Shown here: positions 1 through 64,000 of the stretch, piece by piece
Position numbering within the stretch: position 1 is the first letter of the stretch
How the letters are laid out: every line of letters starts with the position of its first letter
Assembly (NCBI GenBank): GCA_016181175.1
Contig: JACOZV010000004.1
Location: 7,718-71,717, forward strand
Length of the DNA: 64,000 nucleotides
Direction: 5' to 3'
Origin: Candidatus Yanofskybacteria bacterium
GTDB lineage: Bacteria; Patescibacteriota; Minisyncoccia; 2-02-FULL-40-12; IGHO2-01-FULL-4-A
Notes under the pieces: model-generated
What the model was told of the DNA's origin: nothing
The model's database searches: none
Seen by the model: the letters and a program-made list of their open reading frames with translations, nothing else
Translations under genes and position numbers: made by a program

Positions 1-25
1 AATTAAAAAACTAGCTCTAGCAATC

Positions 26-63
26 CCCAACCAAAAACCCCGATAACGGGGTTTTTGGTTGGG
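26..63 (-). terminator. Perfect 17-bp stem / 4-nt loop hairpin downstream of the minus-strand tRNA-Trp
   Basis: cccaaccaaaaaccccg-ataa-cggggtttttggttggg read directly. It has T/A runs on both sides, so it could act bidirectionally. Confidence 0.5.
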
Positions 64-124
64 TCCTTCCTTCGCGGTCTAGAAGCGGGTTTTACCCGCC
101 GTAGCCCGCTTAGGTGGGCGAAGG

Positions 125-195
125 CGGGGGCGTCCCGACTCGAACGGGAATTGACGGTTTTGGAGACCGTAGTCCTGCCATTGAACGACGCCCCC
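125..195 (-). tRNA. tRNA-Trp (anticodon CCA)
   Basis: The reverse complement folds as a cloverleaf: acceptor GGGGGCG/CGCCCCC, anticodon loop CUCCAAA, T arm TCCCG-TTCGAGT-CGGGA. Confidence 0.85.
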
Positions 196-213
196 AAAAT
201 AGTGCTTAAGGCA

Positions 214-372
214 CTATTTTTTTGTTTCTTTGTGCATCACGTGCTTTCTGCAAAACTTGCAGAATTTCTTCATTTCGATTGTCCGCGTAACCAGTTTCTT
301 ATTTTTCGTAGAAAAATAATTGACTTGCTTGCAGATGCTGCACTTTAATTTTATTAGGTTATCTTGGGACAT
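214..372 (-). CDS. rpmG: 50S ribosomal protein L33
   Basis: The internal ATG of ORF 214..435 gives the 52-aa MSQDNLIKLKCSICKQVNYFSTKNKK...FCRKHVMHKETKK. It has typical L33 length and a CxxC...CxxH zinc-ribbon pattern. The upstream part of the ORF overlaps a tRNA. Confidence 0.9.
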   Translation of the reverse strand: MSQDNLIKLKCSICKQVNYFSTKNKKLVTRTIEMKKFCKFCRKHVMHKETKK

Positions 373-390
373 ATTGTTTATTATTAACTT

Positions 391-465
391 TGGAGCCAGC
401 GGTCGGAATCGGACCGACGCTCTTTCCCTTACCATGGGAGTGCTTTACCACTAAGCTACGCTGGC
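391..465 (-). tRNA. tRNA-Thr (anticodon GGT), CCA encoded
   Basis: Reverse complement GCCAGCGTAGCTTAGTGGTAAAGCACTCCCATGGTAAGGGAAAGAGCGTCGGTCCGATTCCGACCGCTGGCTCCA. Acceptor, D, anticodon and T stems all pair. Confidence 0.85.
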
Positions 466-469
466 ATAA

Positions 470-506
470 TACCATGGAGTTGCTCTTCCACTGAGCTACA
501 ACGGCC
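470..506 (-). pseudogene. Orphan tRNA-Thr(GGT)-like 5' half (acceptor strand through anticodon loop), no 3' half
   Basis: GGCCGTTGTAGCTCAGTGGAAGAGCAACTCCATGGTA matches 23/29 nt with the D-arm to anticodon-loop part of the adjacent tRNA-Thr. It stops at CCATGGTA, 4 nt before the intact gene. No complementary AACGGCC-bearing T arm or 3' strand follows. Confidence 0.5.
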
Positions 507-798
507 TCACACCTACTTAGCTTCAACAACACAATTCTTAATTCGCCTTTTAAGTTGCAGGTATGCGTTTCCTCTCAATTTTATACTATATTCTCTATGC
601 TTGGCATCTCCTTGCGAATAATAACTTTCATAGTATATCAGCCACCAAGGAATATTCAACTTTGTGGCTTTAACCAAACCAAAATTGTGTTGTTGGAATC
701 TTAACGTAAGATCGTGGGTATAGCCAAAGTATAATTGGCCATCTTTTTTACTTTTCAAAACATAAAAATAATACATAAAGCTAAGTAGGTGTGAGGCC
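503..798. repeat. Perfect 21-bp inverted repeat bracketing the GIY-YIG ORF
   Basis: ggcctcacacctacttagctt (503-523) is the exact reverse complement of aagctaagtaggtgtgaggcc (778-798). The heptamer aacggcc abuts both outer ends (500-506 and 799-805). Confidence 0.9.
513..776 (-). CDS. Small stand-alone GIY-YIG nuclease family protein (87 aa from the ATG)
   Basis: MYYFYVLKSKKDGQLYFGYTHDLTLRFQQHN... carries the GIY/YIG-type motifs and the length of the UPF0213-like family. The TTG-extended start at 800 lies inside the inverted repeat. Confidence 0.8.
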   Translation of the reverse strand: MYYFYVLKSKKDGQLYFGYTHDLTLRFQQHNFGLVKATKLNIPWWLIYYESYYSQGDAKHREYSIKLRGNAYLQLKRRIKNCVVEAK

Positions 799-839
799 AA
801 CGGCCTTTTTTATCAACATTTTTTAACTTTATTTTTATT

Positions 840-1054
840 CTGTGGGGGCGGTAGCGTTGAAAACCAACTGCTTGGTTTTCAACGGGAATTTTAGCTTTGC
901 CTTGTGCGAATAGCACGGCAAAGCGTTATAAAAATTCCCATGCACCGTATTCGCTAAAAGCGAACTTGATGCAAATCTGCTGCTTCGCAGCAAGTCCAGA
1001 AACATAATCGCCGTAGGTAGTTATGTTTCTGGACTCTATCTGTGGGGGCGGTAG
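840..1054. repeat. 15-bp direct repeat of the tRNA-Tyr 3' end, exactly 200 bp apart
   Basis: ctgtgggggcggtag occurs at 840-854 and at 1040-1054. The second copy is the discriminator, 3' acceptor strand and start of the T stem of the intact tRNA-Tyr. Confidence 0.85.
855..1039 (-). ncRNA. Candidate structured RNA (five consecutive hairpins) between tRNA-Tyr and its duplicated 3' end
   Basis: Hairpins read directly: 855-884 (13 bp), 884-939 (nested 9+8+4 bp), 950-964 (5 bp), 978-992 (6 bp), 994-1034 (14 bp). No ORF is present. The strand is assumed from the flanking tRNAs. Confidence 0.3.
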
Positions 1055-1126
1055 GATTTGCACCTACGTAGGCACAAGGCCAGCAGATTTACAGTCTGCC
1101 CTCGTTGACTGCTTGAGTACACCCCC
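1043..1126 (-). tRNA. tRNA-Tyr (anticodon GTA), long variable arm
   Basis: Reverse complement GGGGGTGTACTCAAGCAGTCAACGAGGGCAGACTGTAAATCTGC...GTAGGTGCAAATCCTACCGCCCCCA. Anticodon loop is CUGUAAA. Confidence 0.85.
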
Positions 1127-1142
1127 TATTTTGGCCAACCGA

Positions 1143-1217
1143 TGGAGCCGACCCCGAGATTCGAACTCGGAACCTACGCTTTACAAAAGCGTTGCTCTGC
1201 CGTTGAGCTAGATCGGC
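1143..1217 (-). tRNA. tRNA-Thr (anticodon TGT), CCA encoded
   Basis: Reverse complement GCCGATCTAGCTCAACGGCAGAGCAACGCTTTTGTAAAGCGTAGGTTCCGAGTTCGAATCTCGGGGTCGGCTCCA. Its 5' end overlaps the last codons of the upstream CDS by ~10 nt. Confidence 0.85.
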
Positions 1218-1843
1218 AACTTTTCCAATTTTTTTAAGAGTCGTGTGAGTTTGTTCCGAGTTGTTTCGTCCTCCGGATCAAGTTCTGCGGCTTTTTTAAA
1301 AGACTCAACTGCATCGTGCCACTCCTCCATTTTCATATATATATTGCCTAATTTTTTATAAAGCCCAGCGTCCTTTGGATTTGTTGCTATTTCAAGAATC
1401 AACTTATGTTCTTGCTCTTCTAAATCTACTCCCCTGCCACTGTCGCTACTAATCCTGACTTCTTGTTCGGCCTGGGCGGCCGCTTCGCTACTTATCACGC
1501 TCTCGTGATGCATCACTGATTTGCGAACCCTATTGATTAACCGATTGGTGACCGCGTCAAGTTTTAGCGAAAATAGTCTTAATTTCCTCAAAAATTTTTC
1601 AAATTCAGCAAGAAAATTAAGACGATATTGCCTTAAATCTACTTTCTGAATATAGGCAGTGGGCACCGGAAAAAATTCAGCCCAAAAACCAGACTGTTCC
1701 GGCACAACACTCTCAACCACTTCGGGGGTAAGTTTTTTAAGATAAACGAACTTTCGGCTTATAATCCAGCCGATAGAGACTATAGAGAAAATAAAAATAC
1801 CAAATGGAATGAAAAAAAACATGTTTAGAGTTGCAGTCGGCAA
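1208..1843 (-). CDS. Membrane-anchored protein with a C-terminal TPR-like repeat
   Basis: N-terminal hydrophobic helix (FFFIPFGIFIFSIVSIGWII). The C-terminus (AGLYKKLGNIYMKMEEWHDAVESFKKAAELDPED) looks like a TPR unit. Confidence 0.55.
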   Translation of the reverse strand: MPTATLNMFFFIPFGIFIFSIVSIGWIISRKFVYLKKLTPEVVESVVPEQSGFWAEFFPVPTAYIQKVDLRQYRLNFLAEFEKFLRKLRLFSLKLDAVTNRLINRVRKSVMHHESVISSEAAAQAEQEVRISSDSGRGVDLEEQEHKLILEIATNPKDAGLYKKLGNIYMKMEEWHDAVESFKKAAELDPEDETTRNKLTRLLKKLEKLPI

Positions 1844-2274
1844 AACTTACCTATCTTTATGTTCTCCCCGAGTTTAGCTATATATTGAGTTATCAATTCT
1901 TCAACGGTAACATCTTGATCGCGAATATATGGCTGGCTTAAAAGCTCGGGGCCGTCTTGCGGATCCATTGCCGCAACCTGCATCGCCACCTCGTGGGCCA
2001 GTTCACTGAACATGGGATTTCGCGCCACAAAATCCGTTTCGCACAAAAGTTCCAACAATACACCCACTTTTTTGTTGGAATGAATATAGGCCTCAACTAA
2101 TCCTTGTCCGGTAGTACGCAATGCCTTTTTTTCAGCCACCTTAACGCCATGTGCCTTTAATACCTCCAAAGCTCGCGCCTTATCCCCGCCGGATTCATCC
2201 AGAGCTTTTTTTATCTCGTTAAAAGACAGGCCTGTTGAATCACGAAGTTCTTTTAATAGTTCTACATGGGACAT
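1825..2274 (-). CDS. tsf: Elongation factor Ts, short form (149 aa)
   Basis: N-terminal UBA-like LLKELRDSTGLSFNEIKKALDESGGDKARALEVLK followed by ...GVLLELLCETDFVARN. It sits directly downstream of rpsB, the conserved rpsB-tsf order. Confidence 0.85.
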   Translation of the reverse strand: MSHVELLKELRDSTGLSFNEIKKALDESGGDKARALEVLKAHGVKVAEKKALRTTGQGLVEAYIHSNKKVGVLLELLCETDFVARNPMFSELAHEVAMQVAAMDPQDGPELLSQPYIRDQDVTVEELITQYIAKLGENIKIGKFCRLQL

Positions 2275-2289
2275 ACATAATTGGGTTAA

Positions 2290-2988
2290 TTAAGGATTAG
2301 TGACGCCCTTGCATATTGCTTCCAATATGAGTTCTACTGATTTCTTGGAATTGTCGTTGGCCCCGATAGGATAATCGATCAGTTTGGGGTCACTATCGGT
2401 ATTAACTATGCCAACGACTTTAACACCTGCTCTTTTGGCTTCATGAACTGGCAATTGGCTCTCCTTAAGCGAGGTAATAAAAATTATGTCGGGAATACGT
2501 GACAGTTTGCGGATACCGCCGAATTTCAACTTCAGGCCTGCGATTTCTTTTTCTTTTAACACCTTTTCTTTTTTAGTAAACTTGTCAAAACCGCCTTCGG
2601 CTTGTTTTTTTTCAAGTTCTTCCAAATATTTAATCCTACCGGTAATTGTTTTGAAATTTGTCAAAGTGCCCCCAAGCCAGCGGTTGATTACATACGGCAT
2701 ACCCAATGTCTCGGCTGTTGTTTTAATCGAGTCGGCAGATTGTTTGGTCAAACCAACAAATAAAATCATCTTGCTTTCTGCCATGGCTTTCTTTAAAAAA
2801 TCCACCGCCTTAACGAGCGAATCTGTTGTTTTGATCAAATCTAATATATAGATATTATCTTTCAGGGTATAGATGTACGGTTTCATGTTTGGGTGGAAAA
2901 TCGTCTTCTTGCGCCCAAAATGCATCCCCGCCCTTACCATATCCTCATAGGCCGGCAAAAAACTGATTGTATTGTTTACTTCAGGCAT
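2290..2988 (-). CDS. rpsB: 30S ribosomal protein S2
   Basis: MVRAGMHFGRKKTIFHPNMKPYIY...NRWLGGTLTNF... is typical S2. I prefer the ATG at 2988 (MPEVNN...) over the longer ORF start at 3045. Confidence 0.9.
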   Translation of the reverse strand: MPEVNNTISFLPAYEDMVRAGMHFGRKKTIFHPNMKPYIYTLKDNIYILDLIKTTDSLVKAVDFLKKAMAESKMILFVGLTKQSADSIKTTAETLGMPYVINRWLGGTLTNFKTITGRIKYLEELEKKQAEGGFDKFTKKEKVLKEKEIAGLKLKFGGIRKLSRIPDIIFITSLKESQLPVHEAKRAGVKVVGIVNTDSDPKLIDYPIGANDNSKKSVELILEAICKGVTNP

Positions 2989-3247
2989 GCTGAAAATAAT
3001 AACAAAAAAATTGGGGATATGCAACACAGCACTCGCCACCCACAAAAATTACAAACTTAATTAGCAATAGGATTTATCTACCGGCTCCGCGCGCGCGTTT
3101 TGCTGGCCGCTACGCGAACAGGCACAAAACCCACGCGCCTTCACCGGAAAACCCGTCGGACTAGCACTTTGTCTTAGAAATTTACGACCGATAAAAACTG
3201 CCGATTGGTATCGGCTTGGGGTTTGTAATCTTTGATGAAAAACAAAA

Positions 3248-3263
3248 GCCGAGGTGTCTCGGC
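3248..3263 (-). terminator. Rho-independent terminator after the 1231-aa gene
   Basis: On the minus strand, GCCGAGACACCUCGGC is followed by UUUUGUUUUU. Confidence 0.6.
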
Positions 3264-3288
3264 AAAAATTGACAGTTGCCCCTATGAC

Positions 3289-6200
3289 TTATTTATAAAA
3301 ATTCCAGAAATTTCCAAAAATATCTAACGCTTTGTCTTTTAACCCCCCCCCCCCCGTAACTTGTATTTCCAAACTGGAATCGCTGAAATTACCGGCCAGA
3401 TCAAAAACTCTGGCAGTTATTTTATGCTTTCCCGACTCAAAAAACGGGACAAGCAACTCCAAAGCAACAGGAAAAAATATTCCATCATCAATCTTAAAAT
3501 AAACAACCGGCTGAACAATTTCCTCGAAACCCACACTGAATTTAAATCTCACAGTCTCGCCGATTTTCACCGACAAAGAACTCGCCTTTATTACTGGCGG
3601 TGCCGGCGGCGTTGAATCAATCATAATTTTGAATTGGGAAACCGGCCCGAGACGGCCATCGGTGTCTTCTGCCTGGAGACGAAAATAGTATATGCTGTCT
3701 TCATCAATGGAGATGTTAAGAAAATTGTCCGAAGTTGAAACGGCTTTGCCCGGTATAAAGTCCGGGGTTTGATTCAACGCATAGTGATAAACGCCGCCTT
3801 CAAGCAACGGCCAAGCCAGCTGAATATCTTTTTTATGATACCAGCGATTGCTGTTGGGATGGCTTGGTGAAAATATGGGTATTATTTCATTAATGCTCGC
3901 GTTGGTTAATCCTTGTCGGGTAATACTGTAAAAAGCGTCACTTGCCGCCCTAAGCACATCGGTCCCCAAGCCGTCATTGGCAAGAACTTGCGTCCCTTCG
4001 GCGAATTTAAGCGAAGCCCCGCCCACAGTTAACGGCTGCACTACAAGCTCGGCTACCGTACCGGACGGTTCGGAAAATCCGGGATTAGGAACGCCGCAAA
4101 CAATTGTTACCGTTCCCGCCGCATTATCAATATCTTTTTCCAAAAAAAGTCCGGGATCGCACAAGGAATTGGCCGTCAAAATATCAACTATTTCAAACAC
4201 GCTCGGGTCATATTTTATTACCGCGCTCACGACATTGATAATTTCTCCACCGGTAAGCACCTTTATGGCAATGTTTTTTTCAACAAATTGGTTAATGATA
4301 TCCGCTTCAGGTTCAAATTTAATCGTAGAATTATAGATAGAATACGGCGCTCTTTCTAATTTTATAGAAATGCGGTCCAGTTTGTTGTAACTGATAAAAT
4401 ACATCACGGAAAATAAAGTCAGGGTTATAATTAAAATAGTTGGAATCCGATGCCTATGATGGAAAACACTCAGGAAAAAAGATAAATATATGAAAATCGC
4501 AAGAAAAGCAAGCGCCATAAAACCGGCCAAAACAATGCTATAGAAATTGTGGCTGGTCGGAAAAAGAATAATCGTTCCGCCGGGGCTTCCCTCAATTCCC
4601 GGAAATACGATATTGCTGACAATGTAATATTCCTCGCTTATTTTAAGTTCTTTGGCAAATTTAGGAACTTGTTTGGCAATTAGGTCGGAACCAACCGAGA
4701 AAAAGCTATTCAGTATAAAAATAGTATCCTTATCCTTTAAGCTTGTGCTGATTAAACCCTCCTCTGGAGTATAAAAAATAACATGCGAACCATTCTTCAA
4801 ATACTTGTCCTGAAACCGTACGGCATAAGAATTGTTAAATAAGTTTCCCAGAACAATAGCGCCGATAACTTTGTCATCTTCTAAAATAAGGGAGTTGCTT
4901 ATTGCGGCCAGGGGATTTTTGACCCCACGGACGATTTCAGTAACCGTTTCACCTTTAGCCACCCGCCTTCCTTGGATAGTGGTTTGAAAAACATTATCTC
5001 CGCGTTGATCCGGCAAATGTGAACGAACAAGCACAAATCCGTCCTTGTCAGTTACGGCAATAAAACTAAGTTCCCTTTCTTTTGCTTCAGCTTGCACGAT
5101 GGAGAGAAGCTCCAGCGTATCGCCTGCCTTCAGGGCATCGTTAAGAACTCCTGAAGAGACAATCTCCTCTCTTTGGTCAGAAATGTATTTGAGTTCCTCG
5201 GAAAAAACAGTCTTTAGTTGAATAATTTGTTTATCAGTTGAATAAGAATACCACAAGCCCAAGAGCCAGTTAGAAAATAGCATAATGATTACAAACACCA
5301 GAATGCTTAGCAATATTTCAATCATCTCTTTTTTGTGTATCCAGTCGGTTTTGCTTTTTTTATTTAATTTCTTTTTTTTACGATATTTTTTAATTAAATA
5401 ACTCTTAACTTCATGCCCAGTAGCTAGAATCTCCTTTTTTGTCGCGACAAAAATGAGCGCAATAATCAAAATAGAGGAAACCAAAAGCCATTCATTTTTA
5501 ATAAAGTTAATGAAGCCGCCGAATATCTTTGTCAAAAAGTCAAAAATTAGTTCGGTAAAAGACCCGGATTTTACCCTAAATGATACTCGGTTAGAATCAA
5601 TAGAAATGGCACTCCTGTCATCAACCGCCTGCGCCGTCACCTCGTGGCGACCTCCTCGTTCCGGCTTAAACTCAACCTGCCAATATCCATTGGCATCGGC
5701 GTGCGTTTCCAGTATGTATTCCGGGTTGACCCTGATGGCAACCCGAACTTTTTGGTTGGGCTTGGCTTTTCCATTTATAGTAATGGTTTCGCCTATTTTA
5801 ACTTGCGGCTTTTCTATTTGATTTAAAATCACCGGCTCTATTGATTGAATCTCCATTTGATAGTCAGATTCTGAATAATTCCCTGCTTTATCAAAAGCTC
5901 TTATGATAATCTTGCGCACCCCTGGCAATTGCAAAGGCATTTTATATAATCCGGCCAACCCCGGTTCTATTTTTAACCAGTCACTCTCACCGATTTTCAT
6001 TTCATATCTATCAATACCAGATGTACCGTCTGAAGTATCAAAAGCGAGTCTGGGTTGCGGGTTGGTTAAGTCCGCCACATCCAATCTGGTTATTTTAAAA
6101 TCTGCGGGTTTTTGGGTATCAACGTTAAACTTAAACGAAGTTACGGGACCTAATCCCGCTGGTGTTTTCGCACGGGCGTTAAAATAAAATTCGCCCTCTC

Positions 6201-6984
6201 CTACATCATCCAGAACTTTTTCTGAAATCGGAGGATCATAGCTTATTATCGGCGGGGAATTGTTTCTTCGGCTCAAAACCAAAATGACCTCGCCGGTATC
6301 TACCGGCAAATCCCATTTGAAAATTGGGTTATTATTTGAATACCACTTTAACTGGTCTGGATGGGTAGACGATGTAATAATCAACTGCTCCGCTGAAACA
6401 GGAGCGGGAGTTGTGACTATTTTGGGCGTTGCTTGAGACGATGCCTGCGGCGATACCGGTGTTACCTTTGGTAATACCGATATTGCCCTTAAAACATAAG
6501 CTCCGCCCGCTAACGATGATAAAACATTCGTACCCTGCCCATCATTGGCTAAAACCGCGCCGGATGAAAAAGAAACTTGAGTAGTTGCCACCGCCTTTGC
6601 CTTGAAGTTTATAGTAAGAATATTGCCTGATGTTCCCGTATATCCAGGATTAAAAACAATGCCGCCGAAATTTATCGTTCCCAGCGCATTGGAAAAATCG
6701 GGTTCTTGCACCCAGAGACTGAAAATAGAACCAGTCCTCGTAAGAGACGTAACCGCGAGTTCAGCAGGATTAAATTTTAGTATGCCTACAGCGGCGTTAA
6801 TTGAAACACCGGCGCTATTAATCCTGATAGAAACACTAAAGTTGCTCCCATTATTATAAGTTCCCGAACCTGGAGATATAAAAAGCGTCGCGGCTCGCGC
6901 TAAAGAAAAGGGAAACAGAAACAAAAGCAAAGAAATTGCTGGAATTGCCCACTGCTTTTTAAATTTTATTTTTAACCCCTCCAA
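3289..6984 (-). CDS. Giant multi-pass surface protein with two cohesin-like modules and a central extracytoplasmic sensor-like domain
   Basis: It has a signal/TM N-terminus and two cohesin-like segments (ILKFNPAELAVTSL...VLANDGQGTNVL and IKYDPSVFEIVDIL...VLANDGLGTDVL). Hydrophobic helices flank a ~200-aa domain (Cache/PDC-like is only a guess). Each cohesin is followed by Ig/FN3-like beta-rich stretches. Confidence 0.6.
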   Translation of the reverse strand: MEGLKIKFKKQWAIPAISLLLFLFPFSLARAATLFISPGSGTYNNGSNFSVSIRINSAGVSINAAVGILKFNPAELAVTSLTRTGSIFSLWVQEPDFSNALGTINFGGIVFNPGYTGTSGNILTINFKAKAVATTQVSFSSGAVLANDGQGTNVLSSLAGGAYVLRAISVLPKVTPVSPQASSQATPKIVTTPAPVSAEQLIITSSTHPDQLKWYSNNNPIFKWDLPVDTGEVILVLSRRNNSPPIISYDPPISEKVLDDVGEGEFYFNARAKTPAGLGPVTSFKFNVDTQKPADFKITRLDVADLTNPQPRLAFDTSDGTSGIDRYEMKIGESDWLKIEPGLAGLYKMPLQLPGVRKIIIRAFDKAGNYSESDYQMEIQSIEPVILNQIEKPQVKIGETITINGKAKPNQKVRVAIRVNPEYILETHADANGYWQVEFKPERGGRHEVTAQAVDDRSAISIDSNRVSFRVKSGSFTELIFDFLTKIFGGFINFIKNEWLLVSSILIIALIFVATKKEILATGHEVKSYLIKKYRKKKKLNKKSKTDWIHKKEMIEILLSILVFVIIMLFSNWLLGLWYSYSTDKQIIQLKTVFSEELKYISDQREEIVSSGVLNDALKAGDTLELLSIVQAEAKERELSFIAVTDKDGFVLVRSHLPDQRGDNVFQTTIQGRRVAKGETVTEIVRGVKNPLAAISNSLILEDDKVIGAIVLGNLFNNSYAVRFQDKYLKNGSHVIFYTPEEGLISTSLKDKDTIFILNSFFSVGSDLIAKQVPKFAKELKISEEYYIVSNIVFPGIEGSPGGTIILFPTSHNFYSIVLAGFMALAFLAIFIYLSFFLSVFHHRHRIPTILIITLTLFSVMYFISYNKLDRISIKLERAPYSIYNSTIKFEPEADIINQFVEKNIAIKVLTGGEIINVVSAVIKYDPSVFEIVDILTANSLCDPGLFLEKDIDNAAGTVTIVCGVPNPGFSEPSGTVAELVVQPLTVGGASLKFAEGTQVLANDGLGTDVLRAASDAFYSITRQGLTNASINEIIPIFSPSHPNSNRWYHKKDIQLAWPLLEGGVYHYALNQTPDFIPGKAVSTSDNFLNISIDEDSIYYFRLQAEDTDGRLGPVSQFKIMIDSTPPAPPVIKASSLSVKIGETVRFKFSVGFEEIVQPVVYFKIDDGIFFPVALELLVPFFESGKHKITARVFDLAGNFSDSSLEIQVTGGGGLKDKALDIFGNFWNFYK

Positions 6985-7003
6985 AGTTAAAATTGATAGC
7001 CTA

Positions 7004-7903
7004 CTATCTGAATCTTTTGTTATTTTTTATTAATTTTTTTGCTCTTCGTATTAACCGTGTTAAAAATGAAAAAAATAAAATAACCAAAAAAGTCGGCGTG
7101 CCAATTGCCAAATATGCAAATCCGTGGGGGACGAATTTCTCAATTCTTGCAAGCCCTACTTTATCCACGGCTTTTATCTCTATTATACTAAACGGATACA
7201 AATGCCGCAAAACATAAGGACTGTCTGCTTCACGCCACTGACCAAACAAACCAAGAGTTTTTTCCTTAACTTCATAGTGGCTAATGCCACTTCCCTTGTC
7301 TTGGGCTGAAAAAACGGCAACTCTGGCGCCATCAAATAAATTCTCGTTTTTGGTTATGAGTATCTCAAACTTTTCGGGCGCATAAAAATCCACAATTCGT
7401 GTTTTGATTATCTCTTGGTCGCCAGCTTCAAGAATATTAACAGCCGCTATCCCCGTGGTAACCGGCGCCTCCTGGCCTCCATCTTGGTGCAAATAAACCT
7501 TAAAATCTTCGAAAAATATCCGAGCTTCTCCTGTTTTCTTGGCCAAAAATGATAAATCAATAATTTTATCTTCCTTATCAGTGGTTGGTCCCTCTCCTCC
7601 GGGTATAATACCTGAAAATTTAATTGTATCTTTTCCGATTAAGGCTGGCCTATCAACCCATAAATTTATCAGCGAATTGGCATCAGAAAAATCTTTATAT
7701 TCAAGCAGGTTTGGGTCAAATTTGATTTTACTTTCTATGGCATTTATAAATTCTTCCGGATTTATCAGAACCTTAACTGAAAAAATCTGACCGGCCTCAA
7801 TTTCGCCCGGGATAGAAAAATATAATTTGGCCGCCGAGGCAAAATTAGAGAATAGTAAGTAGAAAGTAGAAAGTAGTAAAAAAATTAAATATTTTTTAAA
7901 CAT
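7004..7903 (-). CDS. Cohesin-domain protein with signal peptide and C-terminal membrane anchor
   Basis: The N-terminal signal is followed by KLYFSIPGEIEAGQIFSVKVLINPEEFINAIESKIKFDPNLLEY, a cohesin-like pattern. The C-terminus has the hydrophobic helix YLAIGTPTFLVILFFSFL and a basic tail. Confidence 0.6.
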   Translation of the reverse strand: MFKKYLIFLLLSTFYLLFSNFASAAKLYFSIPGEIEAGQIFSVKVLINPEEFINAIESKIKFDPNLLEYKDFSDANSLINLWVDRPALIGKDTIKFSGIIPGGEGPTTDKEDKIIDLSFLAKKTGEARIFFEDFKVYLHQDGGQEAPVTTGIAAVNILEAGDQEIIKTRIVDFYAPEKFEILITKNENLFDGARVAVFSAQDKGSGISHYEVKEKTLGLFGQWREADSPYVLRHLYPFSIIEIKAVDKVGLARIEKFVPHGFAYLAIGTPTFLVILFFSFLTRLIRRAKKLIKNNKRFR

Positions 7904-7930
7904 TTTTGTTCAGAAGTAATCTATCTGACT

Positions 7931-9730
7931 CTATCCGGACCAATGGAATGCTAATATGCTAAAGTCGGCTAAGTTCAAAAGTCCGTCACAGTTCAAGTCA
8001 ACATTAGAACCTTCGGGAACTGTTCTTTTCCACCAGTAAGCCATAATAGAAAAGTCTATTAGATTAATTTTTCCGTCACTATTAATATCGGCGTCGCGGG
8101 AACATTCTTTTTGCGGAACCGCAACGCCGATTCCAAAAGTCACCAGCTGGGAAAAAATGGATTCATCACCGGTTTTTAAAACTTCGGTTTTGGTTTTAAC
8201 AGTATGAATACCCTTCTCCAGACCGATAGTAGAAAAAACCTGTGAATAATCTCCGTTCAACAACGATTTGGTAATATAATCTTTTGGTTCTGATACGACG
8301 CTCACTCTGACTTGGGAATCGGGCACGGAAGACCCGCTAACGGTCAATTGCTCTCCTAGGTTAACGGAGGTTTTATTTAAACTGATTGTCGGCGGCAAAA
8401 CAATATTGGACACTTTTGCGATAGAACCGCTTGTCAAAATTTCCCGCTTAGTAAAGGTTACCGAACGCCGGCCGGTTTTGTCTTGCGCCCAAAATCCAAA
8501 GTTATAACCACCCGCTGATAACCCCGATAAAATAAAGCTGAATTTGCCGCTACTGTCAGCCGTAGTCGCACCGGCATTAGATCCGTCTTTCAAAAAATTA
8601 ATAACTGCCGACGGGTAAGCAAAACCCCCAAACTCCACAGCCGCTGTTGCAAGTATAGACCCGCCGCCGCCACCTCCGCCTCCGCCACTCGAAGCCGGTG
8701 TGGGCGTCGGTGTAGCCGCCGTGGTTCCAAAAATGGCAAATGAACTAAAATTAGCAGTAGAAAAAGTAATTGTTTTATTGGTTGTATTAATTGTCGCTCC
8801 GCTAACCAGTTGCCATGAGGAGTCGCTGGATCCCCAACGATAAGGCGCAAGGGAGCTTTCTGTAATACCGCTTACATCCGAACTGGAATAACTAAGAGTA
8901 ATGGTAGCCGGAATAGAAATGGCGCTTATCTGGTCTCCGGTACTTGGATGAAAAATGTTAAAGTCGTATGTTTTGCCGACAAAGTTTTTTTGGGAAGGCG
9001 CCGGTTTGCTGGAAGCAAAATAACTATTTGGAAAAGAATTTGCGACGAGTTGAACCGTCTGTGTGTAGAAGTTCTGAGGAAAATCAAGAACAGCGGTCGT
9101 ACCGCCGCTGTTGGTTAAAGTAAGAGCATTTCTGGTGGCCACATTAAAAGTAGAGGCATTGGCCGCTTCTGCTATGCTACTTGAGACGGGAGTAACACTT
9201 TTTTCATTAGAGGTAGCGACAACATTGCCCACCCCGTCTTTTGTTTCAATTTTAAAAGTATAATCGGAGTTATTAGTTAAACTTGATTTTTGATAGAAAA
9301 TAACATTCCCTACGTTTTGGCACGAATAAGTTCCGCCTGAAGTTAATTTTGTGCAAACATTATATCCACCAACAGAAAAACCCTGGGATGCCGAAGCCGG
9401 TGTCCAAGAAAGAAAAGCTTCGGCATTCCCCTTTAAAGCAGTATGCAATATTGGAGCTGTTACTTTCGGAAAATACAAAAACCCACTTCTCAAACCAAAG
9501 TTAGTAATTGAAGAACTGCCGATGGCTAAGTCGCCGACCGTTGCTCTCAAAATAAAACTTGACGAGCTTGACGAAGCTGTACCGCCGAAAATCGAATGTT
9601 GTGAGTCCAAAATCCTAAAATTATCGGAAGATAAACTCGCGCCAATAGAAATTTCGGCCGAGACAAAATCAGGGATTAGAAATACCAAAAACAATATTAT
9701 TAACACCAATAAACCCTTGTAATGGCTCAC
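7931..9730 (-). CDS. Secreted beta-rich protein with a C-terminal type-I dockerin
   Basis: It has a signal peptide, FN3/Ig-like Ser/Thr-rich repeats and a Gly9 linker. The C-terminal duplicated calcium-loop motifs DINSDGKINLIDFS and DLNCDGLLNLADFS are the dockerin signature. Confidence 0.7.
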   Translation of the reverse strand: MSHYKGLLVLIILFLVFLIPDFVSAEISIGASLSSDNFRILDSQHSIFGGTASSSSSSFILRATVGDLAIGSSSITNFGLRSGFLYFPKVTAPILHTALKGNAEAFLSWTPASASQGFSVGGYNVCTKLTSGGTYSCQNVGNVIFYQKSSLTNNSDYTFKIETKDGVGNVVATSNEKSVTPVSSSIAEAANASTFNVATRNALTLTNSGGTTAVLDFPQNFYTQTVQLVANSFPNSYFASSKPAPSQKNFVGKTYDFNIFHPSTGDQISAISIPATITLSYSSSDVSGITESSLAPYRWGSSDSSWQLVSGATINTTNKTITFSTANFSSFAIFGTTAATPTPTPASSGGGGGGGGGSILATAAVEFGGFAYPSAVINFLKDGSNAGATTADSSGKFSFILSGLSAGGYNFGFWAQDKTGRRSVTFTKREILTSGSIAKVSNIVLPPTISLNKTSVNLGEQLTVSGSSVPDSQVRVSVVSEPKDYITKSLLNGDYSQVFSTIGLEKGIHTVKTKTEVLKTGDESIFSQLVTFGIGVAVPQKECSRDADINSDGKINLIDFSIMAYWWKRTVPEGSNVDLNCDGLLNLADFSILAFHWSG

Positions 9731-9746
9731 TTGCTAATTTTAACAC

Positions 9747-9773
9747 AAAACCGCCGCAAAAGCGGCGGTTTTA
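9747..9773 (-). terminator. Rho-independent terminator
   Basis: aaaaccgccgc-aaaa-gcggcggtttt lies just downstream of the minus-strand CDS ending at 9791. Confidence 0.6.
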
Positions 9774-9790
9774 TCAACAAATTTAAAATT

Positions 9791-10237
9791 TTACTTATTT
9801 CCTATGCTTATAGGGGCTACTTCTACAATTTTATTGTTATCCGGGTCATAGAGGATGGCTTTTTTAGCATTGGCATACAGCAAAAGCTTGTCGCCCTTTT
9901 TTGCTTTCACGAAGAATTGCTGGTCTTTTAATTTTTCCGGATCTGAAACAGTGGCAACAGTCGGCGTTTCTCCTTCGGGCAATATGATAAGTTTGGAAAT
10001 TTGAGCAACCAACTTGGCTGTTTCTTCCCTGACGATCTTGTTTGGATCTTCTTTTAGCACGGCTGCTTCATTGTAAAAATAAAACGCTAAACCGCTTGTC
10101 GTAAGCGCAAGAAAAACCAAAATGGGAATCAAATGTTTTTTACGCTTGGGTGGTGTTTGAACGGCTAAATCTGTACCTAAGCCTTCGTTATTCATTTCTT
10201 CCTCTACTACAACTTCATTATTTATATGTTTACTCAT
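9791..10237 (-). CDS. Hypothetical membrane-anchored protein
   Basis: 148-aa ORF with one TM helix (LIPILVFLALTTSGLAFYFY). No recognisable motif. Confidence 0.5.
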   Translation of the reverse strand: MSKHINNEVVVEEEMNNEGLGTDLAVQTPPKRKKHLIPILVFLALTTSGLAFYFYNEAAVLKEDPNKIVREETAKLVAQISKLIILPEGETPTVATVSDPEKLKDQQFFVKAKKGDKLLLYANAKKAILYDPDNNKIVEVAPISIGNK

Positions 10238-10296
10238 ATCAATATACTACTTAACTAATTTTTAACTTTCAAGACGACTGTGGATAACTTCTGCTT

Positions 10297-12393
10297 TTAC
10301 TGATTCGTTTTAGGATTTAGATAGCCCTGAAGCTGGTTTAAATAGTTTGTGGTGTCATAGCGGTCCGGATCAAGATATAAAGATTTTTGAAACGAGTCTT
10401 CCGCTTTTTCAAACTGACCAGTCCTGAAATAAGCTAGACCAAGCCACATATAACTCTCTGGGGTTTTCTCGCCCATATCAATCGCGTTCTCCAGAAAAAT
10501 AATCGCCGAAATTAAACTCTGGGGATCATTCTTCCACACTTTAATAGAACCCATATACAACCAAACCCAGCTGTTTTTAGGATATTCGGCCACTACTTTT
10601 TTCAAGACAGAAGTGGACAAATTTTCACTGCCCATTAAATAAATAAACCGGCCGGCAATAATTCTATCTAACACATCATCGGACGTCAGCATGTGGTTAA
10701 TTCTCTCGTTGAGATTTCCAGGAGTACTAAATTTATTAATAACTTCACTGTTCTGAGGAATGTTTCTCAAAAGAATTACTGCATAAGAATCAATATAAAC
10801 TAATGACCATAATGGATCGCGCAAGCGCCTCAATAAAAAACTTCCCACAACCGGACTTCCGTCCCGCAAACTTATAAATATCGCGTTCAGGTTATATTTA
10901 TCCCGCGCTTCAATCCATTTTTCTTCACTTGATAGCGCCGGTATGAAAACATCATCAAAAAAAGAAACAGGATAAGAATCGGCTCCATTGTTGTCAACAA
11001 AAACACGCTCTTTAGGAAATAAGTGATAAATAATATAACCTCCGATATCATAATCATTAAAAATAGGACCTTTTAAGTTATTATTCTTGAAAAATTCTCC
11101 GGCATCATTTGAGTGGCGACCTAATCCAATGCCCCAGTCATTCTTATATCCCCGCGAAGCCGCATCCGCATTCAAATCATAAGCCTTATAAGGATAAACA
11201 GCAGAGATAATGACAACTAAACTATACCCTAACACGACTGCCAATTTTGGCCTTTTTTGCCTTAACCAATTTTTTATCGCAAGAAAAACACCATTAAAAT
11301 TAGACGAAACCGCGGGTAAAAATATAAACGCAAAAAGAGTAATTAATCTAATTTGGTTAAGTCCCGCGACGGCGCTAGCAAGTCCGGCCAATAAAAAGAA
11401 TATCGGTTTGTTTTTGTAGCGAAAACCAAAAATGGAACTAAAAAGAAAAATAAATACCATGGGCGCAAATGGCGAATTGAAAATATCCCACGAAAAAATA
11501 CTGGCTTTCAAATTAAAAAATGGCTGGTTTTCGCTTACCGAAAATGAGGCATAGTGAAATTTAATTTTAAGCGGAGCAAGCGCTCCTTCTAAGCCGTTGG
11601 GGTTGATAAATATTACAGCGAACAGTATAAACAGGACCGAAAGTAATTTTTTAACCACCGGATCATTTCGCAAATTTTTTAAATTTATTCTCCAATCCGC
11701 CAGCCGCCCGAATTGGCGGAGGCGGATTTTGGGCATATATAAAACAACTTTCTCAAACAAAAATCCGGCAACCAGAACGATGCCGAGAAAAAAGAAAAGA
11801 TGAAAATTAACCCACAAAAGCTGAAGCGGAATAAGCCAAAAAATCCTTTTTCTTTCCGGATGTTTTTCCAGGTCAAACAGCAAATAAAGAAACAGGGCGA
11901 GAAAAAGATAACTGAACATTTCCGGCCGTATTCTGTTGCGGCCCGCCAAGATCAAAATAGTCGGCAAAGAAAAAACCGCCACCAACCAAAAGTTAGCTTT
12001 TTTCATTGCTGCAATAAAAAGAATAGCGAAAGCGGAAAGAAGAATCGCGGTTTTTAAAATAGTCAATGCCCCAAAGCCGAAGATTTCGGACACGAGATAA
12101 AAAACAACGCTACTCATCCAGTGATGGTCGTATACAGGATGGTCCGGCACCGTAAAAGAATAGATGTTATTTCTAAATACATTTTGAGTTTCCCAAATCG
12201 TTTTGCCGTCCATAATATACAGACCGGTGTCGTTATCCATGTGCGGCAAACTTATCTTAATAAGCAAAAAAGAGGCATAAAAAGCCAGAATGATAATAAA
12301 AATCAGAATTTTCTTATAATCGGCGGGAATCAAATTCTTCATAAAACATTTTAGAGATAGCGCCAATGACATTGGAAAGTTTTTCAATGTCAT
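10297..12393 (-). CDS. Polytopic membrane protein with C-terminal TPR repeats (GT-C/ArnT-PMT-like glycosyltransferase fold suspected)
   Basis: More than 10 hydrophobic helices are followed by a soluble region ending in TPR-like WLGLAYFRTGQFEKAEDSFQKSLYLDPD. The true start may be an internal Met (12372 or 12342), because the ORF overlaps the upstream gene. Confidence 0.55.
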   Translation of the reverse strand: MTLKNFPMSLALSLKCFMKNLIPADYKKILIFIIILAFYASFLLIKISLPHMDNDTGLYIMDGKTIWETQNVFRNNIYSFTVPDHPVYDHHWMSSVVFYLVSEIFGFGALTILKTAILLSAFAILFIAAMKKANFWLVAVFSLPTILILAGRNRIRPEMFSYLFLALFLYLLFDLEKHPERKRIFWLIPLQLLWVNFHLFFFLGIVLVAGFLFEKVVLYMPKIRLRQFGRLADWRINLKNLRNDPVVKKLLSVLFILFAVIFINPNGLEGALAPLKIKFHYASFSVSENQPFFNLKASIFSWDIFNSPFAPMVFIFLFSSIFGFRYKNKPIFFLLAGLASAVAGLNQIRLITLFAFIFLPAVSSNFNGVFLAIKNWLRQKRPKLAVVLGYSLVVIISAVYPYKAYDLNADAASRGYKNDWGIGLGRHSNDAGEFFKNNNLKGPIFNDYDIGGYIIYHLFPKERVFVDNNGADSYPVSFFDDVFIPALSSEEKWIEARDKYNLNAIFISLRDGSPVVGSFLLRRLRDPLWSLVYIDSYAVILLRNIPQNSEVINKFSTPGNLNERINHMLTSDDVLDRIIAGRFIYLMGSENLSTSVLKKVVAEYPKNSWVWLYMGSIKVWKNDPQSLISAIIFLENAIDMGEKTPESYMWLGLAYFRTGQFEKAEDSFQKSLYLDPDRYDTTNYLNQLQGYLNPKTNQ

Positions 12394-13303
12394 GACCGCG
12401 CGTCATTACGCAAAGAAGGTACGGATTTTTAGGGTAATATACGATACCGCAATCATGGAGTTGTTTTATGCCACCCTCAAACCCGGTTCGCTCCCCGAAT
12501 TTATGCGCTACCGAAATTTCGGGGGGAACCCCAGCTACAATACCAATATTAAAATCTGTATTTGCCAGAAATTCTAATGTCTTTTCTGAAGTTTCTTTAT
12601 TCCTAAAAAATGATGCGTGGTAAAGCTGAATAAATATTGAGGAGTATGATTTTACGCTTATTACTTCGTCACGCTCTCCTCTTGGACTGACAATGCCCAA
12701 ATCTTGAATCGTTTCAGTAAAAACATCTGTATTTGGATAGGCCTGAATTAAATATTTAGTCAAAACAATGTATGCCTTATTGTCAGAATATTTAATCAGA
12801 CGCTTAAGCAAATCGTTTACAGAATAAGATTCATTTTCTTGAATTGATTCTTTTGGAGAAATTAATTGCTCAAAAATCACTTCTTTTGTCGTATGGTATG
12901 TTAATTTTTTTTCGAGCAACTCTGGTTTGTCCTCGGCAAAATTTAAATAGGTTATAAGCAGGGGCACCTTAAGTAAGCTGGCCGGGGCAAAAACGGCATG
13001 GTCATCAATACCCAGTGTCGGACCGCTCACAAGGTCTCTAAAATAAATGGACACATTAGTAATTTCTTTCTCTTTTATTTTAGAATCAATGAATTCTTCA
13101 ATCCTGCTCTTTAAGTCAGCATAAGCATGTTTTTTTATAACAAAAGAGTTATCGCAAGCCAGTTCTTTATTAATAAATTTAAACCTAGATTGATTACAAA
13201 AAAGATTAATATCAATAATATTAAATTTGTTTGCCAAAAATCCTCCTCCAAAAAGAATGAAAATAATAAGAAGGGTATTTGAAAACCTAAACCCAAAAAG
13301 CAT
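12314..13303 (-). CDS. Class A beta-lactamase-like serine hydrolase, membrane-anchored
   Basis: SxxK (ASLLK), SDN (YSDN) and KTG-like (HKFGERTG) motifs occur in the right order, and there is an N-terminal TM helix. Confidence 0.6.
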   Translation of the reverse strand: MLFGFRFSNTLLIIFILFGGGFLANKFNIIDINLFCNQSRFKFINKELACDNSFVIKKHAYADLKSRIEEFIDSKIKEKEITNVSIYFRDLVSGPTLGIDDHAVFAPASLLKVPLLITYLNFAEDKPELLEKKLTYHTTKEVIFEQLISPKESIQENESYSVNDLLKRLIKYSDNKAYIVLTKYLIQAYPNTDVFTETIQDLGIVSPRGERDEVISVKSYSSIFIQLYHASFFRNKETSEKTLEFLANTDFNIGIVAGVPPEISVAHKFGERTGFEGGIKQLHDCGIVYYPKNPYLLCVMTRGHDIEKLSNVIGAISKMFYEEFDSRRL

Positions 13304-13339
13304 CTTTTCAGTTTAAACTAAAATAAGAGTTTTTCAAAT

Positions 13340-16300
13340 TTAAGTGTCCGGTGAAGTTTCCGAAAGCGGAGATTCTTCTGACGGAGGCGGCTCTGGCGTT
13401 GCTTGCGGTAAGCTTGTTGAATCCGGTTCAGGAGTTGGCTCTTCCACTGGAGGTTGAACCTCTACTTGAGGTTCAACCTCGGCGGATGGCGTAGGTTCCG
13501 GAGGTGGCGATTCTTCTATTATTGGCTCCGCCGTGGACTCTTCGGATACGGATGGTTCTGATTCTGAAGTCGGTTCTATGCTCGACTCCGGAGTTGCCAA
13601 AGATTCGTAATCTTTTGAAGGAATTGGCGTCGGTTCTGGCTGTGAATTATTGAGGATACTCGGAATAACCGAACACTCACCCGGTATGTGAACCAGTTGT
13701 CCCCTTGTCATTCTTACGCAATACGGCTCCCCTGTTTCGGTATCATAAAACGTAATGCCGTTTGGCCGGTCTCGACTCCCTATGGTTAGCGAGTCGGCTT
13801 TAAGCGCCCCTGAGAAAAACGCATTACCTAAACTGTCAAAGGTAATTACCGGCGGACCAGTGCCTCGCCCCAAGCTTGAAGGACCAAATGAAGTAGAGAA
13901 TGAATCTGAAGCAACATTGAAAATACTAAATACGCCGCCATTGGCCAATTTAAACCCGACATCATCATCCACCGGCTCAATGATGTTCACGACCAGCGTA
14001 TCAGTTAAGACCCGCGGTGAAATAATTTCCAATCCGGCTATTATTCTATCAGTATATATTTCCGACAAAGATGTGCTGGCTGTTATTTCCTGCTTGTGAC
14101 TTAACATCTGGGCCAGTACCAGGCGCCCGATATCAATATCTTCTGGTATCTCATCCATATTGACCCCATATTTGCCAAGAACCGACTTTGTCCTGGCTCC
14201 GGTAGAATATGTTGTGGAAATGAACATTAAGATTTTACCTTGGTCTTCAGGAAAACCATCAGATTGGCTAGCAACACTGACGTCAAAATCTTCCAATGCC
14301 GAACCAATTATTAATCCCGCTTTATCAGTCCTTACTGCGACACCCGGAACATCGGATGCGGTAAGCAAATCGCCTTTTTTAATTTCACCATTTGCAGTTG
14401 AAACCTTAACAAGCGCCGTTCCCGACAAAGCTACGGGTTGGGTATCCGACGGCCTTTGGTCGTTCAGGTCTTTATTCATTATTTGAAATGGATCAGTAGA
14501 GATAACCCCAACTACACGGTCTTCAGGGGTTGCTTTTTTAAGAACTGCTGTTTTCTGGAGACCTTGTTTTGAGTCATATGAGGTGTCATTGGGGCCTACA
14601 GCCACCACATCACCGGGCTCTACACCATCTTCAACCACGAAATATTCTGCCAAGTCGGAACCATTGGTACCCGAAAGAGCCCAGACGATAACTGCACCGG
14701 CTGCTCCGGCGGCACCTTTTCCAAGGTTTGCAGAACCACCGCCTCCAGCGCCACCTGGAGCTGCTCCGATTGTTCCATTGCCATTATGAGCTGAGCCAGC
14801 CCCCGAACCCCCGCCGCCACCCGCACCACCCATCGGACTTCCTCCACCATCGCCGCCACCGGCGCCGGCAACTGCGGCAAAACCTGAACCGCCATTGCTT
14901 CCGCTTAGATTTAAGGTACCGCCAATTGCACTCCCCCCCACACCACCAACACCATTGGCAAGTCCTAATCCCCCGCCATTACCTTGAATATTAGCCCCAC
15001 CATTAAGTGCGCCTGTAAATCTGCTTAAATTTCCAACAACTCCGACGGTGCCACCGGTACCAACAACGATAGACACATTTCCGTTGACAGCCGTTATTCC
15101 CGCACTATACCCACCACCACCACCACCACCACCACCGTTTATCGCCGCAGCATTATTTCCACCAGCACCGCCGCCCCATACTTCCACATAAACCTGATTA
15201 ACATACGCCTGTTTAACCCAATTGCCATTAGCAGTGAAGGCGTTTATAGCTTCAATACCAAATCCCGCATCACCGCTACCAGCAGAGGTATCATCATCAC
15301 CACACGAAAATTTTCCTGTTGTTATATCCCAACCCAATGTTTGGGTATCACCATCGCAATCAACTAACCCCGAACCTCTGACTCCCCCGTTAAAGGAAGC
15401 TGAACCGACTGAAGTAAGGGCGGCCAGAGCGTGAAGTCCTTTGGATATGTCGAAAATGTAAAGGCTTGAGTCAAAGTTGAATCCAGGGTCAGGTCATCGC
15501 CGGTCAAGGTGAGATCGGTGCCGGCGGTAAGATTGGTGTGATTTGATATGTCTATGCCTTGGGAAGCTATGGTTAGGGTTGGAAAGGCGGTGAAAGTTAA
15601 GGCTCCGCCCAGACCGGCTAATACAGTGGCGCCGGCTGAATCATCCCACATGAAGAATCTGTCGGCGTTGGGGTCGGTAAGAGTGGCTCCAGTGCCGCCG
15701 TCGGCTAAAGAAACATCTGTGCCGCCGACTGTGTAGACGTTGGATCCGCCTATTGTAAGGGCGGAAACGCTGGCGGTTTTTATCTCAAGAGTATTACTGA
15801 ATTGATTGGAAGCGTTACTGAATGTCCAGCTTCCGGTGATAGTTTCATTGGCGGCACGACTTGCAGGACCGGTAGTCCAGTCTAATGTGATGGTGCCGTT
15901 GGAAGCGGTATTGCTGAAATTGAACATGTTAGCATCGAATTGTAAGGAAGCGATGGCGAAATATGTGCCGGCGGTTACGGCGATGTCTAAGCCGTCGGAA
16001 ACGTTGCCGCCTGAACCGCCGCCGGTATTCGGCGGAAGGCCAGGTATATGTAACGCCATTGAATGTGGTGGCGCCGGATATTGAGGCCGTACCGCCAACT
16101 TCAAAAGCGGTATTGGTAAGAGCACCCGCATTAATACCCAGTTTTGAAAGTGTTGATGTTAACTCTAAACTTCCGGAAATTGAAGCGCTACTTCCAAAAC
16201 TCACAAATCCGTCAAATGAAACTGAACCGTCCACCTCAAGACCACCGGAGATTAGAAGATCGTTAGCGGAATAAATTGCATCGGAATGAGTCGTTGTCGC

Positions 16301-16834
16301 TGTCCCGAATCTTGAGTATGAAGCCGTAGTTAGTCCGCCGAACTGACCAACACCAGTCGCGTTCAAAAATCTCCCCCCGTGAACCGTCTCGGCGTTAACC
16401 GCAAATCCGGAAGCAACGATCCTTTGCCTGGGTGACAATGTTTCAAAGTCAACATTGTCATCAGACACCTGAACTTCCAAATAATAGGTCTGAGAATCAA
16501 AATCCAAATTTAACGCGCTATAACTGGCAGACGTATCACCAAGTAAAGTATTAAAAACACCTTGAGTAACTTTTATCGTTATCGCAGTTCCACCGGATGA
16601 CCACAACTCATTATCACCCGTTGCCGTAGAATGGATTTCGAACTTGAAATAAAAGTTAGTTCCGTTTCCGCCAAGAAGATTTCCAGAAGCATCAGCCAGC
16701 CGTCCTTGAAAACTTAAAATTTGAGGAACAGCAGCCGAAGAATGCCACGCAAAAAAAGTAAACGAAAAAACCGCAGTAATCAAAAACAGCGTGAAAAATC
16801 TTTTTAAAATTAAAATTTTCCCTCCTTGTTTCAC
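13340..16834 (-). pseudogene. Large glycine-rich, tail-fibre/neck-appendage-like surface protein split into three frames (16834-15929, 16131-15364, 15337-13340)
   Basis: The first ORF has a signal peptide and ends in an out-of-frame Arg-rich tail after ...GVTYTWPSAE. The sense continues in the next frame (PPNTGGGSGGNVSDG...). The third frame is open well upstream of its listed start. The last part contains GSDLAEYFVVEDGVEPGD...RVVGVIS, which resembles a Peptidase_G2/intramolecular-chaperone autoprocessing domain. Confidence 0.55.
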
Positions 16835-17004
16835 TTATTAGAGAATAAATATATATTCCAATGAATTATATTTTCTCTAGTAATAATTTTAACATTAAAA
16901 CAAGCTTCCTGCTCGACTTTTATCCACAAGTTATTTTATGACATGAACGAAGACATTTTATAAGAATCCGGTTGCTTTATAAAATAAATTGTGATAATCT
17001 AATA

Positions 17005-17256
17005 ATGATGAAACCAGACATTCACCCACAATATTTTGACGCCACAGTCCACTGCGCCTGCGGAAATAAATGGAAAACCGGCTCAACAATGCCGGAGATT
17101 AGCGTGGAAATTTGCAGTCAATGCCATCCTTTCTATACGGGCAAAGAAAAAATGCTTGATACGCGAGGACGAGTTGATAGGTTCAAAAAAAGAATGGGAA
17201 AATCGGATGTTGCAATCAAAAGCAAAACCGTTAAAAAACCTCGCATCAAAAAATAG
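17005..17256 (+). CDS. rpmE: 50S ribosomal protein L31
   Basis: [22 protein letters not shown]...[13 protein letters not shown] is a canonical L31. Start chosen at the MMKPD Met. Confidence 0.9.
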
Positions 17257-17277
17257 CTTGCCACCTGGCTCTCCTCA

Positions 17278-18168
17278 ATGCCAACAGCTGAAGAACTCAA
17301 AAAAGAACTTGATCAAATTCAAAAACAACTCGCTGATCCCGAGTTTGTTTTAGATTACAAGCGAGTAGCTGAAGCATCTAAGAGATATGCCGAGATTGAA
17401 CGATTGCTTTCCGGCGGCCAGTCAACTAACTCCGGGCAGGGCCGACAAGAAACTATTATTGAAATACGCGCCGGTACCGGTGGCGAGGAAGCGGCCTTGT
17501 TTTCTTCCAGACTTTTTGAAATGTACAAAAAATATGCCGAAACACAGGGTTGGCAAACAAGCGTCCTGGATTACAGTCAAACAACGCTTGGCGGTTATAA
17601 AAACATGGTCTTTGAACTGTCAGGAAAGGAGGTTTATAATAAAATGCGGTATGAGTCAGGCGTTCATAGAGTTCAACGAATTCCCGAAACCGAAAAAAGC
17701 GGACGCGTTCACACTTCAACAGCCACAGTGGCCGTACTCCCCAAAGCAAAGGAAACAGACTTGGAAATTAAACCTGAAGACCTTGAAATATCATTTTACC
17801 GCGCCGGCGGACCGGGAGGGCAAAATGTAAATAAAGTTTCAACCGCAGTAAGATTACTTCACAAACCATCCGGTTTAGTCGTCAGCTCGCAAAAGGAACG
17901 CTCCCAAGCGCGCAACAAGGAAAGCGCGCTGGAAGTCCTGCGATCCAAATTGTTGGATATCAAAAAACGCGAAGAAGTCGGAGCCGTTACCGAGGAACGC
18001 CGCAAACAGATTGGCTCTGCTGAACGCGCCGAAAAAATACGCACTTATAATTTCCCCCAAGACCGCATTACAGATCATCGCATCAAGAAAAGCTGGGGAA
18101 ACATAAGCAAAATACTGGACGGCAATCTTGATGTAATAGTTAATGCGTTGCTGAATATTAAAAATTAA
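17278..18168 (+). CDS. prfA: Peptide chain release factor 1, N-terminally short (296 aa)
   Basis: GGQ motif ([13 protein letters not shown]) and an RF1-type PxT tripeptide context ([15 protein letters not shown]). Confidence 0.85.
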
Positions 18169-18294
18169 AAATAAAAGACTGGTTAATTTTATAATTTTTA
18201 ATTTTATAATTTTGTAAATAATTTCTAATGTTTAAAAATTAAAAACATTAAGATTTATTTAAAAATTAAAAATTGGAAATTAAAAATTACAAAA

Positions 18295-18852
18295 ATGCAA
18301 TTAGACCATCGTGCTTTATTTTTAAAATCTGGCACAAGCGGGTTAAATGCGCCGGGCGGTAAATCATCTGGGCCGGTTTTTGAGTTTGGCCCCGGTTGGG
18401 GAAGCAAAATAAAAAAGTGGTTTAAAAAATATATTCTCGGCGGTCACTGCACGCTCTGTCGGGCAACGCGTTATGTTCTTCTTTTTGGTCTGGTACTTCT
18501 GGTATTTGGCGGACCACAATTGAAGTCGCTGCTGGACAGCAAAAAACAGCAAGCCCTAATAAGTGAAACGAGAATAACCGAAACGGCTCAATCCGGCGAC
18601 AGTAAAATCAAAATGGCCCGCCGCGCCCTTACGGGTTATCTTAACAAATTCACCGACACGACCGTTACAAACGGCCAGAGAGTTTTCATTGAAACAGTAT
18701 TGAGCCAAACAATAACTGACGAATTGAAACCTGGCGCTCAAATAGATTTTGATTTTAAAAGCGTTGAGACCCTTATAGAGCAGTCACGCTTACTCACTCC
18801 TTCCCAGCTCCAAAAATGGGAGGACTACGCCAAAAAGGTGAAGTTTTATTAA
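18295..18852 (+). CDS. Hypothetical membrane-anchored protein
   Basis: 185-aa ORF with one TM helix (YVLLFGLVLLVFGG) and no recognised motif. Confidence 0.45.
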   Translation: MQLDHRALFLKSGTSGLNAPGGKSSGPVFEFGPGWGSKIKKWFKKYILGGHCTLCRATRYVLLFGLVLLVFGGPQLKSLLDSKKQQALISETRITETAQSGDSKIKMARRALTGYLNKFTDTTVTNGQRVFIETVLSQTITDELKPGAQIDFDFKSVETLIEQSRLLTPSQLQKWEDYAKKVKFY

Positions 18853-18853
18853 A

Positions 18854-18881
18854 TCAAAACCCGCCTTATGGCGGGTTTTGA
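18854..18881. terminator. Bidirectional terminator between convergent genes
   Basis: tcaaaacccgcc-ttat-ggcgggttttga, a 12-bp stem. Confidence 0.65.
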
Positions 18882-19568
18882 TTACTCTTTTTTCTCTGAC
18901 GACACCGGTGCTTCTTCCGCAACTTCCTCTTCGGGTTTTTCTTTCTTAATAACCTCAACCTCCTCCGGCGCGGTCGTAACCGGTGTCTCAAGTTGAGCCT
19001 TGAGTTCTTCTTCGGAAATCGGTTCCTGTACCAAAGCCACTATAACTTCGGGTTCAACCTTCACCTCAAGTTTTTTTGAGATTGATAAATCTTTTACCAA
19101 AATTTGGCTTTTAAATTCCGCGAGTACAGAGATATCTACATCGATCTGGTGGGGCAAATCTTGCGGAAAACCCTCAACTTCTATTTCAGACAGGTTTTTC
19201 ACTAAAATTCCGCCCAAGCCCTTAACCGCTGGGGATTCACCTATAAAATTAAGCTGAATTTTTGCATGTATTTTTTCATCCAAACGCACTTTATAAAAAT
19301 CTGCGTGCAAAAAAATATCATTTAACGGGTCACGAACAACATCGTGAATAATAGTAGGATGATCCTGTCCATCAACATTGAGATAAATTACAGTGGATTC
19401 ACCGGCTTCAGTATAAACCCGCTCAAATTCATTAACTGGCACCTGAATTGATAGTGGCTTAAAACCGTGACCATAAACTACGGCCGGCACAAAACCGCGT
19501 CGTCTAAGCGACTTCACCTGCCTGCCAATAATACTTCTCGGTTCCGCTTGTAGTATAACTCTTTCCAT
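18882..19568 (-). CDS. rplY: 50S ribosomal protein L25/general stress protein Ctc
   Basis: AEPRSIIGRQVKSLRRRGFVPAVVYGHG... is the typical L25/Ctc N-domain, followed by an acidic C-terminal tail. Confidence 0.85.
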   Translation of the reverse strand: MERVILQAEPRSIIGRQVKSLRRRGFVPAVVYGHGFKPLSIQVPVNEFERVYTEAGESTVIYLNVDGQDHPTIIHDVVRDPLNDIFLHADFYKVRLDEKIHAKIQLNFIGESPAVKGLGGILVKNLSEIEVEGFPQDLPHQIDVDISVLAEFKSQILVKDLSISKKLEVKVEPEVIVALVQEPISEEELKAQLETPVTTAPEEVEVIKKEKPEEEVAEEAPVSSEKKE

Positions 19569-19779
19569 TTGTGACGGGACTTACACGCTTAACTTAAGAA
19601 GCCCGAAATCTTATGGGCTTTGCTTGAGTTAAGCCCTACGGGTTTGTCCAATTTCTTCGTTAAAACCTCCGCTTCTCGCTCACCATAGTTCTGCTATGAC
19701 TCGCTTCGATGCTCGGTTTTGCCTTGAACTTCGCCAACCGCGTAAGCCCAGAATTATTAACTTAACACGGAAAAAATAA

Positions 19780-21086
<1,307 letters not shown>

Positions 21087-21088
21087 GT

Positions 21089-21274
21089 CTAGTTACCCTT
21101 CTTTCCCCAGACATACAGATATAAAATATCCAATACACCCAAAGTGTTAACTAATAACAGCACAACAAACCATCGCTTGTTGCGGTTTTGTGCCGCTCGC
21201 CAAAGGGCCCAACCTTTCCACGGCAAACTCCATATTGCCGCCACAACCATAATAACTAAAAATAATTTACTCAT
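21089..21274 (-). CDS. Small two-helix membrane protein (DUF5652-like)
   Basis: 61 aa with WALWRAAQNRNKRWFVVLLLVNTLGVLDILYL. The family assignment is from memory and tentative. Confidence 0.45.
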   Translation of the reverse strand: MSKLFLVIMVVAAIWSLPWKGWALWRAAQNRNKRWFVVLLLVNTLGVLDILYLYVWGKKGN

Positions 21275-21505
21275 ATGAAAAGTATACCACGTTTGTTAAA
21301 AATTAAACATTAAATGTGCAACCGGGTCAACTGTTGGCAAGCCAGTAATGGCATGCTTAAATGCACACAACATGAATCCCGAACGAGACAGCCTTCGCCA
21401 ACAACAAGGAAGGGTTACAATGGCTATTTAATCGGGAATAATAAAGTTATTTTTAATAGGCACGGAAATGATTTACACAACAAATCATTTCCTGTCTCGT
21501 ACGGG

Positions 21506-21946
21506 ATGAAACTCCTCGGCCGCGCCTACAAGCAAAAAAATGGCTGGACCTGCGGCCCAGCGGTAACCAAAATAATCCTGAATTATTCAGGCAAAACTTG
21601 CCTGGACACCAACTTGGCTAAAGAACTTAAAACCACACCGTCGGGAACTTCAAATAGTCAATTAGTTAAATTTCTAAAAAAGAAAGGTGTAAAATTTAGA
21701 GTAAGAGAGGGAGCGAGCCTAGACGCCCTGAAAAGGTTCTCAAAAAAAAGTTTGGTTCTAGTTACTTATTGGATTCCCAACCACAAAGAACATCATTACT
21801 CAATCGTAAAAAAAGTTTCCTCAAAAAGAATTTATTTCCACGACACCTGGTTCGGCGCCAACCACAGTTATACTATTGGACACTTCCGCAAAAATTGGTG
21901 GGATGATGAAGCTAAAAGCAGCTGGCTATTGGCTGTTAAAAAATAG
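21506..21946 (+). CDS. Papain-like (peptidase C39-like) cysteine peptidase domain protein
   Basis: QKNGWTCGPA (Cys nucleophile context) and a downstream ...HHYSIV (His). I prefer the ATG at 21506. The longer ORF from 21314 has an implausible N-terminus. Confidence 0.5.
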   Translation: MKLLGRAYKQKNGWTCGPAVTKIILNYSGKTCLDTNLAKELKTTPSGTSNSQLVKFLKKKGVKFRVREGASLDALKRFSKKSLVLVTYWIPNHKEHHYSIVKKVSSKRIYFHDTWFGANHSYTIGHFRKNWWDDEAKSSWLLAVKK

Positions 21947-21965
21947 CCCAGACAAATCGTCTGGG

Positions 21966-22583
21966 CTATTTTTTATATTGGACAACTTTGCCGGCCTTAA
22001 TCTCTGTTGGGTCGGCACTGCGGAATGAGGCAATGGTTTTTTTGTCGGCAATTTTTTGGTGAAGACAGTCGCATAACGCCTCGGCAATATGCCAAGGGTC
22101 TTTTTCAGCGGTTATCCAGTCGCTACCGAATTTTCTCAAATCAAGCGGCCTGGAATATTCCCTCAAATTCTTCCGGCCGACATTATCAAAGTATTCGTGG
22201 AAATAGGACATCGCTAACTCACGAATGCTTTTATAAACCGGCTCACGATAACGCAAAACAGCGTGGTTGGTCTTGCTGATCGCGCCCCAGTAACCACCGC
22301 GCTTGAAAAGCGTAACTACATGATCAAAATCCCTGTCAGCCGCACTCAAATCTAAAAGCAACGGCCTCTCGCCATGAAACCAAAGCACCGCTGACGCAAA
22401 CATAGCCCCCTCAATACAGTGCGCCTTATTTTTACGGAGCATAACCCGGGGCGACATGCAGGTATCTTTTTTGTGATCAAAATTTATAGGAATCGCTTCC
22501 AGAAAATCTTGTATTTTTTGGGGCGTATTTAATTTCCTGAAAATTTTTAGTTCTTCTGGATTTAGGAAAGAAAAGTTATCCAT
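21966..22583 (-). CDS. Hypothetical protein with a transglutaminase-like Cys-His-Asp core
   Basis: KAHCIEGAMFA (Cys) ... DHVVTLF (His). The fold assignment is tentative. Confidence 0.4.
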   Translation of the reverse strand: MDNFSFLNPEELKIFRKLNTPQKIQDFLEAIPINFDHKKDTCMSPRVMLRKNKAHCIEGAMFASAVLWFHGERPLLLDLSAADRDFDHVVTLFKRGGYWGAISKTNHAVLRYREPVYKSIRELAMSYFHEYFDNVGRKNLREYSRPLDLRKFGSDWITAEKDPWHIAEALCDCLHQKIADKKTIASFRSADPTEIKAGKVVQYKK

Positions 22584-22701
22584 AAAATAACAAATTGTGC
22601 TAATTTCATATTAAATATAGCACAAACAAAATAGGATTGACCAACAATAAAAAATAATTTATTCTTTCGTGATAGATAACGCACATTTAAAAGGAGTTTA
22701 G

Positions 22702-23817
22702 ATGATAAAACAAGAAATCGAACGGCGTTTTTTGGTTAAAAAAATTAACCTGCCGCTAATGCTTTCCTGCGAAGACGGCTGTAAAAAAATACAGCAGGGA
22801 TACCTTGAACTGCCCGAACAGACAAAATCATTTAGGGTAAGATTGGCCAGTGAAGGAAAGTCAATTTTGGCAACAGCGACAATCAAAACCGGCTCGGGGT
22901 TGGTGCGCGAGGAAGGCCAGTTTAAAATAGATCGCCTTTTTGCGGAACACCTGCTAATGGCATGCCATCATCATCTTACAAAAACTAGGCATAAGGTTAA
23001 CGGCTGGGAAGTTGATTTTTATGATGAACCTTTGAAAGGAATTATTATCGCGGAAAAAGAATTGGCATCCGCAGACGAAAAAGTAGAACTGCCGCCATGG
23101 ATTATGGAAGCTACCGAGGTAACCGACAAGTTATCAAATTTACATCTTGCCAGACTAGCAAGTGAGTTGCGTGGCATTAACGGCCAAATTGCCTTGAATC
23201 ACACGAGAGAACTGCAAAAAGATATTTGCCGAATGGCCATAATTGGTCCCCCTTGTTCTGGTAAAAGTAGCATCTTGGAAATATTTAAAAAAAAGAGACC
23301 TGAAATATATTTTATTCCAGAAACGGCTTCAATGGTAATCCATCAACTTGGCATAAAACCAAGTGGCGATAGGGTCGCTAACCGCAGATTTCAGCTGACG
23401 GTATATCAAACTCAAAAAAATTTTGAAACGCTATCAATTCAATTCGCCAAATTAGAAAACAAAAAAGCAATTGCAGTAGATCGTGGCACACTGGATAACG
23501 CGGCGTATCTCAATGGCGGCTTGAAAGAATTTTTGAGTTTTTTCAAAACAAGCGTGGAACAAGAATATGCCCGATACGACGCCGTCATATATCTAGGTCC
23601 GCCACCAAAGCATATATTTGAAAAGGACCGCTTAAAAAATCCTGCCCGCTACGAAAAAAATTACGAAGAAATAGCACAAAGACACCGCGAGCTGTTCCGA
23701 TTGTGGAGCAAACACCCTGCATTTTTTTACATAGGATCCAAACTAAACTGGGAAGAAAAAGTTGATGAAGTTCGCTCGATAATAAAAAATATTTTAAGTA
23801 AAGGGGGGAGACAATGA
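22702..23817 (+). CDS. CYTH (triphosphate tunnel metalloenzyme) domain fused to a P-loop NTPase (AAA_28/NadR-kinase-like)
   Basis: N-terminal EIERRFLV (the ExExK CYTH signature) and the Walker A motif IIGPPCSGKSS at about aa 180. Confidence 0.6.
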   Translation: MIKQEIERRFLVKKINLPLMLSCEDGCKKIQQGYLELPEQTKSFRVRLASEGKSILATATIKTGSGLVREEGQFKIDRLFAEHLLMACHHHLTKTRHKVNGWEVDFYDEPLKGIIIAEKELASADEKVELPPWIMEATEVTDKLSNLHLARLASELRGINGQIALNHTRELQKDICRMAIIGPPCSGKSSILEIFKKKRPEIYFIPETASMVIHQLGIKPSGDRVANRRFQLTVYQTQKNFETLSIQFAKLENKKAIAVDRGTLDNAAYLNGGLKEFLSFFKTSVEQEYARYDAVIYLGPPPKHIFEKDRLKNPARYEKNYEEIAQRHRELFRLWSKHPAFFYIGSKLNWEEKVDEVRSIIKNILSKGGRQ

Positions 23818-24551
23818 AGTCCGGCATTCCAAACCATATTGCTATCATACCGGACGGCAACCGGCGCTGGGCAAAATCTAAAGGACGGCCATCAGTAATG
23901 GGTCACCTGGAAGGTAAAAAACGATTTCACGAAATCAGCAAAATTGCGTTTAATCTCGGCATCCCCTATTTCACGTTTTGGGCAATGTCCGAAGACAACT
24001 ATAGAAAAAGGTGTGCCACTGAAATAGATTATTTGGTTTCTTTGCTAAAGAAAGGTCTAAACGGCCGCTTAACAAAAGACCTGTTTGAAAAACAAATCAG
24101 GTTCAAGGTTTTTGGCAAATGGAAAGAACTTACCGCCACCAGAGTTTTGGCTGATTTAATCAAGAACCTTGAGATGCGGACTGCAAATTTTGACAAACAC
24201 CACCTTACTCTCCTGTTGGGATACGACGGGAAACAAGAATTAGTCGAAGCTTTTCAAATCCAAGCGAAAATGAGAAATTGGCAACCACAAAACGCATGGC
24301 AACCTGGAGAATTAGATTTTCAAAAAATTAAGGCAACACTTTGGACGAGAGAACTGCCACCGGTAGATCTTGTTATCAGGACCGGCGAAACAAAAGAACA
24401 TTGGTTTCACAACAGTTCGGGTTTTATGATGTTGCACACCACCGATTCGGAAATTTATATATCACCCACCCTCTGGCCAGATTTTTCTGAAGAAGAGTTT
24501 AAAAAAATAATTGAAGAGTACGGCCAGCGAGAAAGAAAATTAGGAAAATAA
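23814..24551 (+). CDS. uppS: Undecaprenyl diphosphate synthase (isoprenyl transferase)
   Basis: HIAIIPDGNRRWA...FWAMSEDN...DLVIRTGGE-like motifs. There is a 4-nt overlap with the upstream gene. Confidence 0.85.
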   Translation: MKSGIPNHIAIIPDGNRRWAKSKGRPSVMGHLEGKKRFHEISKIAFNLGIPYFTFWAMSEDNYRKRCATEIDYLVSLLKKGLNGRLTKDLFEKQIRFKVFGKWKELTATRVLADLIKNLEMRTANFDKHHLTLLLGYDGKQELVEAFQIQAKMRNWQPQNAWQPGELDFQKIKATLWTRELPPVDLVIRTGETKEHWFHNSSGFMMLHTTDSEIYISPTLWPDFSEEEFKKIIEEYGQRERKLGK

Positions 24552-24573
24552 AAGCGCGAGAAACGCGCTTTTT
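24551..24573. terminator. Terminator between convergent uppS and DoxX genes
   Basis: aaagcgcg-agaaa-cgcgcttt followed by a T run. Confidence 0.55.
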
Positions 24574-24588
24574 GTTTAGGCATAATAG

Positions 24589-25065
24589 TTAGCCAAGCCA
24601 GAAACGTAATTTTGGAAATTTGGAACAAATTGGCAACCTTGAACACCAATTTTCCAGACCCCAAACACGACCCGCCCGGATTGTAGCAAGAAATAGCAAC
24701 ACCGAAATATAAATTATATGCTCATCTACTATGAACGAATGGGCATTGGGGTACGGGAATTGCAAAATCGGAAAATAATATAGGAGCATAAGCACTGCCC
24801 CCAGAACCGAACTCAACCTAACAAAGATTCCAAAAATAAGAGCTAGGCCCAACAGCGTAAGACCCCACTCGTTCACAAGATTAGTAAACGGTAAAATATC
24901 GGGTCGTAAAAACCAATTATAAAACCCAGTAAAAGTTTTGGCATTGCCAAGATAGCCAGCCGCCGACCATGTCGGGTCAACAACCTTTATGATCCCGGCG
25001 TAAAACATAAGCCAACCCATTGAAATGCGAAGCAAAAATAAACAAATTTTTTGAAATTTATTCAT
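24589..25065 (-). CDS. DoxX family membrane protein
   Basis: Four hydrophobic helices and an LLRISMGWLMFYAGIIKV N-terminus typical of DoxX. Confidence 0.6.
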   Translation of the reverse strand: MNKFQKICLFLLRISMGWLMFYAGIIKVVDPTWSAAGYLGNAKTFTGFYNWFLRPDILPFTNLVNEWGLTLLGLALIFGIFVRLSSVLGAVLMLLYYFPILQFPYPNAHSFIVDEHIIYISVLLFLATIRAGRVWGLENWCSRLPICSKFPKLRFWLG

Positions 25066-25834
25066 AAAACAATAAAAGAAAAAATATTAAGGCCGCTATA
25101 ACACGATAAATGCCGAACCCGATAAATGAATGGCGCTGTATCAAATTAAGCAGGAATTTTACACCTAGTAAAGCGGCGAAAAAGGAAATAACAAACCCTG
25201 CCGCCAACAAATGGAATTGGCTGGCTGAAAATCCGCCGGCATTCTTAAAAAGGTCGTAGCCAGTTGCGGCGGCCATGGTCGGAACAGCCAAAACAAAAGA
25301 AAATTCAACTATAGCTACGCGTTTTATCCCGGCAAACATCCCCCCTATTATAGTTGCCGCCGCCCGCGATACGCCGGGTATAACCGCCAACGATTGCGCG
25401 CAACCCACCATGAATGCTTGGGTATAAGTAATGTCTTTCATACTAGCGGCTGAAGTTTCTTTTTCTTTAAACAACAGTTCAAAAATTATTAAAATAATAC
25501 CACCCGCAAACAAGGAAATAATAATTACGAACAAACTTTCAAATAAAACTCCTTTGATTGTTTTATACAGCAAAAAACCTACCACGGCCGTCGGCAAAAA
25601 GGCCACTAATGTTTTTTTGCCTATTCCCGGGTTTATTACCAACCGCCACGCGTAAAGAAATACAACGGCCAATATCGCCCCCAGCTGAATAGCAATTGTG
25701 AAACTTTTCATAAACTCCGATCCGCCCAATTGAAACAACCGGGACGCTAAAATAAGATGGGCCGTTGATGAGATCGGCAAAAACTCCGTAAATCCCTCCA
25801 GAATCCCTAAAATAAAAAGCTGTATTATATCCAT
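25058..25834 (-). CDS. uppP: Undecaprenyl-diphosphatase (BacA/UppP)
   Basis: ILGILEGFTEFLPISSTAHL and PGVSRAAATI motifs. Start taken at MDIIQLF. Confidence 0.85.
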   Translation of the reverse strand: MDIIQLFILGILEGFTEFLPISSTAHLILASRLFQLGGSEFMKSFTIAIQLGAILAVVFLYAWRLVINPGIGKKTLVAFLPTAVVGFLLYKTIKGVLFESLFVIIISLFAGGIILIIFELLFKEKETSAASMKDITYTQAFMVGCAQSLAVIPGVSRAAATIIGGMFAGIKRVAIVEFSFVLAVPTMAAATGYDLFKNAGGFSASQFHLLAAGFVISFFAALLGVKFLLNLIQRHSFIGFGIYRVIAALIFFLLLFYE

Positions 25835-25850
25835 ATCATTGAGACTGTTT

Positions 25851-26168
25851 TTAACTCCACAAATAATGCCAAATGAAAAATAAAAACACAACCGAGAATC
25901 CGGCCAACGCGGTAATAATTAAAAATATCAGTCCCCCACGAATGGTATTGGGGTTTGCGCCCTTGGGCAATAAATAAAATATAGCCAATCCCCCGAAATA
26001 AACTATTAACGACAGCGCACTTTTGGTCAGCCAGTGGTGGCCTGTAAAACCGGCAAGCCAAGTCTTAAACGAAGGCGACAACTCACCCCAAATTGTAACT
26101 GCGGTGATAACAACAATAGAAAGAGCGGCGGCTATTGAAGATGAATAAGTTAGTTTAACCTTGTTCAT
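25851..26168 (-). CDS. Hypothetical membrane protein
   Basis: Three predicted helices. I prefer the start MNKVKL at 26168, because the longer start lies inside a 16-bp hairpin (26174-26229). Confidence 0.45.
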   Translation of the reverse strand: MNKVKLTYSSSIAAALSIVVITAVTIWGELSPSFKTWLAGFTGHHWLTKSALSLIVYFGGLAIFYLLPKGANPNTIRGGLIFLIITALAGFSVVFLFFIWHYLWS

Positions 26169-26229
26169 AATATAACGACTTGCGATGTCCAAATATTAAA
26201 ACCCAATATGAGGACATCGCAAGTCGTGT

Positions 26230-26742
26230 CTAGCCCCAGCGAACGGCGGCGGATATAATAAATCCCATCGCGCCGATGGCTAATCCCAGAAAAGCAATAA
26301 ATCCGGCTAATAACATAGCCGTTTTGCGTAGCTTGAATTTTTCAAATTCTTCTTTATCTACAAACGCCAAAATCATTGCCGTTATTGCTAGTGGCAAAAT
26401 AAACAAAAAAATATGCTCTTTGGCTTCCATCGCGATAGCATGTGCCCAAGGCGCCGTTCCCTTTAGAATTACCGGCTTCACCATCTTGCCGTAATTAACA
26501 ACATAGTAATAACCGCCGAGTAGCCAGGTTAAAGCAAAACCGATTACGCCGATTATGGAAGCCCATTTAATTCTGGCATGATTTTGCGACTTGCCGGCTT
26601 GTCCAGCTCCAGTTTGGGACTGTCCAAACTGGAGCTGGACCAACTCCCCTAAGTACCACAAAAAAGCGTCTATGCCGGCAATTGCAAAAGCAAGGTGTAA
26701 TCCCACCAATACAGGTTTATATGTTAAAAATGAAAGTATCAT
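26230..26742 (-). CDS. Hypothetical polytopic membrane protein
   Basis: 170-aa ORF with 5 hydrophobic segments and no recognised motif. Confidence 0.45.
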   Translation of the reverse strand: MILSFLTYKPVLVGLHLAFAIAGIDAFLWYLGELVQLQFGQSQTGAGQAGKSQNHARIKWASIIGVIGFALTWLLGGYYYVVNYGKMVKPVILKGTAPWAHAIAMEAKEHIFLFILPLAITAMILAFVDKEEFEKFKLRKTAMLLAGFIAFLGLAIGAMGFIISAAVRWG

Positions 26743-26779
26743 TTTTTTATTATATCACATTAAACCAAGTTTATAGACG

Positions 26780-28609
26780 TTATGCGGCGCTATTTAAATA
26801 ATCAACTTCCATACGAGCACCGGAAATAATCGGCAGATAAGCCGCCAGTTGGCGTTTAAGGTATTCGATTTTTTTAGCTTTATCGTCCAGTAGATCAGCG
26901 GCATGGCGCATTTGCCCATAAAGCGATTCGACTTCTTCATTAAAATTTTGACCGCTGATTTCTAAAAATGATTCCTCCTTTTCTGTTTTGGCCTGTTCGG
27001 CAAGCACCTCCAGATCGGCCGCTCCTCCATCGGGAGTAGAGATCAGGATTGTATTGCCAAGAATATCCTTCTCCCATGAAGTGCCGCAGGCTTCGGTGCT
27101 AATACGTTCTCCCCTTCTCTCCCCTTCTTCAATTCTTACACGCGGCGTATTGAGCGCGACATCAGCTCCCTGCGCCAGAGCTTTTGCCAATACCTCGTTA
27201 TAATTTTTAACAAAGTGCACGCGTTTTTTAAGAATCGGATTGGCATCAATAACTTTAAAAATTCTTTTCAATTCCTCCTGCATCGGCTTGTCGGCCGAAT
27301 GCGCTTCTCCAGCCATTACCAGATAGGCATCTCGTTCTTCAAGAATACCAGCAAGTTCATCAGGACGTTCAAAAACCATACCTGGCCGTTTGTATTCCGC
27401 AATTCTTCGCTTCCAATCATATATTTTTGCCTCTTGCGGCACCACGACGGGCTCACCATATTGGTTTTTGTGTTTTTTTAAAACATCTCTCGCGATGGTG
27501 CGATCGCGTTCTTTTATTTCTTCCAATTTTTGAGCATCCATGGATTGTATTTTTTCCTTAAAATCGTCCAATACAAGATCAAATTCGTCAATAATGCCAT
27601 GCTCTCGATAATATGCAAGAAGTTCCCGATCTCCCCAGCGATCAAGCGCAATTCCATTAGTAATACCCTCAAATTCCACATTATTGCCGTGGATATCTTT
27701 GTATGTCTTGCCGGCTTCGCGTGCGTGAATCAAACTGACTCCATTCTTTTTGCCGGCAAGTTCTATCGCAAGAGTACTTAACTTGACCCTACCATCTCTA
27801 AATAATCCGCGAAGCCACTTTTTAACAGTGTCGCTTTGTATATTTGGCATTACAAAACGATCAAACTGATCAAGCGTAAATTCAGCTTCAGCGGCCTGTA
27901 CTAAAGTATGGTTAGTATAAATTGTGCCATCTTTTACGGCTCGCAATGCCTGCTCAAAATCGCCAACTACACGAACCTTCTCATCAAGGCACGCAAGAGC
28001 TGAAAAAACCGTAGCCGACTCATTGAGTTGCCGCACCGTTGGCTCCATTCCCATTTTCCTCATCGCCTGCCAACCGCCAAAACCCAATGATATTTCTTGA
28101 TAAAGACGGTGATCGCTATTGTTTTCACCCTGATAAAGCGCACCGAAGTTTTTCTCCGTGATTGTGAGTAATGTAACGCAACCCTCTTGTTTTTGGTATA
28201 CGCCCAATTCCGTAAAATCAGGTCTTCCACCCGCGACCTCTCTTACCGTAACTGACCAACCCGTAGGCTTAAATCCGCGTTTTTCCGGTTTTACGTTCGT
28301 TAGCTTGATTCTCTGTTCAAATTTCTTAAATCCCTGCGCTCTTTCTTTGGTATAAAAGGGGGTAATAAAAACAGCCGGAACTTGCTCTTTCTTTTTTACC
28401 TCAAGTGTGTCCGCCGCTAGAATTCCCAAACCTCCGCCGCCCCTTATACCGCTTCCGTAAAGTTCCATTGTAAAATAAGCCCATGGCGTTTCGGGGGTTA
28501 ACTTTTCTTTCAACTCCGGCCTGCCAATCCGTTCAAAAAACGACAGTCTTTTTTCACTTTCAATTTTCGTTTCCGGCTTTATCTCTGATTTTGGTTGTTC
28601 CAAAGACAT
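26780..28609 (-). CDS. glgP: Alpha-glucan phosphorylase (GT35 family)
   Basis: The GGGLGILAADTL motif and the overall length and pattern of the short alpha-glucan phosphorylase family. Confidence 0.75.
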   Translation of the reverse strand: MSLEQPKSEIKPETKIESEKRLSFFERIGRPELKEKLTPETPWAYFTMELYGSGIRGGGGLGILAADTLEVKKKEQVPAVFITPFYTKERAQGFKKFEQRIKLTNVKPEKRGFKPTGWSVTVREVAGGRPDFTELGVYQKQEGCVTLLTITEKNFGALYQGENNSDHRLYQEISLGFGGWQAMRKMGMEPTVRQLNESATVFSALACLDEKVRVVGDFEQALRAVKDGTIYTNHTLVQAAEAEFTLDQFDRFVMPNIQSDTVKKWLRGLFRDGRVKLSTLAIELAGKKNGVSLIHAREAGKTYKDIHGNNVEFEGITNGIALDRWGDRELLAYYREHGIIDEFDLVLDDFKEKIQSMDAQKLEEIKERDRTIARDVLKKHKNQYGEPVVVPQEAKIYDWKRRIAEYKRPGMVFERPDELAGILEERDAYLVMAGEAHSADKPMQEELKRIFKVIDANPILKKRVHFVKNYNEVLAKALAQGADVALNTPRVRIEEGERRGERISTEACGTSWEKDILGNTILISTPDGGAADLEVLAEQAKTEKEESFLEISGQNFNEEVESLYGQMRHAADLLDDKAKKIEYLKRQLAAYLPIISGARMEVDYLNSAA

Positions 28610-28781
28610 ACTCCAATTCTATCACTCATTCTTCTTTATTTTCAAACCCCGTTAGAAGTAACTACTGCGTAGCTTTACACATAAGTTAAAACTGTTTTCA
28701 GCAAACTTTTTAAGTTATTTGATAGTTATTGAATACAAACCCGCTAGGGCTACTTCTAATGGGGTCAAACCCAAATTAAAA

Positions 28782-28799
28782 ACCCACCAATTGGTGGGT
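28782..28799 (-). terminator. Terminator after nrdJ
   Basis: The perfect palindrome acccaccaattggtgggt is followed on the minus strand by UUUUAAUUU. Confidence 0.6.
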
Positions 28800-28822
28800 A
28801 AAAAATAAAAAATTAAATAATC

Positions 28823-31504
28823 CTAATCACATGAACCGGTTGAAGTGGCACAATTCGAACATGTGTAACACGAGCCAGCTCTTTTCATGATAGTACCGCA
28901 TCCACAAACCGGAGCATCGGTATCGACACCACTGATACCGCTTTTTTCTGATACGCTAACAGGTGTTTTATCATGTGGCGGTCCAAAAATTTCTTCCTGG
29001 TCTTCCTTTGAAAGAAACTTCTTGCCAAGCCATTTAAAAATGTAATCAACAATTGAACTTGCGAAACGTATTTCCTGATTTTCGGTTATACCCGCCGGCT
29101 CAAATCTCATGTCTTTAAACTTCTTAACCAGAACTTTTAGCGGCACGCCCGACTGCAGAGCTACCGAAATAAGGGTTGCAATGGTATCAACCAATCCAGA
29201 CACCGTGCTCCCTTCCTTTGCCATGACAATAAATGTTTCACCAGGAGATCCATCGGGATAAAGACCAACGGTCAAATATCCTTCATGGCCGCCGAGAGAA
29301 AACTTATGGGTTATCGCATCTCTTGTGTCAGGCAACTTTCTTCTCGTGTAATTGCCGATTGTCTGGACGAGATTACCGTCAGCAGTTTGTGGATTTACTG
29401 TCTTTTTTGTTTTTTCTTCGTCTGAAACATTCAACGGCTGAACGCTCTTACAACCATCGCGGTAAACGGCCACTGCTTTCAGGCCAAGTTTCCACGACTG
29501 TATAAATACATCGCGAATATTCTCCACCGTGGCACCACTGGGCAGATTGACGGTTTTAGAAATCGCACCGGAAATAAAGGGCTGAACGGCACCCATCATT
29601 TTGATATGACCCGCATAACCGATACTTCTAACACCGTTTTGTGCTTTGAACGAACAGTCAAAAACGGGCAGGTGTTCATCCTTTAGATACGGCGCGCCTT
29701 CTATGGTTTCCTTTTCCAAAATGTAATTTTTGATGTCAGAAACTTGCTGTTCATTGTAACCGAGTTTTTTAAGAGCCGCCGGCACTTGGTTATTTATCAA
29801 CTTAAGTGTTCCACCACCCACGAGTTTCTTATACTTAACCAAAGCCAATTCCGGTTCAACTCCGGTCGTATCACAATCCATCAGGAATGCAATAGTACCG
29901 GTCGGAGCCAATACTGTAGCTTGAGAATTCCGATAGCCAAATTTTTGCCCTAGCCCAAAAGCTTCTTTCCAAACACATTCAGATTCGCGCATAAGATGCG
30001 TCCGCTCACCAAATTGGTTTTGAAGTTTTATGGCAAATATGCCGTGCTTTTCTATAACTTTCAACATGTCTTCACGATTTAACTCATATCCGGCAAACGG
30101 GCCAGTTACTTCCGCAATTCTTGCAGACATGCAGTATGCCTCTCCGGTCATAATAGAGGTAATAGCGGCTGCCACGTCACGGCCAAAATCAGAATCGTAG
30201 GGCAAGCCCATATTCATTAAAAGACTACCGAGGTTAGCATAGCCCAATCCAAGTTCACGGAAAGCAAGAGCATTGGCGGTTATTTTTGGTGTTGGATAAG
30301 AAGAGTTGCCGACAATGATTTCTTGGGCAAGAATCATGGTATCCACGGCTTTTTTAAATGAAACAATGTCAAAACTGCCGTCATTATTCAGAAATTTAAC
30401 CAAGTTAAGCGAAGCTAAGTTACAAGCGCTATCATCCAAATGCATATACTCACTGCATGGGTTTGAAGCGTTAATTCTGCCGGTTTTCGGACAAGTATGC
30501 CAATCGTTAATTATGGTATCAAATTGCATACCCGGATCAGCAGAACGCCAGGCGGCATCCGCAATCCACCTCATGACCTCTCTTGCTTTTACCACCCTGA
30601 GTGTTTCTCCGGTGGTAACCGCTTTGAGTTCCCAATCTTCATCGGCATCAACCCGTCGCATAAATTCATTGCTTACACGCACGGAGTTATTAGCATTTTG
30701 ATAAGGTATCATGGTATATGGACTAAAAAGATCACCGTCAATTGAATTTTGAAAACCGCTGGCCTCTAAAGCCCTCACTTCATCTTCTGCTATTGTTTTA
30801 CAACAAATAAACTGCTTGATATCGGGATGGTCAACATTTAAAACTACCATTTTGGCGGCGCGTCTAGTTGTGCCGCCAGAACGTATCATGTTGGCAAATC
30901 CGTCAGCACCTTTCATAAATGAAACCGGACCAGAAGATCTGCCACCTCTAGATAATGGCTCCAGAGAAGACCTTAGTGGTGAAAGATTTACTCCACTTCC
31001 AGAACCACCCTTAAAAATCCAGCCCTCCTGCCTGCACCATTCAAAAATTGATTCCATACTGTCGTCTATGGATAGAATAAAACAGGCACTACACTGCGGT
31101 TTGTCATAAACTCCAACATTGAACCAGACTGGGCTGTTAAACGCCGCCCACTGATTTATCATCAAGAATTTTAGGTCCTGCCTGAAATTTTCAGCATCTT
31201 GTTCGGTTGCGAAATAGCTGTCCAATATGCCCCAAGCAGTGATTCTATCTACAACGCGATTAACCATCTGCCTGGCACTATTTTCTCTTTCTGATGATTC
31301 TAGTTTACCGCGAAAATATTTTGAAGCCACGATATTGGTCGCGGTCTGGCTCCAAAAATCTGGAACTTCAACACCGTCCTGTCTAAAAAAGATCTTGCCT
31401 TTTTCATTAGTAATTTCTGCCGTTCTTTTTTCCCATTTTATAGAATCATATGGATCGCCTTCACCAAATAAACGAGGCCACGAAAGGCCCTTATTTTTTT
31501 CCAT
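28823..31504 (-). CDS. nrdJ: Adenosylcobalamin-dependent (class II) ribonucleotide reductase
   Basis: 893 aa with NPCSE...(active-site Cys loop), TGVEPE and a C-terminal Cys-rich tail CGCG...CYTCSNC typical of class II RNR. Confidence 0.85.
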   Translation of the reverse strand: MEKNKGLSWPRLFGEGDPYDSIKWEKRTAEITNEKGKIFFRQDGVEVPDFWSQTATNIVASKYFRGKLESSERENSARQMVNRVVDRITAWGILDSYFATEQDAENFRQDLKFLMINQWAAFNSPVWFNVGVYDKPQCSACFILSIDDSMESIFEWCRQEGWIFKGGSGSGVNLSPLRSSLEPLSRGGRSSGPVSFMKGADGFANMIRSGGTTRRAAKMVVLNVDHPDIKQFICCKTIAEDEVRALEASGFQNSIDGDLFSPYTMIPYQNANNSVRVSNEFMRRVDADEDWELKAVTTGETLRVVKAREVMRWIADAAWRSADPGMQFDTIINDWHTCPKTGRINASNPCSEYMHLDDSACNLASLNLVKFLNNDGSFDIVSFKKAVDTMILAQEIIVGNSSYPTPKITANALAFRELGLGYANLGSLLMNMGLPYDSDFGRDVAAAITSIMTGEAYCMSARIAEVTGPFAGYELNREDMLKVIEKHGIFAIKLQNQFGERTHLMRESECVWKEAFGLGQKFGYRNSQATVLAPTGTIAFLMDCDTTGVEPELALVKYKKLVGGGTLKLINNQVPAALKKLGYNEQQVSDIKNYILEKETIEGAPYLKDEHLPVFDCSFKAQNGVRSIGYAGHIKMMGAVQPFISGAISKTVNLPSGATVENIRDVFIQSWKLGLKAVAVYRDGCKSVQPLNVSDEEKTKKTVNPQTADGNLVQTIGNYTRRKLPDTRDAITHKFSLGGHEGYLTVGLYPDGSPGETFIVMAKEGSTVSGLVDTIATLISVALQSGVPLKVLVKKFKDMRFEPAGITENQEIRFASSIVDYIFKWLGKKFLSKEDQEEIFGPPHDKTPVSVSEKSGISGVDTDAPVCGCGTIMKRAGSCYTCSNCATSTGSCD

Positions 31505-31542
31505 TTCTACTCCTTTTGTTAACGAACAAAAATGTAGTTGGA

Positions 31543-31571
31543 ATTATAGCAGTCTAAAAAATATGCGTCAA
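31543..31571 (-). promoter_or_regulatory. Sigma70-type promoter for nrdJ
   Basis: Minus strand reads TTGACG, a 17-nt spacer, then TATAAT, about 40 nt upstream of the ATG. Confidence 0.45.
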
Positions 31572-31652
31572 ATTAATCCGACTAACACGATACGATTGAT
31601 TTTTTTTCTATGAAGCCTATGCTTTAAATAACTTGGTCTTTTAAAATATTTA

Positions 31653-32789
31653 GTGGAGATAGTCATGGCAAATAAAATGCGCGTGGGAACTCTTTTAAAC
31701 ACCTTCAAGCTAATACCCAAAATTTTGCAAGATACGCTTTTTTCCGACCCGCACCTTCATCATCCGCTACTGCGGCGGCGAATGGGCAATATCTTGCTCA
31801 AATTGGGCGGGCGATGTTTAAGCGGCATTTACCACGGTCCGCAAATGCCCCCGGAAAAATTGCTTTCAATGTTTAACCTTGAAAACCAAATTGAAGAATT
31901 GAGGAATGCCGGCGCGGAACATTTTGAACTTGATGACGACATAGTTTTCCTAAGACCCGAGATTACACAGTGGTGGCAAAATAAAATACCCTATTTGAGC
32001 CAGCTCAAAGATGAAGGCATAACCTTCAGCGAACACTTATCGCAATTCGGCGGATTGCAAGTTGATTCATTTATACCGGAAATCAGACAAGCTTCAGTCC
32101 AGGCGATAGGTAGAATGGTAAAACTTTTTGAACCGTTACAACCGCTTAATTATGTCCTGCATCTTGGCGGAGACAGATTTTTCCGCTACTTGAATACCCA
32201 TGCCATTGATCCTGTTTTAAGGCAAGAACTTGATAAAATATTCCCCCATTCACCTCTTAAAAAATATGCTCTGCGCAAATTTATACAGGGCTTAGTTTGG
32301 TGGACACAGCATCACGTCAATGACACTATCGTAGTTCCCTCTGTTTTGGAAACAATGAAAGAATTAAAAAAAATAATCCCCGCTCAAAACATTTGTTTGG
32401 AAAACCTGGAACACAGCGACTTTGATATGATGGCCGATATTGTTACCAAACAAATAGATGCCAGGATTTGTTTTGACGTAGGACATGACGTAATCAGGAA
32501 CGGCTTTGAACATCCCAAGCGATTTATTTTGAAATACGGACACAAGATCGCCCAATTGCACCTGCACGATATCCGCGTCATTGCCAGCACCATTTACCCG
32601 TCGGGGTATAAAGAGCCGGTTTATCAAGACCACAAGCCGCTTGGTGATGGGTCTCTTAACCTTAAAAATAATATCTTGATACCGCTAAAAGAAGTCGGGT
32701 TTTCTGGCCCGATTGTCATAGAAGATTATTACCACGACCCACTACCATCAGTAAAAATTCTAAGAAAAGCAATTGATGAAATAAGCTAG
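31653..32789 (+). CDS. Xylose isomerase-like TIM-barrel (AP endonuclease 2 / sugar phosphate isomerase-epimerase superfamily) protein
   Basis: VLHLGG...CLENLEH...CFDVGHD...LHLHD is the pattern of metal-binding His/Glu/Asp typical of this fold. Confidence 0.5.
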   Translation: MEIVMANKMRVGTLLNTFKLIPKILQDTLFSDPHLHHPLLRRRMGNILLKLGGRCLSGIYHGPQMPPEKLLSMFNLENQIEELRNAGAEHFELDDDIVFLRPEITQWWQNKIPYLSQLKDEGITFSEHLSQFGGLQVDSFIPEIRQASVQAIGRMVKLFEPLQPLNYVLHLGGDRFFRYLNTHAIDPVLRQELDKIFPHSPLKKYALRKFIQGLVWWTQHHVNDTIVVPSVLETMKELKKIIPAQNICLENLEHSDFDMMADIVTKQIDARICFDVGHDVIRNGFEHPKRFILKYGHKIAQLHLHDIRVIASTIYPSGYKEPVYQDHKPLGDGSLNLKNNILIPLKEVGFSGPIVIEDYYHDPLPSVKILRKAIDEIS

Positions 32790-32796
32790 TTGAATG

Positions 32797-32848
32797 CCGC
32801 CATAACAGGCGGTTTTTTTATTAAAAAAAACCGCCTGTTATGGGGCGG
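32797..32848. terminator. Back-to-back terminators forming one large palindrome between convergent genes
   Basis: ccgcc-ataaca-ggcgg followed by T7, then A8 followed by ccgcc-tgttatgg-ggcgg. Confidence 0.65.
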
Positions 32849-32851
32849 AGG

Positions 32852-34345
32852 TTAAAACCCATGAAGGAATGCTCTCAATGCTAAGTTGGTCAAACCGTTA
32901 TACGGAAGCCACCACGGTTCCTTTGTCTTAAAAAACGGCAAATGGAAAAACGGGTGGTCGTGCCAAACAATAGTCTTGGGTTTTCCGAATCGCTGAATAC
33001 CGGTTCGGCCGTGCCGCGGCAAACCGCCGTATTGGGACGTACTCCCCTTCCGACCGCATTGCGGCGCGTCAGTTATAAACCAGTTTATCATCGCGTCATT
33101 GCCGACAACATTGCCAGCCTGAATATATCCGGCTATTTCATAAAATAATTTCTTGTTTTTGGTAAAAACGGAAGCATTCAAACCCAAATGAGAATCATTG
33201 GCCAAAGAGATGGCTTCTCCGATGTCATCAAATTCCATGAATGGCATTACGGGACCAAAGGTCTCTTCTTTCATCACAGACATCGAATGATCCGTGGGAT
33301 ATAAAATTGCCGGAGTCAGCCAGTTGCCACCATCGCGCAACCGATCTGGCAATTCTTTCCTCCAACAAACATGGGCTCCGGCTTTTTTGACGTCCTCAAT
33401 TTGTTTTTCCACAACATCAAATTGAGCTCTTGTAATCATGGGACCATAATCTCTGCCGGGTTTAAGATCATAGTGCACAATCTGAATGACATAAGACAAA
33501 ATGGCGTGTAAAACTTCTTTGTGAACGTAAATCCTTTCAAACGATTTGCAATATTGACCTGAATTTGCAATTGCACCGTACACCAGTGCTTGGGCAGTAC
33601 GCCGTAAATCCGCATCGGGCAGGACGATTGCCGGCGCCTTGCCGCCCATTTCTAAATTGGGTATGAAGCCGCGAGACTGGCAAATTTCAGCAACTTTTTT
33701 GCCGGTTTTACATGAACCGGTAAAACTAATGTGATCCGCAACTTGGCAAAGTTTCGCTCCAATATCGCCGTAACCCAATAGCACTTGCATCAAGCCCGCA
33801 GGAAAACCGACATTTTTCATAATTTCTTCCAGCTTTAAGGCCGTCAAGGGCGTATATTCAGACGGCTTCCAGATAACCGCGCTGCCAAGAAATAATGCCG
33901 GAAAAATATCTGCCGCCGGAATAGCCAAAGGCAAATTCCATGGAGTAATTACCCCCACAAGCTGATGCGGTTCAAAGAAGACCTTCGCATTTTTATTTGA
34001 TAAAAATACGTGATTAGAAACATGCTCGCAGGCATAAGCTTCACCCCTCCGCTCAAGCTCATGAATTTCGGCAACAGCGGATATCACGTCAACCATCGCA
34101 TCCGGCCAAGTTTTTCCCGTTTCTGATTGATTCGGCTCGACTAATTCATGATATTTTTTTTGAATATGGCGTTTCAGTTTCTTGAAAAGTTTCAATCGAT
34201 CGGAAAAGGAAACTTTTTGCCATTTTATTTGAGCCTTTCTGCCTTCACGCACAAAAAAATCCAATATAGTTTCATCATGACAAACAATTTCTCTAAATAC
34301 CTTGCCAGTGGCAGGATTAGTTACAACAATAGATTCATGGGTCAT
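32852..34345 (-). CDS. NAD(P)-dependent aldehyde dehydrogenase
   Basis: FTGSCKTGKKV, LEMGGKAP, catalytic Cys context GQYCKSFERIYV, and EETFGPVMP. Confidence 0.8.
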   Translation of the reverse strand: MTHESIVVTNPATGKVFREIVCHDETILDFFVREGRKAQIKWQKVSFSDRLKLFKKLKRHIQKKYHELVEPNQSETGKTWPDAMVDVISAVAEIHELERRGEAYACEHVSNHVFLSNKNAKVFFEPHQLVGVITPWNLPLAIPAADIFPALFLGSAVIWKPSEYTPLTALKLEEIMKNVGFPAGLMQVLLGYGDIGAKLCQVADHISFTGSCKTGKKVAEICQSRGFIPNLEMGGKAPAIVLPDADLRRTAQALVYGAIANSGQYCKSFERIYVHKEVLHAILSYVIQIVHYDLKPGRDYGPMITRAQFDVVEKQIEDVKKAGAHVCWRKELPDRLRDGGNWLTPAILYPTDHSMSVMKEETFGPVMPFMEFDDIGEAISLANDSHLGLNASVFTKNKKLFYEIAGYIQAGNVVGNDAMINWFITDAPQCGRKGSTSQYGGLPRHGRTGIQRFGKPKTIVWHDHPFFHLPFFKTKEPWWLPYNGLTNLALRAFLHGF

Positions 34346-34525
34346 TTTGTCTCTTTTTTATTAAAGATCAAATTCTAACCGCAGTCTATTTTAAACATAT
34401 ATAAAAAACAAGGGGGAAGTTACAATTTGACCCCGCCCTTGAAAAGGACGGGCGGGGTTTACAAAATATCAATAATAGTAAAGAATGATGACAACTTGAT
34501 AGCACATTAAAAAGGTAGGTAAAGT

Positions 34526-35593
34526 ATGTCAGAAACAAAAAAACCAACTGCTTTGGTAACCGGCGCCTACGGATTTGTGGGGCCGCATATGATAAAACTG
34601 CTGATAGATAATGGCTTTGGGGTCATAGCCACAGACCATCCAAATGCTAAACCCAAACCATTGCCTTATAATGTGGAATATCAACCGTGCGATCTGGCAA
34701 ATTTTTCAGATGTGGCCTCGTTGATTGCTAAACATAGACCAAACGTTGAATTCCTCGTTGCTTCTATTTTTAGATACGATGTTCCGCGAGAAAAAATTCT
34801 AAAGACCAATCACGCTATCATGAGAAATTGCTTAGAAGCAACGCGAAAATACAATCCTGATGTTCAACATATTGTGGCTTGGATTTCAGCATCCGTTTAT
34901 GGAGAAAGTTTCCGCAAGTCAAAGAACGTAAACGAAGGACATATAATCATTGATCAGCCTCTTTCAGAAAACTCACCAATGCGTCCTCGAAACGCCTACG
35001 AAGAATCAAAGGCATTACAACACATGATTTGCCAAGAATATGAAGATCTTCCTATAACCGAAATTTTTCCGATGGCAATTTACGGACCGGGTGGTAACTA
35101 TGGAGCAATGGTGATCATTGACATGATGGCCAAAAACCAGCTCCCGGGTTTTCCGTGCGGTGGCAAAAATAGAATTAGTTTGGTACATGTCTCGGATGTA
35201 TGCAGGGCGGCGCTTTTCCTTGCTAAACGCCAAGATACAATTGGAAAATGCTTTAATCTTGGCGACCGCTCCAGCTATACCATTAAAGATTTGATGCTGT
35301 GGCTAAAAAAGGAGTTTGAACGGGTAGGAATCAGGGTCGATCTTTTCCCGGTTAGCTATCCGATGTGGCTGATGAAGTTTTTCGCATGGCAATCAGAAAG
35401 AATCGCACGAAAATATAATCACCCGCCATTAGTTCAACGCGATTTCTTGGGCTACTTTGAACGTGGTTATAACTTTTTGGTTAGTTCTGAGTCTATTCGT
35501 AACCTTGGATTTAGATTTCAATATAATGACCCGCTACTTGATGGTGGCCTGCGTGAAACAATTGAATGGATGAGGGAGGAGGGACTGATATGA
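34526..35593 (+). CDS. NAD-dependent epimerase/dehydratase (extended SDR)
   Basis: Rossmann motif VTGAYGFVGPHM and the YxxxK-type YEESK. Confidence 0.75.
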   Translation: MSETKKPTALVTGAYGFVGPHMIKLLIDNGFGVIATDHPNAKPKPLPYNVEYQPCDLANFSDVASLIAKHRPNVEFLVASIFRYDVPREKILKTNHAIMRNCLEATRKYNPDVQHIVAWISASVYGESFRKSKNVNEGHIIIDQPLSENSPMRPRNAYEESKALQHMICQEYEDLPITEIFPMAIYGPGGNYGAMVIIDMMAKNQLPGFPCGGKNRISLVHVSDVCRAALFLAKRQDTIGKCFNLGDRSSYTIKDLMLWLKKEFERVGIRVDLFPVSYPMWLMKFFAWQSERIARKYNHPPLVQRDFLGYFERGYNFLVSSESIRNLGFRFQYNDPLLDGGLRETIEWMREEGLI

Positions 35594-36312
35594 TTATTAT
35601 GTTATTGATGGTTCTTGCCAGTATCGGCATTGTTCTTACGGCTGAACGGCACGCAACAACACGCGGTGTAATACGAGGGCTCGCTCAAGCGTATACTCCC
35701 GGCACTTGCCATAGCTTCCTACTTGATATACCAATTCTTCTGCCGCTTGTCGGCTTACTGGTCGAAGTCCTGGCAAGACGCATAAATAGTCTAAGGGCTC
35801 TGGCAATTTTCCCAACCATAACTTCACTCATATTCTTGTTTGCTGGATTTTTTTTGCAAAATAACTTTTTAATGATTTTAGCCTTCATTCTCTATTGCCC
35901 ATTTGTTCCTGGATTATTGTTTGGAGGAAAAACTTGGCTATGGTGGACAATGCGCCAAACACCGCTATATTATACGGCGCTTGTGATTTTCTTGACGATT
36001 TCCGGTTCTCTTTATGTTGATTACATTAATTTTTCATTTCTGACGCCACTACTCGGCCATGCCGAAGCATGGAGTGGAAATCACTTTATGTGGAATTCCG
36101 GGATTGAGGTTGTGGGGTTCAACCCACTTATTGACACGACTGTGCCGACTTACAAAAACTTCCTGGGTTCCTGGAACCTTCTTGCTCTTGTTTTATTTCT
36201 CACCTATCCCTTTGTCATGATAGGTGCCGGCACCAGAATTCATGGATTAATTTTCGGCTATAGTGAAAAACAGACCGGCATTTCCGCTTTATTTTTAGAA
36301 CGCAAAACCTAA
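35590..36312 (+). CDS. Hypothetical polytopic membrane protein
   Basis: Start MIIMLLMVL overlaps the SDR stop (ATGA). It has 7-8 hydrophobic helices. Confidence 0.5.
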   Translation: MIIMLLMVLASIGIVLTAERHATTRGVIRGLAQAYTPGTCHSFLLDIPILLPLVGLLVEVLARRINSLRALAIFPTITSLIFLFAGFFLQNNFLMILAFILYCPFVPGLLFGGKTWLWWTMRQTPLYYTALVIFLTISGSLYVDYINFSFLTPLLGHAEAWSGNHFMWNSGIEVVGFNPLIDTTVPTYKNFLGSWNLLALVLFLTYPFVMIGAGTRIHGLIFGYSEKQTGISALFLERKT

Positions 36313-36337
36313 TCGGGATAAAAACCCGATTTTTTTA
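36312..36337 (+). terminator. Rho-independent terminator
   Basis: atcggg-ataaaaa-cccgat followed by T7. Confidence 0.6.
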
Positions 36338-36417
36338 TTAGCCTTTACAAGTTTCGCAATTCGGCGTATTTTTTAGATGAATTATTTGGGTTCTTTTAAA
36401 ATAAGCGGGAGAAAACC

Positions 36418-38400
36418 ATGAAAGATATTCAAAGAATAGCTGTTTTTGGCGCTGGAACTATGGGTTTGGGTATTGCCCAAAACGCCCTGCAAAGCGGCTT
36501 TGATGTTTACCTTTATGATGTTTTTTCGTCAATGGCAAAAAATAAAAATAATAGCGGACCGTTTGAAATTGCGTATCAGGAAACGATTCAAGATTTTAAA
36601 AGAAGACTCTGGCTTGCGCTTTTTTTGGCTAAAGGATCAGATAGCCGGCTCTTATACTATTCCAAGGAAGCCGTAAACTCGGCTTTGAGCCGTATCCAAT
36701 TTTTTGATTCAAGCAATTTAGACTCACTAACTTTGGCCGATTTTATCATAGAAGCAATTTTCGAAGATTCAGAAACCAAAATGAAACTCTACGAAGCGGT
36801 GACCGAAAAAATCGACGACAGTATTCCAATAGCTTCAAACACTTCAACCATAAAAATTGAGACTCTGGCTCAAGCCGTAAAAAATCCACAGAGATTTCTG
36901 GGGATGCACTTTTTTAACCCAGTACCAAAAATGCATTTGGTTGAATTGGTTTTTTCCAAATACACCAACAAGGTAACAGCGGATTCGGCAATTTTCTTGG
37001 CTTCCGCCTTGGGTAAAACCCACGTTATCGCCCCAGATATTCCGGGTTTTATCGTAAATCGGGTTGCACTGCCCATGCTAATGACCACCTTTGAAGTTTT
37101 GTCTGAAAGCACAACTCCCCAAGACATAGACGGAGCTTTTACAAGCGGGGAATGGTTCAAAGATCAAAAGTCATTAAGGATTATGAAGGCTATGGCTAAT
37201 TCTGTTTCAGAGCTCGCAAAAGAAACCGGCTGTAGCATGGATGCCATTGACAAGGCTTTACGATTGGGCTTAAACTGGCCCGTCAAAGCTTCGGAATTGG
37301 ATCGGCTCCTGTCGCTATCGACCGATAAACTTGAAGAACAAAAAGAAGAACTCAAATTCAGGATGGGGCCGGTAATGTTCAGCGATTTAGTTGGCAATGA
37401 TGTCAGCTTAGACGCATTAAAGTCATTCCAAAAACAAGAACCGGAAAAACACTGGTCTATTCCGCCGCTACTTGCAAAAATGGTAGCGGAAAAAAAACTG
37501 GGAATGAAAACCGGAAACGGTTTTTACGAATACAGATCAGGGGTCAGGCTTGATAACCTGGGTGATGGCTACTGGCAAATTACCTTCGGCGATGGCCGAA
37601 GCAACCTTTTGTCGTCATCAATCGTAAAACAACTCCGTGAAGCATTTGAATCGTTAAGAAGCCAAAAAGACATTCGAGCCGTTTTTATTGGAGCCAACGG
37701 ACCGGTAAACGGTGCGAACATCAAAGAGTTTCCCTTGTGTCTGCAAAGTGTTGAGCAAGCACAAAAAGCAGTAAACGAATTCAACGATTTGCTTAAAACC
37801 ATTGAGGATTTTCCGGCTCTAGTTGTCGCGATCATTCGCCAGCGTGCTTTGGGCGGCGGCTACGAATTGGCTCTGGCTTGCGACCGGATTGTCGCCACAA
37901 AAGACAGCCAAATCGGTTTGCCAGAAGTAACCTTGGGTATTATGCCTGGTGCAGGAGGCACGCAAAGGTTGCCTCGCCGCGCCGGAAGGGTTCGTGCTAT
38001 TAACCTAATACTTTCCGGCAGACTCGAAAAAGCCGAACCTCCATTTGTCGATTTCGTTTTATCAACAATAGAACCGCGATTTTTAAAATTACTGTTTGCG
38101 CAACCTTACAAGCCAATCAAACAATCAAAGAACGGACCGCTTAACGAAATGTTTAGCGACAAACTGGCGGCTCTCAAAGAAATACTAAAAATATGGCTGG
38201 GTTGGAAAGTAAAAGGCATGACACCACCTAAATCTTTTGCGTCGGCGTGTCAAACAATAATTCGTGGCAGTAGAAAAACTCTTGAAGAAGGACTGCTATG
38301 TGAAAAAAACGCAATTTTAGAATCTTTCCAAAGCCGTGATGCCGAAGAAGGGATCAGAGCTTTTCTTGAAAAACGTAAACCTAAATTTACCGGACAATAA
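36418..38400 (+). CDS. Fused 3-hydroxyacyl-CoA dehydrogenase (N-terminal) / enoyl-CoA hydratase (C-terminal)
   Basis: N-terminal Rossmann IAVFGAGTMGLGIAQ and ...HFFNPVPKMHLVE. The C-terminal crotonase fold has ALGGGYELALACD...GLPEVTLGIMPGAGGTQRL. Confidence 0.8.
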   Translation: MKDIQRIAVFGAGTMGLGIAQNALQSGFDVYLYDVFSSMAKNKNNSGPFEIAYQETIQDFKRRLWLALFLAKGSDSRLLYYSKEAVNSALSRIQFFDSSNLDSLTLADFIIEAIFEDSETKMKLYEAVTEKIDDSIPIASNTSTIKIETLAQAVKNPQRFLGMHFFNPVPKMHLVELVFSKYTNKVTADSAIFLASALGKTHVIAPDIPGFIVNRVALPMLMTTFEVLSESTTPQDIDGAFTSGEWFKDQKSLRIMKAMANSVSELAKETGCSMDAIDKALRLGLNWPVKASELDRLLSLSTDKLEEQKEELKFRMGPVMFSDLVGNDVSLDALKSFQKQEPEKHWSIPPLLAKMVAEKKLGMKTGNGFYEYRSGVRLDNLGDGYWQITFGDGRSNLLSSSIVKQLREAFESLRSQKDIRAVFIGANGPVNGANIKEFPLCLQSVEQAQKAVNEFNDLLKTIEDFPALVVAIIRQRALGGGYELALACDRIVATKDSQIGLPEVTLGIMPGAGGTQRLPRRAGRVRAINLILSGRLEKAEPPFVDFVLSTIEPRFLKLLFAQPYKPIKQSKNGPLNEMFSDKLAALKEILKIWLGWKVKGMTPPKSFASACQTIIRGSRKTLEEGLLCEKNAILESFQSRDAEEGIRAFLEKRKPKFTGQ

Positions 38401-38418
38401 AACCTGCAAAAGCAGGTT
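38401..38418. terminator. Terminator between convergent genes
   Basis: aacctgc-aaaa-gcaggtt followed by a T run. Confidence 0.55.
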
Positions 38419-38441
38419 TTTAATTTAGCTATTTTTCCAGA

Positions 38442-38960
38442 TTATTCTGACAATCCTGGTCTGTTTTGTTCTATAAAATCCGTTACTTTTGTAGAATTCT
38501 CGTTGCTTAAAATTTGCATGAGCAATTCATCTTCTATAAAAATCGGTGAATTAAAATGTAATGCCATGGCAACCGCATCGCTGGGCCTACTATCTATAAT
38601 TTTCTCTTCCTCGCCTTGTTGACAGTAAATCTCGGCAAAATATGTTGCATCCTCGTCAATTCTGGTAATAACGACTTTGTTTATCTTTATACCCCAATCA
38701 ACAAGAGTATTTTTAAAAAGATCGTGCGTTAGCGGTCTTAAAGTAGCAGCACCCTCAAGTAACAAAGAAATGGCTACATACACAGACTCGTCTATCCAGA
38801 TCGGAAATGTGGAATTTGTTAGTTTGTCCCGAGGCAAAAGAATATAGTGAATTTCTAGGGGCTGATCTTCCTCCTCTTGGCCATCCTTAACCTGGCTGTT
38901 TTTTATGTAACCCTTTATGATTACGGGAGAACTTAAATCAACTATTAACTCTCTCAGCAT
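38442..38960 (-). CDS. Bifunctional nuclease family protein (BFN/DUF151)
   Basis: RPLTHDLFKN and DSRPSDAVAMAL motifs. Confidence 0.7.
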   Translation of the reverse strand: MLRELIVDLSSPVIIKGYIKNSQVKDGQEEEDQPLEIHYILLPRDKLTNSTFPIWIDESVYVAISLLLEGAATLRPLTHDLFKNTLVDWGIKINKVVITRIDEDATYFAEIYCQQGEEEKIIDSRPSDAVAMALHFNSPIFIEDELLMQILSNENSTKVTDFIEQNRPGLSE

Positions 38961-39044
38961 TTTGCTTCCTTATTTTAATGAACGAGTAATTAGTTGATGT
39001 AAGAGTATCACTGGTGTTTCTTGCTGTCCAACATTGGTTAGTGT

Positions 39045-39266
39045 TTAAAAACTTATTTCAAAAATTTTGTTTCTTTTTTTTGCGCCACTGATTAGCCTGA
39101 TTTTAGCCGATGACATTTTAAAATACGAAATTAGAGCGGGCACAACCGCTTTGTTGGCTAAACCTCGTTCGGCTTTTTCCTTTACCCTAACTTCCAAGCT
39201 ATCCTCTGACTTTTTTATGATTCCTGTTTTCTTTGAGCCGACGAAAACCTTTACTTTAATCAACAA
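39045..39266 (-). CDS. DUF167 (YggU-like) protein
   Basis: KVKV...LEVRVKEKAERGLANKAV...ISGAKKRNKIFEI matches the DUF167 pattern. Confidence 0.65.
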   Translation of the reverse strand: MLIKVKVFVGSKKTGIIKKSEDSLEVRVKEKAERGLANKAVVPALISYFKMSSAKIRLISGAKKRNKIFEISF

Positions 39267-39270
39267 TTTA

Positions 39271-39405
39271 TTATTTGCCTTTTATCTTTTTCCAAAGCCA
39301 AAAACCAAGAAGCACTAAGTCAATAAGAATAACAGCTGAAAAAAGTGATGCAAACAAACCAAAACCGCCTCCCCAGCCCATCATGTTTCCCCAATAACCC
39401 ATCAT
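39271..39405 (-). CDS. Possible 44-aa Gly/Trp-rich membrane peptide (below the ORF-track cutoff)
   Basis: Hand translation gives MMGYWGNMMGWGGGFGLFASLFSAVILIDLVLLGFWLWKKIKGK. It is tightly spaced between two minus-strand genes. Confidence 0.35.
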   Translation of the reverse strand: MMGYWGNMMGWGGGFGLFASLFSAVILIDLVLLGFWLWKKIKGK

Positions 39406-39435
39406 GTAGATGCACCCCCTTTCGTTTTAGCCATT

Positions 39436-40398
39436 TTAATTCTCAAACAATATCGGTATTTCTATGGCATCATCATATTCAGGAAGACCCGAAGGATTGT
39501 CTTTTCTTAAAATAAGTGCTCCCCTTCTGCTGAAGTCACCGATATATTCCGGCTTTTTAAATTCAATCACTCCTTCAAACGGAACAAAGTCCTCGGTCAT
39601 CCAATCTTTTTTCGCCATTGCATACCCTTCGGAGATAATTCTTCCGTCCCAATCCGTCAGCACAATTGGAAAACTTGCTTCAAAAAACCAAATACCCCTA
39701 GCCTGGCCCTTCACGGTCAAGGGACTTGAAACAGTATCATTAGCTTTGACATTTTCAACCTTGATTAAGTCTTCCTTGGGACAAAGCGCAAACTCGCAAT
39801 TTGGTCCAGTCCTACCAACATACGATCCATCTGAACAAAGTTTAGCATCCTGCGTACAGAAAACAGTGTCGGGTGTTTTATTGGCTTGCCAAATGGAAAA
39901 ATTAAGATAGGCCGCAAAACTCACCCAGAGAATATATGGCACTAGCAAATATGCCGCGGAATGGAAAATTTTGTAAAACACAACGATTGTCCAGACAATC
40001 GCAAACCAGAGCGCTACGATATCAACAAATGCCCAACCGAGATTATTTATGGTGAGCCATGTCGAACCATGCAATCCGAAAAAAATAATTGACCAGATAG
40101 CATTCAAGAATAACTGGATAAAAAACACCGCGATGGCCATTTTCCACATCCACAACATTCTAACATTCTGCAGAATGTTAGAATGTTGTTTCCAAACAAG
40201 GAAAAGCGCGATACCCATTAGTGCGTAAAGTGTTGTCCACGCCGGCCCAAATACCCATGCCGGTGGGTTAAGTGCCGGCTTTGTGAGTGTCTCATACCAG
40301 GTTGGAATTGCCGAGATCGTAAACACGGAACCAAGAATACCAGCAAGTTCGGATACGCCGACTGCAATGAATAACTTAGTAAGATTATTTAAACGCAT
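39436..40398 (-). CDS. TspO/MBR tryptophan-rich sensory protein fused to a C-terminal Gmad2-like Ig domain
   Basis: LNPPAWVFGPAWTTLYALMG... is typical of TspO. The C-terminal SPLTVKGQARGIWFFEASFPIVLTDWDGRII...FVPFEGVIEF is Gmad2-like. Start taken at MRLNNL. Confidence 0.65.
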   Translation of the reverse strand: MRLNNLTKLFIAVGVSELAGILGSVFTISAIPTWYETLTKPALNPPAWVFGPAWTTLYALMGIALFLVWKQHSNILQNVRMLWMWKMAIAVFFIQLFLNAIWSIIFFGLHGSTWLTINNLGWAFVDIVALWFAIVWTIVVFYKIFHSAAYLLVPYILWVSFAAYLNFSIWQANKTPDTVFCTQDAKLCSDGSYVGRTGPNCEFALCPKEDLIKVENVKANDTVSSPLTVKGQARGIWFFEASFPIVLTDWDGRIISEGYAMAKKDWMTEDFVPFEGVIEFKKPEYIGDFSRRGALILRKDNPSGLPEYDDAIEIPILFEN

Positions 40399-40440
40399 AA
40401 TTAAATTATATCTTAAATCATTTATACGAACAAAAAAACA

Positions 40441-40463
40441 AAACGACACGAAAGTGTCGTTTT
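40441..40463 (-). terminator. Strong rho-independent terminator
   Basis: On the minus strand, AAACGACAC-UUUC-GUGUCGUUU is followed by UGUUUUUUU. Confidence 0.6.
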
Positions 40464-40598
40464 GTCCTGTCTGGCTCCGAACTGTTGACTGCGTTCGAAC
40501 ATGGATTAGGGCAAACTATCGGACGTATTATGTGCCTAAATTAGAGAAGCCGAAATAAAAAATGACCGTTCTCGGCCAGCGAGCCCATCGTGGACAAC

Positions 40599-40799
40599 CT
40601 ACTTGTTGATGTCTCTGTGTATCTCTTCTTGAACCTCAGATAGACGGGCTTTGTAAAGCGGAGCAATTTCTCCGAGTTCTTGGCAATATCCTGGCTCCTG
40701 GAGTTCCATGAGCATATTGCTCACAGCTACTCGAATTGCCATCGATTGAGCCTCATTTAACTTGGTACTACCAATCATGATTGTCGCTTCTTTTGACAT
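40599..40799 (-). CDS. Hypothetical 66-aa protein
   Basis: ORF with a GGGAGG Shine-Dalgarno sequence 6 nt upstream and a canonical promoter. No recognised motif. Confidence 0.5.
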   Translation of the reverse strand: MSKEATIMIGSTKLNEAQSMAIRVAVSNMLMELQEPGYCQELGEIAPLYKARLSEVQEEIHRDINK

Positions 40800-40820
40800 G
40801 CGTTACCTCCCATTAAAAAA

Positions 40821-40849
40821 ATATACCACTTTTGTGGTATATTGTCAAA
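40821..40849 (-). promoter_or_regulatory. Consensus-like sigma70 promoter with an embedded 9-bp-arm palindrome
   Basis: Minus strand reads TTGACA, a 17-nt spacer, then TATATT. The spacer and -10 contain ATATACCAC-AAAA-GTGGTATAT (40822-40843). Confidence 0.55.
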
Positions 40850-41039
40850 CAATGCTCGCTTGGGTGGATAGTTTCAGGAACTATAATTGGCGCAAGGCTC
40901 TACCGTGTCCGGATGTAACAATTAAGCATTCAAAATACTTGTTGTCTTTGATTTGACTTGTACTGAGCTTGTCGAAGTAATCCTCTCCCGACATTTCGGG
41001 TAAGGTTCAGAAAAGTGAAAAGTAAACCGTCAACCATAA

Positions 41040-41423
41040 TTAGTTTTGCATTTTTGGTTTTCTGAAAAGCGATTTGTTATAGATGACAGCAGTAATAATT
41101 AATCCAACGCCCGTTCCCCAAATCTGCCATATTCCCCAAGTACTGGCAAATACATAGCGACCGACATAAAGAAGAATTGCCCCAATCACAAGCAGTATAA
41201 ATGGTTTTTGATTTTTATGCGCTCGGTAGTCCAAAATAAAGCCAACTGCACCAAGAGTAATGAAACCAAAAGCAATCCATCGCCAAACTGGTATTAAGGC
41301 ACCTAATCCTAAATAAGTTAAAAGCGAAGCCGAACCAATCCAGCAGAGCGGACAGACACCTATTGCTCCAGCACCTAGAATAGGGGCTAGTCTCGTCACT
41401 ATCTTTTTAAAAAATTCCCTCAC
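41040..41423 (-). CDS. Four-helix membrane protein with a CPLC motif in helix 1
   Basis: GAIGVCPLCWIGSASLL is a membrane-embedded CxxC, consistent with thiol or metal handling. The family is not recognised. Confidence 0.45.
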   Translation of the reverse strand: MREFFKKIVTRLAPILGAGAIGVCPLCWIGSASLLTYLGLGALIPVWRWIAFGFITLGAVGFILDYRAHKNQKPFILLVIGAILLYVGRYVFASTWGIWQIWGTGVGLIITAVIYNKSLFRKPKMQN

Positions 41424-41427
41424 GAAC

Positions 41428-41604
41428 TTATTTTATATCATTATTCTTATTTTCCTCTGCTTGAGCGGTAATCTCTAAATTACAACTATGATGCTCCTTA
41501 CACCATGCTTCGCATTTTTCAGCTTGTTCTTTTTCAACGTAGTGAAAACCGCATTCTTCACATTGATATAATTGCTTGACTTCTTGTATCGAAACTTTAA
41601 CCAT
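41428..41604 (-). CDS. 58-aa zinc-ribbon protein (below the ORF-track cutoff)
   Basis: Hand translation gives MVKVSIQEVKQLYQCEECGFHYVEKEQAEKCEAWCKEHHSCNLEI... It sits 3 nt downstream of the trxB-like gene. Confidence 0.45.
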   Translation of the reverse strand: MVKVSIQEVKQLYQCEECGFHYVEKEQAEKCEAWCKEHHSCNLEITAQAEENKNNDIK

Positions 41605-41606
41605 AT

Positions 41607-42584
41607 TTATAATGCCTCCGCTGCGGGGCTTTGTTTCTGGCGCTGAAGCAGATAGTTGTAGGCTGCCAAAGCTGCCTTAACCGCATCGCCAGCAGAGATG
41701 TTATTTTGCTTATAGGGGTCATTCGTTATATCACCGGCTGCAAATATACCGGGATGGGAAGTAGAAGCATGGCGCGGGTTAATGACTACTTGCCCCCATT
41801 GATCAAGTTCTACCAAACCCTTTACTATTTCCGAGTTTGGTACCGAACCTATTTCTACAAAGACACCATCCAGAGACATTGTCCCCTCTTCTTTTGTTTG
41901 TTTGTCCCTGTATTTTAGACCAGAGACAAATTTATCACCTGTTATTTCAAGAGTCTCGGCGTTTAATATCAAACCCTTGAATTTATTGCTTTTTTTAATC
42001 TCTTCTAGCGTGGTGGCATCGCCCTTGATTTTGTCAGAGTTATTGAAGAGGTAAACCTCGGAGGCATAGGGTATCAAGTCCTGAACCGCTTCCAGTCCGG
42101 CATTGCCACCGCCAACTACCGCTACTTTTTTACCTGGGAAAAGTGGAGCATCGCAGGTTGAGCAATAAGCGACGCCCTTGCTGCTAAACTGTTCTTCTCC
42201 TGGTATTCCTAGCTTTCGACGCCTTGCACCGGCAGCGAGAATCAACGCCTTGCCTTGATATTTATTTGATTGATCGGTCTCAACTTCAAAATCGCAAGTC
42301 CTTCCCGGATCGGTGCATGCTATCGCGCTTACTTTAACTACTTTCTCTGGAGATTTTATTTCAACCATTTCTGGGTATGAGCGTATATGGGTTTCCAGTT
42401 TTTGAGCCAAGTCGAATCCTGAAATATGGGGGTCGCCAATCCAGTTTTGAATATCATCGGAAACGATTGATTGCCCGCCGAATGAATCGGCAATAAAAAG
42501 GGTTTTTAGTTTTTTCCTGGCCGCATAAACCCCGGCCGCTACTCCAGCCGGCCCGCCGCCGATAATAATTAGGTCGTAAGCCAT
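41607..42584 (-). CDS. trxB: Thioredoxin-disulfide reductase-like flavoprotein
   Basis: FAD motif IIIGGGPAGVAAGVYAAR, redox CxxC (CSTC), NAD(P)H motif VVGGGNAGLEA, and a C-terminal GIFAAGD. Confidence 0.7.
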   Translation of the reverse strand: MAYDLIIIGGGPAGVAAGVYAARKKLKTLFIADSFGGQSIVSDDIQNWIGDPHISGFDLAQKLETHIRSYPEMVEIKSPEKVVKVSAIACTDPGRTCDFEVETDQSNKYQGKALILAAGARRRKLGIPGEEQFSSKGVAYCSTCDAPLFPGKKVAVVGGGNAGLEAVQDLIPYASEVYLFNNSDKIKGDATTLEEIKKSNKFKGLILNAETLEITGDKFVSGLKYRDKQTKEEGTMSLDGVFVEIGSVPNSEIVKGLVELDQWGQVVINPRHASTSHPGIFAAGDITNDPYKQNNISAGDAVKAALAAYNYLLQRQKQSPAAEAL

Positions 42585-42638
42585 AGTATGTGTGACAATG
42601 AATCTCCACGCAACAAATTACGCGAAGATTCATCATTT

Positions 42639-42881
42639 TTAGGCAGTCTTAACCTTCTCCCATAGTTCAAGATCTTGGAAAAATCTATCGTCTTCGTATT
42701 TTTTGTTTGCCATGCAAGAAAAACAGCTAGTAAACATCGCGCCTTTTTCAAAATATTGTTTCCTTCCGCAAGGCACGCATATATATTCTCCCGCTTCTTT
42801 TACCAAACTACCGACCGCGAATACCGTCTCGGCAGACTCCTGTTTTTCTCCGGTTTTATTAAAGGTTTTATTAGTAAACAT
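42639..42881 (-). CDS. Small Cys-rich (zinc-ribbon-like) protein
   Basis: CVPCGRK...CFSC are two CxxC pairs. Confidence 0.4.
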   Translation of the reverse strand: MFTNKTFNKTGEKQESAETVFAVGSLVKEAGEYICVPCGRKQYFEKGAMFTSCFSCMANKKYEDDRFFQDLELWEKVKTA

Positions 42882-42909
42882 GGTTTTTTATTATTTTAAG
42901 ACGCTCAAC

Positions 42910-43617
42910 CTACAGACCGCCGTTTGTTAATATTTGATCTATTAAACCGGCGAAAACTTGATATGGCTGGGCGCCAACAAGTTGACGGCCATTGAGAAAA
43001 AAGTTGGGCGTGCCGCGAGCGCCGAATCGAGCCGCATCTTGACTGTCTTTGGCTATTTCTTGCTGATATTTGCCTGATTCATAACAAGAACTGAATTGTT
43101 CCGTGTCAAGCCCCAGATCAGAAGCAAATTTTATAAGATTATTTTTTTTAAAAACTCCAACATTGTAACCGCGGCGTTCGGAATAAAGCCGATCGTGATA
43201 ATCCCAATACTTCTCTTGTTCTCCGGCGCATTCTGCCGCCTCAGCGGCATTTTGGGACTCGCGACCGTTGATAACAAGGTCACGAAACACAATCTTTAGT
43301 TTTCCCGTTTTAACATATTTATCAATTAGAATTGATTCGGTCTCGTTAAAAAACTTGGTGCAAAAAGTACATTGATAATCGGCGAACTCTACCAATGTTA
43401 TAGGGGCATCGGGATTGCCAAGCACGGCGTCATTATCTTCAAGAGATGTTGGGCCCGGAACGATTTGCGCGGCCTGCTGCGGGCGTGGCGCGCTGTTGCC
43501 CAGATGATTTCCCGTGGGTTGATTGGTGGCCTTTCCGCCAACTAAAATCAGTATCACTGACAGACCGATAGCGCCTGCTATCATGCTTATCGAAGTTATT
43601 AAAGATTTATTTTTCAT
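42910..43617 (-). CDS. DsbA-family thiol:disulfide oxidoreductase, membrane-anchored
   Basis: FADYQCTFC active site with an N-terminal TM helix. Confidence 0.75.
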   Translation of the reverse strand: MKNKSLITSISMIAGAIGLSVILILVGGKATNQPTGNHLGNSAPRPQQAAQIVPGPTSLEDNDAVLGNPDAPITLVEFADYQCTFCTKFFNETESILIDKYVKTGKLKIVFRDLVINGRESQNAAEAAECAGEQEKYWDYHDRLYSERRGYNVGVFKKNNLIKFASDLGLDTEQFSSCYESGKYQQEIAKDSQDAARFGARGTPNFFLNGRQLVGAQPYQVFAGLIDQILTNGGL

Positions 43618-43620
43618 AAT

Positions 43621-44388
43621 TTATAAAAATCTATTTATATATTCTTCATAAAACTGGTATTGCAGCAACCAACCGCGGAATTGGTTAAAAACCGGCGTGA
43701 ACTGGTTACTGATAAGGAGAGCGCCGAGCGCGATAAGAAAAATACCAGCGACAACATTGATGACCTTGAGCATTCGGCCCCACTTGGCAAAAACCGTAAA
43801 CGCTTTGCCGATAAGAAGCGCAGTAATCAAAAAAGGTATGGCTAGCCCTAAAGAAAACATCATCAAAAGAAATGTGCCCTGCGCCACCGTACCGGATCCG
43901 GATGCCAGGAAAAGAATAGAACCCAAGAGCGGCCCGACACAGGGCGACCAACCGAGAGCGAAAAGCACGCCGATACCGAATGAGTTTGTCTTATTAGATG
44001 AAGTAAAAAGCTTGGGCAATCGAATCTGTTTCTCTGCGCTCAACCATGGCAGTTTTAATAATCCCGACAAAAATAGTCCGAACAGTATTATCAAGATACC
44101 GCCGATTCTTTGAAGCCATAACCGGATAACAAAAATTTTACCCAGGAATGAGAAAGCCACGCCGAATAATATAAATACCAGTGAAAATCCAAGCACATAG
44201 AAAACAGCGTTGCTGAATATTTTCCAACGTAACCGTTTTAGCTTCTCGGGATCGTTCAGCTCTTCCGGCCCGACGCCGGCAATCACACCCAAAAACGCCG
44301 GCACAAGCGGTAGAGTGCAGGGCGCGAAAAAAGTAAATACGCCGGCAACAAATGAAGAAAGTATTAATGCGATACCAAATTCTATCAT
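43621..44388 (-). CDS. ccdA: Cytochrome c biogenesis protein CcdA / DsbD-type transmembrane electron transporter
   Basis: Six helices with the two conserved membrane Cys contexts (FFAPCTLPLVP and GWSPCVGPLLG). Confidence 0.75.
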   Translation of the reverse strand: MIEFGIALILSSFVAGVFTFFAPCTLPLVPAFLGVIAGVGPEELNDPEKLKRLRWKIFSNAVFYVLGFSLVFILFGVAFSFLGKIFVIRLWLQRIGGILIILFGLFLSGLLKLPWLSAEKQIRLPKLFTSSNKTNSFGIGVLFALGWSPCVGPLLGSILFLASGSGTVAQGTFLLMMFSLGLAIPFLITALLIGKAFTVFAKWGRMLKVINVVAGIFLIALGALLISNQFTPVFNQFRGWLLQYQFYEEYINRFL

Positions 44389-44420
44389 CGTTTATTTGAT
44401 TATTTTATTTATTTTTTGGA

Positions 44421-44894
44421 TTAACTCTGCCTGTGGGGCATCGCAAAGCCTCCGTAACGTCCATAGATAGAGTCGGATTTATCGTTAAGAAAAACAAGGG
44501 CATCGGCTAGACTAAGCTGGTCCGTGAATTTTTGGCCGGTTTTCTGATCTTCGCCTCGGTTAATCGCCAAAGTAACATACTGGCCACCGGATTGTTTTTG
44601 AACACGGGCCATAAGCGGAAGCTCTTCAACGCAAAACGGACACCATGACGCCCAGAAATTTACGAACACCGGTTTCTGTCCGCGAAAATCAGACAACCTT
44701 ACGGTCTTGCCGTTATAATCTGTTAATTCAAAATCGGGCGCGAGATTGCCGATCTTTGTCCCCGTTGTTAGCTCGCCTTGCGGTTCTTCCGTGGTTGAGG
44801 GCGTTGAAACTGATGTTTCTTTTTTGCCATCGCGCAAAACTAATGCCAAAACCGCCGCAATAATTATGACTATAATTGGAATAATTTTTTTCAT
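44421..44894 (-). CDS. TlpA/ResA-family thioredoxin-fold oxidoreductase, membrane-anchored
   Basis: The WASWCPFC motif. Start taken at MKKIIPIIV. Confidence 0.75.
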   Translation of the reverse strand: MKKIIPIIVIIIAAVLALVLRDGKKETSVSTPSTTEEPQGELTTGTKIGNLAPDFELTDYNGKTVRLSDFRGQKPVFVNFWASWCPFCVEELPLMARVQKQSGGQYVTLAINRGEDQKTGQKFTDQLSLADALVFLNDKSDSIYGRYGGFAMPHRQS

Positions 44895-44941
44895 ATTTCG
44901 TGCATTATTTGCAACCGCAAGCGGGGGCACCGTCTTCCTTA

Positions 44942-45178
44942 TTATTTTATCCCAAGTAATTGCGAAAGCCGCGGCTTATCAAAGCCGACAACAATCGTGC
45001 CGTCAATATCAATAACCGGCACTGACATTGCTCCTGATTTTTCCATTGCTTCCTCCGCTGCGGCGTGATCTGACGCCACATCTTTTTCCTCGTAGACGAC
45101 ATTATGCTCTTTGAAAAAAGCTTTGGTCATCTTGCAATATGCGCAGGTGGGTGTTGTATATATTGTTACTTTAACCAT
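44942..45178 (-). CDS. Glutaredoxin/NrdH-like small redoxin
   Basis: 78 aa with a TTPTCAYCK active site. Confidence 0.7.
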   Translation of the reverse strand: MVKVTIYTTPTCAYCKMTKAFFKEHNVVYEEKDVASDHAAAEEAMEKSGAMSVPVIDIDGTIVVGFDKPRLSQLLGIK

Positions 45179-45194
45179 AGTTTTGTTATTTTAA

Positions 45195-45581
45195 TTACTG
45201 AATTAACCTATAGTATCCGCCGCCAGTAAAGAATATCGCCAGGTTAGATGCCAACAATATAAAATCAAACTCCCAACCGGTTTTATCCATCGCGGAAAAC
45301 CTCGTTTTCCATTTTGTCATCTTGAAATATATTGCCCCGACCATGACAATAGACAGCAAGATGGATGCTAACTGTATATAAATTCCTAAGAGCAGACCTA
45401 TACCAGAAAGGGCTTCAATCATACCAAGCATGAATACCTCACCTCCGGACATGCCCATCATCTGACCCATCATGCCGGCTTTCATCAGTTTTGGCAGGCC
45501 ATGGTAAAGAAAGATGATTGCTACCGCCAATCTCAATATCAGTAAACCGAGATTGGCATTCAAAAAAACTGATGGATCCAT
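45195..45581 (-). CDS. DoxX family membrane protein
   Basis: LLILRLAVAIIFLYHGLPKL and four helices. Confidence 0.6.
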   Translation of the reverse strand: MDPSVFLNANLGLLILRLAVAIIFLYHGLPKLMKAGMMGQMMGMSGGEVFMLGMIEALSGIGLLLGIYIQLASILLSIVMVGAIYFKMTKWKTRFSAMDKTGWEFDFILLASNLAIFFTGGGYYRLIQ

Positions 45582-45685
45582 TCTGTTTAGATAAACTAAG
45601 CTGATGTTTCTCTGTTTTGATTTTCAACTCAGAAAAAGCATCATTCTTAATTATTAATGGGTTGAACTCAGCTCGATGGGCCAAA

Positions 45686-46656
45686 TTATTTATATAATTC
45701 CGTCTCCGGATGAACTGCTAACCAACTGAACCAGAATCCTCCAATATATGGAAGCGGTTTTTTGTTTGCGCCGATAAACATTCTCACTTCTCCTTCCGTT
45801 TTTTTCTGGATTAGAATCTGCTTTCCGCTGAACGTATCTTTTGTCTCTCCGGCTTTCAGAGCTTCCGAATGATATGCTTTGTACTTTCCATCAATCTGAA
45901 TTCCCAAAACAAATTCTTTGGGGTGCAGACGGGTATCGCTAAAGGATGCACCGAAGGAAACATCGTTGGAGGTGTAATAATCGCCATAAGGATCGTAGCC
46001 GTAACTTCTGATGGTTCCCGTGTCTTTAGAAAGAACGGTTGTGCCGGGATGCAGTTTTTTCCAGTCGCTGTATCTGACTACATCGGATGGGATAACTTTC
46101 AATTTCGTTCCTGTAAACTCACCGACAATCGCTTCGCCGAGCACCTGTGACCATAGAGATTCCTTTTGGGGGTCACCGGTTCGGTTATACATAACAAGGT
46201 TGGACTTCCAGAGCTTCCCGGAAGTGCCAAATTCCACTGTCGTACCGTCTAATTTTCTTTCAAAAACAATACCAGTCAGACAAAGGGGGCAATACGTGAC
46301 CAATACTGGTTGATTGCCAACGGTGTCATTCACAATCTCATGCCAAACTAGTATTTGATAAGGATAAAATCGGAATCCGCTTCTTTAGTGGATAGAAATT
46401 TCGGGTCATCAATTGAGGGTATGCCGTCTTTAGGCGGACCGCCGGATAGAATTTCATTTAATGGTACGGAATGTTTTACCCCGTCGGTTATTAAAATTTT
46501 TCTGTCTGATATTGGCATGTTGAAATCAGAATTGGCCGGCGCTGTTTCTAAAACTTTGGTCTCTCCTTTGGGCAGTTTAAACTGGCGCGATTGGTTATAA
46601 AAATAAAACCCGCCAACTCCAAGCAATAACACAATAATTATAACCCATTTTATCAT
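45686..46656 (-). pseudogene. DUF3179 protein split into two ORFs (46656-46348 and 46333-45686)
   Basis: The N-terminal fragment has GGPPKDGIPSIDDPKF, and the second fragment has TYCPLCLTG. The second frame is open upstream as ...YPYQILVWHEIVND, but the first frame hits TAG at ...DFILIKY*. The segment normally lying between these motifs appears shortened. Confidence 0.6.
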
Positions 46657-47003
46657 TTAACTGTTTTTATAAGTTTAATTAGCTGGTTAGTTAGTTTGTT
46701 ATCTCTATTAAGGCAATAGCATATCTCCTGACCATAACGGCACCTAGAAACAACACCCAAAAGCTCTAACTTTTTCAACTGGTGAGAGATGGCGGATAAA
46801 GATGAGTTCGTCATTTCAGATATCCTGCCTACGCAAGGCTCTTTCTCTGCTATTAAAACCTTAAAAATACTGATCCTGGTAGGGTCGGACAAGAGGCTAA
46901 AAACTTCCGCTGGTTCTAATTGTTTGTATTGGTCATTCATGGATTCGATTAACTCACCATGGGTTGATTCTATAAGCTTATCACAACTTGAAGAATTGAG
47001 CAA
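46653..47003 (-). CDS. ArsR/SmtB-family HTH transcriptional regulator
   Basis: LSDPTRISIFKVL...CVGRISEMTNSSLSAISHQLKKLELLGVV. The real start may be the Met at 46940. Confidence 0.7.
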   Translation of the reverse strand: MLNSSSCDKLIESTHGELIESMNDQYKQLEPAEVFSLLSDPTRISIFKVLIAEKEPCVGRISEMTNSSLSAISHQLKKLELLGVVSRCRYGQEICYCLNRDNKLTNQLIKLIKTVK

Positions 47004-47276
47004 CTATTCAAGTATACTACCTGAAAAATATGCCGTCAACTGTGGACAACTTGAACATCAAAAAACTGCCCCTGGGCAGCTTAAATTAAAATCATCGTTT
47101 ATCTATCGCCGAGCGTTTCTTTCATTTTGGTGTTACTTCCGTTCCGCCTCTGGTACCGACCCCGGCAAAATGCTTTTTTTCAAAATCATTGAGTTCGTCT
47201 TTATGATTTTTAGCCAACATAGCGTAATTCATCAAATTACGGGCCATCACATCAACCATTGCTTTGGTGGCTTTGC

Positions 47277-47780
47277 TCATTCTCCTTTTTTCAGCATCTT
47301 GGTCCATGCTTCCGCCACACTCTCGGGCGGTATGACAAATCCGAGCCACTGCAAAAAATTGCATAAATTGCCAACAATATGTTGGACCCCGTCTTCGTGA
47401 CCGGTAATAATCAAACCGGCAATTTTATGATAGAAATCAGATTTTCCGGTCATAATATATGACTCGTCAAAATGAGTCATCCTTTCCATAACCCGTTGAA
47501 TCAAACTTGATTGCCCGCCCCACCAAATAGGGGTAGCGAAAATAACAATATCAGCTTTCCGCAAGGCATCGGCAATCTTGGGCCAGTCGTCGTCATCAGA
47601 CATCTTTTCCCCCAGGCCAACCGGGATATTCATATTGGCTAAACGAAATTTCTCCATTTCTGTTCCATATTCATTAAAATGCTTCAAAAGATTATCAACA
47701 AGCTCGTCTGTATTAGATGGCCCATCGCCAACCTTAAGAGTTCCCAATAAAACCACTATTTTTATTTTTTCTTCAAACAT
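47277..47780 (-). CDS. Flavodoxin-like NAD(P)H-dependent FMN reductase family protein
   Basis: KIVVLLGT...DIVIFATPIWWGGQSS...IITGHEDG is a flavodoxin-fold pattern. A C-terminal remainder may lie in another frame (ORF 47122..47364). Confidence 0.6.
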   Translation of the reverse strand: MFEEKIKIVVLLGTLKVGDGPSNTDELVDNLLKHFNEYGTEMEKFRLANMNIPVGLGEKMSDDDDWPKIADALRKADIVIFATPIWWGGQSSLIQRVMERMTHFDESYIMTGKSDFYHKIAGLIITGHEDGVQHIVGNLCNFLQWLGFVIPPESVAEAWTKMLKKGE

Positions 47781-47783
47781 AAT

Positions 47784-48023
47784 TTATTCAATATTTGTCT
47801 TTATTCCACAAATCTTGCAGAACTTATGCCAAAAATTAGGATGATCGACAATCAGCTCTTCCAATATAGCAAACGGAATGACAATAACAATAGCGCCCAA
47901 CATAATACGGGGGGTTATTATTTGATCAGTTAAGAAGTATAAAGACAACAAGTTGTCGGCTAGGTTGGATATTAAACCGAAAATTACAAACTCCAAAATT
48001 CTGAATATGGTTTTAGGTTTCAT
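47784..48023 (-). CDS. Hypothetical small membrane protein
   Basis: Two or three helices. Start MKPKTIF avoids overlap with the upstream gene. Confidence 0.4.
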   Translation of the reverse strand: MKPKTIFRILEFVIFGLISNLADNLLSLYFLTDQIITPRIMLGAIVIVIPFAILEELIVDHPNFWHKFCKICGIKTNIE

Positions 48024-48030
48024 GTATTCA

Positions 48031-48411
48031 TTATATCCGCCATTTAAAAATAAGGTAAGAGAGTAGGCCAAGTTGTAAAGTTGGAGTTAGCCCCGTATCT
48101 AATAAGGGTATGATCGGCATTAATGAAGTATATGCCCATCGACCGCTACTGATAGCAAAACGTTCTAGTACAACCGCAACAACAACACCGAATATTAACG
48201 CATACCATTTTCTTTCTCTAAAATATGAAATTCTTATAAATAATACAGCTAAAAGTGTTATAAAAAAAGCATCAAAAAGCGTAGCTCGCAATAAAATGAG
48301 TTGAGTTATCTCTCCTGCCTTATAATGGATATACAGATACGAATACAGATTTTCCCAAACTAAATTCAACAAGAAACTAATTATAAAAATTAGAGATAAT
48401 TTCTTAAACAT
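48031..48411 (-). CDS. Hypothetical four-helix membrane protein
   Basis: Start MFKKLSLIF. No recognised motif. Confidence 0.45.
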   Translation of the reverse strand: MFKKLSLIFIISFLLNLVWENLYSYLYIHYKAGEITQLILLRATLFDAFFITLLAVLFIRISYFRERKWYALIFGVVVAVVLERFAISSGRWAYTSLMPIIPLLDTGLTPTLQLGLLSYLIFKWRI

Positions 48412-48904
48412 TAGGGCTTTTGATCGAGTTGAGGACGGAGGCAGGTCGCAACACACCAGAAACTACTTGATAGGTGGGTAAACGCCTTTATGGCCTATGA
48501 CTGAAAGAAGGCTTTTGCTGATCCAGAAGTGGCTATTAAACAGATATGTCAGCTACTGGCCACAATATAGTGAATTAAAAAACTACTTCCCTGGCCTATC
48601 AAAATCTGGCCCTCGGGGTTCTTTGTCTACAAAAGGTTAGAACTGGATAAAAACCGCTTAAACAAAGCACAAAAGGAAGCTCTCGCTTCCCTTCATTCAC
48701 ACTGGCTCGCTTGGCTAACCGCTTTCCGAACAACGGACTGGTCTAAAATCTTCCCATATCCATTGGTTTCTTTGAGGCAGATGCGCTACTTACTCACTTT
48801 AGTGGACTAACTTTTGCCCTCTTTTTTGCCTTTTTGAATAATTTTCGAACCGGACGACTCCAGCCCAAAAAATCGGGTACTTTACTGCTTACAATACTTT
48901 GCAT

Positions 48905-49075
48905 TTAGGATCCTTGTTTGCGCGCCGGTTCTTCCTTGATTCGACGAAGTGTTTCGTCGAAGAGAATGGCGAAGGCGTCATCAAGATTACGCTGACCTTC
49001 TTCAGTTAAAGGAAGCTGGTGATAGCGCAGCTCAACAAGTAACGGTTTCTGTTTTCTTTTTTTCTTGGTGGTCAT
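48905..49075 (-). CDS. 56-aa basic/acidic ORF ending the defence operon (below the ORF-track cutoff)
   Basis: Hand translation gives MTTKKKRKQKPLLVELRYHQLPLTEEGQRNLDDAFAILFDETLRRIKEEPARKQGS. Its start is 5 nt after the upstream stop. Confidence 0.35.
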   Translation of the reverse strand: MTTKKKRKQKPLLVELRYHQLPLTEEGQRNLDDAFAILFDETLRRIKEEPARKQGS

Positions 49076-49080
49076 GACAA

Positions 49081-50559
49081 TTACATTACCAACTTCCTAT
49101 ATGCCCCATCTAAAAAAGTGTCTATTGCTCTGATCTGATTATCTCTCCTTAAATCGAGGAGTGTTTTTATATCATCGTCGTCAAGCGCGATGATAAAACC
49201 TCGATCGTCGGACGCTGTATCTTTGCATCGTTGAATGAAGCGCGTCTTGTTGGTAAAACTCCTGCATATTAACAATCCGAATCTGCCACGATTAGTAGAA
49301 AACCTACCGGACAACTGGTCGAGTTCGGGGTTAGCCGGATCAGATGAGTAATTCTTACACTCAACAAAAATATAGCTTGATGGTACTCGCTTGTTCTGCG
49401 GTAATTCCCAAAAGAACCCTTTTTTTGCAGCGTTTTCGAAAACGATATCAACTTTCTTTCTCCTTTCATGTAGCGGCTGCTCCTTTTTCGGATTTATAAG
49501 AAACGGATAAAAAATGGCAGTGAGCGCCCCTTGAATATGGTTATGGAAATTGTCTGCGTCAGCATCACCAGTATCTATACGATCCAGTTCTGCTTTTAGA
49601 GCATCGAAGTCAAAAGCTGGGCGTGCACCTATAGCATCAATGTCTTCGTTACTAATTTCTTCGAGATTGTACTGTTTACTGTCGCGATATCGTCGCAAAA
49701 CTTCCGGATGATCTTTCGAAAAAGTGTAAAGAAATTGCTTCGAATGAGGGTGAAGTTCTTTGAGTGCCTTTTTTGTAGGCGGTCTACGCGTTCCATCTTT
49801 AAGCACCCTCACAAGGGCAGAGTTCGCGCTTAAATGCTCTTCCTGTAAAAAGTTTAGTACGAAATGCTGATAGTATTCCTGATGGCTAAACTCCAAACTA
49901 AAACGCGCAACTGCTTTAGGGACAAGTAAAACATTTCTATCATTACACACCGGAAGATTAACATACTCATTAGTCCATTCATTACGAACCGTATTCCAAA
50001 CAGTGCCGCTTGGTACGTTGTGCATTGTAATACCCCAAAATATACATTCGTTTTGGGTGTACTCGATTAACTTTCCGCGAATAATGTTAGTGGTCATGTC
50101 AGATATCTTGTCATGGCTGATGCCTTCGATAAGAAGTTCGCACTCTTCAAGATCTTTAAGAAACCCAGTTCTTACAGCCGAGCTTTCAGCCAACGCATCA
50201 TATAAATCGTTCGCCTGATCTCCTCCTACACCCCTACCTCTCGGGGATCCTCCAACAGACAAACCAAAACGAGTTTGATTCGGCTCTCGCAATCCTGAAA
50301 GCATGTATTTTGCGTCATCCTTTCTATCGGCTCTGATCAAGTCGATAACTCTTTGAAAAAAATTAACGATCTGATTGTGGCAATCGATTGACCACCTATC
50401 ATTCCGCTTTGAAAGAGCATAAGGATCAATAAACAAAGGAATATCCCCATTATTTATGGGAACATCGACAAAATCGAGTTCGTACTGGCTTTTACCAAGT
50501 CGGAAGTTCTCCGAAAAGGTTTCGTATCTTCTTGGTTGTTGTGTTCTTTGTCTTGGCAT
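49081..50559 (-). CDS. 492-aa protein: unknown N-terminal ~330 aa plus a C-terminal PD-(D/E)xK (Mrr/Shedu-like) nuclease core
   Basis: The C-terminal ...KVDIVFEN...SYIFVECKNYSSDPANPELDQLSGRF...GLLICRS fits the D...(D/E)xK restriction-endonuclease-fold motif order. I do not recognise the N-terminal region. Confidence 0.55.
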   Translation of the reverse strand: MPRQRTQQPRRYETFSENFRLGKSQYELDFVDVPINNGDIPLFIDPYALSKRNDRWSIDCHNQIVNFFQRVIDLIRADRKDDAKYMLSGLREPNQTRFGLSVGGSPRGRGVGGDQANDLYDALAESSAVRTGFLKDLEECELLIEGISHDKISDMTTNIIRGKLIEYTQNECIFWGITMHNVPSGTVWNTVRNEWTNEYVNLPVCNDRNVLLVPKAVARFSLEFSHQEYYQHFVLNFLQEEHLSANSALVRVLKDGTRRPPTKKALKELHPHSKQFLYTFSKDHPEVLRRYRDSKQYNLEEISNEDIDAIGARPAFDFDALKAELDRIDTGDADADNFHNHIQGALTAIFYPFLINPKKEQPLHERRKKVDIVFENAAKKGFFWELPQNKRVPSSYIFVECKNYSSDPANPELDQLSGRFSTNRGRFGLLICRSFTNKTRFIQRCKDTASDDRGFIIALDDDDIKTLLDLRRDNQIRAIDTFLDGAYRKLVM

Positions 50560-50567
50560 GGTTCATG

Positions 50568-52250
50568 CTATTTGATCAATTTCTTATTCCAGCCCTTTGA
50601 TTTGATGAACTTGAGCGTGCCTTCGATTTCGGCTTTCCTAAACTTGTTTGGTTTCCATGCTTGAATCTTGTCATTGATCGTTGTGAGATCGTCGCTTTTT
50701 GCATCCTGCACAACCTTGCAGACGGTTGCCAAGCACTCAATTTGAGCGCTGGTGGAGTTTTTAATTGCCGGCATAAGATCATTAAGGACGGACTCCATGT
50801 TGCTCAAGATTTTTGAGTTGTATTTGAAGAGTTTACCGGAGTTAGCGCCTAAACCATAGACGCCGTTTTTTTGCTGAAAGAAGCCATTGCGAGGACTTGC
50901 GCCGGCGGTGATGGCTTTCTTAATCTGTAGATCGTAGGGGCCGAAGTTCTGCGAGGTAAAGCTGAAGCCGAGCGGTACCCTGTAAACTTCCTGCGCGAGA
51001 TATAAGAGCTTCGCCACAACCATTTCACCACGTTCAAAACGTTGCAACACCGCTCCGATGGCTTGCCACACCGGAAAGACACTTGCTTTGACAGGAACAG
51101 CAGCCACGCCCTCTTTTACCAACTCACCAGCAAGCGCTTTTGACAAGGCGGAATCAAAAAGTTCCTTCAGCTTCTCTTTTTGAACGAGAAGTCCTTTTTT
51201 ATACTCTTTAATAGCACTAAACCTCTCGGCAATGGCATGCTGGTCTGTCGTTGGTGGTACCATGATTTTTATTTTTTTAAGTGCGGTAGAGTTTACTGCG
51301 GCTTGATTTACCCACGGCGTGCATAGATAACGAAATCTATCGGTTGAATATAAGTATTGAAGATATATAGAGAAGTAGCGCGGATCTAATACTTTTTCGT
51401 TTGTGCGAATCCGAGTGATGTGATTTGAAAAGACATACTTGTAATCCTTGTCTATGTAAACGCTTTTTCCAACTAAACTAATACTGTTTGTATTATTAAA
51501 TAGGACATCACCACTCTTCAGGAAATAAGTTTCCGCATGTGGGTAATCCTGTGGAATATACTTGATGCTATCAAAGTTCAAACTACCGTCATCGCCGATA
51601 TTATTAGGTCTGATTTGTCCAATACCCTTCCCAACCGGACGGAAGGCAAAACCATTCGTAACATCGACTACTAACGCACCGATCTTTTCTTCCTTCCAGC
51701 TTTTTGACGATGATCCAAAAATCTTATTCAAAAGCGACTGAAAAAGCTGATCTGTTTTTTCAATAAGCGCATCATTGAGTTTTTGGGCTTCGCGGATAGA
51801 ATCAACACGTTCTGCAATTGCTTGTTGGGTATTTAAAGACGGCATTGGTACTCGTAAATTTTCAAGGAAGGTTCTATTCAAATGTGGTACTGCCGCTCCT
51901 TGCGCTGCTGATCTAATTTTTTGCTGATTAAATTGCAAAAGGTAAGCAAGGTATCGACTTTCCAGTGTTTCGTTATGAACCACTTTAGCAATCGTGGAAC
52001 CAACAAATCCTCTTAAACCGATACCAACGGTGCCGGCATAAGCACCATCCCAAACCAATAAAACATCGTCATTGTCGCATCGAACTCCGTTATTTTCTGA
52101 AGTGTAAAGCGTATATTGACCACTTCTTAAATTTTCAATGCCAATATAAGGCAAGGTGTCCTTTGCGGCTTCTGCTGCGGAAATCATCATTTTACCTTTC
52201 GCAAAAGAAATAAGTTCGCCTAATTTTTTTGTTTGATAATTACTTTGCAT
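50568..52250 (-). CDS. hsdS: Type I restriction-modification specificity subunit HsdS with a ~180-aa C-terminal Panacea/DUF4065 (SocA-like) extension
   Basis: Two target-recognition-domain halves are separated by conserved helices (..AIAERVDSIREAQKLNDALIEKTDQLFQSLLNKIF.. and ..AIAERFSAIKEYKKGLLVQKEKLKELFDSALSKAL). They are followed by ...VVAKLLYLAQEVYRVPLGFSFTSQNFGPYD..., which resembles the KLxKLLYxAQ...GPV core of DUF4065. Confidence 0.7.
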   Translation of the reverse strand: MQSNYQTKKLGELISFAKGKMMISAAEAAKDTLPYIGIENLRSGQYTLYTSENNGVRCDNDDVLLVWDGAYAGTVGIGLRGFVGSTIAKVVHNETLESRYLAYLLQFNQQKIRSAAQGAAVPHLNRTFLENLRVPMPSLNTQQAIAERVDSIREAQKLNDALIEKTDQLFQSLLNKIFGSSSKSWKEEKIGALVVDVTNGFAFRPVGKGIGQIRPNNIGDDGSLNFDSIKYIPQDYPHAETYFLKSGDVLFNNTNSISLVGKSVYIDKDYKYVFSNHITRIRTNEKVLDPRYFSIYLQYLYSTDRFRYLCTPWVNQAAVNSTALKKIKIMVPPTTDQHAIAERFSAIKEYKKGLLVQKEKLKELFDSALSKALAGELVKEGVAAVPVKASVFPVWQAIGAVLQRFERGEMVVAKLLYLAQEVYRVPLGFSFTSQNFGPYDLQIKKAITAGASPRNGFFQQKNGVYGLGANSGKLFKYNSKILSNMESVLNDLMPAIKNSTSAQIECLATVCKVVQDAKSDDLTTINDKIQAWKPNKFRKAEIEGTLKFIKSKGWNKKLIK

Positions 52251-52869
52251 AAGAATGCGCAGAGTATTGAATTCTACCTACGCGGTTTAATAAGCGCGTA
52301 TCCCGAACTTTTAAGTTTTCACCATCTTTATCGAATGGCCTTATTTCTGCTTTCCAAATAGATCTACAAAAAACAGTGTTCTGATCATTCATATATGTAA
52401 TTTCTAAACATACTGGTATCGCAAATTCAGCCATTTCATACCATTCTCTAAAATTTTTTATGAGTTGAAGTTTGATTCTAAATGACTCATCCTCTGTGGT
52501 CTGATAGAGGGGCACCTTATGATATCTTTCTTCTGCGATGGGCATACCGGTCGCTTTGGGTTGGGAGATATTAAAAGCCGATCCGCGACCAGAATTGAAA
52601 CAGTCAAACTCTATGGAAAAAACTATTTCAAAATGATTCGCATCAGCACGGATTATGCTTCCGGCATCCATCACACCATATCCATGCTCTACTTCACTAT
52701 GTCTAACCCCAACCCATATTCTTAATGGACGCAAAATTAAGCTGGGTACTGTACTTAATGCAGAATTCCAATCTGCTTTTCTGATAGCTTTTATCGAAAT
52801 CCACAGTGAAACAACTGCGGTTATCCCGACTAAAATATCTGCCGTTTTAGAAATTATTTCAAAATTCAT
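52240..52869 (-). CDS. 209-aa single-pass membrane protein inserted between hsdM and hsdS
   Basis: N-terminal TM helix (ADILVGITAVVSLWISIKAI) and a beta-rich soluble domain. It starts 6 nt after the hsdM stop and overlaps the hsdS start by 11 nt. No recognised family. Confidence 0.55.
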   Translation of the reverse strand: MNFEIISKTADILVGITAVVSLWISIKAIRKADWNSALSTVPSLILRPLRIWVGVRHSEVEHGYGVMDAGSIIRADANHFEIVFSIEFDCFNSGRGSAFNISQPKATGMPIAEERYHKVPLYQTTEDESFRIKLQLIKNFREWYEMAEFAIPVCLEITYMNDQNTVFCRSIWKAEIRPFDKDGENLKVRDTRLLNRVGRIQYSAHSYAK

Positions 52870-52875
52870 AATCTT

Positions 52876-54405
52876 TTATCCCAGTTTATCTGTCATCTCT
52901 TCTTGTAATTTTGTTAGATCTTTATTGATTTTCTCAATTTCTTTCAAAATAATTTTTGGCTCGCGGTGTTTTATCTCTTCTCCGATAGCATATGGGTTAT
53001 AAGTGTTTGCAGAAAGTATGTAATCATTTTCGATGATTTCTTTAACTGGCGTAAACCATGCAAGCTGTTTTTCAACTGCGCGGTTTTTATGCCAGAGTTC
53101 CAACAGCTTCGGAATATCATTTCTATATTGGCTGCCGAATTTTTTGGATGCTGAAAGCGATGAACCATCACCTTGCATATCAAAGAACCATACCTTTGCA
53201 GATTCATCGAGTTTCGGCACCGCCTTTTTTTTGAACACCAAGAAGGACGTTTTTACGCCGGCATACGGCTGAAACACGCCTGCCGGCATGGAAACAACCG
53301 CCTGTAAGTCCGTATTTTCAAGTAGAAAACGGCGGATCTCTTTATCATCGCGGTTGGTACCAAAAAATGAACCTTCGGGAAGGATTATGCCGGCTCTGCC
53401 ATTGGGCTTGAGCGAGTTTATAACATGACCCAAAAATAGAACCTGTGTTTTGGTTGATTTGACCGGCAAGGTTGGTTTTATACGTTCCCGATCAACCTTT
53501 CCAGAGAATGGTGGATTTGTAAGGACAATATCGAATGTGCGCAGATCATCCTCATCTTCAGATCCAGCAACCGTGTCTTTGCGCTTAATGTTCGCACTCT
53601 CTATGCCATGTAATATCAAATTCATAAGTGCTAACCGCACCATCTCCGGATCAACATCAGAACCCAAAAAGGTTTTTTTGGTTAGAAATTCCCACTGTTT
53701 TTTATCGAGCTTATCTCCAAACCCCCTCTTGTGTCCATTTTCCTCTTCAATGCTTTTGGGATCGCTATTTCTTAATCGGATCCAATCATAGCCGGAGATG
53801 AGGAAGCCACCAGAACCACACGCAGGATCATAAACAGTTTCGCCAATTTTTGGATTCACCATTTCAACTATGACGCGAACGATATGACGCGGAGTGAGAA
53901 ATTGTCCAAGTTCGCCGGCTGATTCAATACTTGCAAGCAGCTCTTCATAAAGATCGCCCTTAACATCTGTGTCTAATCCTGTTAAATTGATCGTGTCAAT
54001 AATTTCAATCGTGTTTTTTAATGTAACAGAATGGGGAATTTCGAGCTTCGCATCATAAAAAATTTGCCGTATGTTAGAGTGTCCATTTTGCAATCGCTCC
54101 ACAAAGGGAAATACCTCATCACGAACAATTTTATACAATTCATCGCCAGCTTTTTCTTTCCAGCGCGACCATCGGAATTTTTCGTTTTTGCCCTCGAAAA
54201 TTGATTTATGTTTACGCCCAGTAAGTTCTTCGCCTCTCTCCATAGAAATATCCTGTTCCTCAAGCATTTTCAAAAAAAACAAAAAGCTAATCTGCTGGAT
54301 CCTTCTCACAGGGTCTCGTAAACCTGCACCCCAAAGATAATCGTTCAGGCGATCTAATTTTTGGCGAAACTCTATTCTTAATTGTTGTATTTTTTGTTCG
54401 GGCAT
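52876..54405 (-). CDS. hsdM: Type I restriction-modification N6-adenine DNA methyltransferase subunit
   Basis: HsdM N-terminal domain, AdoMet motif VYDPACGSGGFL and catalytic LTNPPF. Confidence 0.9.
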   Translation of the reverse strand: MPEQKIQQLRIEFRQKLDRLNDYLWGAGLRDPVRRIQQISFLFFLKMLEEQDISMERGEELTGRKHKSIFEGKNEKFRWSRWKEKAGDELYKIVRDEVFPFVERLQNGHSNIRQIFYDAKLEIPHSVTLKNTIEIIDTINLTGLDTDVKGDLYEELLASIESAGELGQFLTPRHIVRVIVEMVNPKIGETVYDPACGSGGFLISGYDWIRLRNSDPKSIEEENGHKRGFGDKLDKKQWEFLTKKTFLGSDVDPEMVRLALMNLILHGIESANIKRKDTVAGSEDEDDLRTFDIVLTNPPFSGKVDRERIKPTLPVKSTKTQVLFLGHVINSLKPNGRAGIILPEGSFFGTNRDDKEIRRFLLENTDLQAVVSMPAGVFQPYAGVKTSFLVFKKKAVPKLDESAKVWFFDMQGDGSSLSASKKFGSQYRNDIPKLLELWHKNRAVEKQLAWFTPVKEIIENDYILSANTYNPYAIGEEIKHREPKIILKEIEKINKDLTKLQEEMTDKLG

Positions 54406-54407
54406 AG

Positions 54408-56663
54408 TTATCGTGTACAGATCCTTTGGTTAAGCTCCGAGAGAGCGGATTGTAAAACACCTTCCTCAAACACTCGCAACGCATAATTAAGACCACCGAT
54501 TTGCCGGAAGATCGGCTCGTTGAATATGGAAATATCAACCGGCTCTTTGCGAACGATACATTGCGACTTTACCAAACGCAGGATTTTTATTTGATCGGAT
54601 GCAAAGTTTTTCTCGATTAGCCATGATTCAAAAAGCTGATTTACACGCTGCTCATGTAGTTGCTCTTCTGTAGGGAACTCCTTTGTTTTGAGTGCTGCTT
54701 GTATGAAGTCATTGAGCGTGCCTACCGGATAGCGATATGCTTCTCGCAAGTTTGCTTCGTTAAAATAGAACTCCGGAGAATTAAGTTTTTCGGAAAGGAA
54801 GGCGGTTTCGTCATTTGAAAGATCTTCGCCTTGTTTAACTTTTGAAATAAGCGGCTCGGTTTTAGCCATCTCTTGAACTTGCTGCTCCCATGCCACCTGA
54901 TAATCATCGGCATCAATTCTTTCGCCTTCTGCTCCAACTTCGATATGCGCACGCTGCATAACCACGTCCATGTTTTCGGGTGCTGTTTCCGGCACTTGAA
55001 CAAAAAGTCGCTTCACCACTTCTTCCTCTTCCTGCGTTAAATCTTCAGCTTCGGTTCCCCACGGAATACCAGCTTTAATTTTTGCATAGGCAGAATACGG
55101 ATCAAATCCTTCGTCATTGAAGTAACGAGTAACGCCAGCAAAGTCATAAATACGAAAAGATGTTTTGCTGATTTTTTGATATAATCGGCTGCCACGTCCT
55201 CGCATCTGTTGGTAAAGGATCGGGGAACGTGTAGGACGCGCCATGATCAAGTTTTCTACCATTGGGACATCGATGCCGGTATCCATCATACCCACCGAAA
55301 CCGCTACCATCGGCATTTCTTGGTGCTTAAAACGTCTTATGGCTCCACGAGGATCTTCGGTATCGGAAGTAATAACTTCAGCGTATCTTCCCTTATATTC
55401 CGGATATGTCTGATTGAGATAATACGCCAATTGCGCAGCGTGTTTTTTCGTAACAGCATAAAGAATGGTTTTGCGATGGTGTTTTGGTTCATGCTTTTCT
55501 TCTTCCTCTCTGAATGTTTTTGCCAATTGCTCGTTTCTTGCCGGCACATTGATTTTTCTCTCCAAATCTTCGGCGTTGTAATCTTCACCCTCAAATTGCA
55601 CACCTTCTAAAGACACTTTGGTGTCGATCTGTAAGATCTCATAACCAGCAAGAAATCCCTCTTTGATGCCTCGTCGAATACTGTATAGAAATGTCGGTTT
55701 ACCCTTTTTTTCACGCTCATCCCAACAACCAAAGAGCTTATAGGTGTTACGATCAATAAACACACTCGGCGTTGCTGTAAGACCTATCCGGATTGCGTCA
55801 AAATGCGATAGGACAGCGTTGTAGATGCCGAAGATGGATCTATGTGCTTCGTCCGAGATAACCACATCAAAATAACCACTTGTAAAATTCGATAGTTGCG
55901 AATAAAGAGTGGGAAGTGTCGAGATGATTATTGAGGATTCGTCTTTTTGCTTGCCTCCGTAAAGAAGCTTTGTAGGATAATCTTTCAAAATTTCATCAAA
56001 AACTTCCTTTGTTTGTATGCCTAAATCAATGCGATCAACAAGAAATAAAACACGCCGGATGAGATTCGCTTCAAACAGCCGTTTGAGATAAAGAGCTATG
56101 GTATCTGTCTTGCCAGTGCCGGTTGCCATAGCGATGAGCATTTTGCGCAAACCGCCCTCAATGGTTTTGTCCATGATCTGCATGGCCTCCTTTTGATATG
56201 GGCGTGGTGTGCGTAATTCGCCACCTTTAAAATAATTGTCGGGTACAGGAATGGCGGTTATCGGCTTTTGATCTATTCGTAGGGTTTGGATTTTTTCTAA
56301 ATCGCGTTGAGAAAAGAAGGTAATTACCTTTTGCTCTGGACGATATTTGTAATCCCAAAAATAAATATCCTCTCCATTGGAAAGGAAAATGAAATCGATA
56401 CCCAGCTCTTCTGCGTAGGTCAATGCCTGCTGTTTTGCCAATACTGGTTCAGTTGAAAACCGCTTTGCTTCGATAAGCCCGATGGCTCTGCCGCGTCTAT
56501 CCCTCAAGAAATAATCGGCACGTCCATCCTTCACCGGATCTTCGGTTGAAACTTGATTTTTATCCTCAATATCCCAGCCAGCTTCGCGGAGTTTGCGATC
56601 GATGACAATGCGAGCGTCCGTTTCTCTTGAGTTGTTATTGTTATTTGTCATATTCATTTTCAT
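54408..56663 (-). CDS. hsdR: Type I restriction enzyme R subunit (nuclease plus SF2 helicase)
   Basis: N-terminal PD-(D/E)xK (ADYFL...IGLIEAKR), Walker A MATGTGKT, DEAH (ISDEAHRS) and later helicase motifs. 2-nt gap to hsdM. Confidence 0.85.
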   Translation of the reverse strand: MKMNMTNNNNNSRETDARIVIDRKLREAGWDIEDKNQVSTEDPVKDGRADYFLRDRRGRAIGLIEAKRFSTEPVLAKQQALTYAEELGIDFIFLSNGEDIYFWDYKYRPEQKVITFFSQRDLEKIQTLRIDQKPITAIPVPDNYFKGGELRTPRPYQKEAMQIMDKTIEGGLRKMLIAMATGTGKTDTIALYLKRLFEANLIRRVLFLVDRIDLGIQTKEVFDEILKDYPTKLLYGGKQKDESSIIISTLPTLYSQLSNFTSGYFDVVISDEAHRSIFGIYNAVLSHFDAIRIGLTATPSVFIDRNTYKLFGCWDEREKKGKPTFLYSIRRGIKEGFLAGYEILQIDTKVSLEGVQFEGEDYNAEDLERKINVPARNEQLAKTFREEEEKHEPKHHRKTILYAVTKKHAAQLAYYLNQTYPEYKGRYAEVITSDTEDPRGAIRRFKHQEMPMVAVSVGMMDTGIDVPMVENLIMARPTRSPILYQQMRGRGSRLYQKISKTSFRIYDFAGVTRYFNDEGFDPYSAYAKIKAGIPWGTEAEDLTQEEEEVVKRLFVQVPETAPENMDVVMQRAHIEVGAEGERIDADDYQVAWEQQVQEMAKTEPLISKVKQGEDLSNDETAFLSEKLNSPEFYFNEANLREAYRYPVGTLNDFIQAALKTKEFPTEEQLHEQRVNQLFESWLIEKNFASDQIKILRLVKSQCIVRKEPVDISIFNEPIFRQIGGLNYALRVFEEGVLQSALSELNQRICTR

Positions 56664-56676
56664 TCTTGAGCTTGAT

Positions 56677-58476
56677 CTATAAATTCTCGTAATACCCCCT
56701 GATCTTTTTCGCCATGAGTTTGCGGCGTTCCTTCAAAAACCTTTCGTAATCCCCAAGCTCCATATTCTGAAAGCCATCCGGTATGCAATTCTGTTTTAGG
56801 TTCTCGGCGAGATCTTTTTTATCGGTTATGCCGCCATACTTGAGCTTGCCTCCTTCGGTTTGTTTCATTACTTCAGCCATGTACTCTTTGGGAGATTTTT
56901 TGCCGACTTTGATATTTATTTCAGATTGAGCATAAGTAAAGTTGCCAATCTGGTTGTAATCGCCCCTACTTAAGCCGCCTGCTTTCTTCAGGTATTCCTT
57001 TGGAAAGAGATGATGGATGTCGCCGCGATGACTGATCATATTACCAACGGTAATGTCGGTTGAAAGAAAGCCCCTGTCGTTATTTTTAACCTGTGCCGCA
57101 AAAAAAAGATTGAGAAATGGATTGCTGATGCTCGCCTTATCGAGTTCCTGAATAAGCTGCGCGTTCCAAAAAGCATCGGAGAGTTGCGCTTCTTCGATTG
57201 ATTTCAAAATCTCGCCAGCATCGCCATTGGAAATCTGCTTAATATCCGAATCAAATTGGCTTTCCGGTGATCCGGAATAACGTCCGGTGAGGATAGACAT
57301 CACAAACCAGCGTTGGACATACTTTTCGATCAAGCTTGGATCGACACTCTTATCGCGCAGCTTGAGATATAAAATATAGGCAAAGTTAAGAGCGTTTTGC
57401 GAATTGATAAGGTCGTTGCTTATAAAGCCGCAGGATTTGATGATCATTACAAACCGCTTGAAGTTTGTTTCATTTACAAAATCCAGTACCGCATCACGGA
57501 GTTTTTGGAAAGACGCATCCATTATGTCTTGCTCAAAACTGCGTGTTTCAAAGTTACGCCCCGAAAGCAGTCCGACAAGATCCGCCATCTTGCCTCGTTC
57601 AAATTGTTTGGTGAAACTCACACGCAACACATCGGAATAATCCGGATCGTAGAGGTCGTCATTTTCATCTTTAAGCCATGCAAGTTTTGAAAGGTAAACA
57701 GTTTTGTTAAACTCTGCATCATTTTCAGTTATGTGTTTGTAAAACTGCGGCTCGCGCGCAAGATGGCAAAAATAGTCGACACACTTTCTTAAATTAACGC
57801 CGAAATTATCCTCCTTGTCATAAGAAGCTATCTTCGACATGGCAAAGTCAGCTTGGCTTAATACAACACCTTTGGAATTGATACGGATAAAAATCTCGGT
57901 AACCGTTTCAATATCTAAACCGGCATCAAGTTCAATAAAACCAACCTGCTTGCTTTTGATCTGTAATAACTTCTCAATGTTCTTTTCAATGAGTTCACGA
58001 TTTACGTCAAGATTTTTGTCGCAATAGTCAGTTACATCTTTGAATAAGCCGCCGTCCTTACTCATAAGTTTTGAGATGTCAGCTATCCACGCCTTGTCCT
58101 TTTTTATTGCCGGTGTGAGTGTGGCAAATTCTTCTATGATGGGGTGAAATGCAATATAGATCCGTTCCTCCTTATAATCTTTATTGATAATGTTTTGACC
58201 GAGAATTGCCGCACGGAGAGCGGTAATGCGTTGCTGTCCGTCAATCAAGACCTTTTTGCCGTTGGAAATGGAGCCATCTTTAAGACGAACATCGGGGTTT
58301 TTCCATGCAATGATATAGCCGATCGGATAGCCACGATAAAGCGAATCCATCAGATCGCGCACCTTTGTCGAATCCCAAACAAACGGACGCTGGATTTCCG
58401 GTATAGCGATTTCCTTTTCCTGAACCCAATTCAGGATATTGCTCACAAAGTATTGATTGACTGTGTATTTTTGCAT
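56677..58476 (-). CDS. GmrSD/BrxU-like type IV restriction enzyme (DUF262 plus DUF1524)
   Basis: IPEIQRPFVW and LIDGQQRITAL (DUF262/ParB-like NTPase). The C-terminal His-Me finger context is GDIHHLFPKEYL (DUF1524). Start taken at MQKYTVNQ. Confidence 0.8.
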   Translation of the reverse strand: MQKYTVNQYFVSNILNWVQEKEIAIPEIQRPFVWDSTKVRDLMDSLYRGYPIGYIIAWKNPDVRLKDGSISNGKKVLIDGQQRITALRAAILGQNIINKDYKEERIYIAFHPIIEEFATLTPAIKKDKAWIADISKLMSKDGGLFKDVTDYCDKNLDVNRELIEKNIEKLLQIKSKQVGFIELDAGLDIETVTEIFIRINSKGVVLSQADFAMSKIASYDKEDNFGVNLRKCVDYFCHLAREPQFYKHITENDAEFNKTVYLSKLAWLKDENDDLYDPDYSDVLRVSFTKQFERGKMADLVGLLSGRNFETRSFEQDIMDASFQKLRDAVLDFVNETNFKRFVMIIKSCGFISNDLINSQNALNFAYILYLKLRDKSVDPSLIEKYVQRWFVMSILTGRYSGSPESQFDSDIKQISNGDAGEILKSIEEAQLSDAFWNAQLIQELDKASISNPFLNLFFAAQVKNNDRGFLSTDITVGNMISHRGDIHHLFPKEYLKKAGGLSRGDYNQIGNFTYAQSEINIKVGKKSPKEYMAEVMKQTEGGKLKYGGITDKKDLAENLKQNCIPDGFQNMELGDYERFLKERRKLMAKKIRGYYENL

Positions 58477-58477
58477 A

Positions 58478-58666
58478 TTACTTTTTTGGTTTCTTGATAT
58501 TCGATCGAGAACGAATAAACGCCTCGAGATCGCTCTCGCTGATCCGCCAATAGCCGACTTTGGTCGCCTTGAGCCGCCCACTCGAAATATAGCGATACAA
58601 GGATCGCTCGCTAACTCGCAAATACTTTGCCGCTTCACGTAATGTAAGAAATTTCTTTTTGGTCAT
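58478..58666 (-). CDS. Excisionase-family (MerR-like) helix-turn-helix DNA-binding protein
   Basis: FLTLREAAKYLRVSERSLYRYISSGRLKATKVGYWRISESDLEAFI is the classic HTH_17/Xis pattern. Its stop abuts the GmrSD-like start. Confidence 0.75.
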   Translation of the reverse strand: MTKKKFLTLREAAKYLRVSERSLYRYISSGRLKATKVGYWRISESDLEAFIRSRSNIKKPKK

Positions 58667-58681
58667 AGGTCAATTGATTTC

Positions 58682-58717
58682 ATTCTATCGCAAAAAAGCC
58701 ACATGGTCAAATGTGGC
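58682..58717 (-). promoter_or_regulatory. Sigma70-type promoter of the defence operon with an overlapping palindromic operator
   Basis: Minus strand reads TTGACC (58710-58705), a 17-nt spacer, then TAGAAT (58687-58682). The palindrome GCCACAT-N6-ATGTGGC (58698-58717) covers the -35. Confidence 0.5.
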
Positions 58718-58747
58718 AAAGTCGGTTATCTTCCTAAAAGGCAGGTG

Positions 58748-59098
58748 TTAGCAGGGGTAACCATTTGGACAAATATCTTCCTGTCGTTCGGTCGTCGGAT
58801 CAATAGGGGTGTTTAAGTCCGGCACGGTATGGTTGCGTGCCATCAACCACCAAACGAGAAGTATCCAAAATCCCCAAAATAAAACTACTGGAACAACTTT
58901 TGAGATGTTTTTCTTTACTCTGATTTTCAACGGAGGGTGAAGTACATGTTTAAGCTCATGGCTTGCTAAATCGCCGTACTCGATTTTCTCCACACACTTT
59001 GGACACGCAACAAATTCTTTCTGCTGCTCGGAAAAGCGCTTGTTTACTCTTGCCCAGAACCCCTCGTCAATAAATGGATTTCTATTTTTTCCGCTCAT
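58748..59098 (-). CDS. Hypothetical protein with a C2H2-like zinc knuckle and a C-terminal TM helix
   Basis: CPKCVEKIEYGDLASHELKH followed by VVPVVLFWGFWILLVWWLM. Start taken at MSGKN. Confidence 0.4.
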   Translation of the reverse strand: MSGKNRNPFIDEGFWARVNKRFSEQQKEFVACPKCVEKIEYGDLASHELKHVLHPPLKIRVKKNISKVVPVVLFWGFWILLVWWLMARNHTVPDLNTPIDPTTERQEDICPNGYPC

Positions 59099-59371
59099 AG
59101 TTTTGTGAGCGGCGAGTTTTGAAACACAAAACCCACCACTGGGAGGGCTTGCGCCCCTATGGAAGTTTCCCTCCATAACGTTAGGCACGCCCCAAATGAT
59201 GGGTTTTCTATGCCTAACGATTTGCGACCATGCCGCCAGCCGAAGCCGATGGTTTAGATCATTTGATATCCAATTGTGTTTTTAAGTATATCAGAAAAAC
59301 ATGAGATCCTGCAACGGATGAAAAATACTGCTGGTCAAATGTGGCAAGGTCTGCTAAAATGAGTTTTAAGA

Positions 59372-59869
59372 ATGACGATGAATATGAAAATGAATAGTAA
59401 AAAAACCGAACCATTTCGCGTTGTTATAAATACAAGTACCGACCCCAATGTGCCATTGATTGAGCTTGTACGTGGTAACCGGAAAGCCAAACTTCCACCT
59501 ATTGCGATCAAAAACGTACGTCTTGATACCGATCGCTATTTGCTTGTCGTAAATGACGGCGAGCGCGTTGTTGCCTTTAAGTCAAAAAGGCACAAGAAGG
59601 GACTGGATAAAGAAACGAAGCTATTTAAAGTGCTGGTATTGCTTTTTGATTTTCGCCTCGAAAAAAAGGGTGAAAAAATACTCCACAGCAAAAACCTTAA
59701 CCCCGACTACACTTCTCTAAAAAATATCGCCGGAAATAGCGGAAGCCCAACACAAGAAGCAGCATATAGAAACATAAAGCGGTTAAATGGCTACTTTGAG
59801 GAAAATGGCTTGTCTATATGGATTGAAAAACACGGCAATGATTGCCGCCTCGTAGTTAAGAAGAGTTAA
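59372..59869 (+). CDS. Hypothetical DNA-binding protein (C-terminal OmpR/PhoB-type winged-helix-like)
   Basis: LFKVLVLLFDF...GEKILHSKNL...AAYRNIKRLNGYFEENGLSIWIEKHGNDCRLVV resembles a trans_reg_C pattern. The call is tentative. Confidence 0.4.
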   Translation: MTMNMKMNSKKTEPFRVVINTSTDPNVPLIELVRGNRKAKLPPIAIKNVRLDTDRYLLVVNDGERVVAFKSKRHKKGLDKETKLFKVLVLLFDFRLEKKGEKILHSKNLNPDYTSLKNIAGNSGSPTQEAAYRNIKRLNGYFEENGLSIWIEKHGNDCRLVVKKS

Positions 59870-59946
59870 TACGCGGACATTATTTTTACAGAAGCGCTCG
59901 ATACTTTAAGGATAAAAGCGCTCAAAAAGTAGAAAAAATCCCTCAA

Positions 59947-59975
59947 GGGACATTTTGAAAATGTCCCCGATTTTT
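59947..59975 (+). terminator. Rho-independent terminator (perfect 10-bp-arm palindrome)
   Basis: gggacatttt-g-aaaatgtccc followed by cgattttt. Confidence 0.55.
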
Positions 59976-60052
59976 CTCAATAGTGAATGATATGGTCAAA
60001 GCAAGATACGCTTTGGCTTTTTTGTTTTCCCAAGCCAGCGCGGTCGGATGAT

Positions 60053-60298
60053 ATGAAGATACTAAATGAAAAAAACTTTTATCAAACTTCTGACTTTTGC
60101 CTCGCAACGGTTATTTCACTTTCTTTTCCGATAGAAGCAGTAGATCGGCAGAACACGCGAAAAGTTCAATTTATATTTCGTCGCAATAACGTCCTCGATA
60201 AGCTGATCGAGGATTTTTGGCGTGGTGAGATCCGAATTGATCCACAGCTTTTCTATAACCAATTACGAGTGATGAAAGCTCGGATTTACAACGACTAA
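60053..60298 (+). CDS. DUF5659-like protein
   Basis: MKILNEKNFYQTSDFCLATVISLSFPIEAVDRQNTRKVQFIFRRNN... The family is recalled from memory, and it is common in small mobile elements. Confidence 0.45.
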   Translation: MKILNEKNFYQTSDFCLATVISLSFPIEAVDRQNTRKVQFIFRRNNVLDKLIEDFWRGEIRIDPQLFYNQLRVMKARIYND

Positions 60299-60299
60299 C

Positions 60300-60554
60300 A
60301 TGCTTAAACCATCGGCAATTGAAGAATTAAGGTCGATATTGCTCGAAGAGTTTGGGCGTGATGTTGATATTAAAACAGCCAGAACGATCGGCGAGGATTT
60401 AGTCGGCTTCTACGACACTCTCGCAAAGATCGCGCATAAGGATAAAACGATAAGCAAAAATCTTTCCCCTTGCTCGGGTTCCATAGTGGACTATCCACTT
60501 GCAATGAGTAGTTCATTGAAAAAGAGGGTGGAACCCGAACAAAGAGAAAGATAA
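60300..60554 (+). CDS. Hypothetical 84-aa protein
   Basis: ORF 1 nt after the upstream stop. No motif recognised. Confidence 0.4.
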   Translation: MLKPSAIEELRSILLEEFGRDVDIKTARTIGEDLVGFYDTLAKIAHKDKTISKNLSPCSGSIVDYPLAMSSSLKKRVEPEQRER

Positions 60555-60565
60555 AAAAAGAAATT

Positions 60566-62125
60566 ATGAAAAACATTTTTAGTGGTAACCACAAAAAAGG
60601 AAAGGTGTCCGACAAACTGAAGGGCGCGGAATTGGTTTTAGATGTGATCGAAAAAAGCGACTTATGGCTCTTTCACGATCAATTAAACGAGGCATACGCC
60701 GTTATAGCTGGTGATGGAGCATCAATAATGAAAATCGACTCGCAAAAGTTCCACAACTGGCTTTTTAATCATATCTATGACGAAACCGGAAAGATCAGCA
60801 ACACAGCCGCGTGCGAGGCAGCCATAAAGGTTCTGAAACATCAAGCAGAAACTGGGAATCTATTTGAGCTTGGAGTTAGGGTAAAACTGCGTGAGGGCGG
60901 TATTTGGTACGATCTCGGCGGTCAAAACTTTGTGAGTATCGCAGAAGATGGATGGTTGGTAACTGATCCTCCGCAACCAATCCTCTTTAAGAGGTTCGGG
61001 CATCAAAAAGAGCAGGTGCGACCGGAACGCGAGGGTAGCATGAATGAGTTTATGGAGCTTATTAACCTACAAGACAAAAAAGAATCTTTGCTCCTCATGG
61101 TTTACTTGGTTGCATCGTTTATTCCTAACTTTCCTCATCCTGTATTGATTGTGCATGGTTCGCAGGGGGCTGCTAAAAGTACCGCATGTAAATTGATTAA
61201 AGAATTAGTGGATCCATCTGCATTAGAAACTTCGACTATAAACGACGATAAAGACATAAAAGAATTGGTACAAGCCGCATCGCATCATTGGCTGTTAGTT
61301 CTCGATAATATCTCCTATATCTCCGAGAAAATCTCGGACACGATCTCACGAATATGTACCGGAGGCGGATTATCTAAAAGAATACATTATAGCAATGACG
61401 ACGACTTCATTTACAACTTTATGCACATAGTCGCCATTAACGGAATCCATCAGATCGTAAGCAAGCCCGATCTCCTCGATCGATCAATCTTGTTGGCGCT
61501 TGAACGCATCCCTGAAGATAAAAGGATAACGGAGGAGCAACTTTGGGGTCGTTTCAATGCAATGAAAGGAAGAGTTCTCGGCGCGGTTTTCGATGCCGTA
61601 TCCGGAGCATTGCGTGAATATCCGAATGTGCAGTTAGCAACATTGCCACGAATGGCGGACTTTGCACGCTGGGGATGCGCTATTGCGAGGACGCTCGGCT
61701 ACACCGACGAGGACTTTATGAATGTATACAAAACGAATATCGGAAGGCAGAACCAAGAGGCGCTTTCAGCAAGCGCCACAGCAGCAGTCATCATCAAGCT
61801 CATGGAAGATAATGATGTTTTCGAAGATACACCATCTGCTCTTTTGCGACTAATGGATCCGATAGCCGACGATCTCAAGGTAAAAGAAGCGAAGGATTAT
61901 CCACGACAGGCAAACTGGCTTTGGAGGCGCATTGAAGCGGTTATACCGAACCTTGCTGACGCCGGCATAAAGGTCGAGCAAACGAAAGATACTGAACGGA
62001 AGATAAAAATATCAAAGATATTGCGCGGTGATGACAGCACTGAAATTATGCCGTCTTCCGAAAAACCAGCAGAAGAACCTGCAAAAGACAGCATCGACAG
62101 CATAGACGGCACTTTCCCCCTGTAG
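60566..62125 (+). CDS. P-loop NTPase, SF3-helicase/VirE-like replication protein of mobile elements
   Basis: Walker A HGSQGAAKST and Walker B-like HHWLLVLDNIS. Its size and position are typical of plasmid or integrative-element replication helicases. Confidence 0.5.
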   Translation: MKNIFSGNHKKGKVSDKLKGAELVLDVIEKSDLWLFHDQLNEAYAVIAGDGASIMKIDSQKFHNWLFNHIYDETGKISNTAACEAAIKVLKHQAETGNLFELGVRVKLREGGIWYDLGGQNFVSIAEDGWLVTDPPQPILFKRFGHQKEQVRPEREGSMNEFMELINLQDKKESLLLMVYLVASFIPNFPHPVLIVHGSQGAAKSTACKLIKELVDPSALETSTINDDKDIKELVQAASHHWLLVLDNISYISEKISDTISRICTGGGLSKRIHYSNDDDFIYNFMHIVAINGIHQIVSKPDLLDRSILLALERIPEDKRITEEQLWGRFNAMKGRVLGAVFDAVSGALREYPNVQLATLPRMADFARWGCAIARTLGYTDEDFMNVYKTNIGRQNQEALSASATAAVIIKLMEDNDVFEDTPSALLRLMDPIADDLKVKEAKDYPRQANWLWRRIEAVIPNLADAGIKVEQTKDTERKIKISKILRGDDSTEIMPSSEKPAEEPAKDSIDSIDGTFPL

Positions 62126-62190
62126 GTTTTGGGGTTGTAGGGGTAAATAAAGAAATAGGAATTGCTGTCTGTGTTGTCGGTAAAAAAACT

Positions 62191-62418
62191 ATGAAGAATC
62201 GAACCGAACAATTTAGAGCATGGCGAAGGCGCAATCCGGCGGCATGGAACGCTATTGTAAAGCGCTGCAAGCGCAAGGGGCGCGCGCTCAAGCTACAGTG
62301 GGTTATAAACGAGTATTCGCGCTGGCAGAAGTGGTGTGCAGCGCATCCAGCACAACACCGTAAAATAGCACGCGATTCTTACCACAGAAGAAAAACAAAT
62401 AAGATCAGGGATGCTTGA
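62191..62418 (+). CDS. Hypothetical 75-aa basic protein
   Basis: Arg/Lys/Trp-rich ORF with no motif recognised. Confidence 0.35.
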   Translation: MKNRTEQFRAWRRRNPAAWNAIVKRCKRKGRALKLQWVINEYSRWQKWCAAHPAQHRKIARDSYHRRKTNKIRDA

Positions 62419-62690
62419 GTTGTATTCATTGTCAGATTTTTATCTGGCAGCAAGCTGGGTTGTATTCGTTGTCAAAGTGTACATGGATATAACTACAGTA
62501 GTAATGTGCGCATAAAAGATGGGGTTGAACAGGAGTGCGTGTCGTATTGTCAAGCTTCGAAGCAAGTATTGCACGCAAAGAAAAGATGGCTTGATTGAAA
62601 ACGTGTATTTGTTTGTCAAGCCCCGAAGAGAAAAACAAGGAAAAAAGTAAACATTGTATCGACAATGTATTGATAGTATAATGGCAATGT
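62417..62690 (+). repeat. Iteron-like array: 4-5 direct copies of ~GTTGTATTCGTTGTCAA
   Basis: gagttgtattcattgtcag (62417), gggttgtattcgttgtcaa (62457), gtgtcgtattgtcaag (62539), gtgtatttgtttgtcaag (62603) and a palindromic variant attgtatcgacaatgtattga (62653). Confidence 0.6.
62654..62682 (+). promoter_or_regulatory. Candidate promoter of the recombinase gene
   Basis: TTGTAT, a 17-nt spacer, then TATAAT. It overlaps the last iteron-like copy. Confidence 0.4.
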
Positions 62691-62691
62691 A

Positions 62692-62808
62692 CCCCCAGTT
62701 GCACTACAATCCGTGATTTTTTATTGGCTTCTGCCCTTAAGGGGGGCGGTGCCGGAAGCCAATCCTCACGGAAAAAGCGACTGGGGTACCACCGCTCCCT
62801 TTAAGTTT
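62692..62808 (+). promoter_or_regulatory. Highly structured 5' leader of the serine recombinase gene (nested stems plus a long-range pairing onto the start-codon region)
   Basis: P1 is 62693-62699 with 62780-62786, P2 is 62711-62716 with 62766-62771, and P3 is 62723-62731 with 62755-62763. Also, 62742-62751 (gggggcggtg) is complementary to 62790-62799 (caccgctccc), 10 nt before the ATG. Confidence 0.4.
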
Positions 62809-64000
62809 ATGAAAAACGAACAAAATACAACTAAAAATAAGGCGATTTCCTTTTGCCGCGTAAGCTCGAAGGAGCAAGCCGATGAGGGTTATTCGCTTGA
62901 ATCGCAGGAAAAGCTACTTGAGGCATACGCTACAGACGATAAACGAGATTTTAAGATCATCAAGATCTATAAGATCACGGAATCAGCGAGCGGAAAGCAG
63001 GTACGAAAGACATTTCAGGAAGCACTGAAATACGCCACTGATCAAAAAATAAAGATCATTCTGTGTGAAAAGATTGATCGATTAACACGCAACCTTAAAG
63101 ACGCCAGCACAATTGACGATTGGGTAAAGGATAAAGACACTACCGGTCGGCAGGTTCACTTTGTAAAGGAAAACTTTATTCTTAACGCTGATACAAAGGC
63201 ACACGATAACCTTGTGTGGGATATGAAGGTGGCTATTGCGCGTTTCTATTCAAACAATCTATCCGAAGAAGTGAAGAAGGGGCAAAAGGAAAAGATCGCG
63301 CAAGGATGGCTTCCTACGAAGCCGCCGCTTGGGTATCGCACGATCGGCGACAAAGGGCATAAAACGCACGAAATTGACGAGAAGATCGCCCCATATATCC
63401 GTAAGATGTTTGAGCTTTACGCTACCGGTAATTACTCAACGCTTTCTTTGGTAAGGGTTATGTACAAGGAAGGTTTGCGCAACCGCGAGGGTAAAAGGGT
63501 TGGAAAGAGTAGATTGCATCAATTGCTTTCGGATCCATTTTATTACGGCAAGATGCGATGGAAAGGCGAGGTTGTTAAAGCAGAACACGAACCCCTTATT
63601 CCGAAAGAATTGTTTGACGACGTTCAAAAAATACTTGTCCGGAAGATCAAATATCCCATGTATAGGAAACACCTCCCTATATTTAAGGCGATGCTGCGCT
63701 GCGGAGAGTGCAAAGGCACTGTTACGTGGGAAATACAAAAAAATCATTGGTACGCTCACTGTAGCCATTACCGAAACTGCAAGCAAAAAAAGTATGTCCG
63801 GCAGGAAGCTGTCGAAGAACAGCTTTTCCCATACTTTGATCGAGTTGCCCCGATAAACACGCGCTTGCTGCAGTGGCTTGAGAAGCAGCTTAAAGAAAGC
63901 CACACCGAAGAGATCAAATACAACACCTCAAAGCGAGAGGAGTTAAACCGGATCATCGCAACCGCCGATAGACGGATCGAGGCGGCGTATAAAGAGAAGC
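62809..64000 (+). CDS. Large serine recombinase (partial, continues past the window)
   Basis: Hand translation gives MKNEQNTTKNKAISFCRVSSKEQADEGYSLESQ... (catalytic Ser in RVSS), ...DRLTRN, a recombinase domain (GWLPTKPPLGYR) and a zinc-ribbon CGECKG...HC...C. There is no stop before 64000, which is why it is absent from the ORF track. Confidence 0.85.
   Translation, partial: MKNEQNTTKNKAISFCRVSSKEQADEGYSLESQEKLLEAYATDDKRDFKIIKIYKITESASGKQVRKTFQEALKYATDQKIKIILCEKIDRLTRNLKDASTIDDWVKDKDTTGRQVHFVKENFILNADTKAHDNLVWDMKVAIARFYSNNLSEEVKKGQKEKIAQGWLPTKPPLGYRTIGDKGHKTHEIDEKIAPYIRKMFELYATGNYSTLSLVRVMYKEGLRNREGKRVGKSRLHQLLSDPFYYGKMRWKGEVVKAEHEPLIPKELFDDVQKILVRKIKYPMYRKHLPIFKAMLRCGECKGTVTWEIQKNHWYAHCSHYRNCKQKKYVRQEAVEEQLFPYFDRVAPINTRLLQWLEKQLKESHTEEIKYNTSKREELNRIIATADRRIEAAYKEK

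What the first reader, a model, noticed from the sequence alone, without database searches (positions are those of the whole stretch)
49081..50559. 492-aa protein with an unknown N-terminal region and a C-terminal PD-(D/E)xK nuclease core, appended to the RM operon
The last ~130 aa show the order D (VDIVFEN) ... ExK (FVECK), with downstream conserved positions typical of the Mrr/restriction-endonuclease fold, which is also the fold of the Shedu DUF4263 nucleases. The first ~330 aa match nothing I recognise. The start is 8 nt after the hsdS stop, so the protein is co-expressed with the RM enzyme and is a second candidate effector or sensor-nuclease.
Basis: partly seen in the sequence, partly recalled or inferred. 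Interest (0 to 1): 0.65.

Follow-up and report, generated by a model that had tools for sequence, protein, structure and literature searches.

The report
Candidate phage-defence nuclease behind RM operon
The gene encodes a real two-part protein, a FokI-like DNA-cutting domain joined to a strongly conserved domain of unknown fold, and it belongs to a widespread family (Pfam DUF8370, PADLOC candidate PDC-M36A) that is already catalogued as a likely anti-phage defence but has never been tested.

Summary
A 492-aa ORF lies on the minus strand at 49081-50559, 8 nt after the hsdS stop. It is the last large gene of an array: BrxU/GmrSD-like, HsdR, HsdM, a 209-aa ORF, HsdS, then this gene.

The family is already catalogued as Pfam PF28123 (DUF8370) and PADLOC PDC-M36A, an untested "guilt-by-embedding" candidate. 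It has about 4,100 clusters at 50% identity and no conserved gene partner. Neighbours are typical of defence islands and mobile elements. Five of 81 loci sit at the 3' end of a Type I RM operon.

The same N-domain also occurs with a helical C-terminal module, with a CHAT protease, or alone on small plasmids.

Best reading: an autonomous sensor-nuclease that RM operons pick up occasionally, not an RM subunit. The trigger is unknown. This is a new member of a catalogued but uncharacterised kind.

The parts
49081..50559 (-). Complete CDS of the 492-aa DUF8370 / PDC-M36A protein, stop codon included
   Evidence: ORF list and translation. PADLOC PDC-M36A hits at E 2e-48 and 3.6e-20. The identical protein carries the precomputed annotation PF28123:DUF8370 on metagenome contigs.
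49672..50559 (-). N-terminal conserved domain of unknown fold (residues 1-~296). Positions kept in all architectural classes: Q25, F30, D39, D45-P46, E92, G99, G108, S126, D150, S153, D154, T168, W188, W195, P214, K274. Includes a Gly-rich loop, RGRGVG, at residues 107-112.
49570..49671 (-). Variable, acidic linker (residues 297-330)
   Evidence: Highest column entropy in the protein (3.19 bits against ~2.26 for the two domains) and pI 4.05. pLDDT dips in the model.
49084..49569 (-). C-terminal PD-(D/E)xK nuclease domain of the FokI/BspD6I type (residues 331-492). Catalytic D371 at nt 49447-49449, E400 at 49360-49362, K402 at 49354-49356.
50568..52250 (-). hsdS (560 aa), immediately upstream. 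Two target-recognition domains plus a ~180-aa C-terminal Panacea/DarG-C-like extension (nt 50571-51095).
   Evidence: Pfam Methylase_S and PADLOC Specificity_I. NCBIfam antitoxin_DarG C-terminal region at E 6e-6. SocA_Panacea at E 0.018 covering the whole profile. tblastn matches to macro-domain proteins at 30% identity.
52240..58638 (-). Rest of the co-oriented array: 209-aa TM ORF (52240-52869), hsdM (52876-54405), hsdR of the EcoEI type (54408-56663), and a BrxU/GmrSD-like gene (56677-58638, with a probable true start at 58476).
   Evidence: Pfam and PADLOC hits. Gene calls on the matching metagenome contig.
58682..58710 (-). Promoter-like site (TTGACC-17-TAGAAT) upstream of the array
   Evidence: Consensus scan, 10 of 12 matches. 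This is a pattern match only.
48905..49075 (-). 56-aa ORF starting 5 nt after the nuclease stop. Whether it is a real gene is uncertain.
   Evidence: ORF list. An 'ILFDE' motif is shared with the ORF downstream of the 72%-identical homologue in L006. The 90%-identical homologue in L095 has a 55-aa ORF in the same position with only weak similarity.
48669..48696 (-). Terminator-like hairpin, a likely end of the transcription unit
   Evidence: Consensus scan: 12-pair stem followed by a T-rich tail. This is a pattern match only.

Best explanation
The gene encodes an autonomous, single-chain candidate anti-phage nuclease of the DUF8370 / PDC-M36A family. Here it has been captured at the 3' end of a Type I RM operon and is probably co-transcribed with it.

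Shown:
- A two-domain protein whose C-terminal ~160 aa is an intact PD-(D/E)xK nuclease, most similar to the non-specific, dimerisation-dependent cleavage domain of FokI/BspD6I.
- An N-terminal ~300-aa module that is equally conserved and has no detectable structural relative.
- This module keeps an invariant polar constellation (D39, D45, E92, D150, S153, D154, K274 and a GxG loop) whatever is attached to it.

Inferred:
- The N-domain is the constant sensing or regulatory module and the C-terminus is an exchangeable effector (nuclease, helical module with a hydrophobic tail, CHAT protease, or none).
- In the resting state the N-domain holds the nuclease inactive. The single confident inter-domain arrangement (pTM 0.89) is compatible with this.
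- A conserved infection-associated cue binds the acidic, Gly-rich pocket. A Mg2+-bound nucleotide-like ligand or a nucleic-acid feature is the likeliest type of cue.
- Binding drives dimerisation or oligomerisation. The nuclease domains then cut DNA without sequence specificity, destroying phage DNA and probably host DNA as well (abortive infection).

Placing the gene behind hsdS gives a second, mechanistically independent layer of defence expressed together with the RM enzyme and the BrxU-like Type IV enzyme.
For: Nuclease fold and catalytic triad.

N-domain novelty and conservation.

Family identity: PADLOC PDC-M36A and PF28123 DUF8370. PDC-M36 was defined by embedding in BREX, DISARM or Type I RM systems and has not been tested experimentally.

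Family size and spread: 4,132 clusters at 50% identity with E<=1e-3, and 323 GTDB species hits across many phyla.

Genomic context:
- No neighbour is conserved in 80 loci.
- Neighbours include integrases, HerA, Schlafen-type helicases, methyltransferases, GmrSD, TIR, OLD/AAA_15, Shedu, AbiE, AbiTii and Bub-type (ubiquitin-like) genes.
- The gene recurs at the 3' end of Type I RM operons in L010, L012, L036 and L039 as well as in the window.

Effector exchange on a constant N-domain:
- 5 of 117 full-length top representatives, plus 32 more proteins, carry a helical module instead of the nuclease.
- P0254 carries a CHAT domain.
- P0159 adds a PNP_UDP_1 domain.
- N-domain-only proteins occur on small plasmids, one followed by a multi-TM ORF.

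Operon structure.
Against: - No member of the family has been tested, so the defence role rests on context alone.
- The trigger and the ligand are unknown.
- The N-domain's invariant carboxylates could mark an enzyme active site rather than a sensor pocket.
- N-domain-only proteins on plasmids as small as 4.5 kb show the module can act without a fused effector.
- Non-nuclease variants are a small minority (about 4% of representatives), and CHAT was seen only once.
- I could not inspect model coordinates, so I have not shown that the invariant residues cluster or that the nuclease site is occluded.
- The PADLOC PDC-M36 definition is a three-gene cassette whose other members I could not identify. 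None is evident here.
- The promoter and terminator calls are consensus matches only.
Confidence: 0.55

Rival explanations
1. Type IV (modification-dependent) or Type IIS-like restriction endonuclease. The N-domain binds DNA that carries a conserved chemical feature, such as a hypermodified base, and the FokI-like domain cuts nearby. This would be direct restriction with no abortive infection.
Confidence: 0.2
2. RM-coupled latent toxin, analogous to PrrC. The nuclease is held inactive by the Panacea/DarG-C-like domain fused to the C-terminus of HsdS and is released when a phage anti-restriction factor disables or dissociates the Type I complex. In this locus it would therefore act as a guard of the RM enzyme.
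For: HsdS carries a ~180-aa extension related to antitoxin domains: DarG C-terminal region at E 6e-6, SocA_Panacea at E 0.018 over the whole profile, and macro-domain proteins at 30% identity. The nuclease gene starts 8 nt after hsdS. Panacea-domain antitoxins neutralise many unrelated toxins encoded next to them (PMC8832971). The PrrC-EcoprrI precedent for an RM-embedded latent nuclease is noted.
Against: All domain hits are below the curated thresholds. HsdS in the other RM-linked loci has normal length (L036 418 aa, L039 445 aa, L010 416 aa). About 94% of family members have no Type I RM neighbour, so this cannot be the general mechanism. No interaction was tested. The extension could instead serve the embedded 209-aa ORF or something else.
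Confidence: 0.1
3. Not a defence gene. It would instead be a mobile-element maintenance or DNA-processing nuclease, for example plasmid or island addiction, or recombination or replication-intermediate processing, that merely travels with defence islands.
For: Integrases are the commonest neighbour family: 6 of 142 neighbouring proteins scanned. N-domain-only relatives sit on very small plasmids. Members occur in a PHROG of unknown function and on a few predicted proviruses.
Against: No recombinase, replication protein or other mobility gene is a conserved partner. Contexts are dominated by known defence genes. Exchange of effectors (nuclease, CHAT, helical module) is typical of immune sensors. 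No match was found in 50,697 phage genomes.
Confidence: 0.1

Closest known systems
PADLOC phage-defence candidate PDC-M36 (gene A) / Pfam PF28123 DUF8370
   Same: Direct sequence membership: PDLC04597 at E 2e-48 and PDLC04598 at E 3.6e-20, and a PF28123 annotation on the identical protein. The Type I RM context is the one through which PDC candidates were found.
   Different: PDC-M36 is defined as a three-gene cassette, FAM_01399>>FAM_00303>>FAM_00303. No such partners are evident here or in the 80 loci examined. The family has no assigned function or mechanism.
FokI / N.BspD6I-R.BspD6I Type IIS cleavage domains
   Different: The N-terminal region is unrelated to the FokI or BspD6I recognition domains. 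There is no dedicated methyltransferase. Sequence similarity is undetectable.
PrrC anticodon nuclease embedded in the EcoprrI Type I RM locus
   Same: An extra latent nuclease gene carried within or next to a Type I RM operon and co-expressed with it.
   Different: PrrC is an ABC-ATPase plus an RNA (anticodon) nuclease and is found almost only in RM loci. This protein has neither domain, and only about 6% of its relatives are RM-linked.
Shedu (SduA, DUF4263)
   Same: A single-protein defence with a variable or unknown N-terminal region and a C-terminal PD-(D/E)xK nuclease.
MspJI/AspBHI modification-dependent restriction enzymes
   Different: No SRA-like N-domain. Effector-swapped relatives exist.

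Membership tests
PD-(D/E)xK nuclease superfamily (restriction-endonuclease-like fold) | An alpha-beta-beta-beta-alpha-beta core fold | tested here: met
PD-(D/E)xK nuclease superfamily (restriction-endonuclease-like fold) | A catalytic D ... (D/E)xK motif on consecutive strands, conserved in the family | tested here: met
   D371, E400 and K402 are invariant in 43 close homologues and kept in 108, 111 and 108 of 113 distant representatives.
PD-(D/E)xK nuclease superfamily (restriction-endonuclease-like fold) | Metal-dependent phosphodiester cleavage | not testable with these tools
   Needs a biochemical assay.
FokI-type Type IIS restriction endonuclease | A cleavage domain structurally like that of FokI | tested here: met
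FokI-type Type IIS restriction endonuclease | An N-terminal sequence-specific recognition domain (helix-turn-helix subdomains D1-D3) | tested here: not met
FokI-type Type IIS restriction endonuclease | A cognate methyltransferase as an obligate partner | tested here: not met
   No neighbour is conserved in 80 loci. Methyltransferase families occur in only a few of the 142 neighbouring proteins scanned.
Mrr_cat (PF04471) | A match to the family HMM above Pfam's gathering score | tested here: not met
Shedu SduA (DUF4263 / SduA_C PF14082) | A match to the SduA_C or PADLOC Shedu models, or close structural similarity | tested here: not met
Pfam DUF8370 (PF28123) / PADLOC PDC-M36A | A significant match to the family models over the full length | tested here: met
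   PADLOC hits at E 2e-48 (residues 16-240) and 3.6e-20 (residues 269-480). The identical protein and all 120 top homologues carry the PF28123 annotation.
Pfam DUF8370 (PF28123) / PADLOC PDC-M36A | The multi-gene PDC-M36 cassette (FAM_01399>>FAM_00303>>FAM_00303) | tested here: inconclusive
No PDC-M36 partner was seen in the window or among 142 neighbouring proteins.
PrrC-type RM-embedded anticodon nuclease | An ABC-ATPase N-domain, a C-terminal anticodon nuclease, and near-exclusive Type I RM embedding | tested here: not met
   No ATPase or PrrC model hit. Only 5 of 81 loci are RM-linked.
MspJI/AspBHI Type IV modification-dependent REases | An SRA-like N-terminal domain that flips out the modified base | tested here: not met
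   The N-domain has no SRA-like or other significant PDB match.

The most novel reading that the evidence does not exclude
The DUF8370 N-domain is a previously unrecognised fold that acts as a universal sensor or switch. It would bind a conserved infection-associated ligand in an invariant pocket of carboxylates and a Gly-rich loop, and it would drive several interchangeable effectors: a FokI-like nuclease, a CHAT protease, a helical module with a hydrophobic tail, or a separately encoded membrane protein. In this locus the HsdS-fused Panacea/DarG-C-like domain would additionally hold it in check. The nuclease would then fire when a phage disables the Type I RM complex, making a new PrrC-like 'guard' circuit built from unrelated parts.
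Probability: 0.12. Interest if true: 0.8.

Novelty: new member of a known kind. Interest (0 to 1): 0.5.

Why it matters
The family is large and spans many phyla. It has about 4,100 clusters at 50% identity and is abundant in Patescibacteria, where few defence systems have been characterised. It is already flagged by PADLOC, yet nobody has assigned it a mechanism.

This analysis adds three things to the catalogue entry:
- The effector is a FokI-type cleavage domain.
- The N-terminal 300 aa form a confidently predicted fold with no solved relative and an invariant acidic, Gly-rich constellation.
- That module is reused with other effectors, which points to a new sensor domain.

If this is confirmed, it would add a new sensor class to bacterial immunity. 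It could also supply a compact, regulatable FokI-like nuclease, and it would be a tractable example of how RM operons recruit back-up effectors.

Tried and rejected
1. Reading the interval on the plus strand gives only stop codons. The gene is on the minus strand.
2. Sequence searches against the PDB with the single protein and with a 43-sequence profile found nothing.
4. I looked for a conserved partner gene by all-vs-all BLAST clustering of ORFs in 80 loci, and by Pfam and PADLOC scans of 142 neighbouring proteins. None was found.
5. I tested whether the ~200-280-aa genes downstream in many loci are a hidden conserved partner. They are unrelated to each other.
6. I tested whether the helical C-terminal module is a promiscuous effector found on other sensors. 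A profile search found only 12 proteins, and the two whose genomic context was looked up are split DUF8370 genes. The only outside link is a weak match to PDC-M14B.
7. I searched for relatives of the HsdS C-terminal extension in metagenome contigs and found none.
8. The 209-aa embedded ORF compared with the TM protein next to the L004 homologue showed no similarity.
9. Rfam on 48000-51000 and tRNA and direct-repeat scans for island borders turned up nothing relevant to this gene.
10. Literature searches for PDC-M36, PF28123, DUF8370 and FokI-like defence systems found no experimental characterisation.

Full report
**Observation**

The interval 49081-50559 holds a 492-aa ATG-initiated ORF on the minus strand. 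On the plus strand it is full of stop codons.

It is the sixth gene of a tightly packed, co-oriented array:
- a BrxU/GmrSD-like gene at 56677-58638 (PADLOC HEC-05 E 7e-32; GmrSD_N);
- hsdR at 54408-56663 (HSDR_N, ResIII, Helicase_C, EcoEI_R_C);
- hsdM at 52876-54405;
- a 209-aa ORF with no hits at 52240-52869;
- hsdS at 50568-52250;
- the target gene.

Gaps along the array are 2-13 nt or overlaps. The target ATG lies exactly 8 nt after the hsdS stop.

A consensus scan finds a promoter-like site on this strand at 58710-58682 and none just upstream of the target. It also finds a terminator-like hairpin at 48696-48669. Co-transcription is therefore plausible but inferred.

VDIVFEN is residues 370-376 and FVECK is residues 398-402.

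**The C-terminal domain is a nuclease**

- An AlphaFold2 model built on 43 homologues is confident (pLDDT 89.7, pTM 0.89). It places D371 at the start of strand 372-376 and E400/K402 at the end of strand 396-402, within an alpha-beta-beta-beta-alpha-beta core.
- It then gives LlaBIII 10.0, AspBHI 9.6, HindIII 9.5, EcoT38I 9.1, AF1548 8.9 and MspJI 8.6.
- D371, E400 and K402 are invariant in close homologues. They are kept in 108, 111 and 108 of 113 representatives that are only 31-52% identical.
- By sequence, Pfam Mrr_cat reaches only E 0.033, below its threshold. No Shedu model hits.

The nearest relatives are Type IIS cleavage domains, not Mrr or Shedu.

**The N-terminal domain has no known relative**

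- Residues 1-~296 have no hit in the local Pfam-A copy (even at E<=10), in NCBIfam, or in PDB sequence searches.
- It is as conserved as the nuclease domain (column entropy 2.27 against 2.25 bits). An acidic, variable linker at 297-330 separates the two.
- The domain is not basic (median pI 6.2).
- A set of polar and glycine positions is essentially invariant in every architectural class: Q25, F30, D39, D45-P46, E92, G99, G108, S126, D150, S153, D154, T168, W188, W195, P214 and K274. G108 lies in an RGRGVG loop.
- Four carboxylates plus a Gly-rich loop suggest a metal- or phosphate-binding pocket.

**Family**

- The protein matches both PADLOC PDC-M36A models (E 2e-48 and 3.6e-20).
- The identical protein and all listed homologues carry the precomputed annotation PF28123 = DUF8370.
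- PDC systems are "phage defence candidates". [quoted passage not shown] PDC-M36 is listed there as the cassette FAM_01399>>FAM_00303>>FAM_00303.
- I found no paper mentioning PDC-M36, PF28123 or DUF8370.
- A profile search of 1.84 billion representative proteins gives 4,132 clusters at E<=1e-3 and 971 at E<=1e-30.
- A pattern-limited scan of 185,579 species genomes confirms 323 loci across Patescibacteria, Acidobacteriota, Proteobacteria, Firmicutes, Bacteroidota, Chloroflexota, Planctomycetota and others.
- The family is nearly absent from viruses. There is no match in 50,697 phage genomes and only 5 loci in IMG/VR. One PHROG of unknown function does match over the full length.

**Genomic context**

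- ORFs were called in 80 non-redundant loci and clustered all-against-all. No neighbour family is present in more than 7 loci or holds a fixed position.
- Pfam and PADLOC scans of the 142 nearest large neighbours show integrases, HerA, Schlafen-type helicases, methyltransferases, GmrSD, HsdS, OLD/AAA_15, TIR and HNH.
- Individual loci show Shedu, OLD, GmrSD, MmeI-type enzymes, HNH with a C5 methyltransferase, AbiE, AbiTii and Bub-type (ubiquitin-like) genes.
- Four further loci from unrelated taxa place the gene last, or next to last, after co-oriented hsdR, hsdM and hsdS genes, as in the window: L010, L012, L036 and L039.
- The RM link is therefore recurrent but applies to a minority, 5 of 81 loci. 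The gene behaves as an autonomous unit.

**Modularity**

- Among the 117 full-length top representatives, 5 replace the nuclease with a ~120-aa module. It has a GDNxGxVGxGxxVxxRDIxVYK motif, a helical segment and a hydrophobic C-terminal helix.
- A targeted search adds 32 more proteins of this type. The module matches PDC-M14B weakly.
- P0254 carries a CHAT protease domain (Pfam E 1.7e-6; PADLOC SAVED_CHAT E 3.7e-6).
- P0159 appends a PNP_UDP_1 domain.
- N-domain-only proteins of 304-318 aa occur on small plasmids. One is on a 4.5-kb Bacillus cereus plasmid. Another, in Acinetobacter schindleri, is followed by a 172-aa multi-TM ORF.
- The variants also sit among defence genes.
- A constant N-module with interchangeable outputs is the usual signature of an immune sensor.

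**Mechanism**

My best reading has a confidence of about 0.55. The N-domain is a sensor or switch that keeps a FokI-like, dimerisation-dependent, non-specific nuclease silent. A conserved infection cue binds the N-domain's pocket. Oligomerisation then licenses DNA cleavage, which probably causes abortive infection.

- Shown: the fold, the catalytic residues, the conservation, the context and the modularity.
- Inferred: the sensing role, the autoinhibition, the trigger and the outcome.

Rivals:
- A Type IV or IIS-like restriction enzyme (0.2). The fold neighbours and the lack of a methyltransferase favour it. The non-nuclease variants and the absence of any DNA-reader fold weigh against it.
- A PrrC-like guard specific to this locus (0.1). 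It rests on the HsdS C-terminal Panacea/DarG-C-like extension. HsdS of normal length in the other RM-linked loci weakens it.
- A non-defence mobile-element function (0.1).

**Novelty**

The gene is a new member of a family that is already catalogued but uncharacterised. The fold is FokI-like rather than Mrr- or Shedu-like. The protein is autonomous rather than an RM subunit. The family is already listed as a defence candidate.

What remains open, and moderately interesting, is the nature of the N-terminal domain and its trigger.

Noticed in passing
window 50571-51095 (-), C-terminal ~180 aa of HsdS: HsdS carries an extra C-terminal domain related to antitoxin domains. The hits are the NCBIfam DarG C-terminal region at E 6e-6, Pfam SocA_Panacea at E 0.018 over the whole profile, and 30% identity to macro-domain (DarG-like) proteins on Cytobacillus plasmids. 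It sits directly upstream of the nuclease gene. HsdS in the other RM-linked loci lacks it.
   Followed up: partly
window 52240-52869 (-): A 209-aa ORF with an N-terminal TM helix is embedded between hsdM and hsdS and overlaps the hsdS start by 11 nt. It has no hit in Pfam, PADLOC, NCBIfam or PHROGs. It is a second 'embedded' candidate in the same RM operon.
   Followed up: partly
window 48905-49075 (-); L006 9487-9732; L095 1605-1772: A 56-aa ORF starts 5 nt after the nuclease stop. The 72%-identical homologue has an 81-aa ORF in the same position with a shared 'ILFDE' motif. The 90%-identical homologue has a 55-aa ORF there with only weak similarity. This could be a small partner or regulator in this clade, or it could be chance.
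   Followed up: partly
window 58693-58728 and 59321-59356: A 36-nt direct repeat (78% identity, core GGTCAAATGTGGCAA) overlaps the promoter-like sites of the defence array (minus strand) and of the divergent 165-aa gene at 59372 (plus strand). It could be a shared operator.
   Followed up: no
window 56677-58638 (-): The first gene of the array is a BrxU/GmrSD-like Type IV enzyme (PADLOC HEC-05 E 7e-32, with DGQQR and HHLFP motifs). The annotated start on matching metagenome contigs gives 599 aa, so the true start is probably at 58476.
   Followed up: partly
window 59372-62125 (+): Divergently transcribed genes beside the array include a 519-aa protein. They look like mobile-element genes by eye and were not scanned. 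This suggests the defence array sits on an integrated element, but no att repeats or flanking tRNA were found.
   Followed up: no
L089 2500-3456; L090 3995-5763: Stand-alone DUF8370 N-domain proteins occur on small plasmids. One is on a 4.5-kb B. cereus plasmid. In A. schindleri p3AsACE the gene is followed by an 82-aa low-complexity ORF and a 172-aa multi-TM ORF, and is preceded divergently by a pair of genes for an HTH regulator and an ImmA/IrrE peptidase.
   Followed up: partly
L100 4266-5612; L101 4426-5579: Small proteins that looked like stand-alone copies of the helical module are the second halves of split (frameshifted or truly split) DUF8370 genes. This may explain why PADLOC lists PDC-M36 as a multi-gene cassette.
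   Followed up: partly

Follow-up and report, generated by a model that had tools for sequence, protein, structure and literature searches.

A DarG-related C-terminal domain fused to the specificity subunits of type I restriction systems

A type I restriction operon with an extended hsdS gene

The window analyzed here, the whole 64-kb stretch of DNA to which all coordinates refer, carries an apparent six-gene operon that begins with a GmrSD-type gene and includes hsdR, hsdM and an hsdS gene with a long 3' extension (Table 1). The product of this last gene contains two Pfam Methylase_S matches (E = 5.7e-34) and covers the PADLOC Specificity_I model PDLC03107 from end to end (protein residues 4-377 against profile positions 2-392 of 392, E = 4.8e-65). 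Both sources describe the arrangement of an HsdS, with two target-recognition domains (TRDs) that are separated and then capped by conserved helices, and hsdM and hsdR are encoded alongside on the same strand. The original prediction that the HsdS core is complete by about residue 378 agrees with these matches, and the approximately 180 residues said to lie beyond it are there, including the peptide VVAKLLYLAQEVYRVPLGFSFTSQNFGPYD at residues ~409-438. The interval first assigned to this extension, 50568-51113, takes in the linker and the stop codon along with the domain; we place the domain proper at about 50571-51080. Within its 560 residues the protein combines a complete two-TRD HsdS, a linker and, at the C-terminus, a folded domain of about 170 residues.

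Table 1. Genes, protein segments and candidate regulatory sites of the hsd operon
Feature	Coordinates	Strand	Evidence or remarks
Promoter-like site upstream of six-gene block	58682..58710	-	TTGACC-17-TAGAAT, 10/12 matches; consensus match only
GmrSD-type (DUF262) type IV restriction gene	56677..58638	-	Pfam GmrSD_N 6.8e-33; PADLOC HEC-05 7.3e-32
hsdR, 751 aa, EcoEI-type C-terminus	54408..56663	-	Pfam ResIII, Helicase_C, HSDR_N, EcoEI_R_C
hsdM, 509 aa	52876..54405	-	Pfam N6_Mtase 1.1e-61, HsdM_N 7.3e-12
209-aa orphan, hydrophobic N-terminal segment	52240..52869	-	Between hsdM and hsdS; stop overlaps hsdS start
hsdS-extension gene	50568..52250	-	560 aa + stop codon; open reading frame without internal stop
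HsdS core, aa 1-378	51117..52250	-	Two target-recognition domains and two conserved helices
Linker, aa ~379-390	51081..51116	-	Low-pLDDT start of model; family profile match from aa 387
DarG-C-terminal-domain-like (Panacea-superfamily) domain, aa ~391-560	50571..51080	-	Profile and fold matches
492-aa DUF8370 (PF28123) / PADLOC PDC-M36A protein	49081..50559	-	Begins 8 nt after hsdS stop
Terminator-like hairpin downstream of 492-aa gene	48669..48696	-	12-bp stem, T-rich tail; consensus match only

Two further genes flank hsdS within the operon, and the three are not separated by any strong promoter or terminator motif. The upstream gene encodes a 209-residue protein with no match in Pfam, NCBIfam, PADLOC or PHROGs. 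The 492-residue product of the downstream gene matches PADLOC PDC-M36A (2.1e-48) and phrog_27295 (3.6e-105), and its C-terminus has a weak match to an Mrr-like PD-(D/E)xK nuclease (Pfam Mrr_cat, E = 0.23). Its PF28123:DUF8370 label comes from the precomputed annotation of its homologues, and a literature search on PDC-M36 returned no description.

The extension is a homologue of the DarG C-terminal domain

An AlphaFold2 model of the tail has a mean pLDDT of 86 and a pTM of 0.81, with disorder (pLDDT < 50) confined to the first seven residues of the linker. By sequence, the tail matches the DarG models of PADLOC (E = 6.5e-11, profile positions 169-326 of 329) and NCBIfam (E = 6e-7). A Foldseek search with the model returned chain D of 7YK3, the M. 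tuberculosis DarTG2 structure, as the best PDB match (TM 0.69/0.66, probability 1.0), and every PDB match after 7YK3 scored a TM of ~0.34 or less. A profile of the tail family likewise matched 7YK3_B (E = 2e-6, profile positions 32-185 of 197); phmmer with the tail alone found no match among PDB sequences, so that 7YK3 is reached only by the family profile. In addition, tblastn aligns the tail at 30% identity with a DarG from a Cytobacillus plasmid, where it is encoded next to DarT; this DarG has in common with the tail family the motifs L.K..Y, FGPYD, E.LAT and W..K..F. The fold search of the viral collection BFVD gave no informative match.

Altogether these data make it clear that the tail domain is homologous to the part of DarG that binds DarT, its C-terminal domain, with the same fold and with sequence homology over the whole domain. 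The remainder of DarG is a different matter: DarG carries an N-terminal macrodomain, whereas the window protein has HsdS in its place, yields no Pfam Macro match anywhere in its 560 residues and has no DarT nearby. Not one macrodomain DarG appears among the best 150 of the 218 clusters that match the tail profile, and since this is so, the sequences indicate that the tail family is a separate branch whose split from DarG is old.

The extension had been predicted to be an antitoxin-type DUF4065 (Panacea) domain. That a toxin-binding domain of antitoxin type is fused to a complete HsdS is borne out, but its clear relative is the C-terminal domain of DarG; Panacea is probably a more distant member of the same superfamily. 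Against the tail, the Pfam SocA_Panacea profile PF13274 scores only 16.2 bits (E = 0.02), well below its curated gathering threshold of 25.7 bits, although the alignment is collinear over profile positions 2-113 of 113. Every family member tested also falls below the gathering score; the best relative reaches E = 2e-4, and 20.5 bits is the best score among the relatives listed. Sub-threshold matches were found in six of 60 sampled family members and in 8/10 stand-alone members, collinear wherever coordinates were listed. Aligning the tail family with a genuine PanA family by hhalign gave E = 3e-4 over 102 columns with a probability of only 39%, and paired the motifs AK..YL and FGPYD of the tail family with QKLAYF and FGPV of PanA. 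The AlphaFold model of a genuine PanA also has 7YK3_B as its best PDB match (TM 0.45); a HMMER search with a narrow PanA profile fails to find 7YK3. DUF4065 proteins have been stated to be homologous to the DarG C-terminal domain (PMC13621843), and in sequence space the tail family takes an intermediate place between DarG and Panacea. We consider the identity of the domain and the architecture of the fusion, as described here, to be very likely correct.

Recurrence of the fusion and its genomic company

A search of 1.84 billion protein representatives with the tail profile returned 218 clusters at E <= 1e-3, 49 of them at E <= 1e-30. In 89 of the best 150 clusters the protein is at least 500 residues long and the domain ends within 35 residues of the C-terminus, and all of the long proteins sampled (34/34) carry Methylase_S. 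More than 200 clusters keep the domain, with sequence identity falling to ~25% while the core residues stay invariant. The fusion is spread over several phyla, including Patescibacteria, Bacteroidota and Gammaproteobacteria, and occurs in both gene orders and with at least two HsdR types (EcoEI_R_C and T1RH-like_C). Three architectures carry the domain, namely full HsdS, half-HsdS and single-chain HsdM-TRD fusions, and several PADLOC type I models already include it, unannotated; a second copy on HsdM in a Chryseobacterium locus was considered and rejected. A scan of viral contigs found no tail relatives.

The presence of the same architecture in ~30 independent genomic and metagenomic loci rules out an assembly or frameshift artefact, and the folded AlphaFold2 model together with the 218-cluster family rules out read-through. 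Nor is the tail simply the long C-terminal end typical of some common type of HsdS, since there was no HsdS match in 72,556 plasmids and only 218 clusters among the 1.84 billion representatives. The fusion is a rare but recurrent and widespread sub-family of type I specificity subunits. The original prediction knew of no earlier description of the architecture, and our literature search found no published description of HsdS fused to this domain; the architecture is, however, no one-off. Comparison with the closest relative, P0017, further indicates how the protein evolves: the tails are ~70% identical and the conserved helices align, while the TRDs are unrelated. Among close relatives no part of the protein is better conserved than the tail, which behaves as a constant region that is kept while TRDs are swapped.

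Among the ~30 related loci, hsdM and hsdR are the only genes in common, and both are present in every locus with enough flanking sequence. In ~20 of these loci hsdR lies immediately downstream of the fusion gene, with spacers of 1-5 nt or overlaps. In loci with the order hsdR-hsdM-hsdS, the gene after the fusion is often another nuclease or effector (Cas4/RNase H, HARE-HTH+PDDEXK, dCTP deaminase or Septu-like). Searches for the components of a DarTG system came back empty: tblastn found no DarT at E <= 1 in 600 kb comprising the window and related loci, and no DarG macrodomain in the window or 44 other loci, and PF14487 is absent from the precomputed Pfam labels of genes neighboring related fusions. 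Stand-alone relatives of the tail, by contrast with the fused domain, are encoded immediately behind HD / dGTPase-like genes, putative effectors with which they form two-gene modules in the manner of PanA; the HsdS tails have no conserved adjacent toxin gene of the kind that defines PanAT loci. The sole N-terminal additions with wide conservation described for PanA are HTH and PAD1 (PMC8832971), and HsdS is not among them.

The neighbors in the window fare no better as partners. Homologues of the 209- and 492-residue proteins are absent from all of the ~30 related loci, including that of P0017 (L012). A 34-residue gene fragment that follows hsdS in that closest relative is unrelated in sequence to the 492-residue protein, and a 491-residue protein in the same position in L033 is similar in length but is a Cas4 and RNase H fusion. 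DUF8370 itself has more than 2,900 homologues and is widespread alone or beside unrelated systems, with no tail-type domain nearby. These observations speak against the suggested coupling of the domain to the two neighboring proteins, and we infer that their genes are window-specific, unrelated defense-island cargo inserted into the operon.

Possible functions of the domain

When modification lapses, type I enzymes must be prevented from attacking the chromosome of their own cell; how restriction is alleviated is, to our knowledge, clear only for a small number of model enzymes. An antitoxin-type domain hard-wired to HsdS in ~100 diverged clusters is a testable candidate for a control or sensing element of restriction complexes, and adds to the range of the DarG C-terminal domain/Panacea superfamily, known from antitoxins that stand alone, a subunit of a nuclease built from several proteins. 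We tentatively favor a model in which the tail is a partner-binding module acting on the restriction complex, most likely on HsdR. In such a scenario the domain would keep the ancestral job of its superfamily, to bind and restrain a partner protein, with the partner now being part of the complex. HsdR would be the most likely candidate: of the components that are always present, it alone could harm the cell itself, and hsdR lies immediately downstream of the fusion in ~20 loci. Adjacency is weak evidence, however, because the order hsdM-hsdS-hsdR is ordinary in type I operons, and because the domain occurs with different HsdR families any contact would have to target a feature that these families share.

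Precedents for partner binding come from both branches of the superfamily: DarG sequesters DarT (PMC12255303, PMC8832971) and complexes of PanA with PanT have been demonstrated (PMC8832971). The pairing of stand-alone tail relatives with HD / dGTPase-like genes points in the same direction. We envision that the domain, anchored where the HsdS coiled coil ends, could control restriction by docking HsdR or holding it back, either through direct restraint, as DarG exerts on DarT, or by handing HsdR to a protease. For the latter, SocA, the Panacea-family antitoxin of a type VI system in Caulobacter, is a ClpXP adaptor that delivers the toxin SocB to the protease (PMC8832971). SocA offers a possible model for the control of HsdR, but its homology to the tail is only remote. 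Some type I enzymes are known to undergo restriction alleviation that depends on ClpXP. Taken further, this sub-family may have captured a DarG/Panacea-type toxin-binding domain for use against its own endonuclease, with HsdS as the tethered antitoxin and HsdR as the toxin, a proposal that we regard as possible and rather doubtful. If true, it would describe a built-in restriction-alleviation device, or a switch tripped by phage anti-restriction proteins, and would link restriction-modification directly to toxin-antitoxin systems at the level of mechanism.

The charge of the domain could point to a different role. The modeled window tail (residues 382-560) has a pI of 9.8 and a net charge of +13, and fused domains have a median pI of 9.3, whereas the DarG C-terminal domain is near neutral (pI 6.4) and many stand-alone relatives have a pI of ~5. 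The strong basicity of the fused domains fits contact with nucleic acid at least as well as sequestration of a protein. The tail could thus have been repurposed as a basic, winged-helix-like accessory that binds nucleic acid, either through non-specific DNA contacts or in autoregulation of the operon, with toxin binding lost. Attachment to a DNA-binding subunit is consistent with this proposal, as are the structural matches next after 7YK3, winged-helix regulators (PadR, ZitR/MarR and PrfA) that the N-terminal half of the model resembles. These resemblances are weak, however (TM ~0.34 or less, ~0.33 for PadR/MarR), and the HsdS core has a similar pI of 9.1, so the basicity may simply reflect composition. 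Moreover, the characterized activity of the superfamily is protein binding, as seen for DarG and DarT in 7YK3 and for PanA and PanT in pull-downs, and a separate HTH at the N-terminus has been proposed to account for those cases in which PanA regulates transcription (PMC8832971). We consider a DNA-binding add-on unlikely; it would be a more modest result, an unannotated HsdS accessory domain.

A partner encoded elsewhere is a further alternative. The tail could act in trans as a guard or decoy that binds an anti-restriction protein of a phage, for instance one of the acidic DNA mimics like Ocr and ArdA, or else a toxin of the DarT type from a mobile element. That hsdM and hsdR are the only conserved genes in cis would then be expected, the basic surface would suit acidic DNA-mimic inhibitors, the closest characterized relative of the domain binds DarT, and orphan antitoxin-like proteins with which phages counter DarTG are known (PMC11825919, PMC11481870). 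The case is nonetheless purely inferential: neither the window nor any related locus has a DarT, and it offers no explanation of why an anti-DarT function would need tethering to HsdS. We judge such a guard, which would either shield the enzyme or serve as an anti-addiction antitoxin, quite unlikely.

The tail could instead neutralize the 492-residue nuclease-like protein, the 209-residue membrane protein or both, with loss or inhibition of the restriction complex freeing the toxin. The logic is that of PrrC and EcoprrI, in which a latent anticodon nuclease, encoded by an effector gene inside the hsd operon, is restrained by the type I enzyme, so that the complex serves as antitoxin for a linked effector. 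The tight packing of the two genes around hsdS, uninterrupted by strong promoter or terminator motifs and closed by the terminator-like hairpin after the 492-residue gene, would suit such an arrangement, as would the defense-candidate and weak Mrr-like matches of the 492-residue protein. Panacea-type domains also switch partners readily (PMC8832971), and different nucleases and effectors often follow the fusion in hsdR-hsdM-hsdS loci. However, the window has no PrrC-like protein, and the two embedded genes are not conserved with the fusion, not even in its closest relative. The next gene is simply hsdR in ~20 loci, DUF8370 does not need this antitoxin given that it occurs with no such domain nearby, and variable defense genes beside type I operons are normal in defense islands. 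Control of an adjacent toxin is in our view improbable, and we continue to favor action on the restriction complex itself.

There is a precedent for a DarG-type module in a type I operon. In the RptR-RMS-DarTG-M48 island of EPEC, such a module is likewise tied to an operon of the form hsdM-hsdS-...-hsdR, where DarTG2 occupies the slot between hsdS and hsdR, as it also does in other Gammaproteobacteria (PMC12255303); that island carries darT and darG as two separate, intact genes, whereas the window has only the DarT-binding-type domain, translationally fused to HsdS and with no toxin. One deletion that began at the 3' end of hsdS and removed darT and the macrodomain would leave hsdS::darG-CTD followed by hsdR, the commonest arrangement here. 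That the tail is merely a functionless relic of such a cassette is hardly credible, given its retention in diverged clusters of several phyla and three carrier architectures, its invariant core residues, its conservation between close relatives beyond that of any other part of the protein, its confident predicted fold and the old split implied by the lack of macrodomain DarG among the best 150 matches. The deletion provides no argument for lack of function, and may describe how the fusion arose.

Fold and family of the HsdS extension

As originally predicted, the HsdS part of the 560-aa protein ends at about residue 378: Pfam Methylase_S matches it twice, and residues 4-377 cover the 392-position PADLOC Specificity_I model end to end (E = 4.8e-65). 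The ~180 aa beyond, which contain the peptide quoted in that prediction, form a real domain, which confirms the observation. AlphaFold2, given a five-sequence alignment, modeled this tail with a pLDDT of 86 and a pTM of 0.81, disorder being confined to the first seven linker residues, and a tail profile drew 218 clusters at E <= 1e-3 from 1.84 billion representatives.

The tail resembles the C-terminal half of DarG. This half of the DarG models of PADLOC (positions 169-326 of 329) and NCBIfam matches it at E = 6.5e-11 and E = 6e-7, respectively, much more strongly than any Pfam model. In a tblastn search of plasmids the tail matched only Cytobacillus 'macro domain-containing' proteins, each beside DarT, which are bona fide DarG. 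A 35-sequence family profile found chain B of 7YK3, the M. tuberculosis DarG C-terminal domain (CTD) with DarT, at E = 2e-6 and nearly full length. Foldseek returned chains D and B of the same entry as the sole convincing PDB matches of the tail model (TM 0.69 and 0.66, probability 1.0), followed by winged-helix regulators at TM ~0.34 or less. The tail is thus a DarG-CTD-like domain.

The tail had been labeled Panacea (PF13274, SocA_Panacea or DUF4065), which proved right in kind but not as to family. SocA_Panacea is the sole Pfam match and spans the full model (2-113 of 113), yet at 16.2 bits (E = 0.02) it falls below the gathering score of 25.7 bits required for membership. The same model is a sub-threshold match in 6 of 60 sampled members of the tail family and in 8 of 10 stand-alone ones (E 2e-4 to 0.4), collinear wherever coordinates are given. 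As Panacea reference we took PanA from Burkholderia prophage phi52237 (annotated DUF4065), which has been validated experimentally, together with 47 PF13274-labeled relatives. hhalign aligned the two families over 102 columns (E = 3e-4, probability 39%), pairing AK..YL with QKLAYF and FGPYD with FGPV, and the AlphaFold model of the PanA family (pLDDT 96) has 7YK3_B as its best, albeit weak, PDB match (TM 0.45, probability 0.69). DUF4065 proteins are stated to be homologous to the DarG CTD in a 2026 paper (PMC13621843). Taken together, these sequence and model comparisons put the tail in a probable DarG-CTD/Panacea superfamily, near DarG and far from Panacea, and show a complete HsdS bearing this domain.

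Recurrence of the fusion in type I loci

The HsdS fusion is recurrent. Among the 150 best of the 218 clusters, 89 are at least 500 aa long, and in all 89 the domain ends no more than 35 aa from the C-terminus; 15 measure 300-499 aa, and the remainder are fragments or stand-alone proteins of 160-200 aa (~19). Methylase_S is present in 34 of 34 sampled long proteins; named members, for example in Chryseobacterium, are labeled only 'restriction endonuclease subunit S'. Half-size HsdS proteins (~375 aa, one target-recognition domain, TRD) also end in the domain, and their dimer would put two copies in one complex. Patescibacteria further encode single chains of 855-864 aa joining HsdM, one TRD and the DarG-CTD-like domain; hsdR follows directly, and the two genes would form a two-gene type I system. 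Of the type I models in PADLOC, several have the domain within their C-terminal ~180 positions (PDLC03196, PDLC03088 and PDLC03184 for Specificity_I; PDLC03039 for MTase_I), so the architecture already sits, unannotated, in RM model collections. We found no paper describing HsdS fused to a DUF4065, Panacea or DarG domain, and HTH and PAD1 are the only conserved N-terminal additions reported in the Panacea paper (PMC8832971). An antitoxin-type domain on HsdS is apparently undescribed, as first supposed.

Of the ~30 loci compared, species genomes supplied 4 (one in Patescibacteria, two in Saccharibacteria and one in a gammaproteobacterial MAG) and metagenomes 19; the rest came from exact look-up. 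The only genes common to them are hsdM and hsdR; the fusion is associated with these alone and with no conserved toxin, and neither DarT nor a macrodomain was detectable in 600 kb (window plus loci). About 20 loci read hsdM, extended hsdS, hsdR, with hsdR beginning 1-5 nt past the fusion gene or overlapping it. The remaining loci read hsdR, hsdM, extended hsdS, followed by varied defense cargo: Cas4 and RNase H; HARE-HTH and PDDEXK; a dCTP-deaminase defense gene; a Septu-like pair with GmrSD; or HigB/HTH. HsdR itself differs among the loci, with at least two families represented: one of EcoEI_R_C type, 743-822 aa long, and one of T1RH-like_C type, ~1,020-1,090 aa long. Small PD-(D/E)xK-type accessory genes (PDC-S18/DUF5655, DUF4268, HARE-HTH+PDDEXK_5) repeatedly flank these type I operons, and on one related metagenomic contig a 502-aa RVT_1 reverse-transcriptase gene lies downstream of the operon.

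Possible roles and origin of the domain

We tentatively favor a model in which the binding partner of the domain lies within its own complex; HsdR, the only potentially self-harmful subunit, is the most plausible candidate. By docking or restraining HsdR, or passing it to a protease, the domain would provide built-in restriction control. Between the window protein and its closest relative (P0017), the TRDs are unrelated and the tail, at ~70% identity, is the best-conserved region; it behaves as do constant scaffold regions, whose contacts are with invariant partners. The domains fused to HsdS have a strongly basic composition (median pI 9.3; net charge +13 for the window tail), compared with a pI of 6.4 for the Cytobacillus DarG CTD and ~5 for many stand-alone members, and we consider it possible, if unlikely, that the domain is now a basic nucleic-acid-binding or regulatory add-on. 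Less probable again is a partner in trans; an anti-restriction protein made by a phage, or a DarT newly brought into the cell, would be examples.

Stand-alone ~180-aa relatives (P0134 and P0152) directly follow ~420-aa HD + HD_assoc_2 (dGTPase-like) genes, a possible undescribed two-gene toxin-antitoxin or defense module. On Tunicatimonas pelagia plasmid NZ_CP120684.1, a 203-aa protein with no Pfam match is paired with a 268-aa protein ending in the domain, in a defense island beside a ThiF/multiubiquitin/DUF6527 cluster and a type III-like RM system. These pairs suggest that the superfamily's effector-pairing habit holds in the tail's branch. This branch is old, since macrodomain proteins number 0 among the best 150 matches of the tail profile. 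In EPEC and related islands DarTG2 is located between hsdS and hsdR (PMC12255303). A single deletion reaching from the hsdS 3' end across darT and the macrodomain would leave precisely hsdS::CTD with hsdR after it, and could plausibly have produced the fusion.

The apparent window operon and its probable cargo

In the window, extended hsdS belongs to a block of six head-to-tail genes; its start is overlapped by the stop of the 209-aa gene, and 8 nt separate its stop from the start of the 492-aa gene.

Features in the window and in comparison loci (L numbers)
Feature	Location	Coordinates	Strand	Remark
Promoter-like site	window	58710-58682	minus	upstream of six-gene block
GmrSD-type type IV restriction gene	window	56677-58638	minus	
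hsdR	window	54408-56663	minus	ResIII, Helicase_C, EcoEI_R_C
hsdM	window	52876-54405	minus	
209-aa orphan	window	52240-52869	minus	N-terminal segment hydrophobic; sits between hsdM and hsdS
Extended hsdS	window	50568-52250	minus	560 aa
492-aa gene	window	49081-50559	minus	
Terminator-like hairpin	window	48696-48669	minus	downstream of six-gene block
LOOT RNA	window	59144-59260	minus	Rfam RF03000
Four tRNA genes	window	125-1217	minus	
Half-size HsdS	L018; L021; L028	5501-6637; 2861-3988; 7437-8573		
HsdM-TRD-domain chain	L005; L027; L019	7946-10540; 5946-8540; 205-2772		
HD + HD_assoc_2 gene/stand-alone domain pair	L039; L040	473-2294; 205-2022		
203-aa/268-aa pair	L045	7115-8561		
PD-(D/E)xK-type accessory genes	L006; L007; L029; L008; L012	11930-12832; 13020-13946; 9439-10467; 10521-11261; 1651-2439		
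RVT_1 gene	L001	4669-6177		

The original prediction had the domain neutralize one of these two neighbors, which we regard as improbable. The 492-aa protein is DUF8370 (PF28123; PADLOC PDC-M36A; phrog_27295), with a weak Mrr-like match (VDIVFEN...FVECKNY) at its C-terminal end and a possible D...ExK motif of Mrr type nearby. Its >2,900 homologs, many in Patescibacteria, elsewhere occur on their own in defense islands or next to a type II system (in L043, MvaI_BcnI with a methyltransferase fused to a LexA-like domain), so this protein is independent of the tail domain. The 209-aa protein matched nothing in any family library searched. Homologs of both are missing from all ~30 loci, including that of P0017 (L012), where hsdM and hsdS are immediately adjacent and the gene fragment that follows hsdS bears no relation to the 492-aa gene. 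Comparative evidence thus does not support either as a partner; both are probably cargo, HsdM and HsdR are the constant partners, and the proposed neutralization needs a new target. Least of all do we expect the domain to be a relic, which seems very improbable.

Just upstream of the GmrSD/hsd block lies a LOOT RNA (71 bits; gathering score 46), and the four tRNA genes are clustered at the start of the window.

Follow-up and report, generated by a model that had tools for sequence, protein, structure and literature searches.

A loose repeat cluster beside a SaPI-Rep-like helicase gene as a candidate replication origin, and a covarying leader RNA upstream of a large serine recombinase gene

The alpha primase-helicase of phage P4, a satellite-type element, binds short ori/crr repeats through its C-terminal DNA-binding domain, and these sites are split over two loci, ori and crr. 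SaPI origins are found immediately downstream of rep and contain 6-12 penta- or hexanucleotide repeats, which are recognised by the C-terminal winged-helix domain of Rep (PMC9371898). Their AT-rich region is central and has two or more repeats to either side, in opposite orientation, and SaPI Rep itself is a self-loading SF3 or SF6 helicase (PMC9371898). The repeats of PLE and of RepA_N have been described as well (PMC7145576). We compared these systems with an intergenic region close to the right end of the window, by which we mean the whole 64-kb stretch of DNA that was analysed. The region is part of an integrative element that carries its own recombinase. Rightward from 58.4 kb, the gene order is HTH_17 with GmrSD, LOOT RNA, a 165-aa ORF, a DUF5659 protein, an 84-aa ORF, a 519-aa P-loop protein, a 75-aa basic protein, the intergenic repeats and the large serine recombinase (LSR) gene:

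58478-58666: HTH_17 gene, coupled to the GmrSD gene
60566-62125, plus strand: 519-aa SF3 helicase, a candidate Rep-like initiator-helicase (AlphaFold2, Foldseek)
62191-62418, plus strand: 75-aa basic protein, the last gene of the rep operon
62809-64000, plus strand: LSR gene, ending with the window (Pfam Resolvase, Recombinase and Zn_ribbon_recom; PHROG 95, integrase)

In the interval 62419-62690, between the 75-aa basic ORF and the LSR gene, the noncoding end of the replication module meets the beginning of the recombinase module. The rep module and the recombinase are contiguous in the window. Two public Logan contigs, ending at 62668 and 62771, are 100% identical to the window; they show no divergence and say nothing on the junction. 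Our comparison covered elements whose helicases are 47-75% identical to that of the window (L003, L004, L005 and L212-L216) and 86 loci with related LSRs. One of these relatives of the lineage, L003, has a TerS-like gene. The preliminary description of this DNA had mentioned an Xis-like HTH protein. The HTH_17 gene at 58478-58666 is paired with the GmrSD gene, both here and in L004, and is therefore not a partner of the recombinase. In this LSR family, the 3' end of the gene overlaps a tRNA gene on the opposite strand (tRNA-Gln in L015 and L048, tRNA-Asn in L008 and a tRNA in L016). Because the LSR gene runs into a tRNA gene in the relatives, the attachment site of the window's element should lie just beyond position 64000. 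The repeat region was also considered as the attachment site of the recombinase and rejected, since the att of the family is at the LSR 3' end and the tRNA.

The family of the 519-aa protein was resolved by structure prediction only, as Pfam, PHROGs, NCBIfam and PDB sequence searches returned no useful family for it. The AlphaFold2 model, which we built from 50 homologs, reached a pLDDT of 84.7 and a pTM of 0.81. The top PDB match found by Foldseek was the SaPI5 primase-helicase (7OLA; E 2.9e-10, TM 0.51/0.59, 470 columns), followed by NrS-1, ASFV PrimPol, MPXV E5 and SaPI1 PriRep1. All of these are SF3 replicative helicases, and the sequence identity of the 519-aa protein to solved helicases is only 11-14%. 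The confident model and its best match to 7OLA bear out the "SF3-like" label given to the P-loop protein from the sequence. Of 1098 homologs, many carry a fused PrimPol, PriCT, Toprim or RepB-primase domain; homologs are also found on small plasmids and on one phage, where they are annotated as helicase/primase. Residues 404-484 follow an H-E-H-H-E-E topology, and the C-terminal domain (approximately residues 404-485) appears winged-helix-like, as read from the order of secondary-structure elements only. The 75-aa protein encoded downstream has no match in Pfam, PHROG or NCBIfam. It resembles the C-terminal half of the Zn-ribbon proteins, 107-116 aa long, that related elements encode (tblastn against L004, 37% identity over 70 aa), and its gene occupies the same position in L004, L005, L212, L213, L214 and L216.

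Immediately after the rep operon, the sequence contains the following elements:

62419-62435, plus strand: copy c1, GTTGTATTCATTGTCAG, with TTGTAT and TTGTCA
62459-62475, plus strand: copy c2, GTTGTATTCGTTGTCAA
62539-62562, plus strand: degenerate copy c3, GTGTCGTATTGTCAAGCTTCGAAG
62603-62628, plus strand: degenerate copy c4, GTGTATTTGTTTGTCAAGCCCCGAAG
62628-62652: A-tract and AT-rich stretch, GAGAAAAACAAGGAAAAAAGTAAAC
62652-62667: c5, the imperfect 6+4+6 palindrome CATTGT-ATCG-ACAATG, overlapping a -35 hexamer and spacer

The repeats are real but loose. Four to five copies of a motif of about 16 nt had been reported for this region, and the sequences are indeed present essentially where they had been placed, in a looser form than described: c1 and c2 were rightly recognised, c3 and c4 were generous calls and the fifth is an element of another sort. 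Copy c1 begins one base past the TGA stop codon (62416-62418) of the 75-aa ORF. Copies c1 and c2, 40 nt apart, are identical at 15 of 17 positions and have unrelated flanks. Their similarity ends abruptly at the edges of the motif, which argues for selection on the motif and against a decaying duplication. The resemblance of copies c3 and c4 to c1 and c2 is limited to the TTGTCA(A) core and a GT-rich 5' flank, with indels needed for the alignment, and c3 and c4 have another 16-nt stretch in common (TTGTCAAGCYYCGAAG, 14/16). The palindrome at 62652-62667 holds the only inverted copy of the core, GACAA (62661-62665). Six or seven copies share one orientation, one or two have the opposite orientation, and the start-to-start distances of TTGTCA (40, 78 and 66 nt) are not helically regular. 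The GC content of 62629-62668 is 27.5%, compared with 42% for the whole window, and the AT-rich stretch at 62628-62652 may serve as a DNA-unwinding segment and/or as a promoter UP element. A 43-aa ORF (62519-62650) reads through c3 and c4 in a single frame but lacks a ribosome-binding site and homologs. We also considered TTGTCAA as a -35 box and rejected it, because no suitable -10 box follows any copy on either strand.

The cluster might have no sequence-specific function at all. The region would then be a junction left by a swap of the recombinase module, and the repeats a cluster of a low-information GT-rich motif that arose by chance or slippage. Several statistics from the 64-kb window bear on this explanation. 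The match between c1 and c2 (13/14) was attained in only 7 of 1000 dinucleotide shuffles, a frequency that chance does not readily accommodate, and the sharp boundaries of the repeats also argue against it. Moreover, GTATT-N1-5-TTGTCA occurs three times in the whole 64 kb, always in this region, at least four TTGTC within 210 nt are found at one other place only (40771-40990, at 40.8 kb), and the seven same-strand TTGT[AC] in 245 nt form the densest such cluster of the window on either strand, with the relaxed core having been picked post hoc. Other measures fit a chance cluster better. The strict 14-nt pattern with up to two mismatches is not enriched across the window (15 found against 10.4 expected), and a position weight matrix made from seven sites is not discriminating, as equally good matches occur elsewhere in the window. 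The presence of one hexamer four times in 274 nt places the region in the top ~3% of windows, and hexamer and heptamer recurrence together just in the top 3-4%. The single other TTGTC cluster contains an ordinary minus-strand promoter, the -35 box of which supplies one of the copies. The poor fit of c3 and c4, which match c1 and c2 only with indels, points in the same direction. An exact scan of viral_contigs for GTTGTATTCNTTGTCA gave more than 120 contigs with one match each, which are chance matches, and no arrays. Allowing for the post-hoc choice of the motif, the repeat statistics are suggestive, that is, moderate and not overwhelming.

A search for the motif in related elements had been called for in advance, and its outcome was divided. 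Neither blastn nor tblastx of 62380-62700 detected homologous intergenic sequence in ~95 related loci, and the array is absent from every relative compared, as a region without function would predict. A single ATTGTCAA(G/A) site is nevertheless found 10-25 nt past the stop codon of the basic-protein gene in three relatives, L004, L005 and L212:

Site in L004: TACATTGTCAAAG
Site in L005: ATGTTTATTGTCAAGC
Site in L212: ATGTTTATTGTCAAGC

These three keep the pair of helicase and basic-protein genes, with helicases 63-74% identical to that of the window, and their intergenic DNA is otherwise unalignable. The retention of the core in the same place despite unalignable flanks speaks against a region lacking function, and on balance we regard that explanation as unlikely. 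Over 250-380 nt, these relatives have a single forward pentamer and one to four in reverse, a mild enrichment only. In L213 and L216, which are more distant helicase relatives, there is no intergenic room at this position. L004, L005 and L212 carry a different LSR module, consisting of a small ORF, an HTH_17 gene and the LSR gene. Because of this difference, the site follows the replication module and not the recombinase. The possibility that the repeat region is the remnant of a decayed gene was discarded, since it has no similarity to the small ORF and HTH_17 gene that fill this space in the three relatives.

The SaPI-Rep-like helicase, the repeats after the rep operon, the AT-rich stretch and the inverted copy together lead us to favour an origin of the SaPI/PICI type, a best reading to which we give slightly less than an even chance by analogy with the described islands. 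The same-strand repeats (core TTGTC/TTGTA; best copies GTTGTATTCRTTGTCA) would be the recognition sites for the SF3 initiator-helicase of the element and would form such an origin together with the A/T-rich segment 62628-62668 and the single inverted copy at 62661-62665. The helicase may bind the repeats through its C-terminal winged-helix domain, and it would then melt the A/T-rich segment and load itself, resulting in replication of the excised circular element. Both the binding of the protein to the repeats and the origin function are what we infer from the arrangement of the locus.

The likeness to SaPIs and PICIs extends over several features. Among all PDB chains, the fold of the helicase is nearest to PriRep5 (7OLA), with PriRep1 also matching, and the model of the 519-aa protein combines an SF3 helicase with a putative C-terminal winged helix, as in SaPI Rep. 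Short repeats follow the rep operon directly, 1 nt past its last stop codon; an AT-rich segment comes after the repeats, and past it at least one copy is inverted; and the element is integrative with its own recombinase. There are also differences. Unlike in SaPIs, the repeats start 294 nt past the helicase stop codon, with the additional 75-aa gene in between. As to the number of repeats, 6-12 in SaPIs, the comparison can be read either way, with four TTGTC(A), or seven same-strand and one or two inverted copies if the post-hoc core TTGT[AC] is counted. The AT-rich part (62629-62668) is located at the right end and not in the centre, and the only copies in opposite orientation are GACAA at 62661 and TACAA at 62705-62709, the latter inside the leader RNA described below. 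The relatives of this element keep a single site and not an array, their hosts are CPR-type and other uncultured bacteria, and the integrase here is a large serine recombinase. The replication origin proposed in the preliminary description is thus strengthened by the resemblance of the helicase to SaPI Rep, by the position after the rep operon and by the kept ATTGTCAA-type site, and weakened by the lack of an array in the relatives and by irregular spacing. The AT-rich stretch could equally be explained as a promoter UP element.

Plasmid iteron origins (RK2, F and pPS10, and likewise RepA_N and the PLE satellite) resemble the locus in having noncoding same-strand repeats beside replication genes, with an A-rich tract nearby. 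In contrast to these origins, the locus has no tandem 17-22-bp units at a spacing of ~22 bp but only two near-identical 17-mers, and its repeats are far shorter and more degenerate. No DnaA box (TTWTNCACA) occurs in 62100-62900. The neighbouring ORFs have no Rep-family match in Pfam, NCBIfam or PHROGs, and no RepA-type winged-helix initiator was found among them. The locus does not fit a classical plasmid iteron origin, which would have three or more tandem, phased direct repeats of 17-22 bp, and DnaA boxes with an adjacent RepA-type initiator gene. It also differs from P4, in which the sequence of the sites is another one, and the 519-aa protein lacks a primase domain. A SaPI-like origin beside a SaPI-Rep-like helicase, as the locus is best read, would belong to an already known kind of system.

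The right end of the repeat region coincides with the predicted start of the recombinase transcript:

62654-62682, plus strand: promoter of the leader RNA and recombinase, TTGTAT-N17-TATAAT, with the start predicted near 62689

The -35 box TTGTAT (62654-62659) and the -10 box TATAAT (62677-62682) are separated by a 17-nt spacer. A generic promoter scan did not call this promoter, the -35 box of which matches at 3/6 positions only. In 29 of 34 homologous leaders, the -10 box ends 5-7 nt before helix P1 of the leader RNA (see below), and the transcript should therefore start at the base of P1. The last repeat copy had initially been taken for a palindromic variant of the motif overlapping this promoter. 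Palindrome and promoter are both present, and the promoter of the leader RNA is the better explanation for the supposed repeat copy.

The overlap raises the question of whether the ATTGTC/GACAAT sites are operators bound by a repressor or activator encoded by the element, which would control the promoter at 62654-62682 and hence the recombinase. The candidate binders would be, for example, the basic 75-aa protein, the DUF5659 protein or the 84-aa protein, and the upstream copies would provide cooperativity or looping. Such an operator array would account for the dyad CATTGT-N4-ACAATG (62652-62667), which overlaps the -35 box and spacer of a promoter with comparative support. In addition, the HTH_17-recombinase promoter of L005 and L212 has two GACAA(T/C) 12 nt apart over its TTGACA -35 box and spacer, with a forward ATTGTCAA ~250 nt upstream of these copies, and L033, from the recombinase lineage with the leader, has GACAAT ~11 nt upstream of the -10 box. 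However, TTGACA(AT) is the plain -35 consensus, and in L004, L005 and L212 the same bases also code for the conserved small ORF. Among the promoters of this leader type, GACAAT is found only in L033, and most recombinase loci with the same leader and promoter are without such sites, as is the promoter of the rep operon. The motif goes with the helicase module and not with a particular recombinase module. The suggestion that the repeats are a binding array for a repressor or a recombination-directionality factor has less support than the origin, and we consider it distinctly unlikely that the sites are operators.

The repeats could also act at the level of RNA, as an element in the 3' UTR of the rep-operon mRNA that pairs with the 5' coding region of the recombinase mRNA or binds an RNA-binding protein. 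Indeed, 11 of the 12 positions of TTGAGTTGTATT (62415-62426) are complementary to AATACAACTAAA (62824-62835), which lies at the beginning of the recombinase ORF, and a weaker pairing of c2 is also present. The same 800 nt contain 14 inverted pairs of like quality, so the complementarity is at chance level, and the repeat region has neither a terminator nor a stable structure. An action of the repeats as RNA is thus highly improbable.

Between the promoter and the recombinase gene, we found a structured RNA with the following parts:

62689-62806, plus strand: structured leader RNA of 118 nt (covariance model, covariation and folding energy)
62689-62702/62777-62789: helix P1
62710-62716/62766-62772: helix P1b
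62724-62731/62755-62762: helix P2
62736-62751 with 62790-62805: 16-bp helix of apical loop and 3' tail, with its end 3 nt upstream of the start codon

The minimum free energy of the leader RNA is -48.8 kcal/mol (z -3.8). The same architecture was first seen by eye upstream of related LSR genes, where the helix sequences are completely different, and simpler variants of the leader were seen by eye in L007 and L016. We built two covariance models. One of them, R2, scores the leader of the window at 80 bits and finds the RNA in ~38 of the 86 LSR loci (~40%), on the strand of the LSR gene and directly upstream of it; L214, a helicase relative, is among these loci. A pattern search of viral contigs, which was independent of any protein, returned six matches. 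Five of them were positive with the model (104-107 bits), and in four of these five leaders an LSR gene is located directly downstream, with two of the LSRs only 26-27% identical to that of the window. In an alignment of 25 sequences, 95.3% of the cells form standard pairs, as compared with 65% after shuffling and 41-49% in slid controls. Both partners have changed in 41 of the 46 pairs. Covariation extends to every pair of P1, P1b and P2 and to the helix that the apical loop forms with the 3' tail. Frequent G-U pairs indicate that the structure belongs to the LSR-sense strand; for example, 18 of 23 sequences have G-U at columns 79 and 179. The best partner of each loop is its own tail (mean -26.7 kcal/mol, against -17.7 kcal/mol with foreign tails), in duplexes of 12-22 bp. 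Rfam 15 gave no match with E up to 10 on the 431-nt region and none at the leader positions of eight relatives, and a full-text search of the literature found no description of such a recombinase leader RNA. A leader RNA before LSR genes is therefore strongly supported by covariation and apparently undescribed.

The position of the helix between loop and tail indicates how the leader may act. With its end 3 nt before the AUG, it covers the ribosome-binding region; the distance to the start codon is at most 7 nt in several relatives, and the leader has no Shine-Dalgarno sequence. Pairing of the loop with the tail over the ribosome-binding region would keep the synthesis of the recombinase low, a regulatory effect that we infer from the structure. 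A helix of 16-19 bp cannot form fully inside a loop of 22-27 nt that is closed by P2, and the loop-tail helix is far more stable than P2. The probable role of P2 is thus to cage the loop, in steric competition with the repressing helix. This suggests a two-state or kinetically controlled leader. In most subgroups, a run of four or five U follows the loop-tail helix, and transcription might terminate after the helix in some of them. In the subgroup of the window, the helix is followed by UUUAAG, which is itself paired with covariation (columns 68-71 with 186-189), and pairing, not the U run, is therefore the conserved property. If the loop-tail helix is viewed as a terminator, the 3' strands of P2, P1b and P1 fall within its "38-60-nt loop". 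One could go further and regard the leader as an undescribed class of structured RNA for LSR genes, namely a signal-responsive switch that licenses recombinase synthesis and hence integration or excision. In such a switch, the apical loop would be either paired with the tail, with the ribosome-binding region hidden, or kept apart from it. The choice might depend on a protein, a small molecule or the kinetics of folding, or the RNA might act in trans between related elements, as each loop suits its own tail best. We consider this version rather unlikely.

Other recombinase-associated RNAs and regulatory leaders have only partial similarity. Like the bridge RNA of IS110, the leader is located upstream of a recombinase gene. 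Unlike with the IS110 bridge/seek RNA, the recombinase is an LSR and not a DEDD enzyme, and there are no unpaired variable loops. A role as guide RNA is unlikely, because the variable segments are all in intramolecular covarying helices and no free guide loops are evident. A duplex search of the leader against tRNA and att regions found no consistent complementarity and was uninformative. Nothing supports a direct role of the leader as a cofactor of the recombinase. The leaders of IS10, IS200, hok and the MS2 maturation gene sequester the ribosome-binding site by folding back or by long-range pairing. They have in common with the present RNA a structured 5' leader with a long-range helix over the ribosome-binding region, and differ from its rod of P1, P1b and P2, in which the apical loop pairs with the 3' tail.

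If the repeats were an origin, the element would be a SaPI/PICI-like self-replicating island with an SF3 initiator-helicase and an origin directly after rep, which also bears restriction-modification and GmrSD cargo. Its relatives are recorded from Nomurabacteria, Wolfebacteria, Saccharibacteria and Omnitrophota, in which the replication of mobile elements is essentially unstudied, and a concrete 270-bp fragment together with one protein would be available for testing. The leader RNA is the most novel and most testable item of the neighbourhood. Large serine recombinases are widely used genome-engineering enzymes, the natural expression control of which is poorly known. A widespread covarying RNA in front of many LSR genes would add a regulatory layer to them and a new RNA family to the databases.

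Immediately 5' of the large serine recombinase gene, the window carries a conserved, structured leader RNA, built as a rod of P1/P1b/P2 whose apical loop is paired with the 3' tail beside the start codon. The helices show strong covariation, and the RNA is present at ~40% of related recombinase loci and also in viral contigs; a comparison with Rfam 15 gave no match. A small helical protein, homologous to the 84-aa ORF of the window, is found in close linkage with this RNA and the recombinase.

62689-62806, + strand, structured leader RNA
60300-60554, 84-aa ORF

In the related loci L075 and L080, the homolog is encoded between the leader RNA and the recombinase gene; in L007-L009 it comes before the leader RNA, just upstream of its promoter. 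This small protein is a candidate partner, which may act as a directionality factor or regulator. The preliminary description had regarded another protein, HTH_17, as Xis-like. In the window, its gene and a GmrSD-type restriction gene form a directly coupled pair, which recurs in the related locus L004 with 90% and 83% identity.

56677-58666, - strand, HTH_17 and GmrSD pair
924-2910 of L004, HTH_17 and GmrSD pair
49081-58638, - strand, type I restriction-modification genes (HsdM, HsdR and adjacent genes) and GmrSD

L004 has a second HTH_17 beside its recombinase in addition to the one paired with GmrSD. Given the coupling and its recurrence, the window HTH_17 is probably part of a defence operon and not an excisionase. 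The type I restriction-modification and GmrSD genes lie directly left of the replication module and are also contained in the identical public contig L001; they may be defence genes carried as cargo by the same element.

Further features are a short repeat, a LOOT RNA and a small ORF.

58705-58719 and 59333-59347, + strand, exact 15-nt repeat GGTCAAATGTGGCAA
59144-59260, - strand, LOOT RNA (RF03000; 71 bits, gathering score 46.4)
62519-62650, + strand, 43-aa basic ORF

Both repeat copies sit 25-40 nt 5' of a start codon, that of the HTH_17/GmrSD operon (-) and that of the 165-aa ORF (+), and the first falls within a 7+6+7 palindrome, GCCACAT-GGTCAA-ATGTGGC. The two copies resemble operator sites for a second regulator. 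The LOOT RNA falls inside the mobile element. Since it runs at its 3' side into the beginning of the 142/146-aa ORF at 58748-59188 (-), it may be a leader of that gene. The 43-aa ORF covers the degenerate repeats c3 and c4 of the candidate origin in one frame (IVKLRS and FVKPRR). It has neither a ribosome-binding site nor homologs and probably does not represent a real gene.

In this family, recombinase genes have their 3' end inside an opposite-strand tRNA gene (tRNA-Gln, tRNA-Asn), as in four related loci.

5543-5613 of L015, - strand, tRNA gene
2958-3028 of L048, - strand, tRNA gene
2278-2349 of L016, - strand, tRNA gene
7546-7596 of L008, - strand, tRNA gene
5597-5936 of L012, - strand, group I intron match (44.7 bits, below the gathering score of 50)

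The sub-threshold intron match in L012 lies directly 3' of the recombinase gene, the position of the tRNA gene in other loci. Many metagenome contigs end right past the recombinase gene, and this breakage together with the tRNA overlap implies integration into a tRNA gene, with strands crossing over where the recombinase gene ends (3'). For the window, the crossover point would be expected just beyond 64000. In L003, the closest helicase relative (75% identity), the basic protein is replaced by an ORF (6863-7013) resembling a phage small terminase subunit, which hints that the lineage includes phage-satellite-like elements.

Follow-up and report, generated by a model that had tools for sequence, protein, structure and literature searches.

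What is the structured segment that lies directly in front of a large serine recombinase (LSR) gene in the DNA of a Candidatus Yanofskybacteria bacterium? LSRs are the main tools for the insertion of large DNA cargo and yet, to our knowledge, almost nothing is known about how their expression is controlled in nature. The stretch analyzed here, 64,000 nt in length and referred to below as the window, ends within such a gene. The original prediction described upstream of it three nested helices around a G-rich loop complementary to the nucleotides that precede the ATG, and offered several readings: a pseudoknot or alternative fold that occludes translation initiation, a recombination site at the DNA level, or a part in RNA-guided recombination. 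The recombinase contains the Pfam domains Resolvase, Recombinase and Zn_ribbon_recom and matches a PHROG integrase (E 4.6e-70).

According to RNAfold the segment folds into three stacked helices (P1, P2, and P3, together A-A'), closed by an apical loop of 21 nt that contains a G-rich segment, B; the nucleotides between P1 and the recombinase gene include a pyrimidine-rich tail, B', complementary to B (Table 1). The nested helices anticipated from the sequence are present, with some adjustment of their length: the 7-bp helix is the core of P1 (62693-62699 with 62780-62786), which is 13 bp in full, and P2 comprises 7 bp where 6 had been counted. The 10-nt core of the complementarity between loop and tail, with one G.U pair, and the ATG at 62809 are as described, and the full pairing of B with B' amounts to 16 bp including two G.U pairs. 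The minimum free energy of the + strand is -49 kcal/mol (z = -3.2; 1 of 200 shuffles equally good), and the B-B' duplex reaches -28.8 kcal/mol vs. -12.0 +/- 2.7 for shuffled tails, none of 2000 attaining its value. Just 5' of B a CCC (62734-62736) could pair locally with the G-run. Loop B could also pair (-31.8 kcal/mol) with a C-rich segment, CGGCACTTTCCCCCTGTAGG, at the end of a gene for a 519-aa NTPase (62107-62128, + strand), a match that may be due to chance.

Table 1. Features of the leader, the recombinase gene and the neighboring defense genes in the window (coordinates as window positions; helices as predicted by RNAfold).
Feature	Position	Strand	Description
Sigma-70-type promoter (predicted)	62654-62682	+	-35 TTGTAT 62654-62659, 17-nt spacer, -10 TATAAT 62677-62682
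Predicted transcription start	about 62688-62689	+	placed from the promoter
Whole leader fold	62689-62805	+	three stacked helices (A-A'), RNAfold
P1	62689-62702 with 62777-62789	+	13 bp, C62696 bulged, one U.G; RNAfold
P2	62710-62716 with 62766-62772	+	7 bp; RNAfold
P3	62723-62732 with 62754-62763	+	9 Watson-Crick pairs and one U.G; RNAfold
A'	62754-62789	+	3' strands of P3 (62754-62763), P2 (62766-62772) and P1 (62777-62789)
U-run UUUUUU	62717-62722	+	5' side of the P2/P3 internal loop; conserved in the family consensus
B	62736-62751	+	G-rich apical-loop segment cttaaggggggcggtg, complementary to B'
B'	62790-62805	+	pyrimidine-rich tail caccgctccctttaag, adjoins P1 (0 nt) and stops 3 nt short of the ATG
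LSR gene	62809-64000	+	partial, runs past the window end; 397 codons
GmrSD-family nuclease	56677-58638	-	
Type I restriction-modification HsdR, HsdM, HsdS	50568-56663	-	
HTH_17 excisionase-like gene	58478-58666	-	

Whether such a structure has biological relevance can be judged from its occurrence in related loci. Homologues of the LSR (2149 proteins at E<=1e-40) are mostly from bacteria of the candidate phyla radiation (CPR), and the loci collected comprise 6 from genomes, 80 from metagenomes, a single contig that is nearly identical, and several contigs from IMG/VR; for every LSR gene, 200 nt of upstream sequence were read and folded. The same architecture recurs upstream of about half of 88 homologous LSR loci, mostly on CPR metagenome contigs. 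A first covariance model, built from one subgroup of the other loci with the window left out, finds a single match in the 64-kb window (62688-62808, + strand, 53.7 bits, E 1.9e-9) and also matches about 30 loci, and a second model built from 29 diverse members scores the window at 80.7 bits and gives + strand matches at E<=0.001 in 39 of the 88 sources. Additional members (L074, L080, L033, L034, and the variant of L002/L012) were recognized by eye. All significant matches but one precede the LSR and share its strand; the odd one is an additional copy in L081 (93-236, - strand, 36.5 bits, E 5.6e-6), which lies about 2.6 kb upstream of the LSR on the opposite strand and points out of the available locus. 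Ten extra matches obtained by a DNA-pattern scan of viral contigs turned out to be unrelated simple hairpins and were discarded.

Leader-less homologues, which account for about half of the close ones and include some at 49-67% identity, have a promoter and a short A/U-rich 5' UTR instead. Three motif-less loci (L013, L036, and L018) have in common a G+C-rich element, GGACACCGCGCACCC...GGGGGTAGGGGG, about 60-190 nt upstream of the LSR ATG, which may represent another conserved leader type. Comparison with Rfam, proposed along with the original prediction, was carried out and no family matches the leader: Rfam 15 gives no match to it in window 62300-63000 at E<=10, none in the whole window at gathering thresholds and none at the leader positions of 10 homologous loci at E<=0.1.

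Both pairings are conserved with compensatory changes across dozens of homologous loci, which bears out the covariation that the original prediction had asked for. Plain MAFFT alignments of whole leaders were structurally inconsistent and were replaced by model-guided alignments, in which 95.1% of the cells of the nested helices are paired and all 32 pairs show compensatory changes (helix 1, 14/14; helix 2, 9/9; helix 3, 9/9). The corresponding covariation score is 0.785 compared with 0.207 in shuffles, and sliding the partners reduces pairing to about 40%; this alignment is fitted to the structure that it evaluates, but the effect is nonetheless very large. For B-B' an ungapped alignment was used, anchored on the A|G and C|U sequence boundaries and held in register by artificial constant flanks (the anchor of the window row being shifted by 1 nt), and an alternative alignment of the pairs only was dropped as circular. 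B-B' is paired in 86.7% of cells vs. 65.1% in shuffles (reached by 0 of 500) and 36-62% when slid, with compensatory changes in 20 of 20 pairs, and RNAalifold applied to an unfitted MAFFT alignment of the B-to-B' segments likewise selects B-B'. Two comparisons illustrate the extent of the change: in L080 the B-B' helix is strand-flipped, the loop being C-rich and the tail G-rich, and between the window and L087, the recombinases of which are 93% identical, all four helices differ yet still pair. Sequence conservation is confined to the P2/P3 U-run and to the cores GGGCGG and CCGUCCCUUU.

The same alignments contain information on the strand involved. Across the pairs, G.U and U.G combinations number 57 and A.C and C.A combinations 6, an excess which indicates that the + strand is the folded strand. 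From these comparisons we infer a strand-specific structure that would act at the level of RNA rather than of single-stranded DNA. Taken as a whole, the leader is a genuine structured RNA, conserved in evolution and not represented in Rfam.

The position of the promoter is also conserved. Each of the 33 members whose available upstream DNA is long enough has a -10 hexamer, with a median of 5 matches out of 6, at 6-9 nt before the first base of P1; the distance is exactly 6 nt in 26 of them, and the -35 lies at a spacing of 16-18 nt. Only 2% of random positions score as well. The predicted transcript usually opens with AUG, GUG or UUG, the G of which is the first base of P1 (window 62686-62716), and mini-ORFs of 1 to 33 codons (9 in the window) occur at the 5' terminus, some members having none. 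A leader peptide read from the 5'-terminal AUG was discarded on account of this unconserved length and of the members that have no such ORF, and the start-like triplet probably reflects the context of transcription start rather than a leader peptide. Repeats are located upstream of the leader promoter (window 62416-62474, 62547-62628, and 62661-62670): one pair of 19 nt, TGrGTTGTATTCrTTGTCA, 40 nt apart, a second pair, TTGTCAAGCnnCGAAG, 66 nt apart, and an inverted partial copy that overlaps the promoter spacer just 3' of the -35. These repeats could be operators or iterons that control the leader promoter.

At its other end the leader abuts the coding region. The distance from the end of B' to the next start codon is 17 nt or less in 28 of 35 members and 37 nt or less in 33 of them (45-54 nt in L081, 128 nt in L009), this start codon being that of the LSR or of a small ORF ahead of it. 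As in leaders that sequester the initiation region, the B-B' helix would overlap the ribosome footprint (about -20 to +15). The spacer from B' to the ATG is A/U-rich and, L057 excepted, no Shine-Dalgarno sequence was found between them in the members; a Shine-Dalgarno-like motif is present in just 6 of the 40 genes of the window, so local structure should dominate initiation. Given the nearness of the tail to the start codon, the suggestion that an alternative fold occludes translation initiation is plausible. A further reading, in which the segment encodes an N-terminal extension of the recombinase, was rejected: the frame is open in the window (44 codons), and elsewhere in-frame stops occur 1-25 codons upstream of the ATG in nearly all members checked.

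How the two pairings relate to each other depends on their dimensions. Across members of the main type B-B' comprises 14-20 bp (-20 to -41 kcal/mol); the unpaired remainder of the loop is 0-4 nt per side (0-1 nt in the window), and 0-2 nt separate the helix from P1. A closed loop with connectors this short, spanning about 30 bp of stacked helix, leaves no room for 1.5 turns of duplex, so that full A-A' and full B-B' exclude each other; in their full form, the modeled geometry shows, the two are sterically and topologically incompatible. Of the two structures proposed originally, the alternative fold fits better and a simple pseudoknot fits more poorly, as B-B' consumes nearly the whole loop. 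When each fold is forced, the median energy difference (B-B' minus A-A') is -0.65 kcal/mol and 26 of 32 members fall within +/-5 kcal/mol; in the window A-A' is favored by 6.1 kcal/mol. In simulations of a growing chain A-A' forms first, and the barrier to direct refolding through nested structures only is 27-46 kcal/mol. Given this order and this barrier, the choice of fold would probably be made during transcription or with a helper, and reaching the off state would require a factor, processing or a pseudoknotted pathway.

GGG/CCC forms the base of B-B' in 24-29 of 30 members, and three to five U residues come next. These U residues pair with the A-run, and the helix encloses a loop of 38-60 nt; a U-run inside the helix and a loop of this size are atypical of an intrinsic terminator. 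Many members have a CCC(C) immediately before the A-run, with which the G-run can form a local pairing in competition with B'. A variant leader occurs in L002 (about 395-510) and L012 (about 600-715), with the same interleaved topology in reversed proportions: a long hairpin that resembles a terminator, AAAAGCGGrGU...ACyCCGCUUUU, precedes U residues, and its loop of 24-27 nt is complementary (7-12 bp) to the extreme 5' end of the predicted transcript.

The reading that we prefer, and to which we assign roughly an even chance of being correct, is that the leader is a cis-acting switch between two folds that governs expression of the integrase (LSR) operon. Transcription would begin at the P1 base, as suggested by the conserved promoter, and the nascent RNA would first form the long 5'-terminal hairpin A-A'. 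In that state B' and the A/U-rich initiation region devoid of a Shine-Dalgarno sequence would be single-stranded, and the mRNA would be read through and translatable, its 5' end probably being protected. In the alternative state loop B would pair with B' to give the helix of 14-20 bp, the G+C-rich base of which abuts the U-run and resembles a terminator; since this helix ends a few nucleotides before the start codon, initiation would be blocked, transcription terminated, or both. The amount of integrase would then be set by which fold forms. Both folds and the two ends of the transcript are predicted, and from the modeled folds we infer which state would be on and which off, as well as an output that may lie in translation, termination, stability or a mixture of these.

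Several known leaders resemble this arrangement in part. Attenuators of the terminator/antiterminator type (trp-type leaders, expression platforms of riboswitches) also have two exclusive folds, and the predicted B-B' helix may correspond to their G+C-rich helix with U residues before the regulated gene; in them the fold that forms earlier prevents the terminator, as A-A' precedes B-B' in the growing chain here. They differ in that the two helices of the leader have no nucleotides in common: topology makes them exclusive, since the "terminator" has its 5' strand locked in the apical loop of the "antiterminator", and the terminator-like hairpin encloses the 38-60 nt mentioned above. A sensor of the kind used by attenuators (leader peptide, ligand pocket, protein site, or tRNA) was not identified in the leader, where mini-ORFs are variable and few unpaired nucleotides are conserved. 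Translational control by long-range mRNA pairing is represented by fold-back inhibition in IS10, the 5' UTR of tnpA in IS200 and the leader of the MS2 maturation gene. In these systems, likewise, a helix that buries the initiation region limits a recombinase or low-copy protein and the order of co-transcriptional folding matters; the leader described here differs from them by involving no Shine-Dalgarno sequence, by its much longer helices and unrelated sequence, and in that no antisense partner was found for it. The repZ/repA pseudoknot of IncI-alpha/IncB plasmids is a helix of 5-8 bp that activates translation, needs translation of a leader peptide and is blocked by antisense RNA. There, as here, a G-rich hairpin loop (containing GGCG) is complementary to a sequence just upstream of the regulated start codon, whereas the leader helix has 14-20 bp and neither a conserved leader ORF nor an antisense promoter was found.

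The context of the leader in mobile elements bears on the remaining readings. In 6 of 10 related loci scanned (L003, L011, L012, L064, L080, and L087) the LSR gene is overlapped or directly adjoined at its 3' end by a tRNA gene of the opposite strand (in L087 at 11732-11803, - strand, where the LSR stop codon is at 11770); the identity of the tRNA varies among loci, and many contigs stop at the LSR 3' end. These observations place the element end, or att site, downstream of the LSR and the leader inside the element, so that the att site is most likely at the LSR 3' end, 1.6 kb from the leader, and these serine integrases appear to integrate into tRNA genes. A left end of the element, sought in the window with the L087 tRNA, was not found. 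The position immediately downstream of the LSR, taken up by the tRNA gene in other loci, shows in L008 a group I intron-like match (4597-4936, - strand) of 44.7 bits, below the gathering score of 50.

Carriers of the leader belong to two unrelated backbones, and the motif follows the LSR rather than the backbone. In the first, which resembles inovirus prophages, genes for Rep_G2P and Zot closely precede the leader and LSR and share their strand (L095 at 2096-4296, - strand; L003, L004, L058, L064, and others), in agreement with a published account in which inoviruses occur in CPR bacteria and inovirus genes include serine recombinases (PMC6813254). The second, to which the window belongs, includes DUF5659, a protein of 84 aa and either a P-loop NTPase or an AAA_25 helicase. 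The window, L087, L023, L060, and L063 all carry the motif together with the P-loop NTPase or AAA_25 helicase, and in their available flanks neither a Rep_G2P nor a Zot homologue was detected. In the window the integration module lies beside a defense island (50568-58666, - strand; Table 1). The leader-carrying element also encodes a LOOT RNA (RF03000; gathering score 46.4), found in the window at 59144-59260 (- strand, 71.1 bits) and in L087 at 5764-5884 (- strand, 77.2 bits) and placed between the side of the HTH_17 excisionase-like gene and that of the DUF5659 gene. The orphan motif thus lies in LSR-carrying integrative elements, apparently those of CPR bacteria.

Against this background the alternatives to a two-fold switch can be weighed. 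A static structure, in which a compact pseudoknot (with the stem bent at the U-rich internal loop or with P3 open) serves as a constitutive 5' stabilizer or translation enhancer without any switching, in the manner of the activator pseudoknot of IncI-alpha/IncB rep genes, would account for the covariation of both helices and for a predicted transcript that starts exactly at P1, as expected of a 5'-terminal stabilizing hairpin; moreover, the loops of the L002/L012 variant (about 25, 2, and 13 nt) allow a true H-type pseudoknot. In the main type, however, B-B' is too long (14-20 bp), and its connectors (0-4 nt) and linker (0-2 nt) across the stack of about 30 bp are too short, for it to form fully beside an intact P3, and the near-equal energies of the two nested folds suggest alternation, so that this reading is considered fairly unlikely. 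An unlikely reading, too, is a sensing leader similar to riboswitches, in which a metabolite or a phage or host protein (candidates include a single-stranded-DNA-binding protein, a small protein of 55-84 aa and the LSR itself) selects the fold. It is consistent with the two-state architecture and the conserved unpaired U-run and sequence cores, and it has a precedent in the Ff phage gene V protein, which binds the gene II leader and represses its translation. However, very few unpaired nucleotides are conserved, unlike in known aptamers, the leader has no Rfam match, and the neighboring small proteins show no detected RNA-binding domain. Regulation in trans might be exerted by a released 5' hairpin whose loop B pairs with the B' of other LSR mRNAs (copy-number sensing), or by an antisense or small RNA that binds strand A and flips the switch. 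The loop does present 16-20 fully complementary nucleotides and LOOT is encoded in the same element in the window and L087; complementarity between LOOT and the leader is, however, no better than in shuffles, no terminator follows P1 directly, and a scan that covers sigma-70-like promoters found no positionally conserved one on the minus strand beyond the leader's 3' end, the window lacking any and 13 of 35 members showing weak candidates at scattered sites, which makes regulation of this kind distinctly unlikely.

Other readings place the function of the element in DNA or in the recombination reaction. Strand-specific, long imperfect intergenic hairpins are typical of the single-stranded DNA origins and packaging signals of filamentous phages and rolling-circle elements, and a minus-strand (single-strand) origin or packaging signal on the + strand would suit the many carriers that are inovirus-like, with Rep_G2P and Zot just upstream on the same strand; a G.T bias cannot separate RNA from single-stranded DNA of the same polarity, a caveat on base-pair statistics that has been raised before (PMC5737381). 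This possibility is nevertheless quite improbable, as the motif also occurs in elements without Rep or Zot (the window, L087, and others), although these too may pass through a single-stranded DNA stage, is set between an ordinary promoter at a fixed distance of 6 nt and a start codon abutted by its tail, and tracks the LSR operon and not the replication module. A double-stranded att site or invertible segment, the reading suggested by the nested palindrome, was rejected: the att sites of LSRs are imperfect inverted repeats of about 40-50 bp that are split on integration, whereas this palindrome extends over about 117 bp with 38 nt between its repeats, shows the strand-specific G.U bias given above and remains whole in those contigs in which the LSR 3' end is marked by the tRNA gene. 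An RNA that helps the serine recombinase to choose or pair its DNA sites as guide or cofactor would parallel the bridge RNA of IS110 and the seekRNA of IS1111, which are also structured non-coding RNAs 5' of the recombinase gene of a mobile element, and would be in keeping with the conserved core of the loop. Yet the enzyme here is a serine recombinase and not a DEDD (RuvC-like) plus Tnp-domain one, and it has its full DNA-binding domains; the leader has no guide loops that match target or donor DNA and is dispensable in close homologues, those at 49-67% identity having short plain 5' UTRs. Neither a second copy nor a complement of B or B' (up to 2 mismatches over 16 nt) exists in any locus or in the 64-kb window, the longest matches between the leader and the att/tRNA region are 7-8 nt, equal to the shuffle mean, and LSRs are described in a 2026 review as recognizing their sites through protein alone (PMC13604230). 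The RNA-guided recombination raised by the original prediction is therefore extremely improbable. The tests made argue against simple complementarity of the guide type to the available att-side sequences. A different relation, rated very improbable, is binding of the leader to the serine recombinase or to a directionality factor as an RNA gate or decoy, by which the state of the element would be coupled to the activity of the integrase or to whether it integrates or excises.

Returning to the cis-acting switch, "RNA-regulated expression" matches the evidence assembled here, for "RNA-guided recombination" there is none, and the literature searched yielded no structured RNA or RNA partner for LSRs. 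The leader constitutes a widespread, strongly covarying RNA family in mobile elements of CPR bacteria, which include inovirus-like prophages and defense-gene islands, and its design is unusual in that two long helices are exclusive by topology and not by common nucleotides. If an interaction between leader and recombinase were true, it would provide the first RNA-modulated LSR. If the leader is a true switch, it would show how bacteria with minimal genomes and their elements time integration and excision, and it may offer a compact regulatory module.
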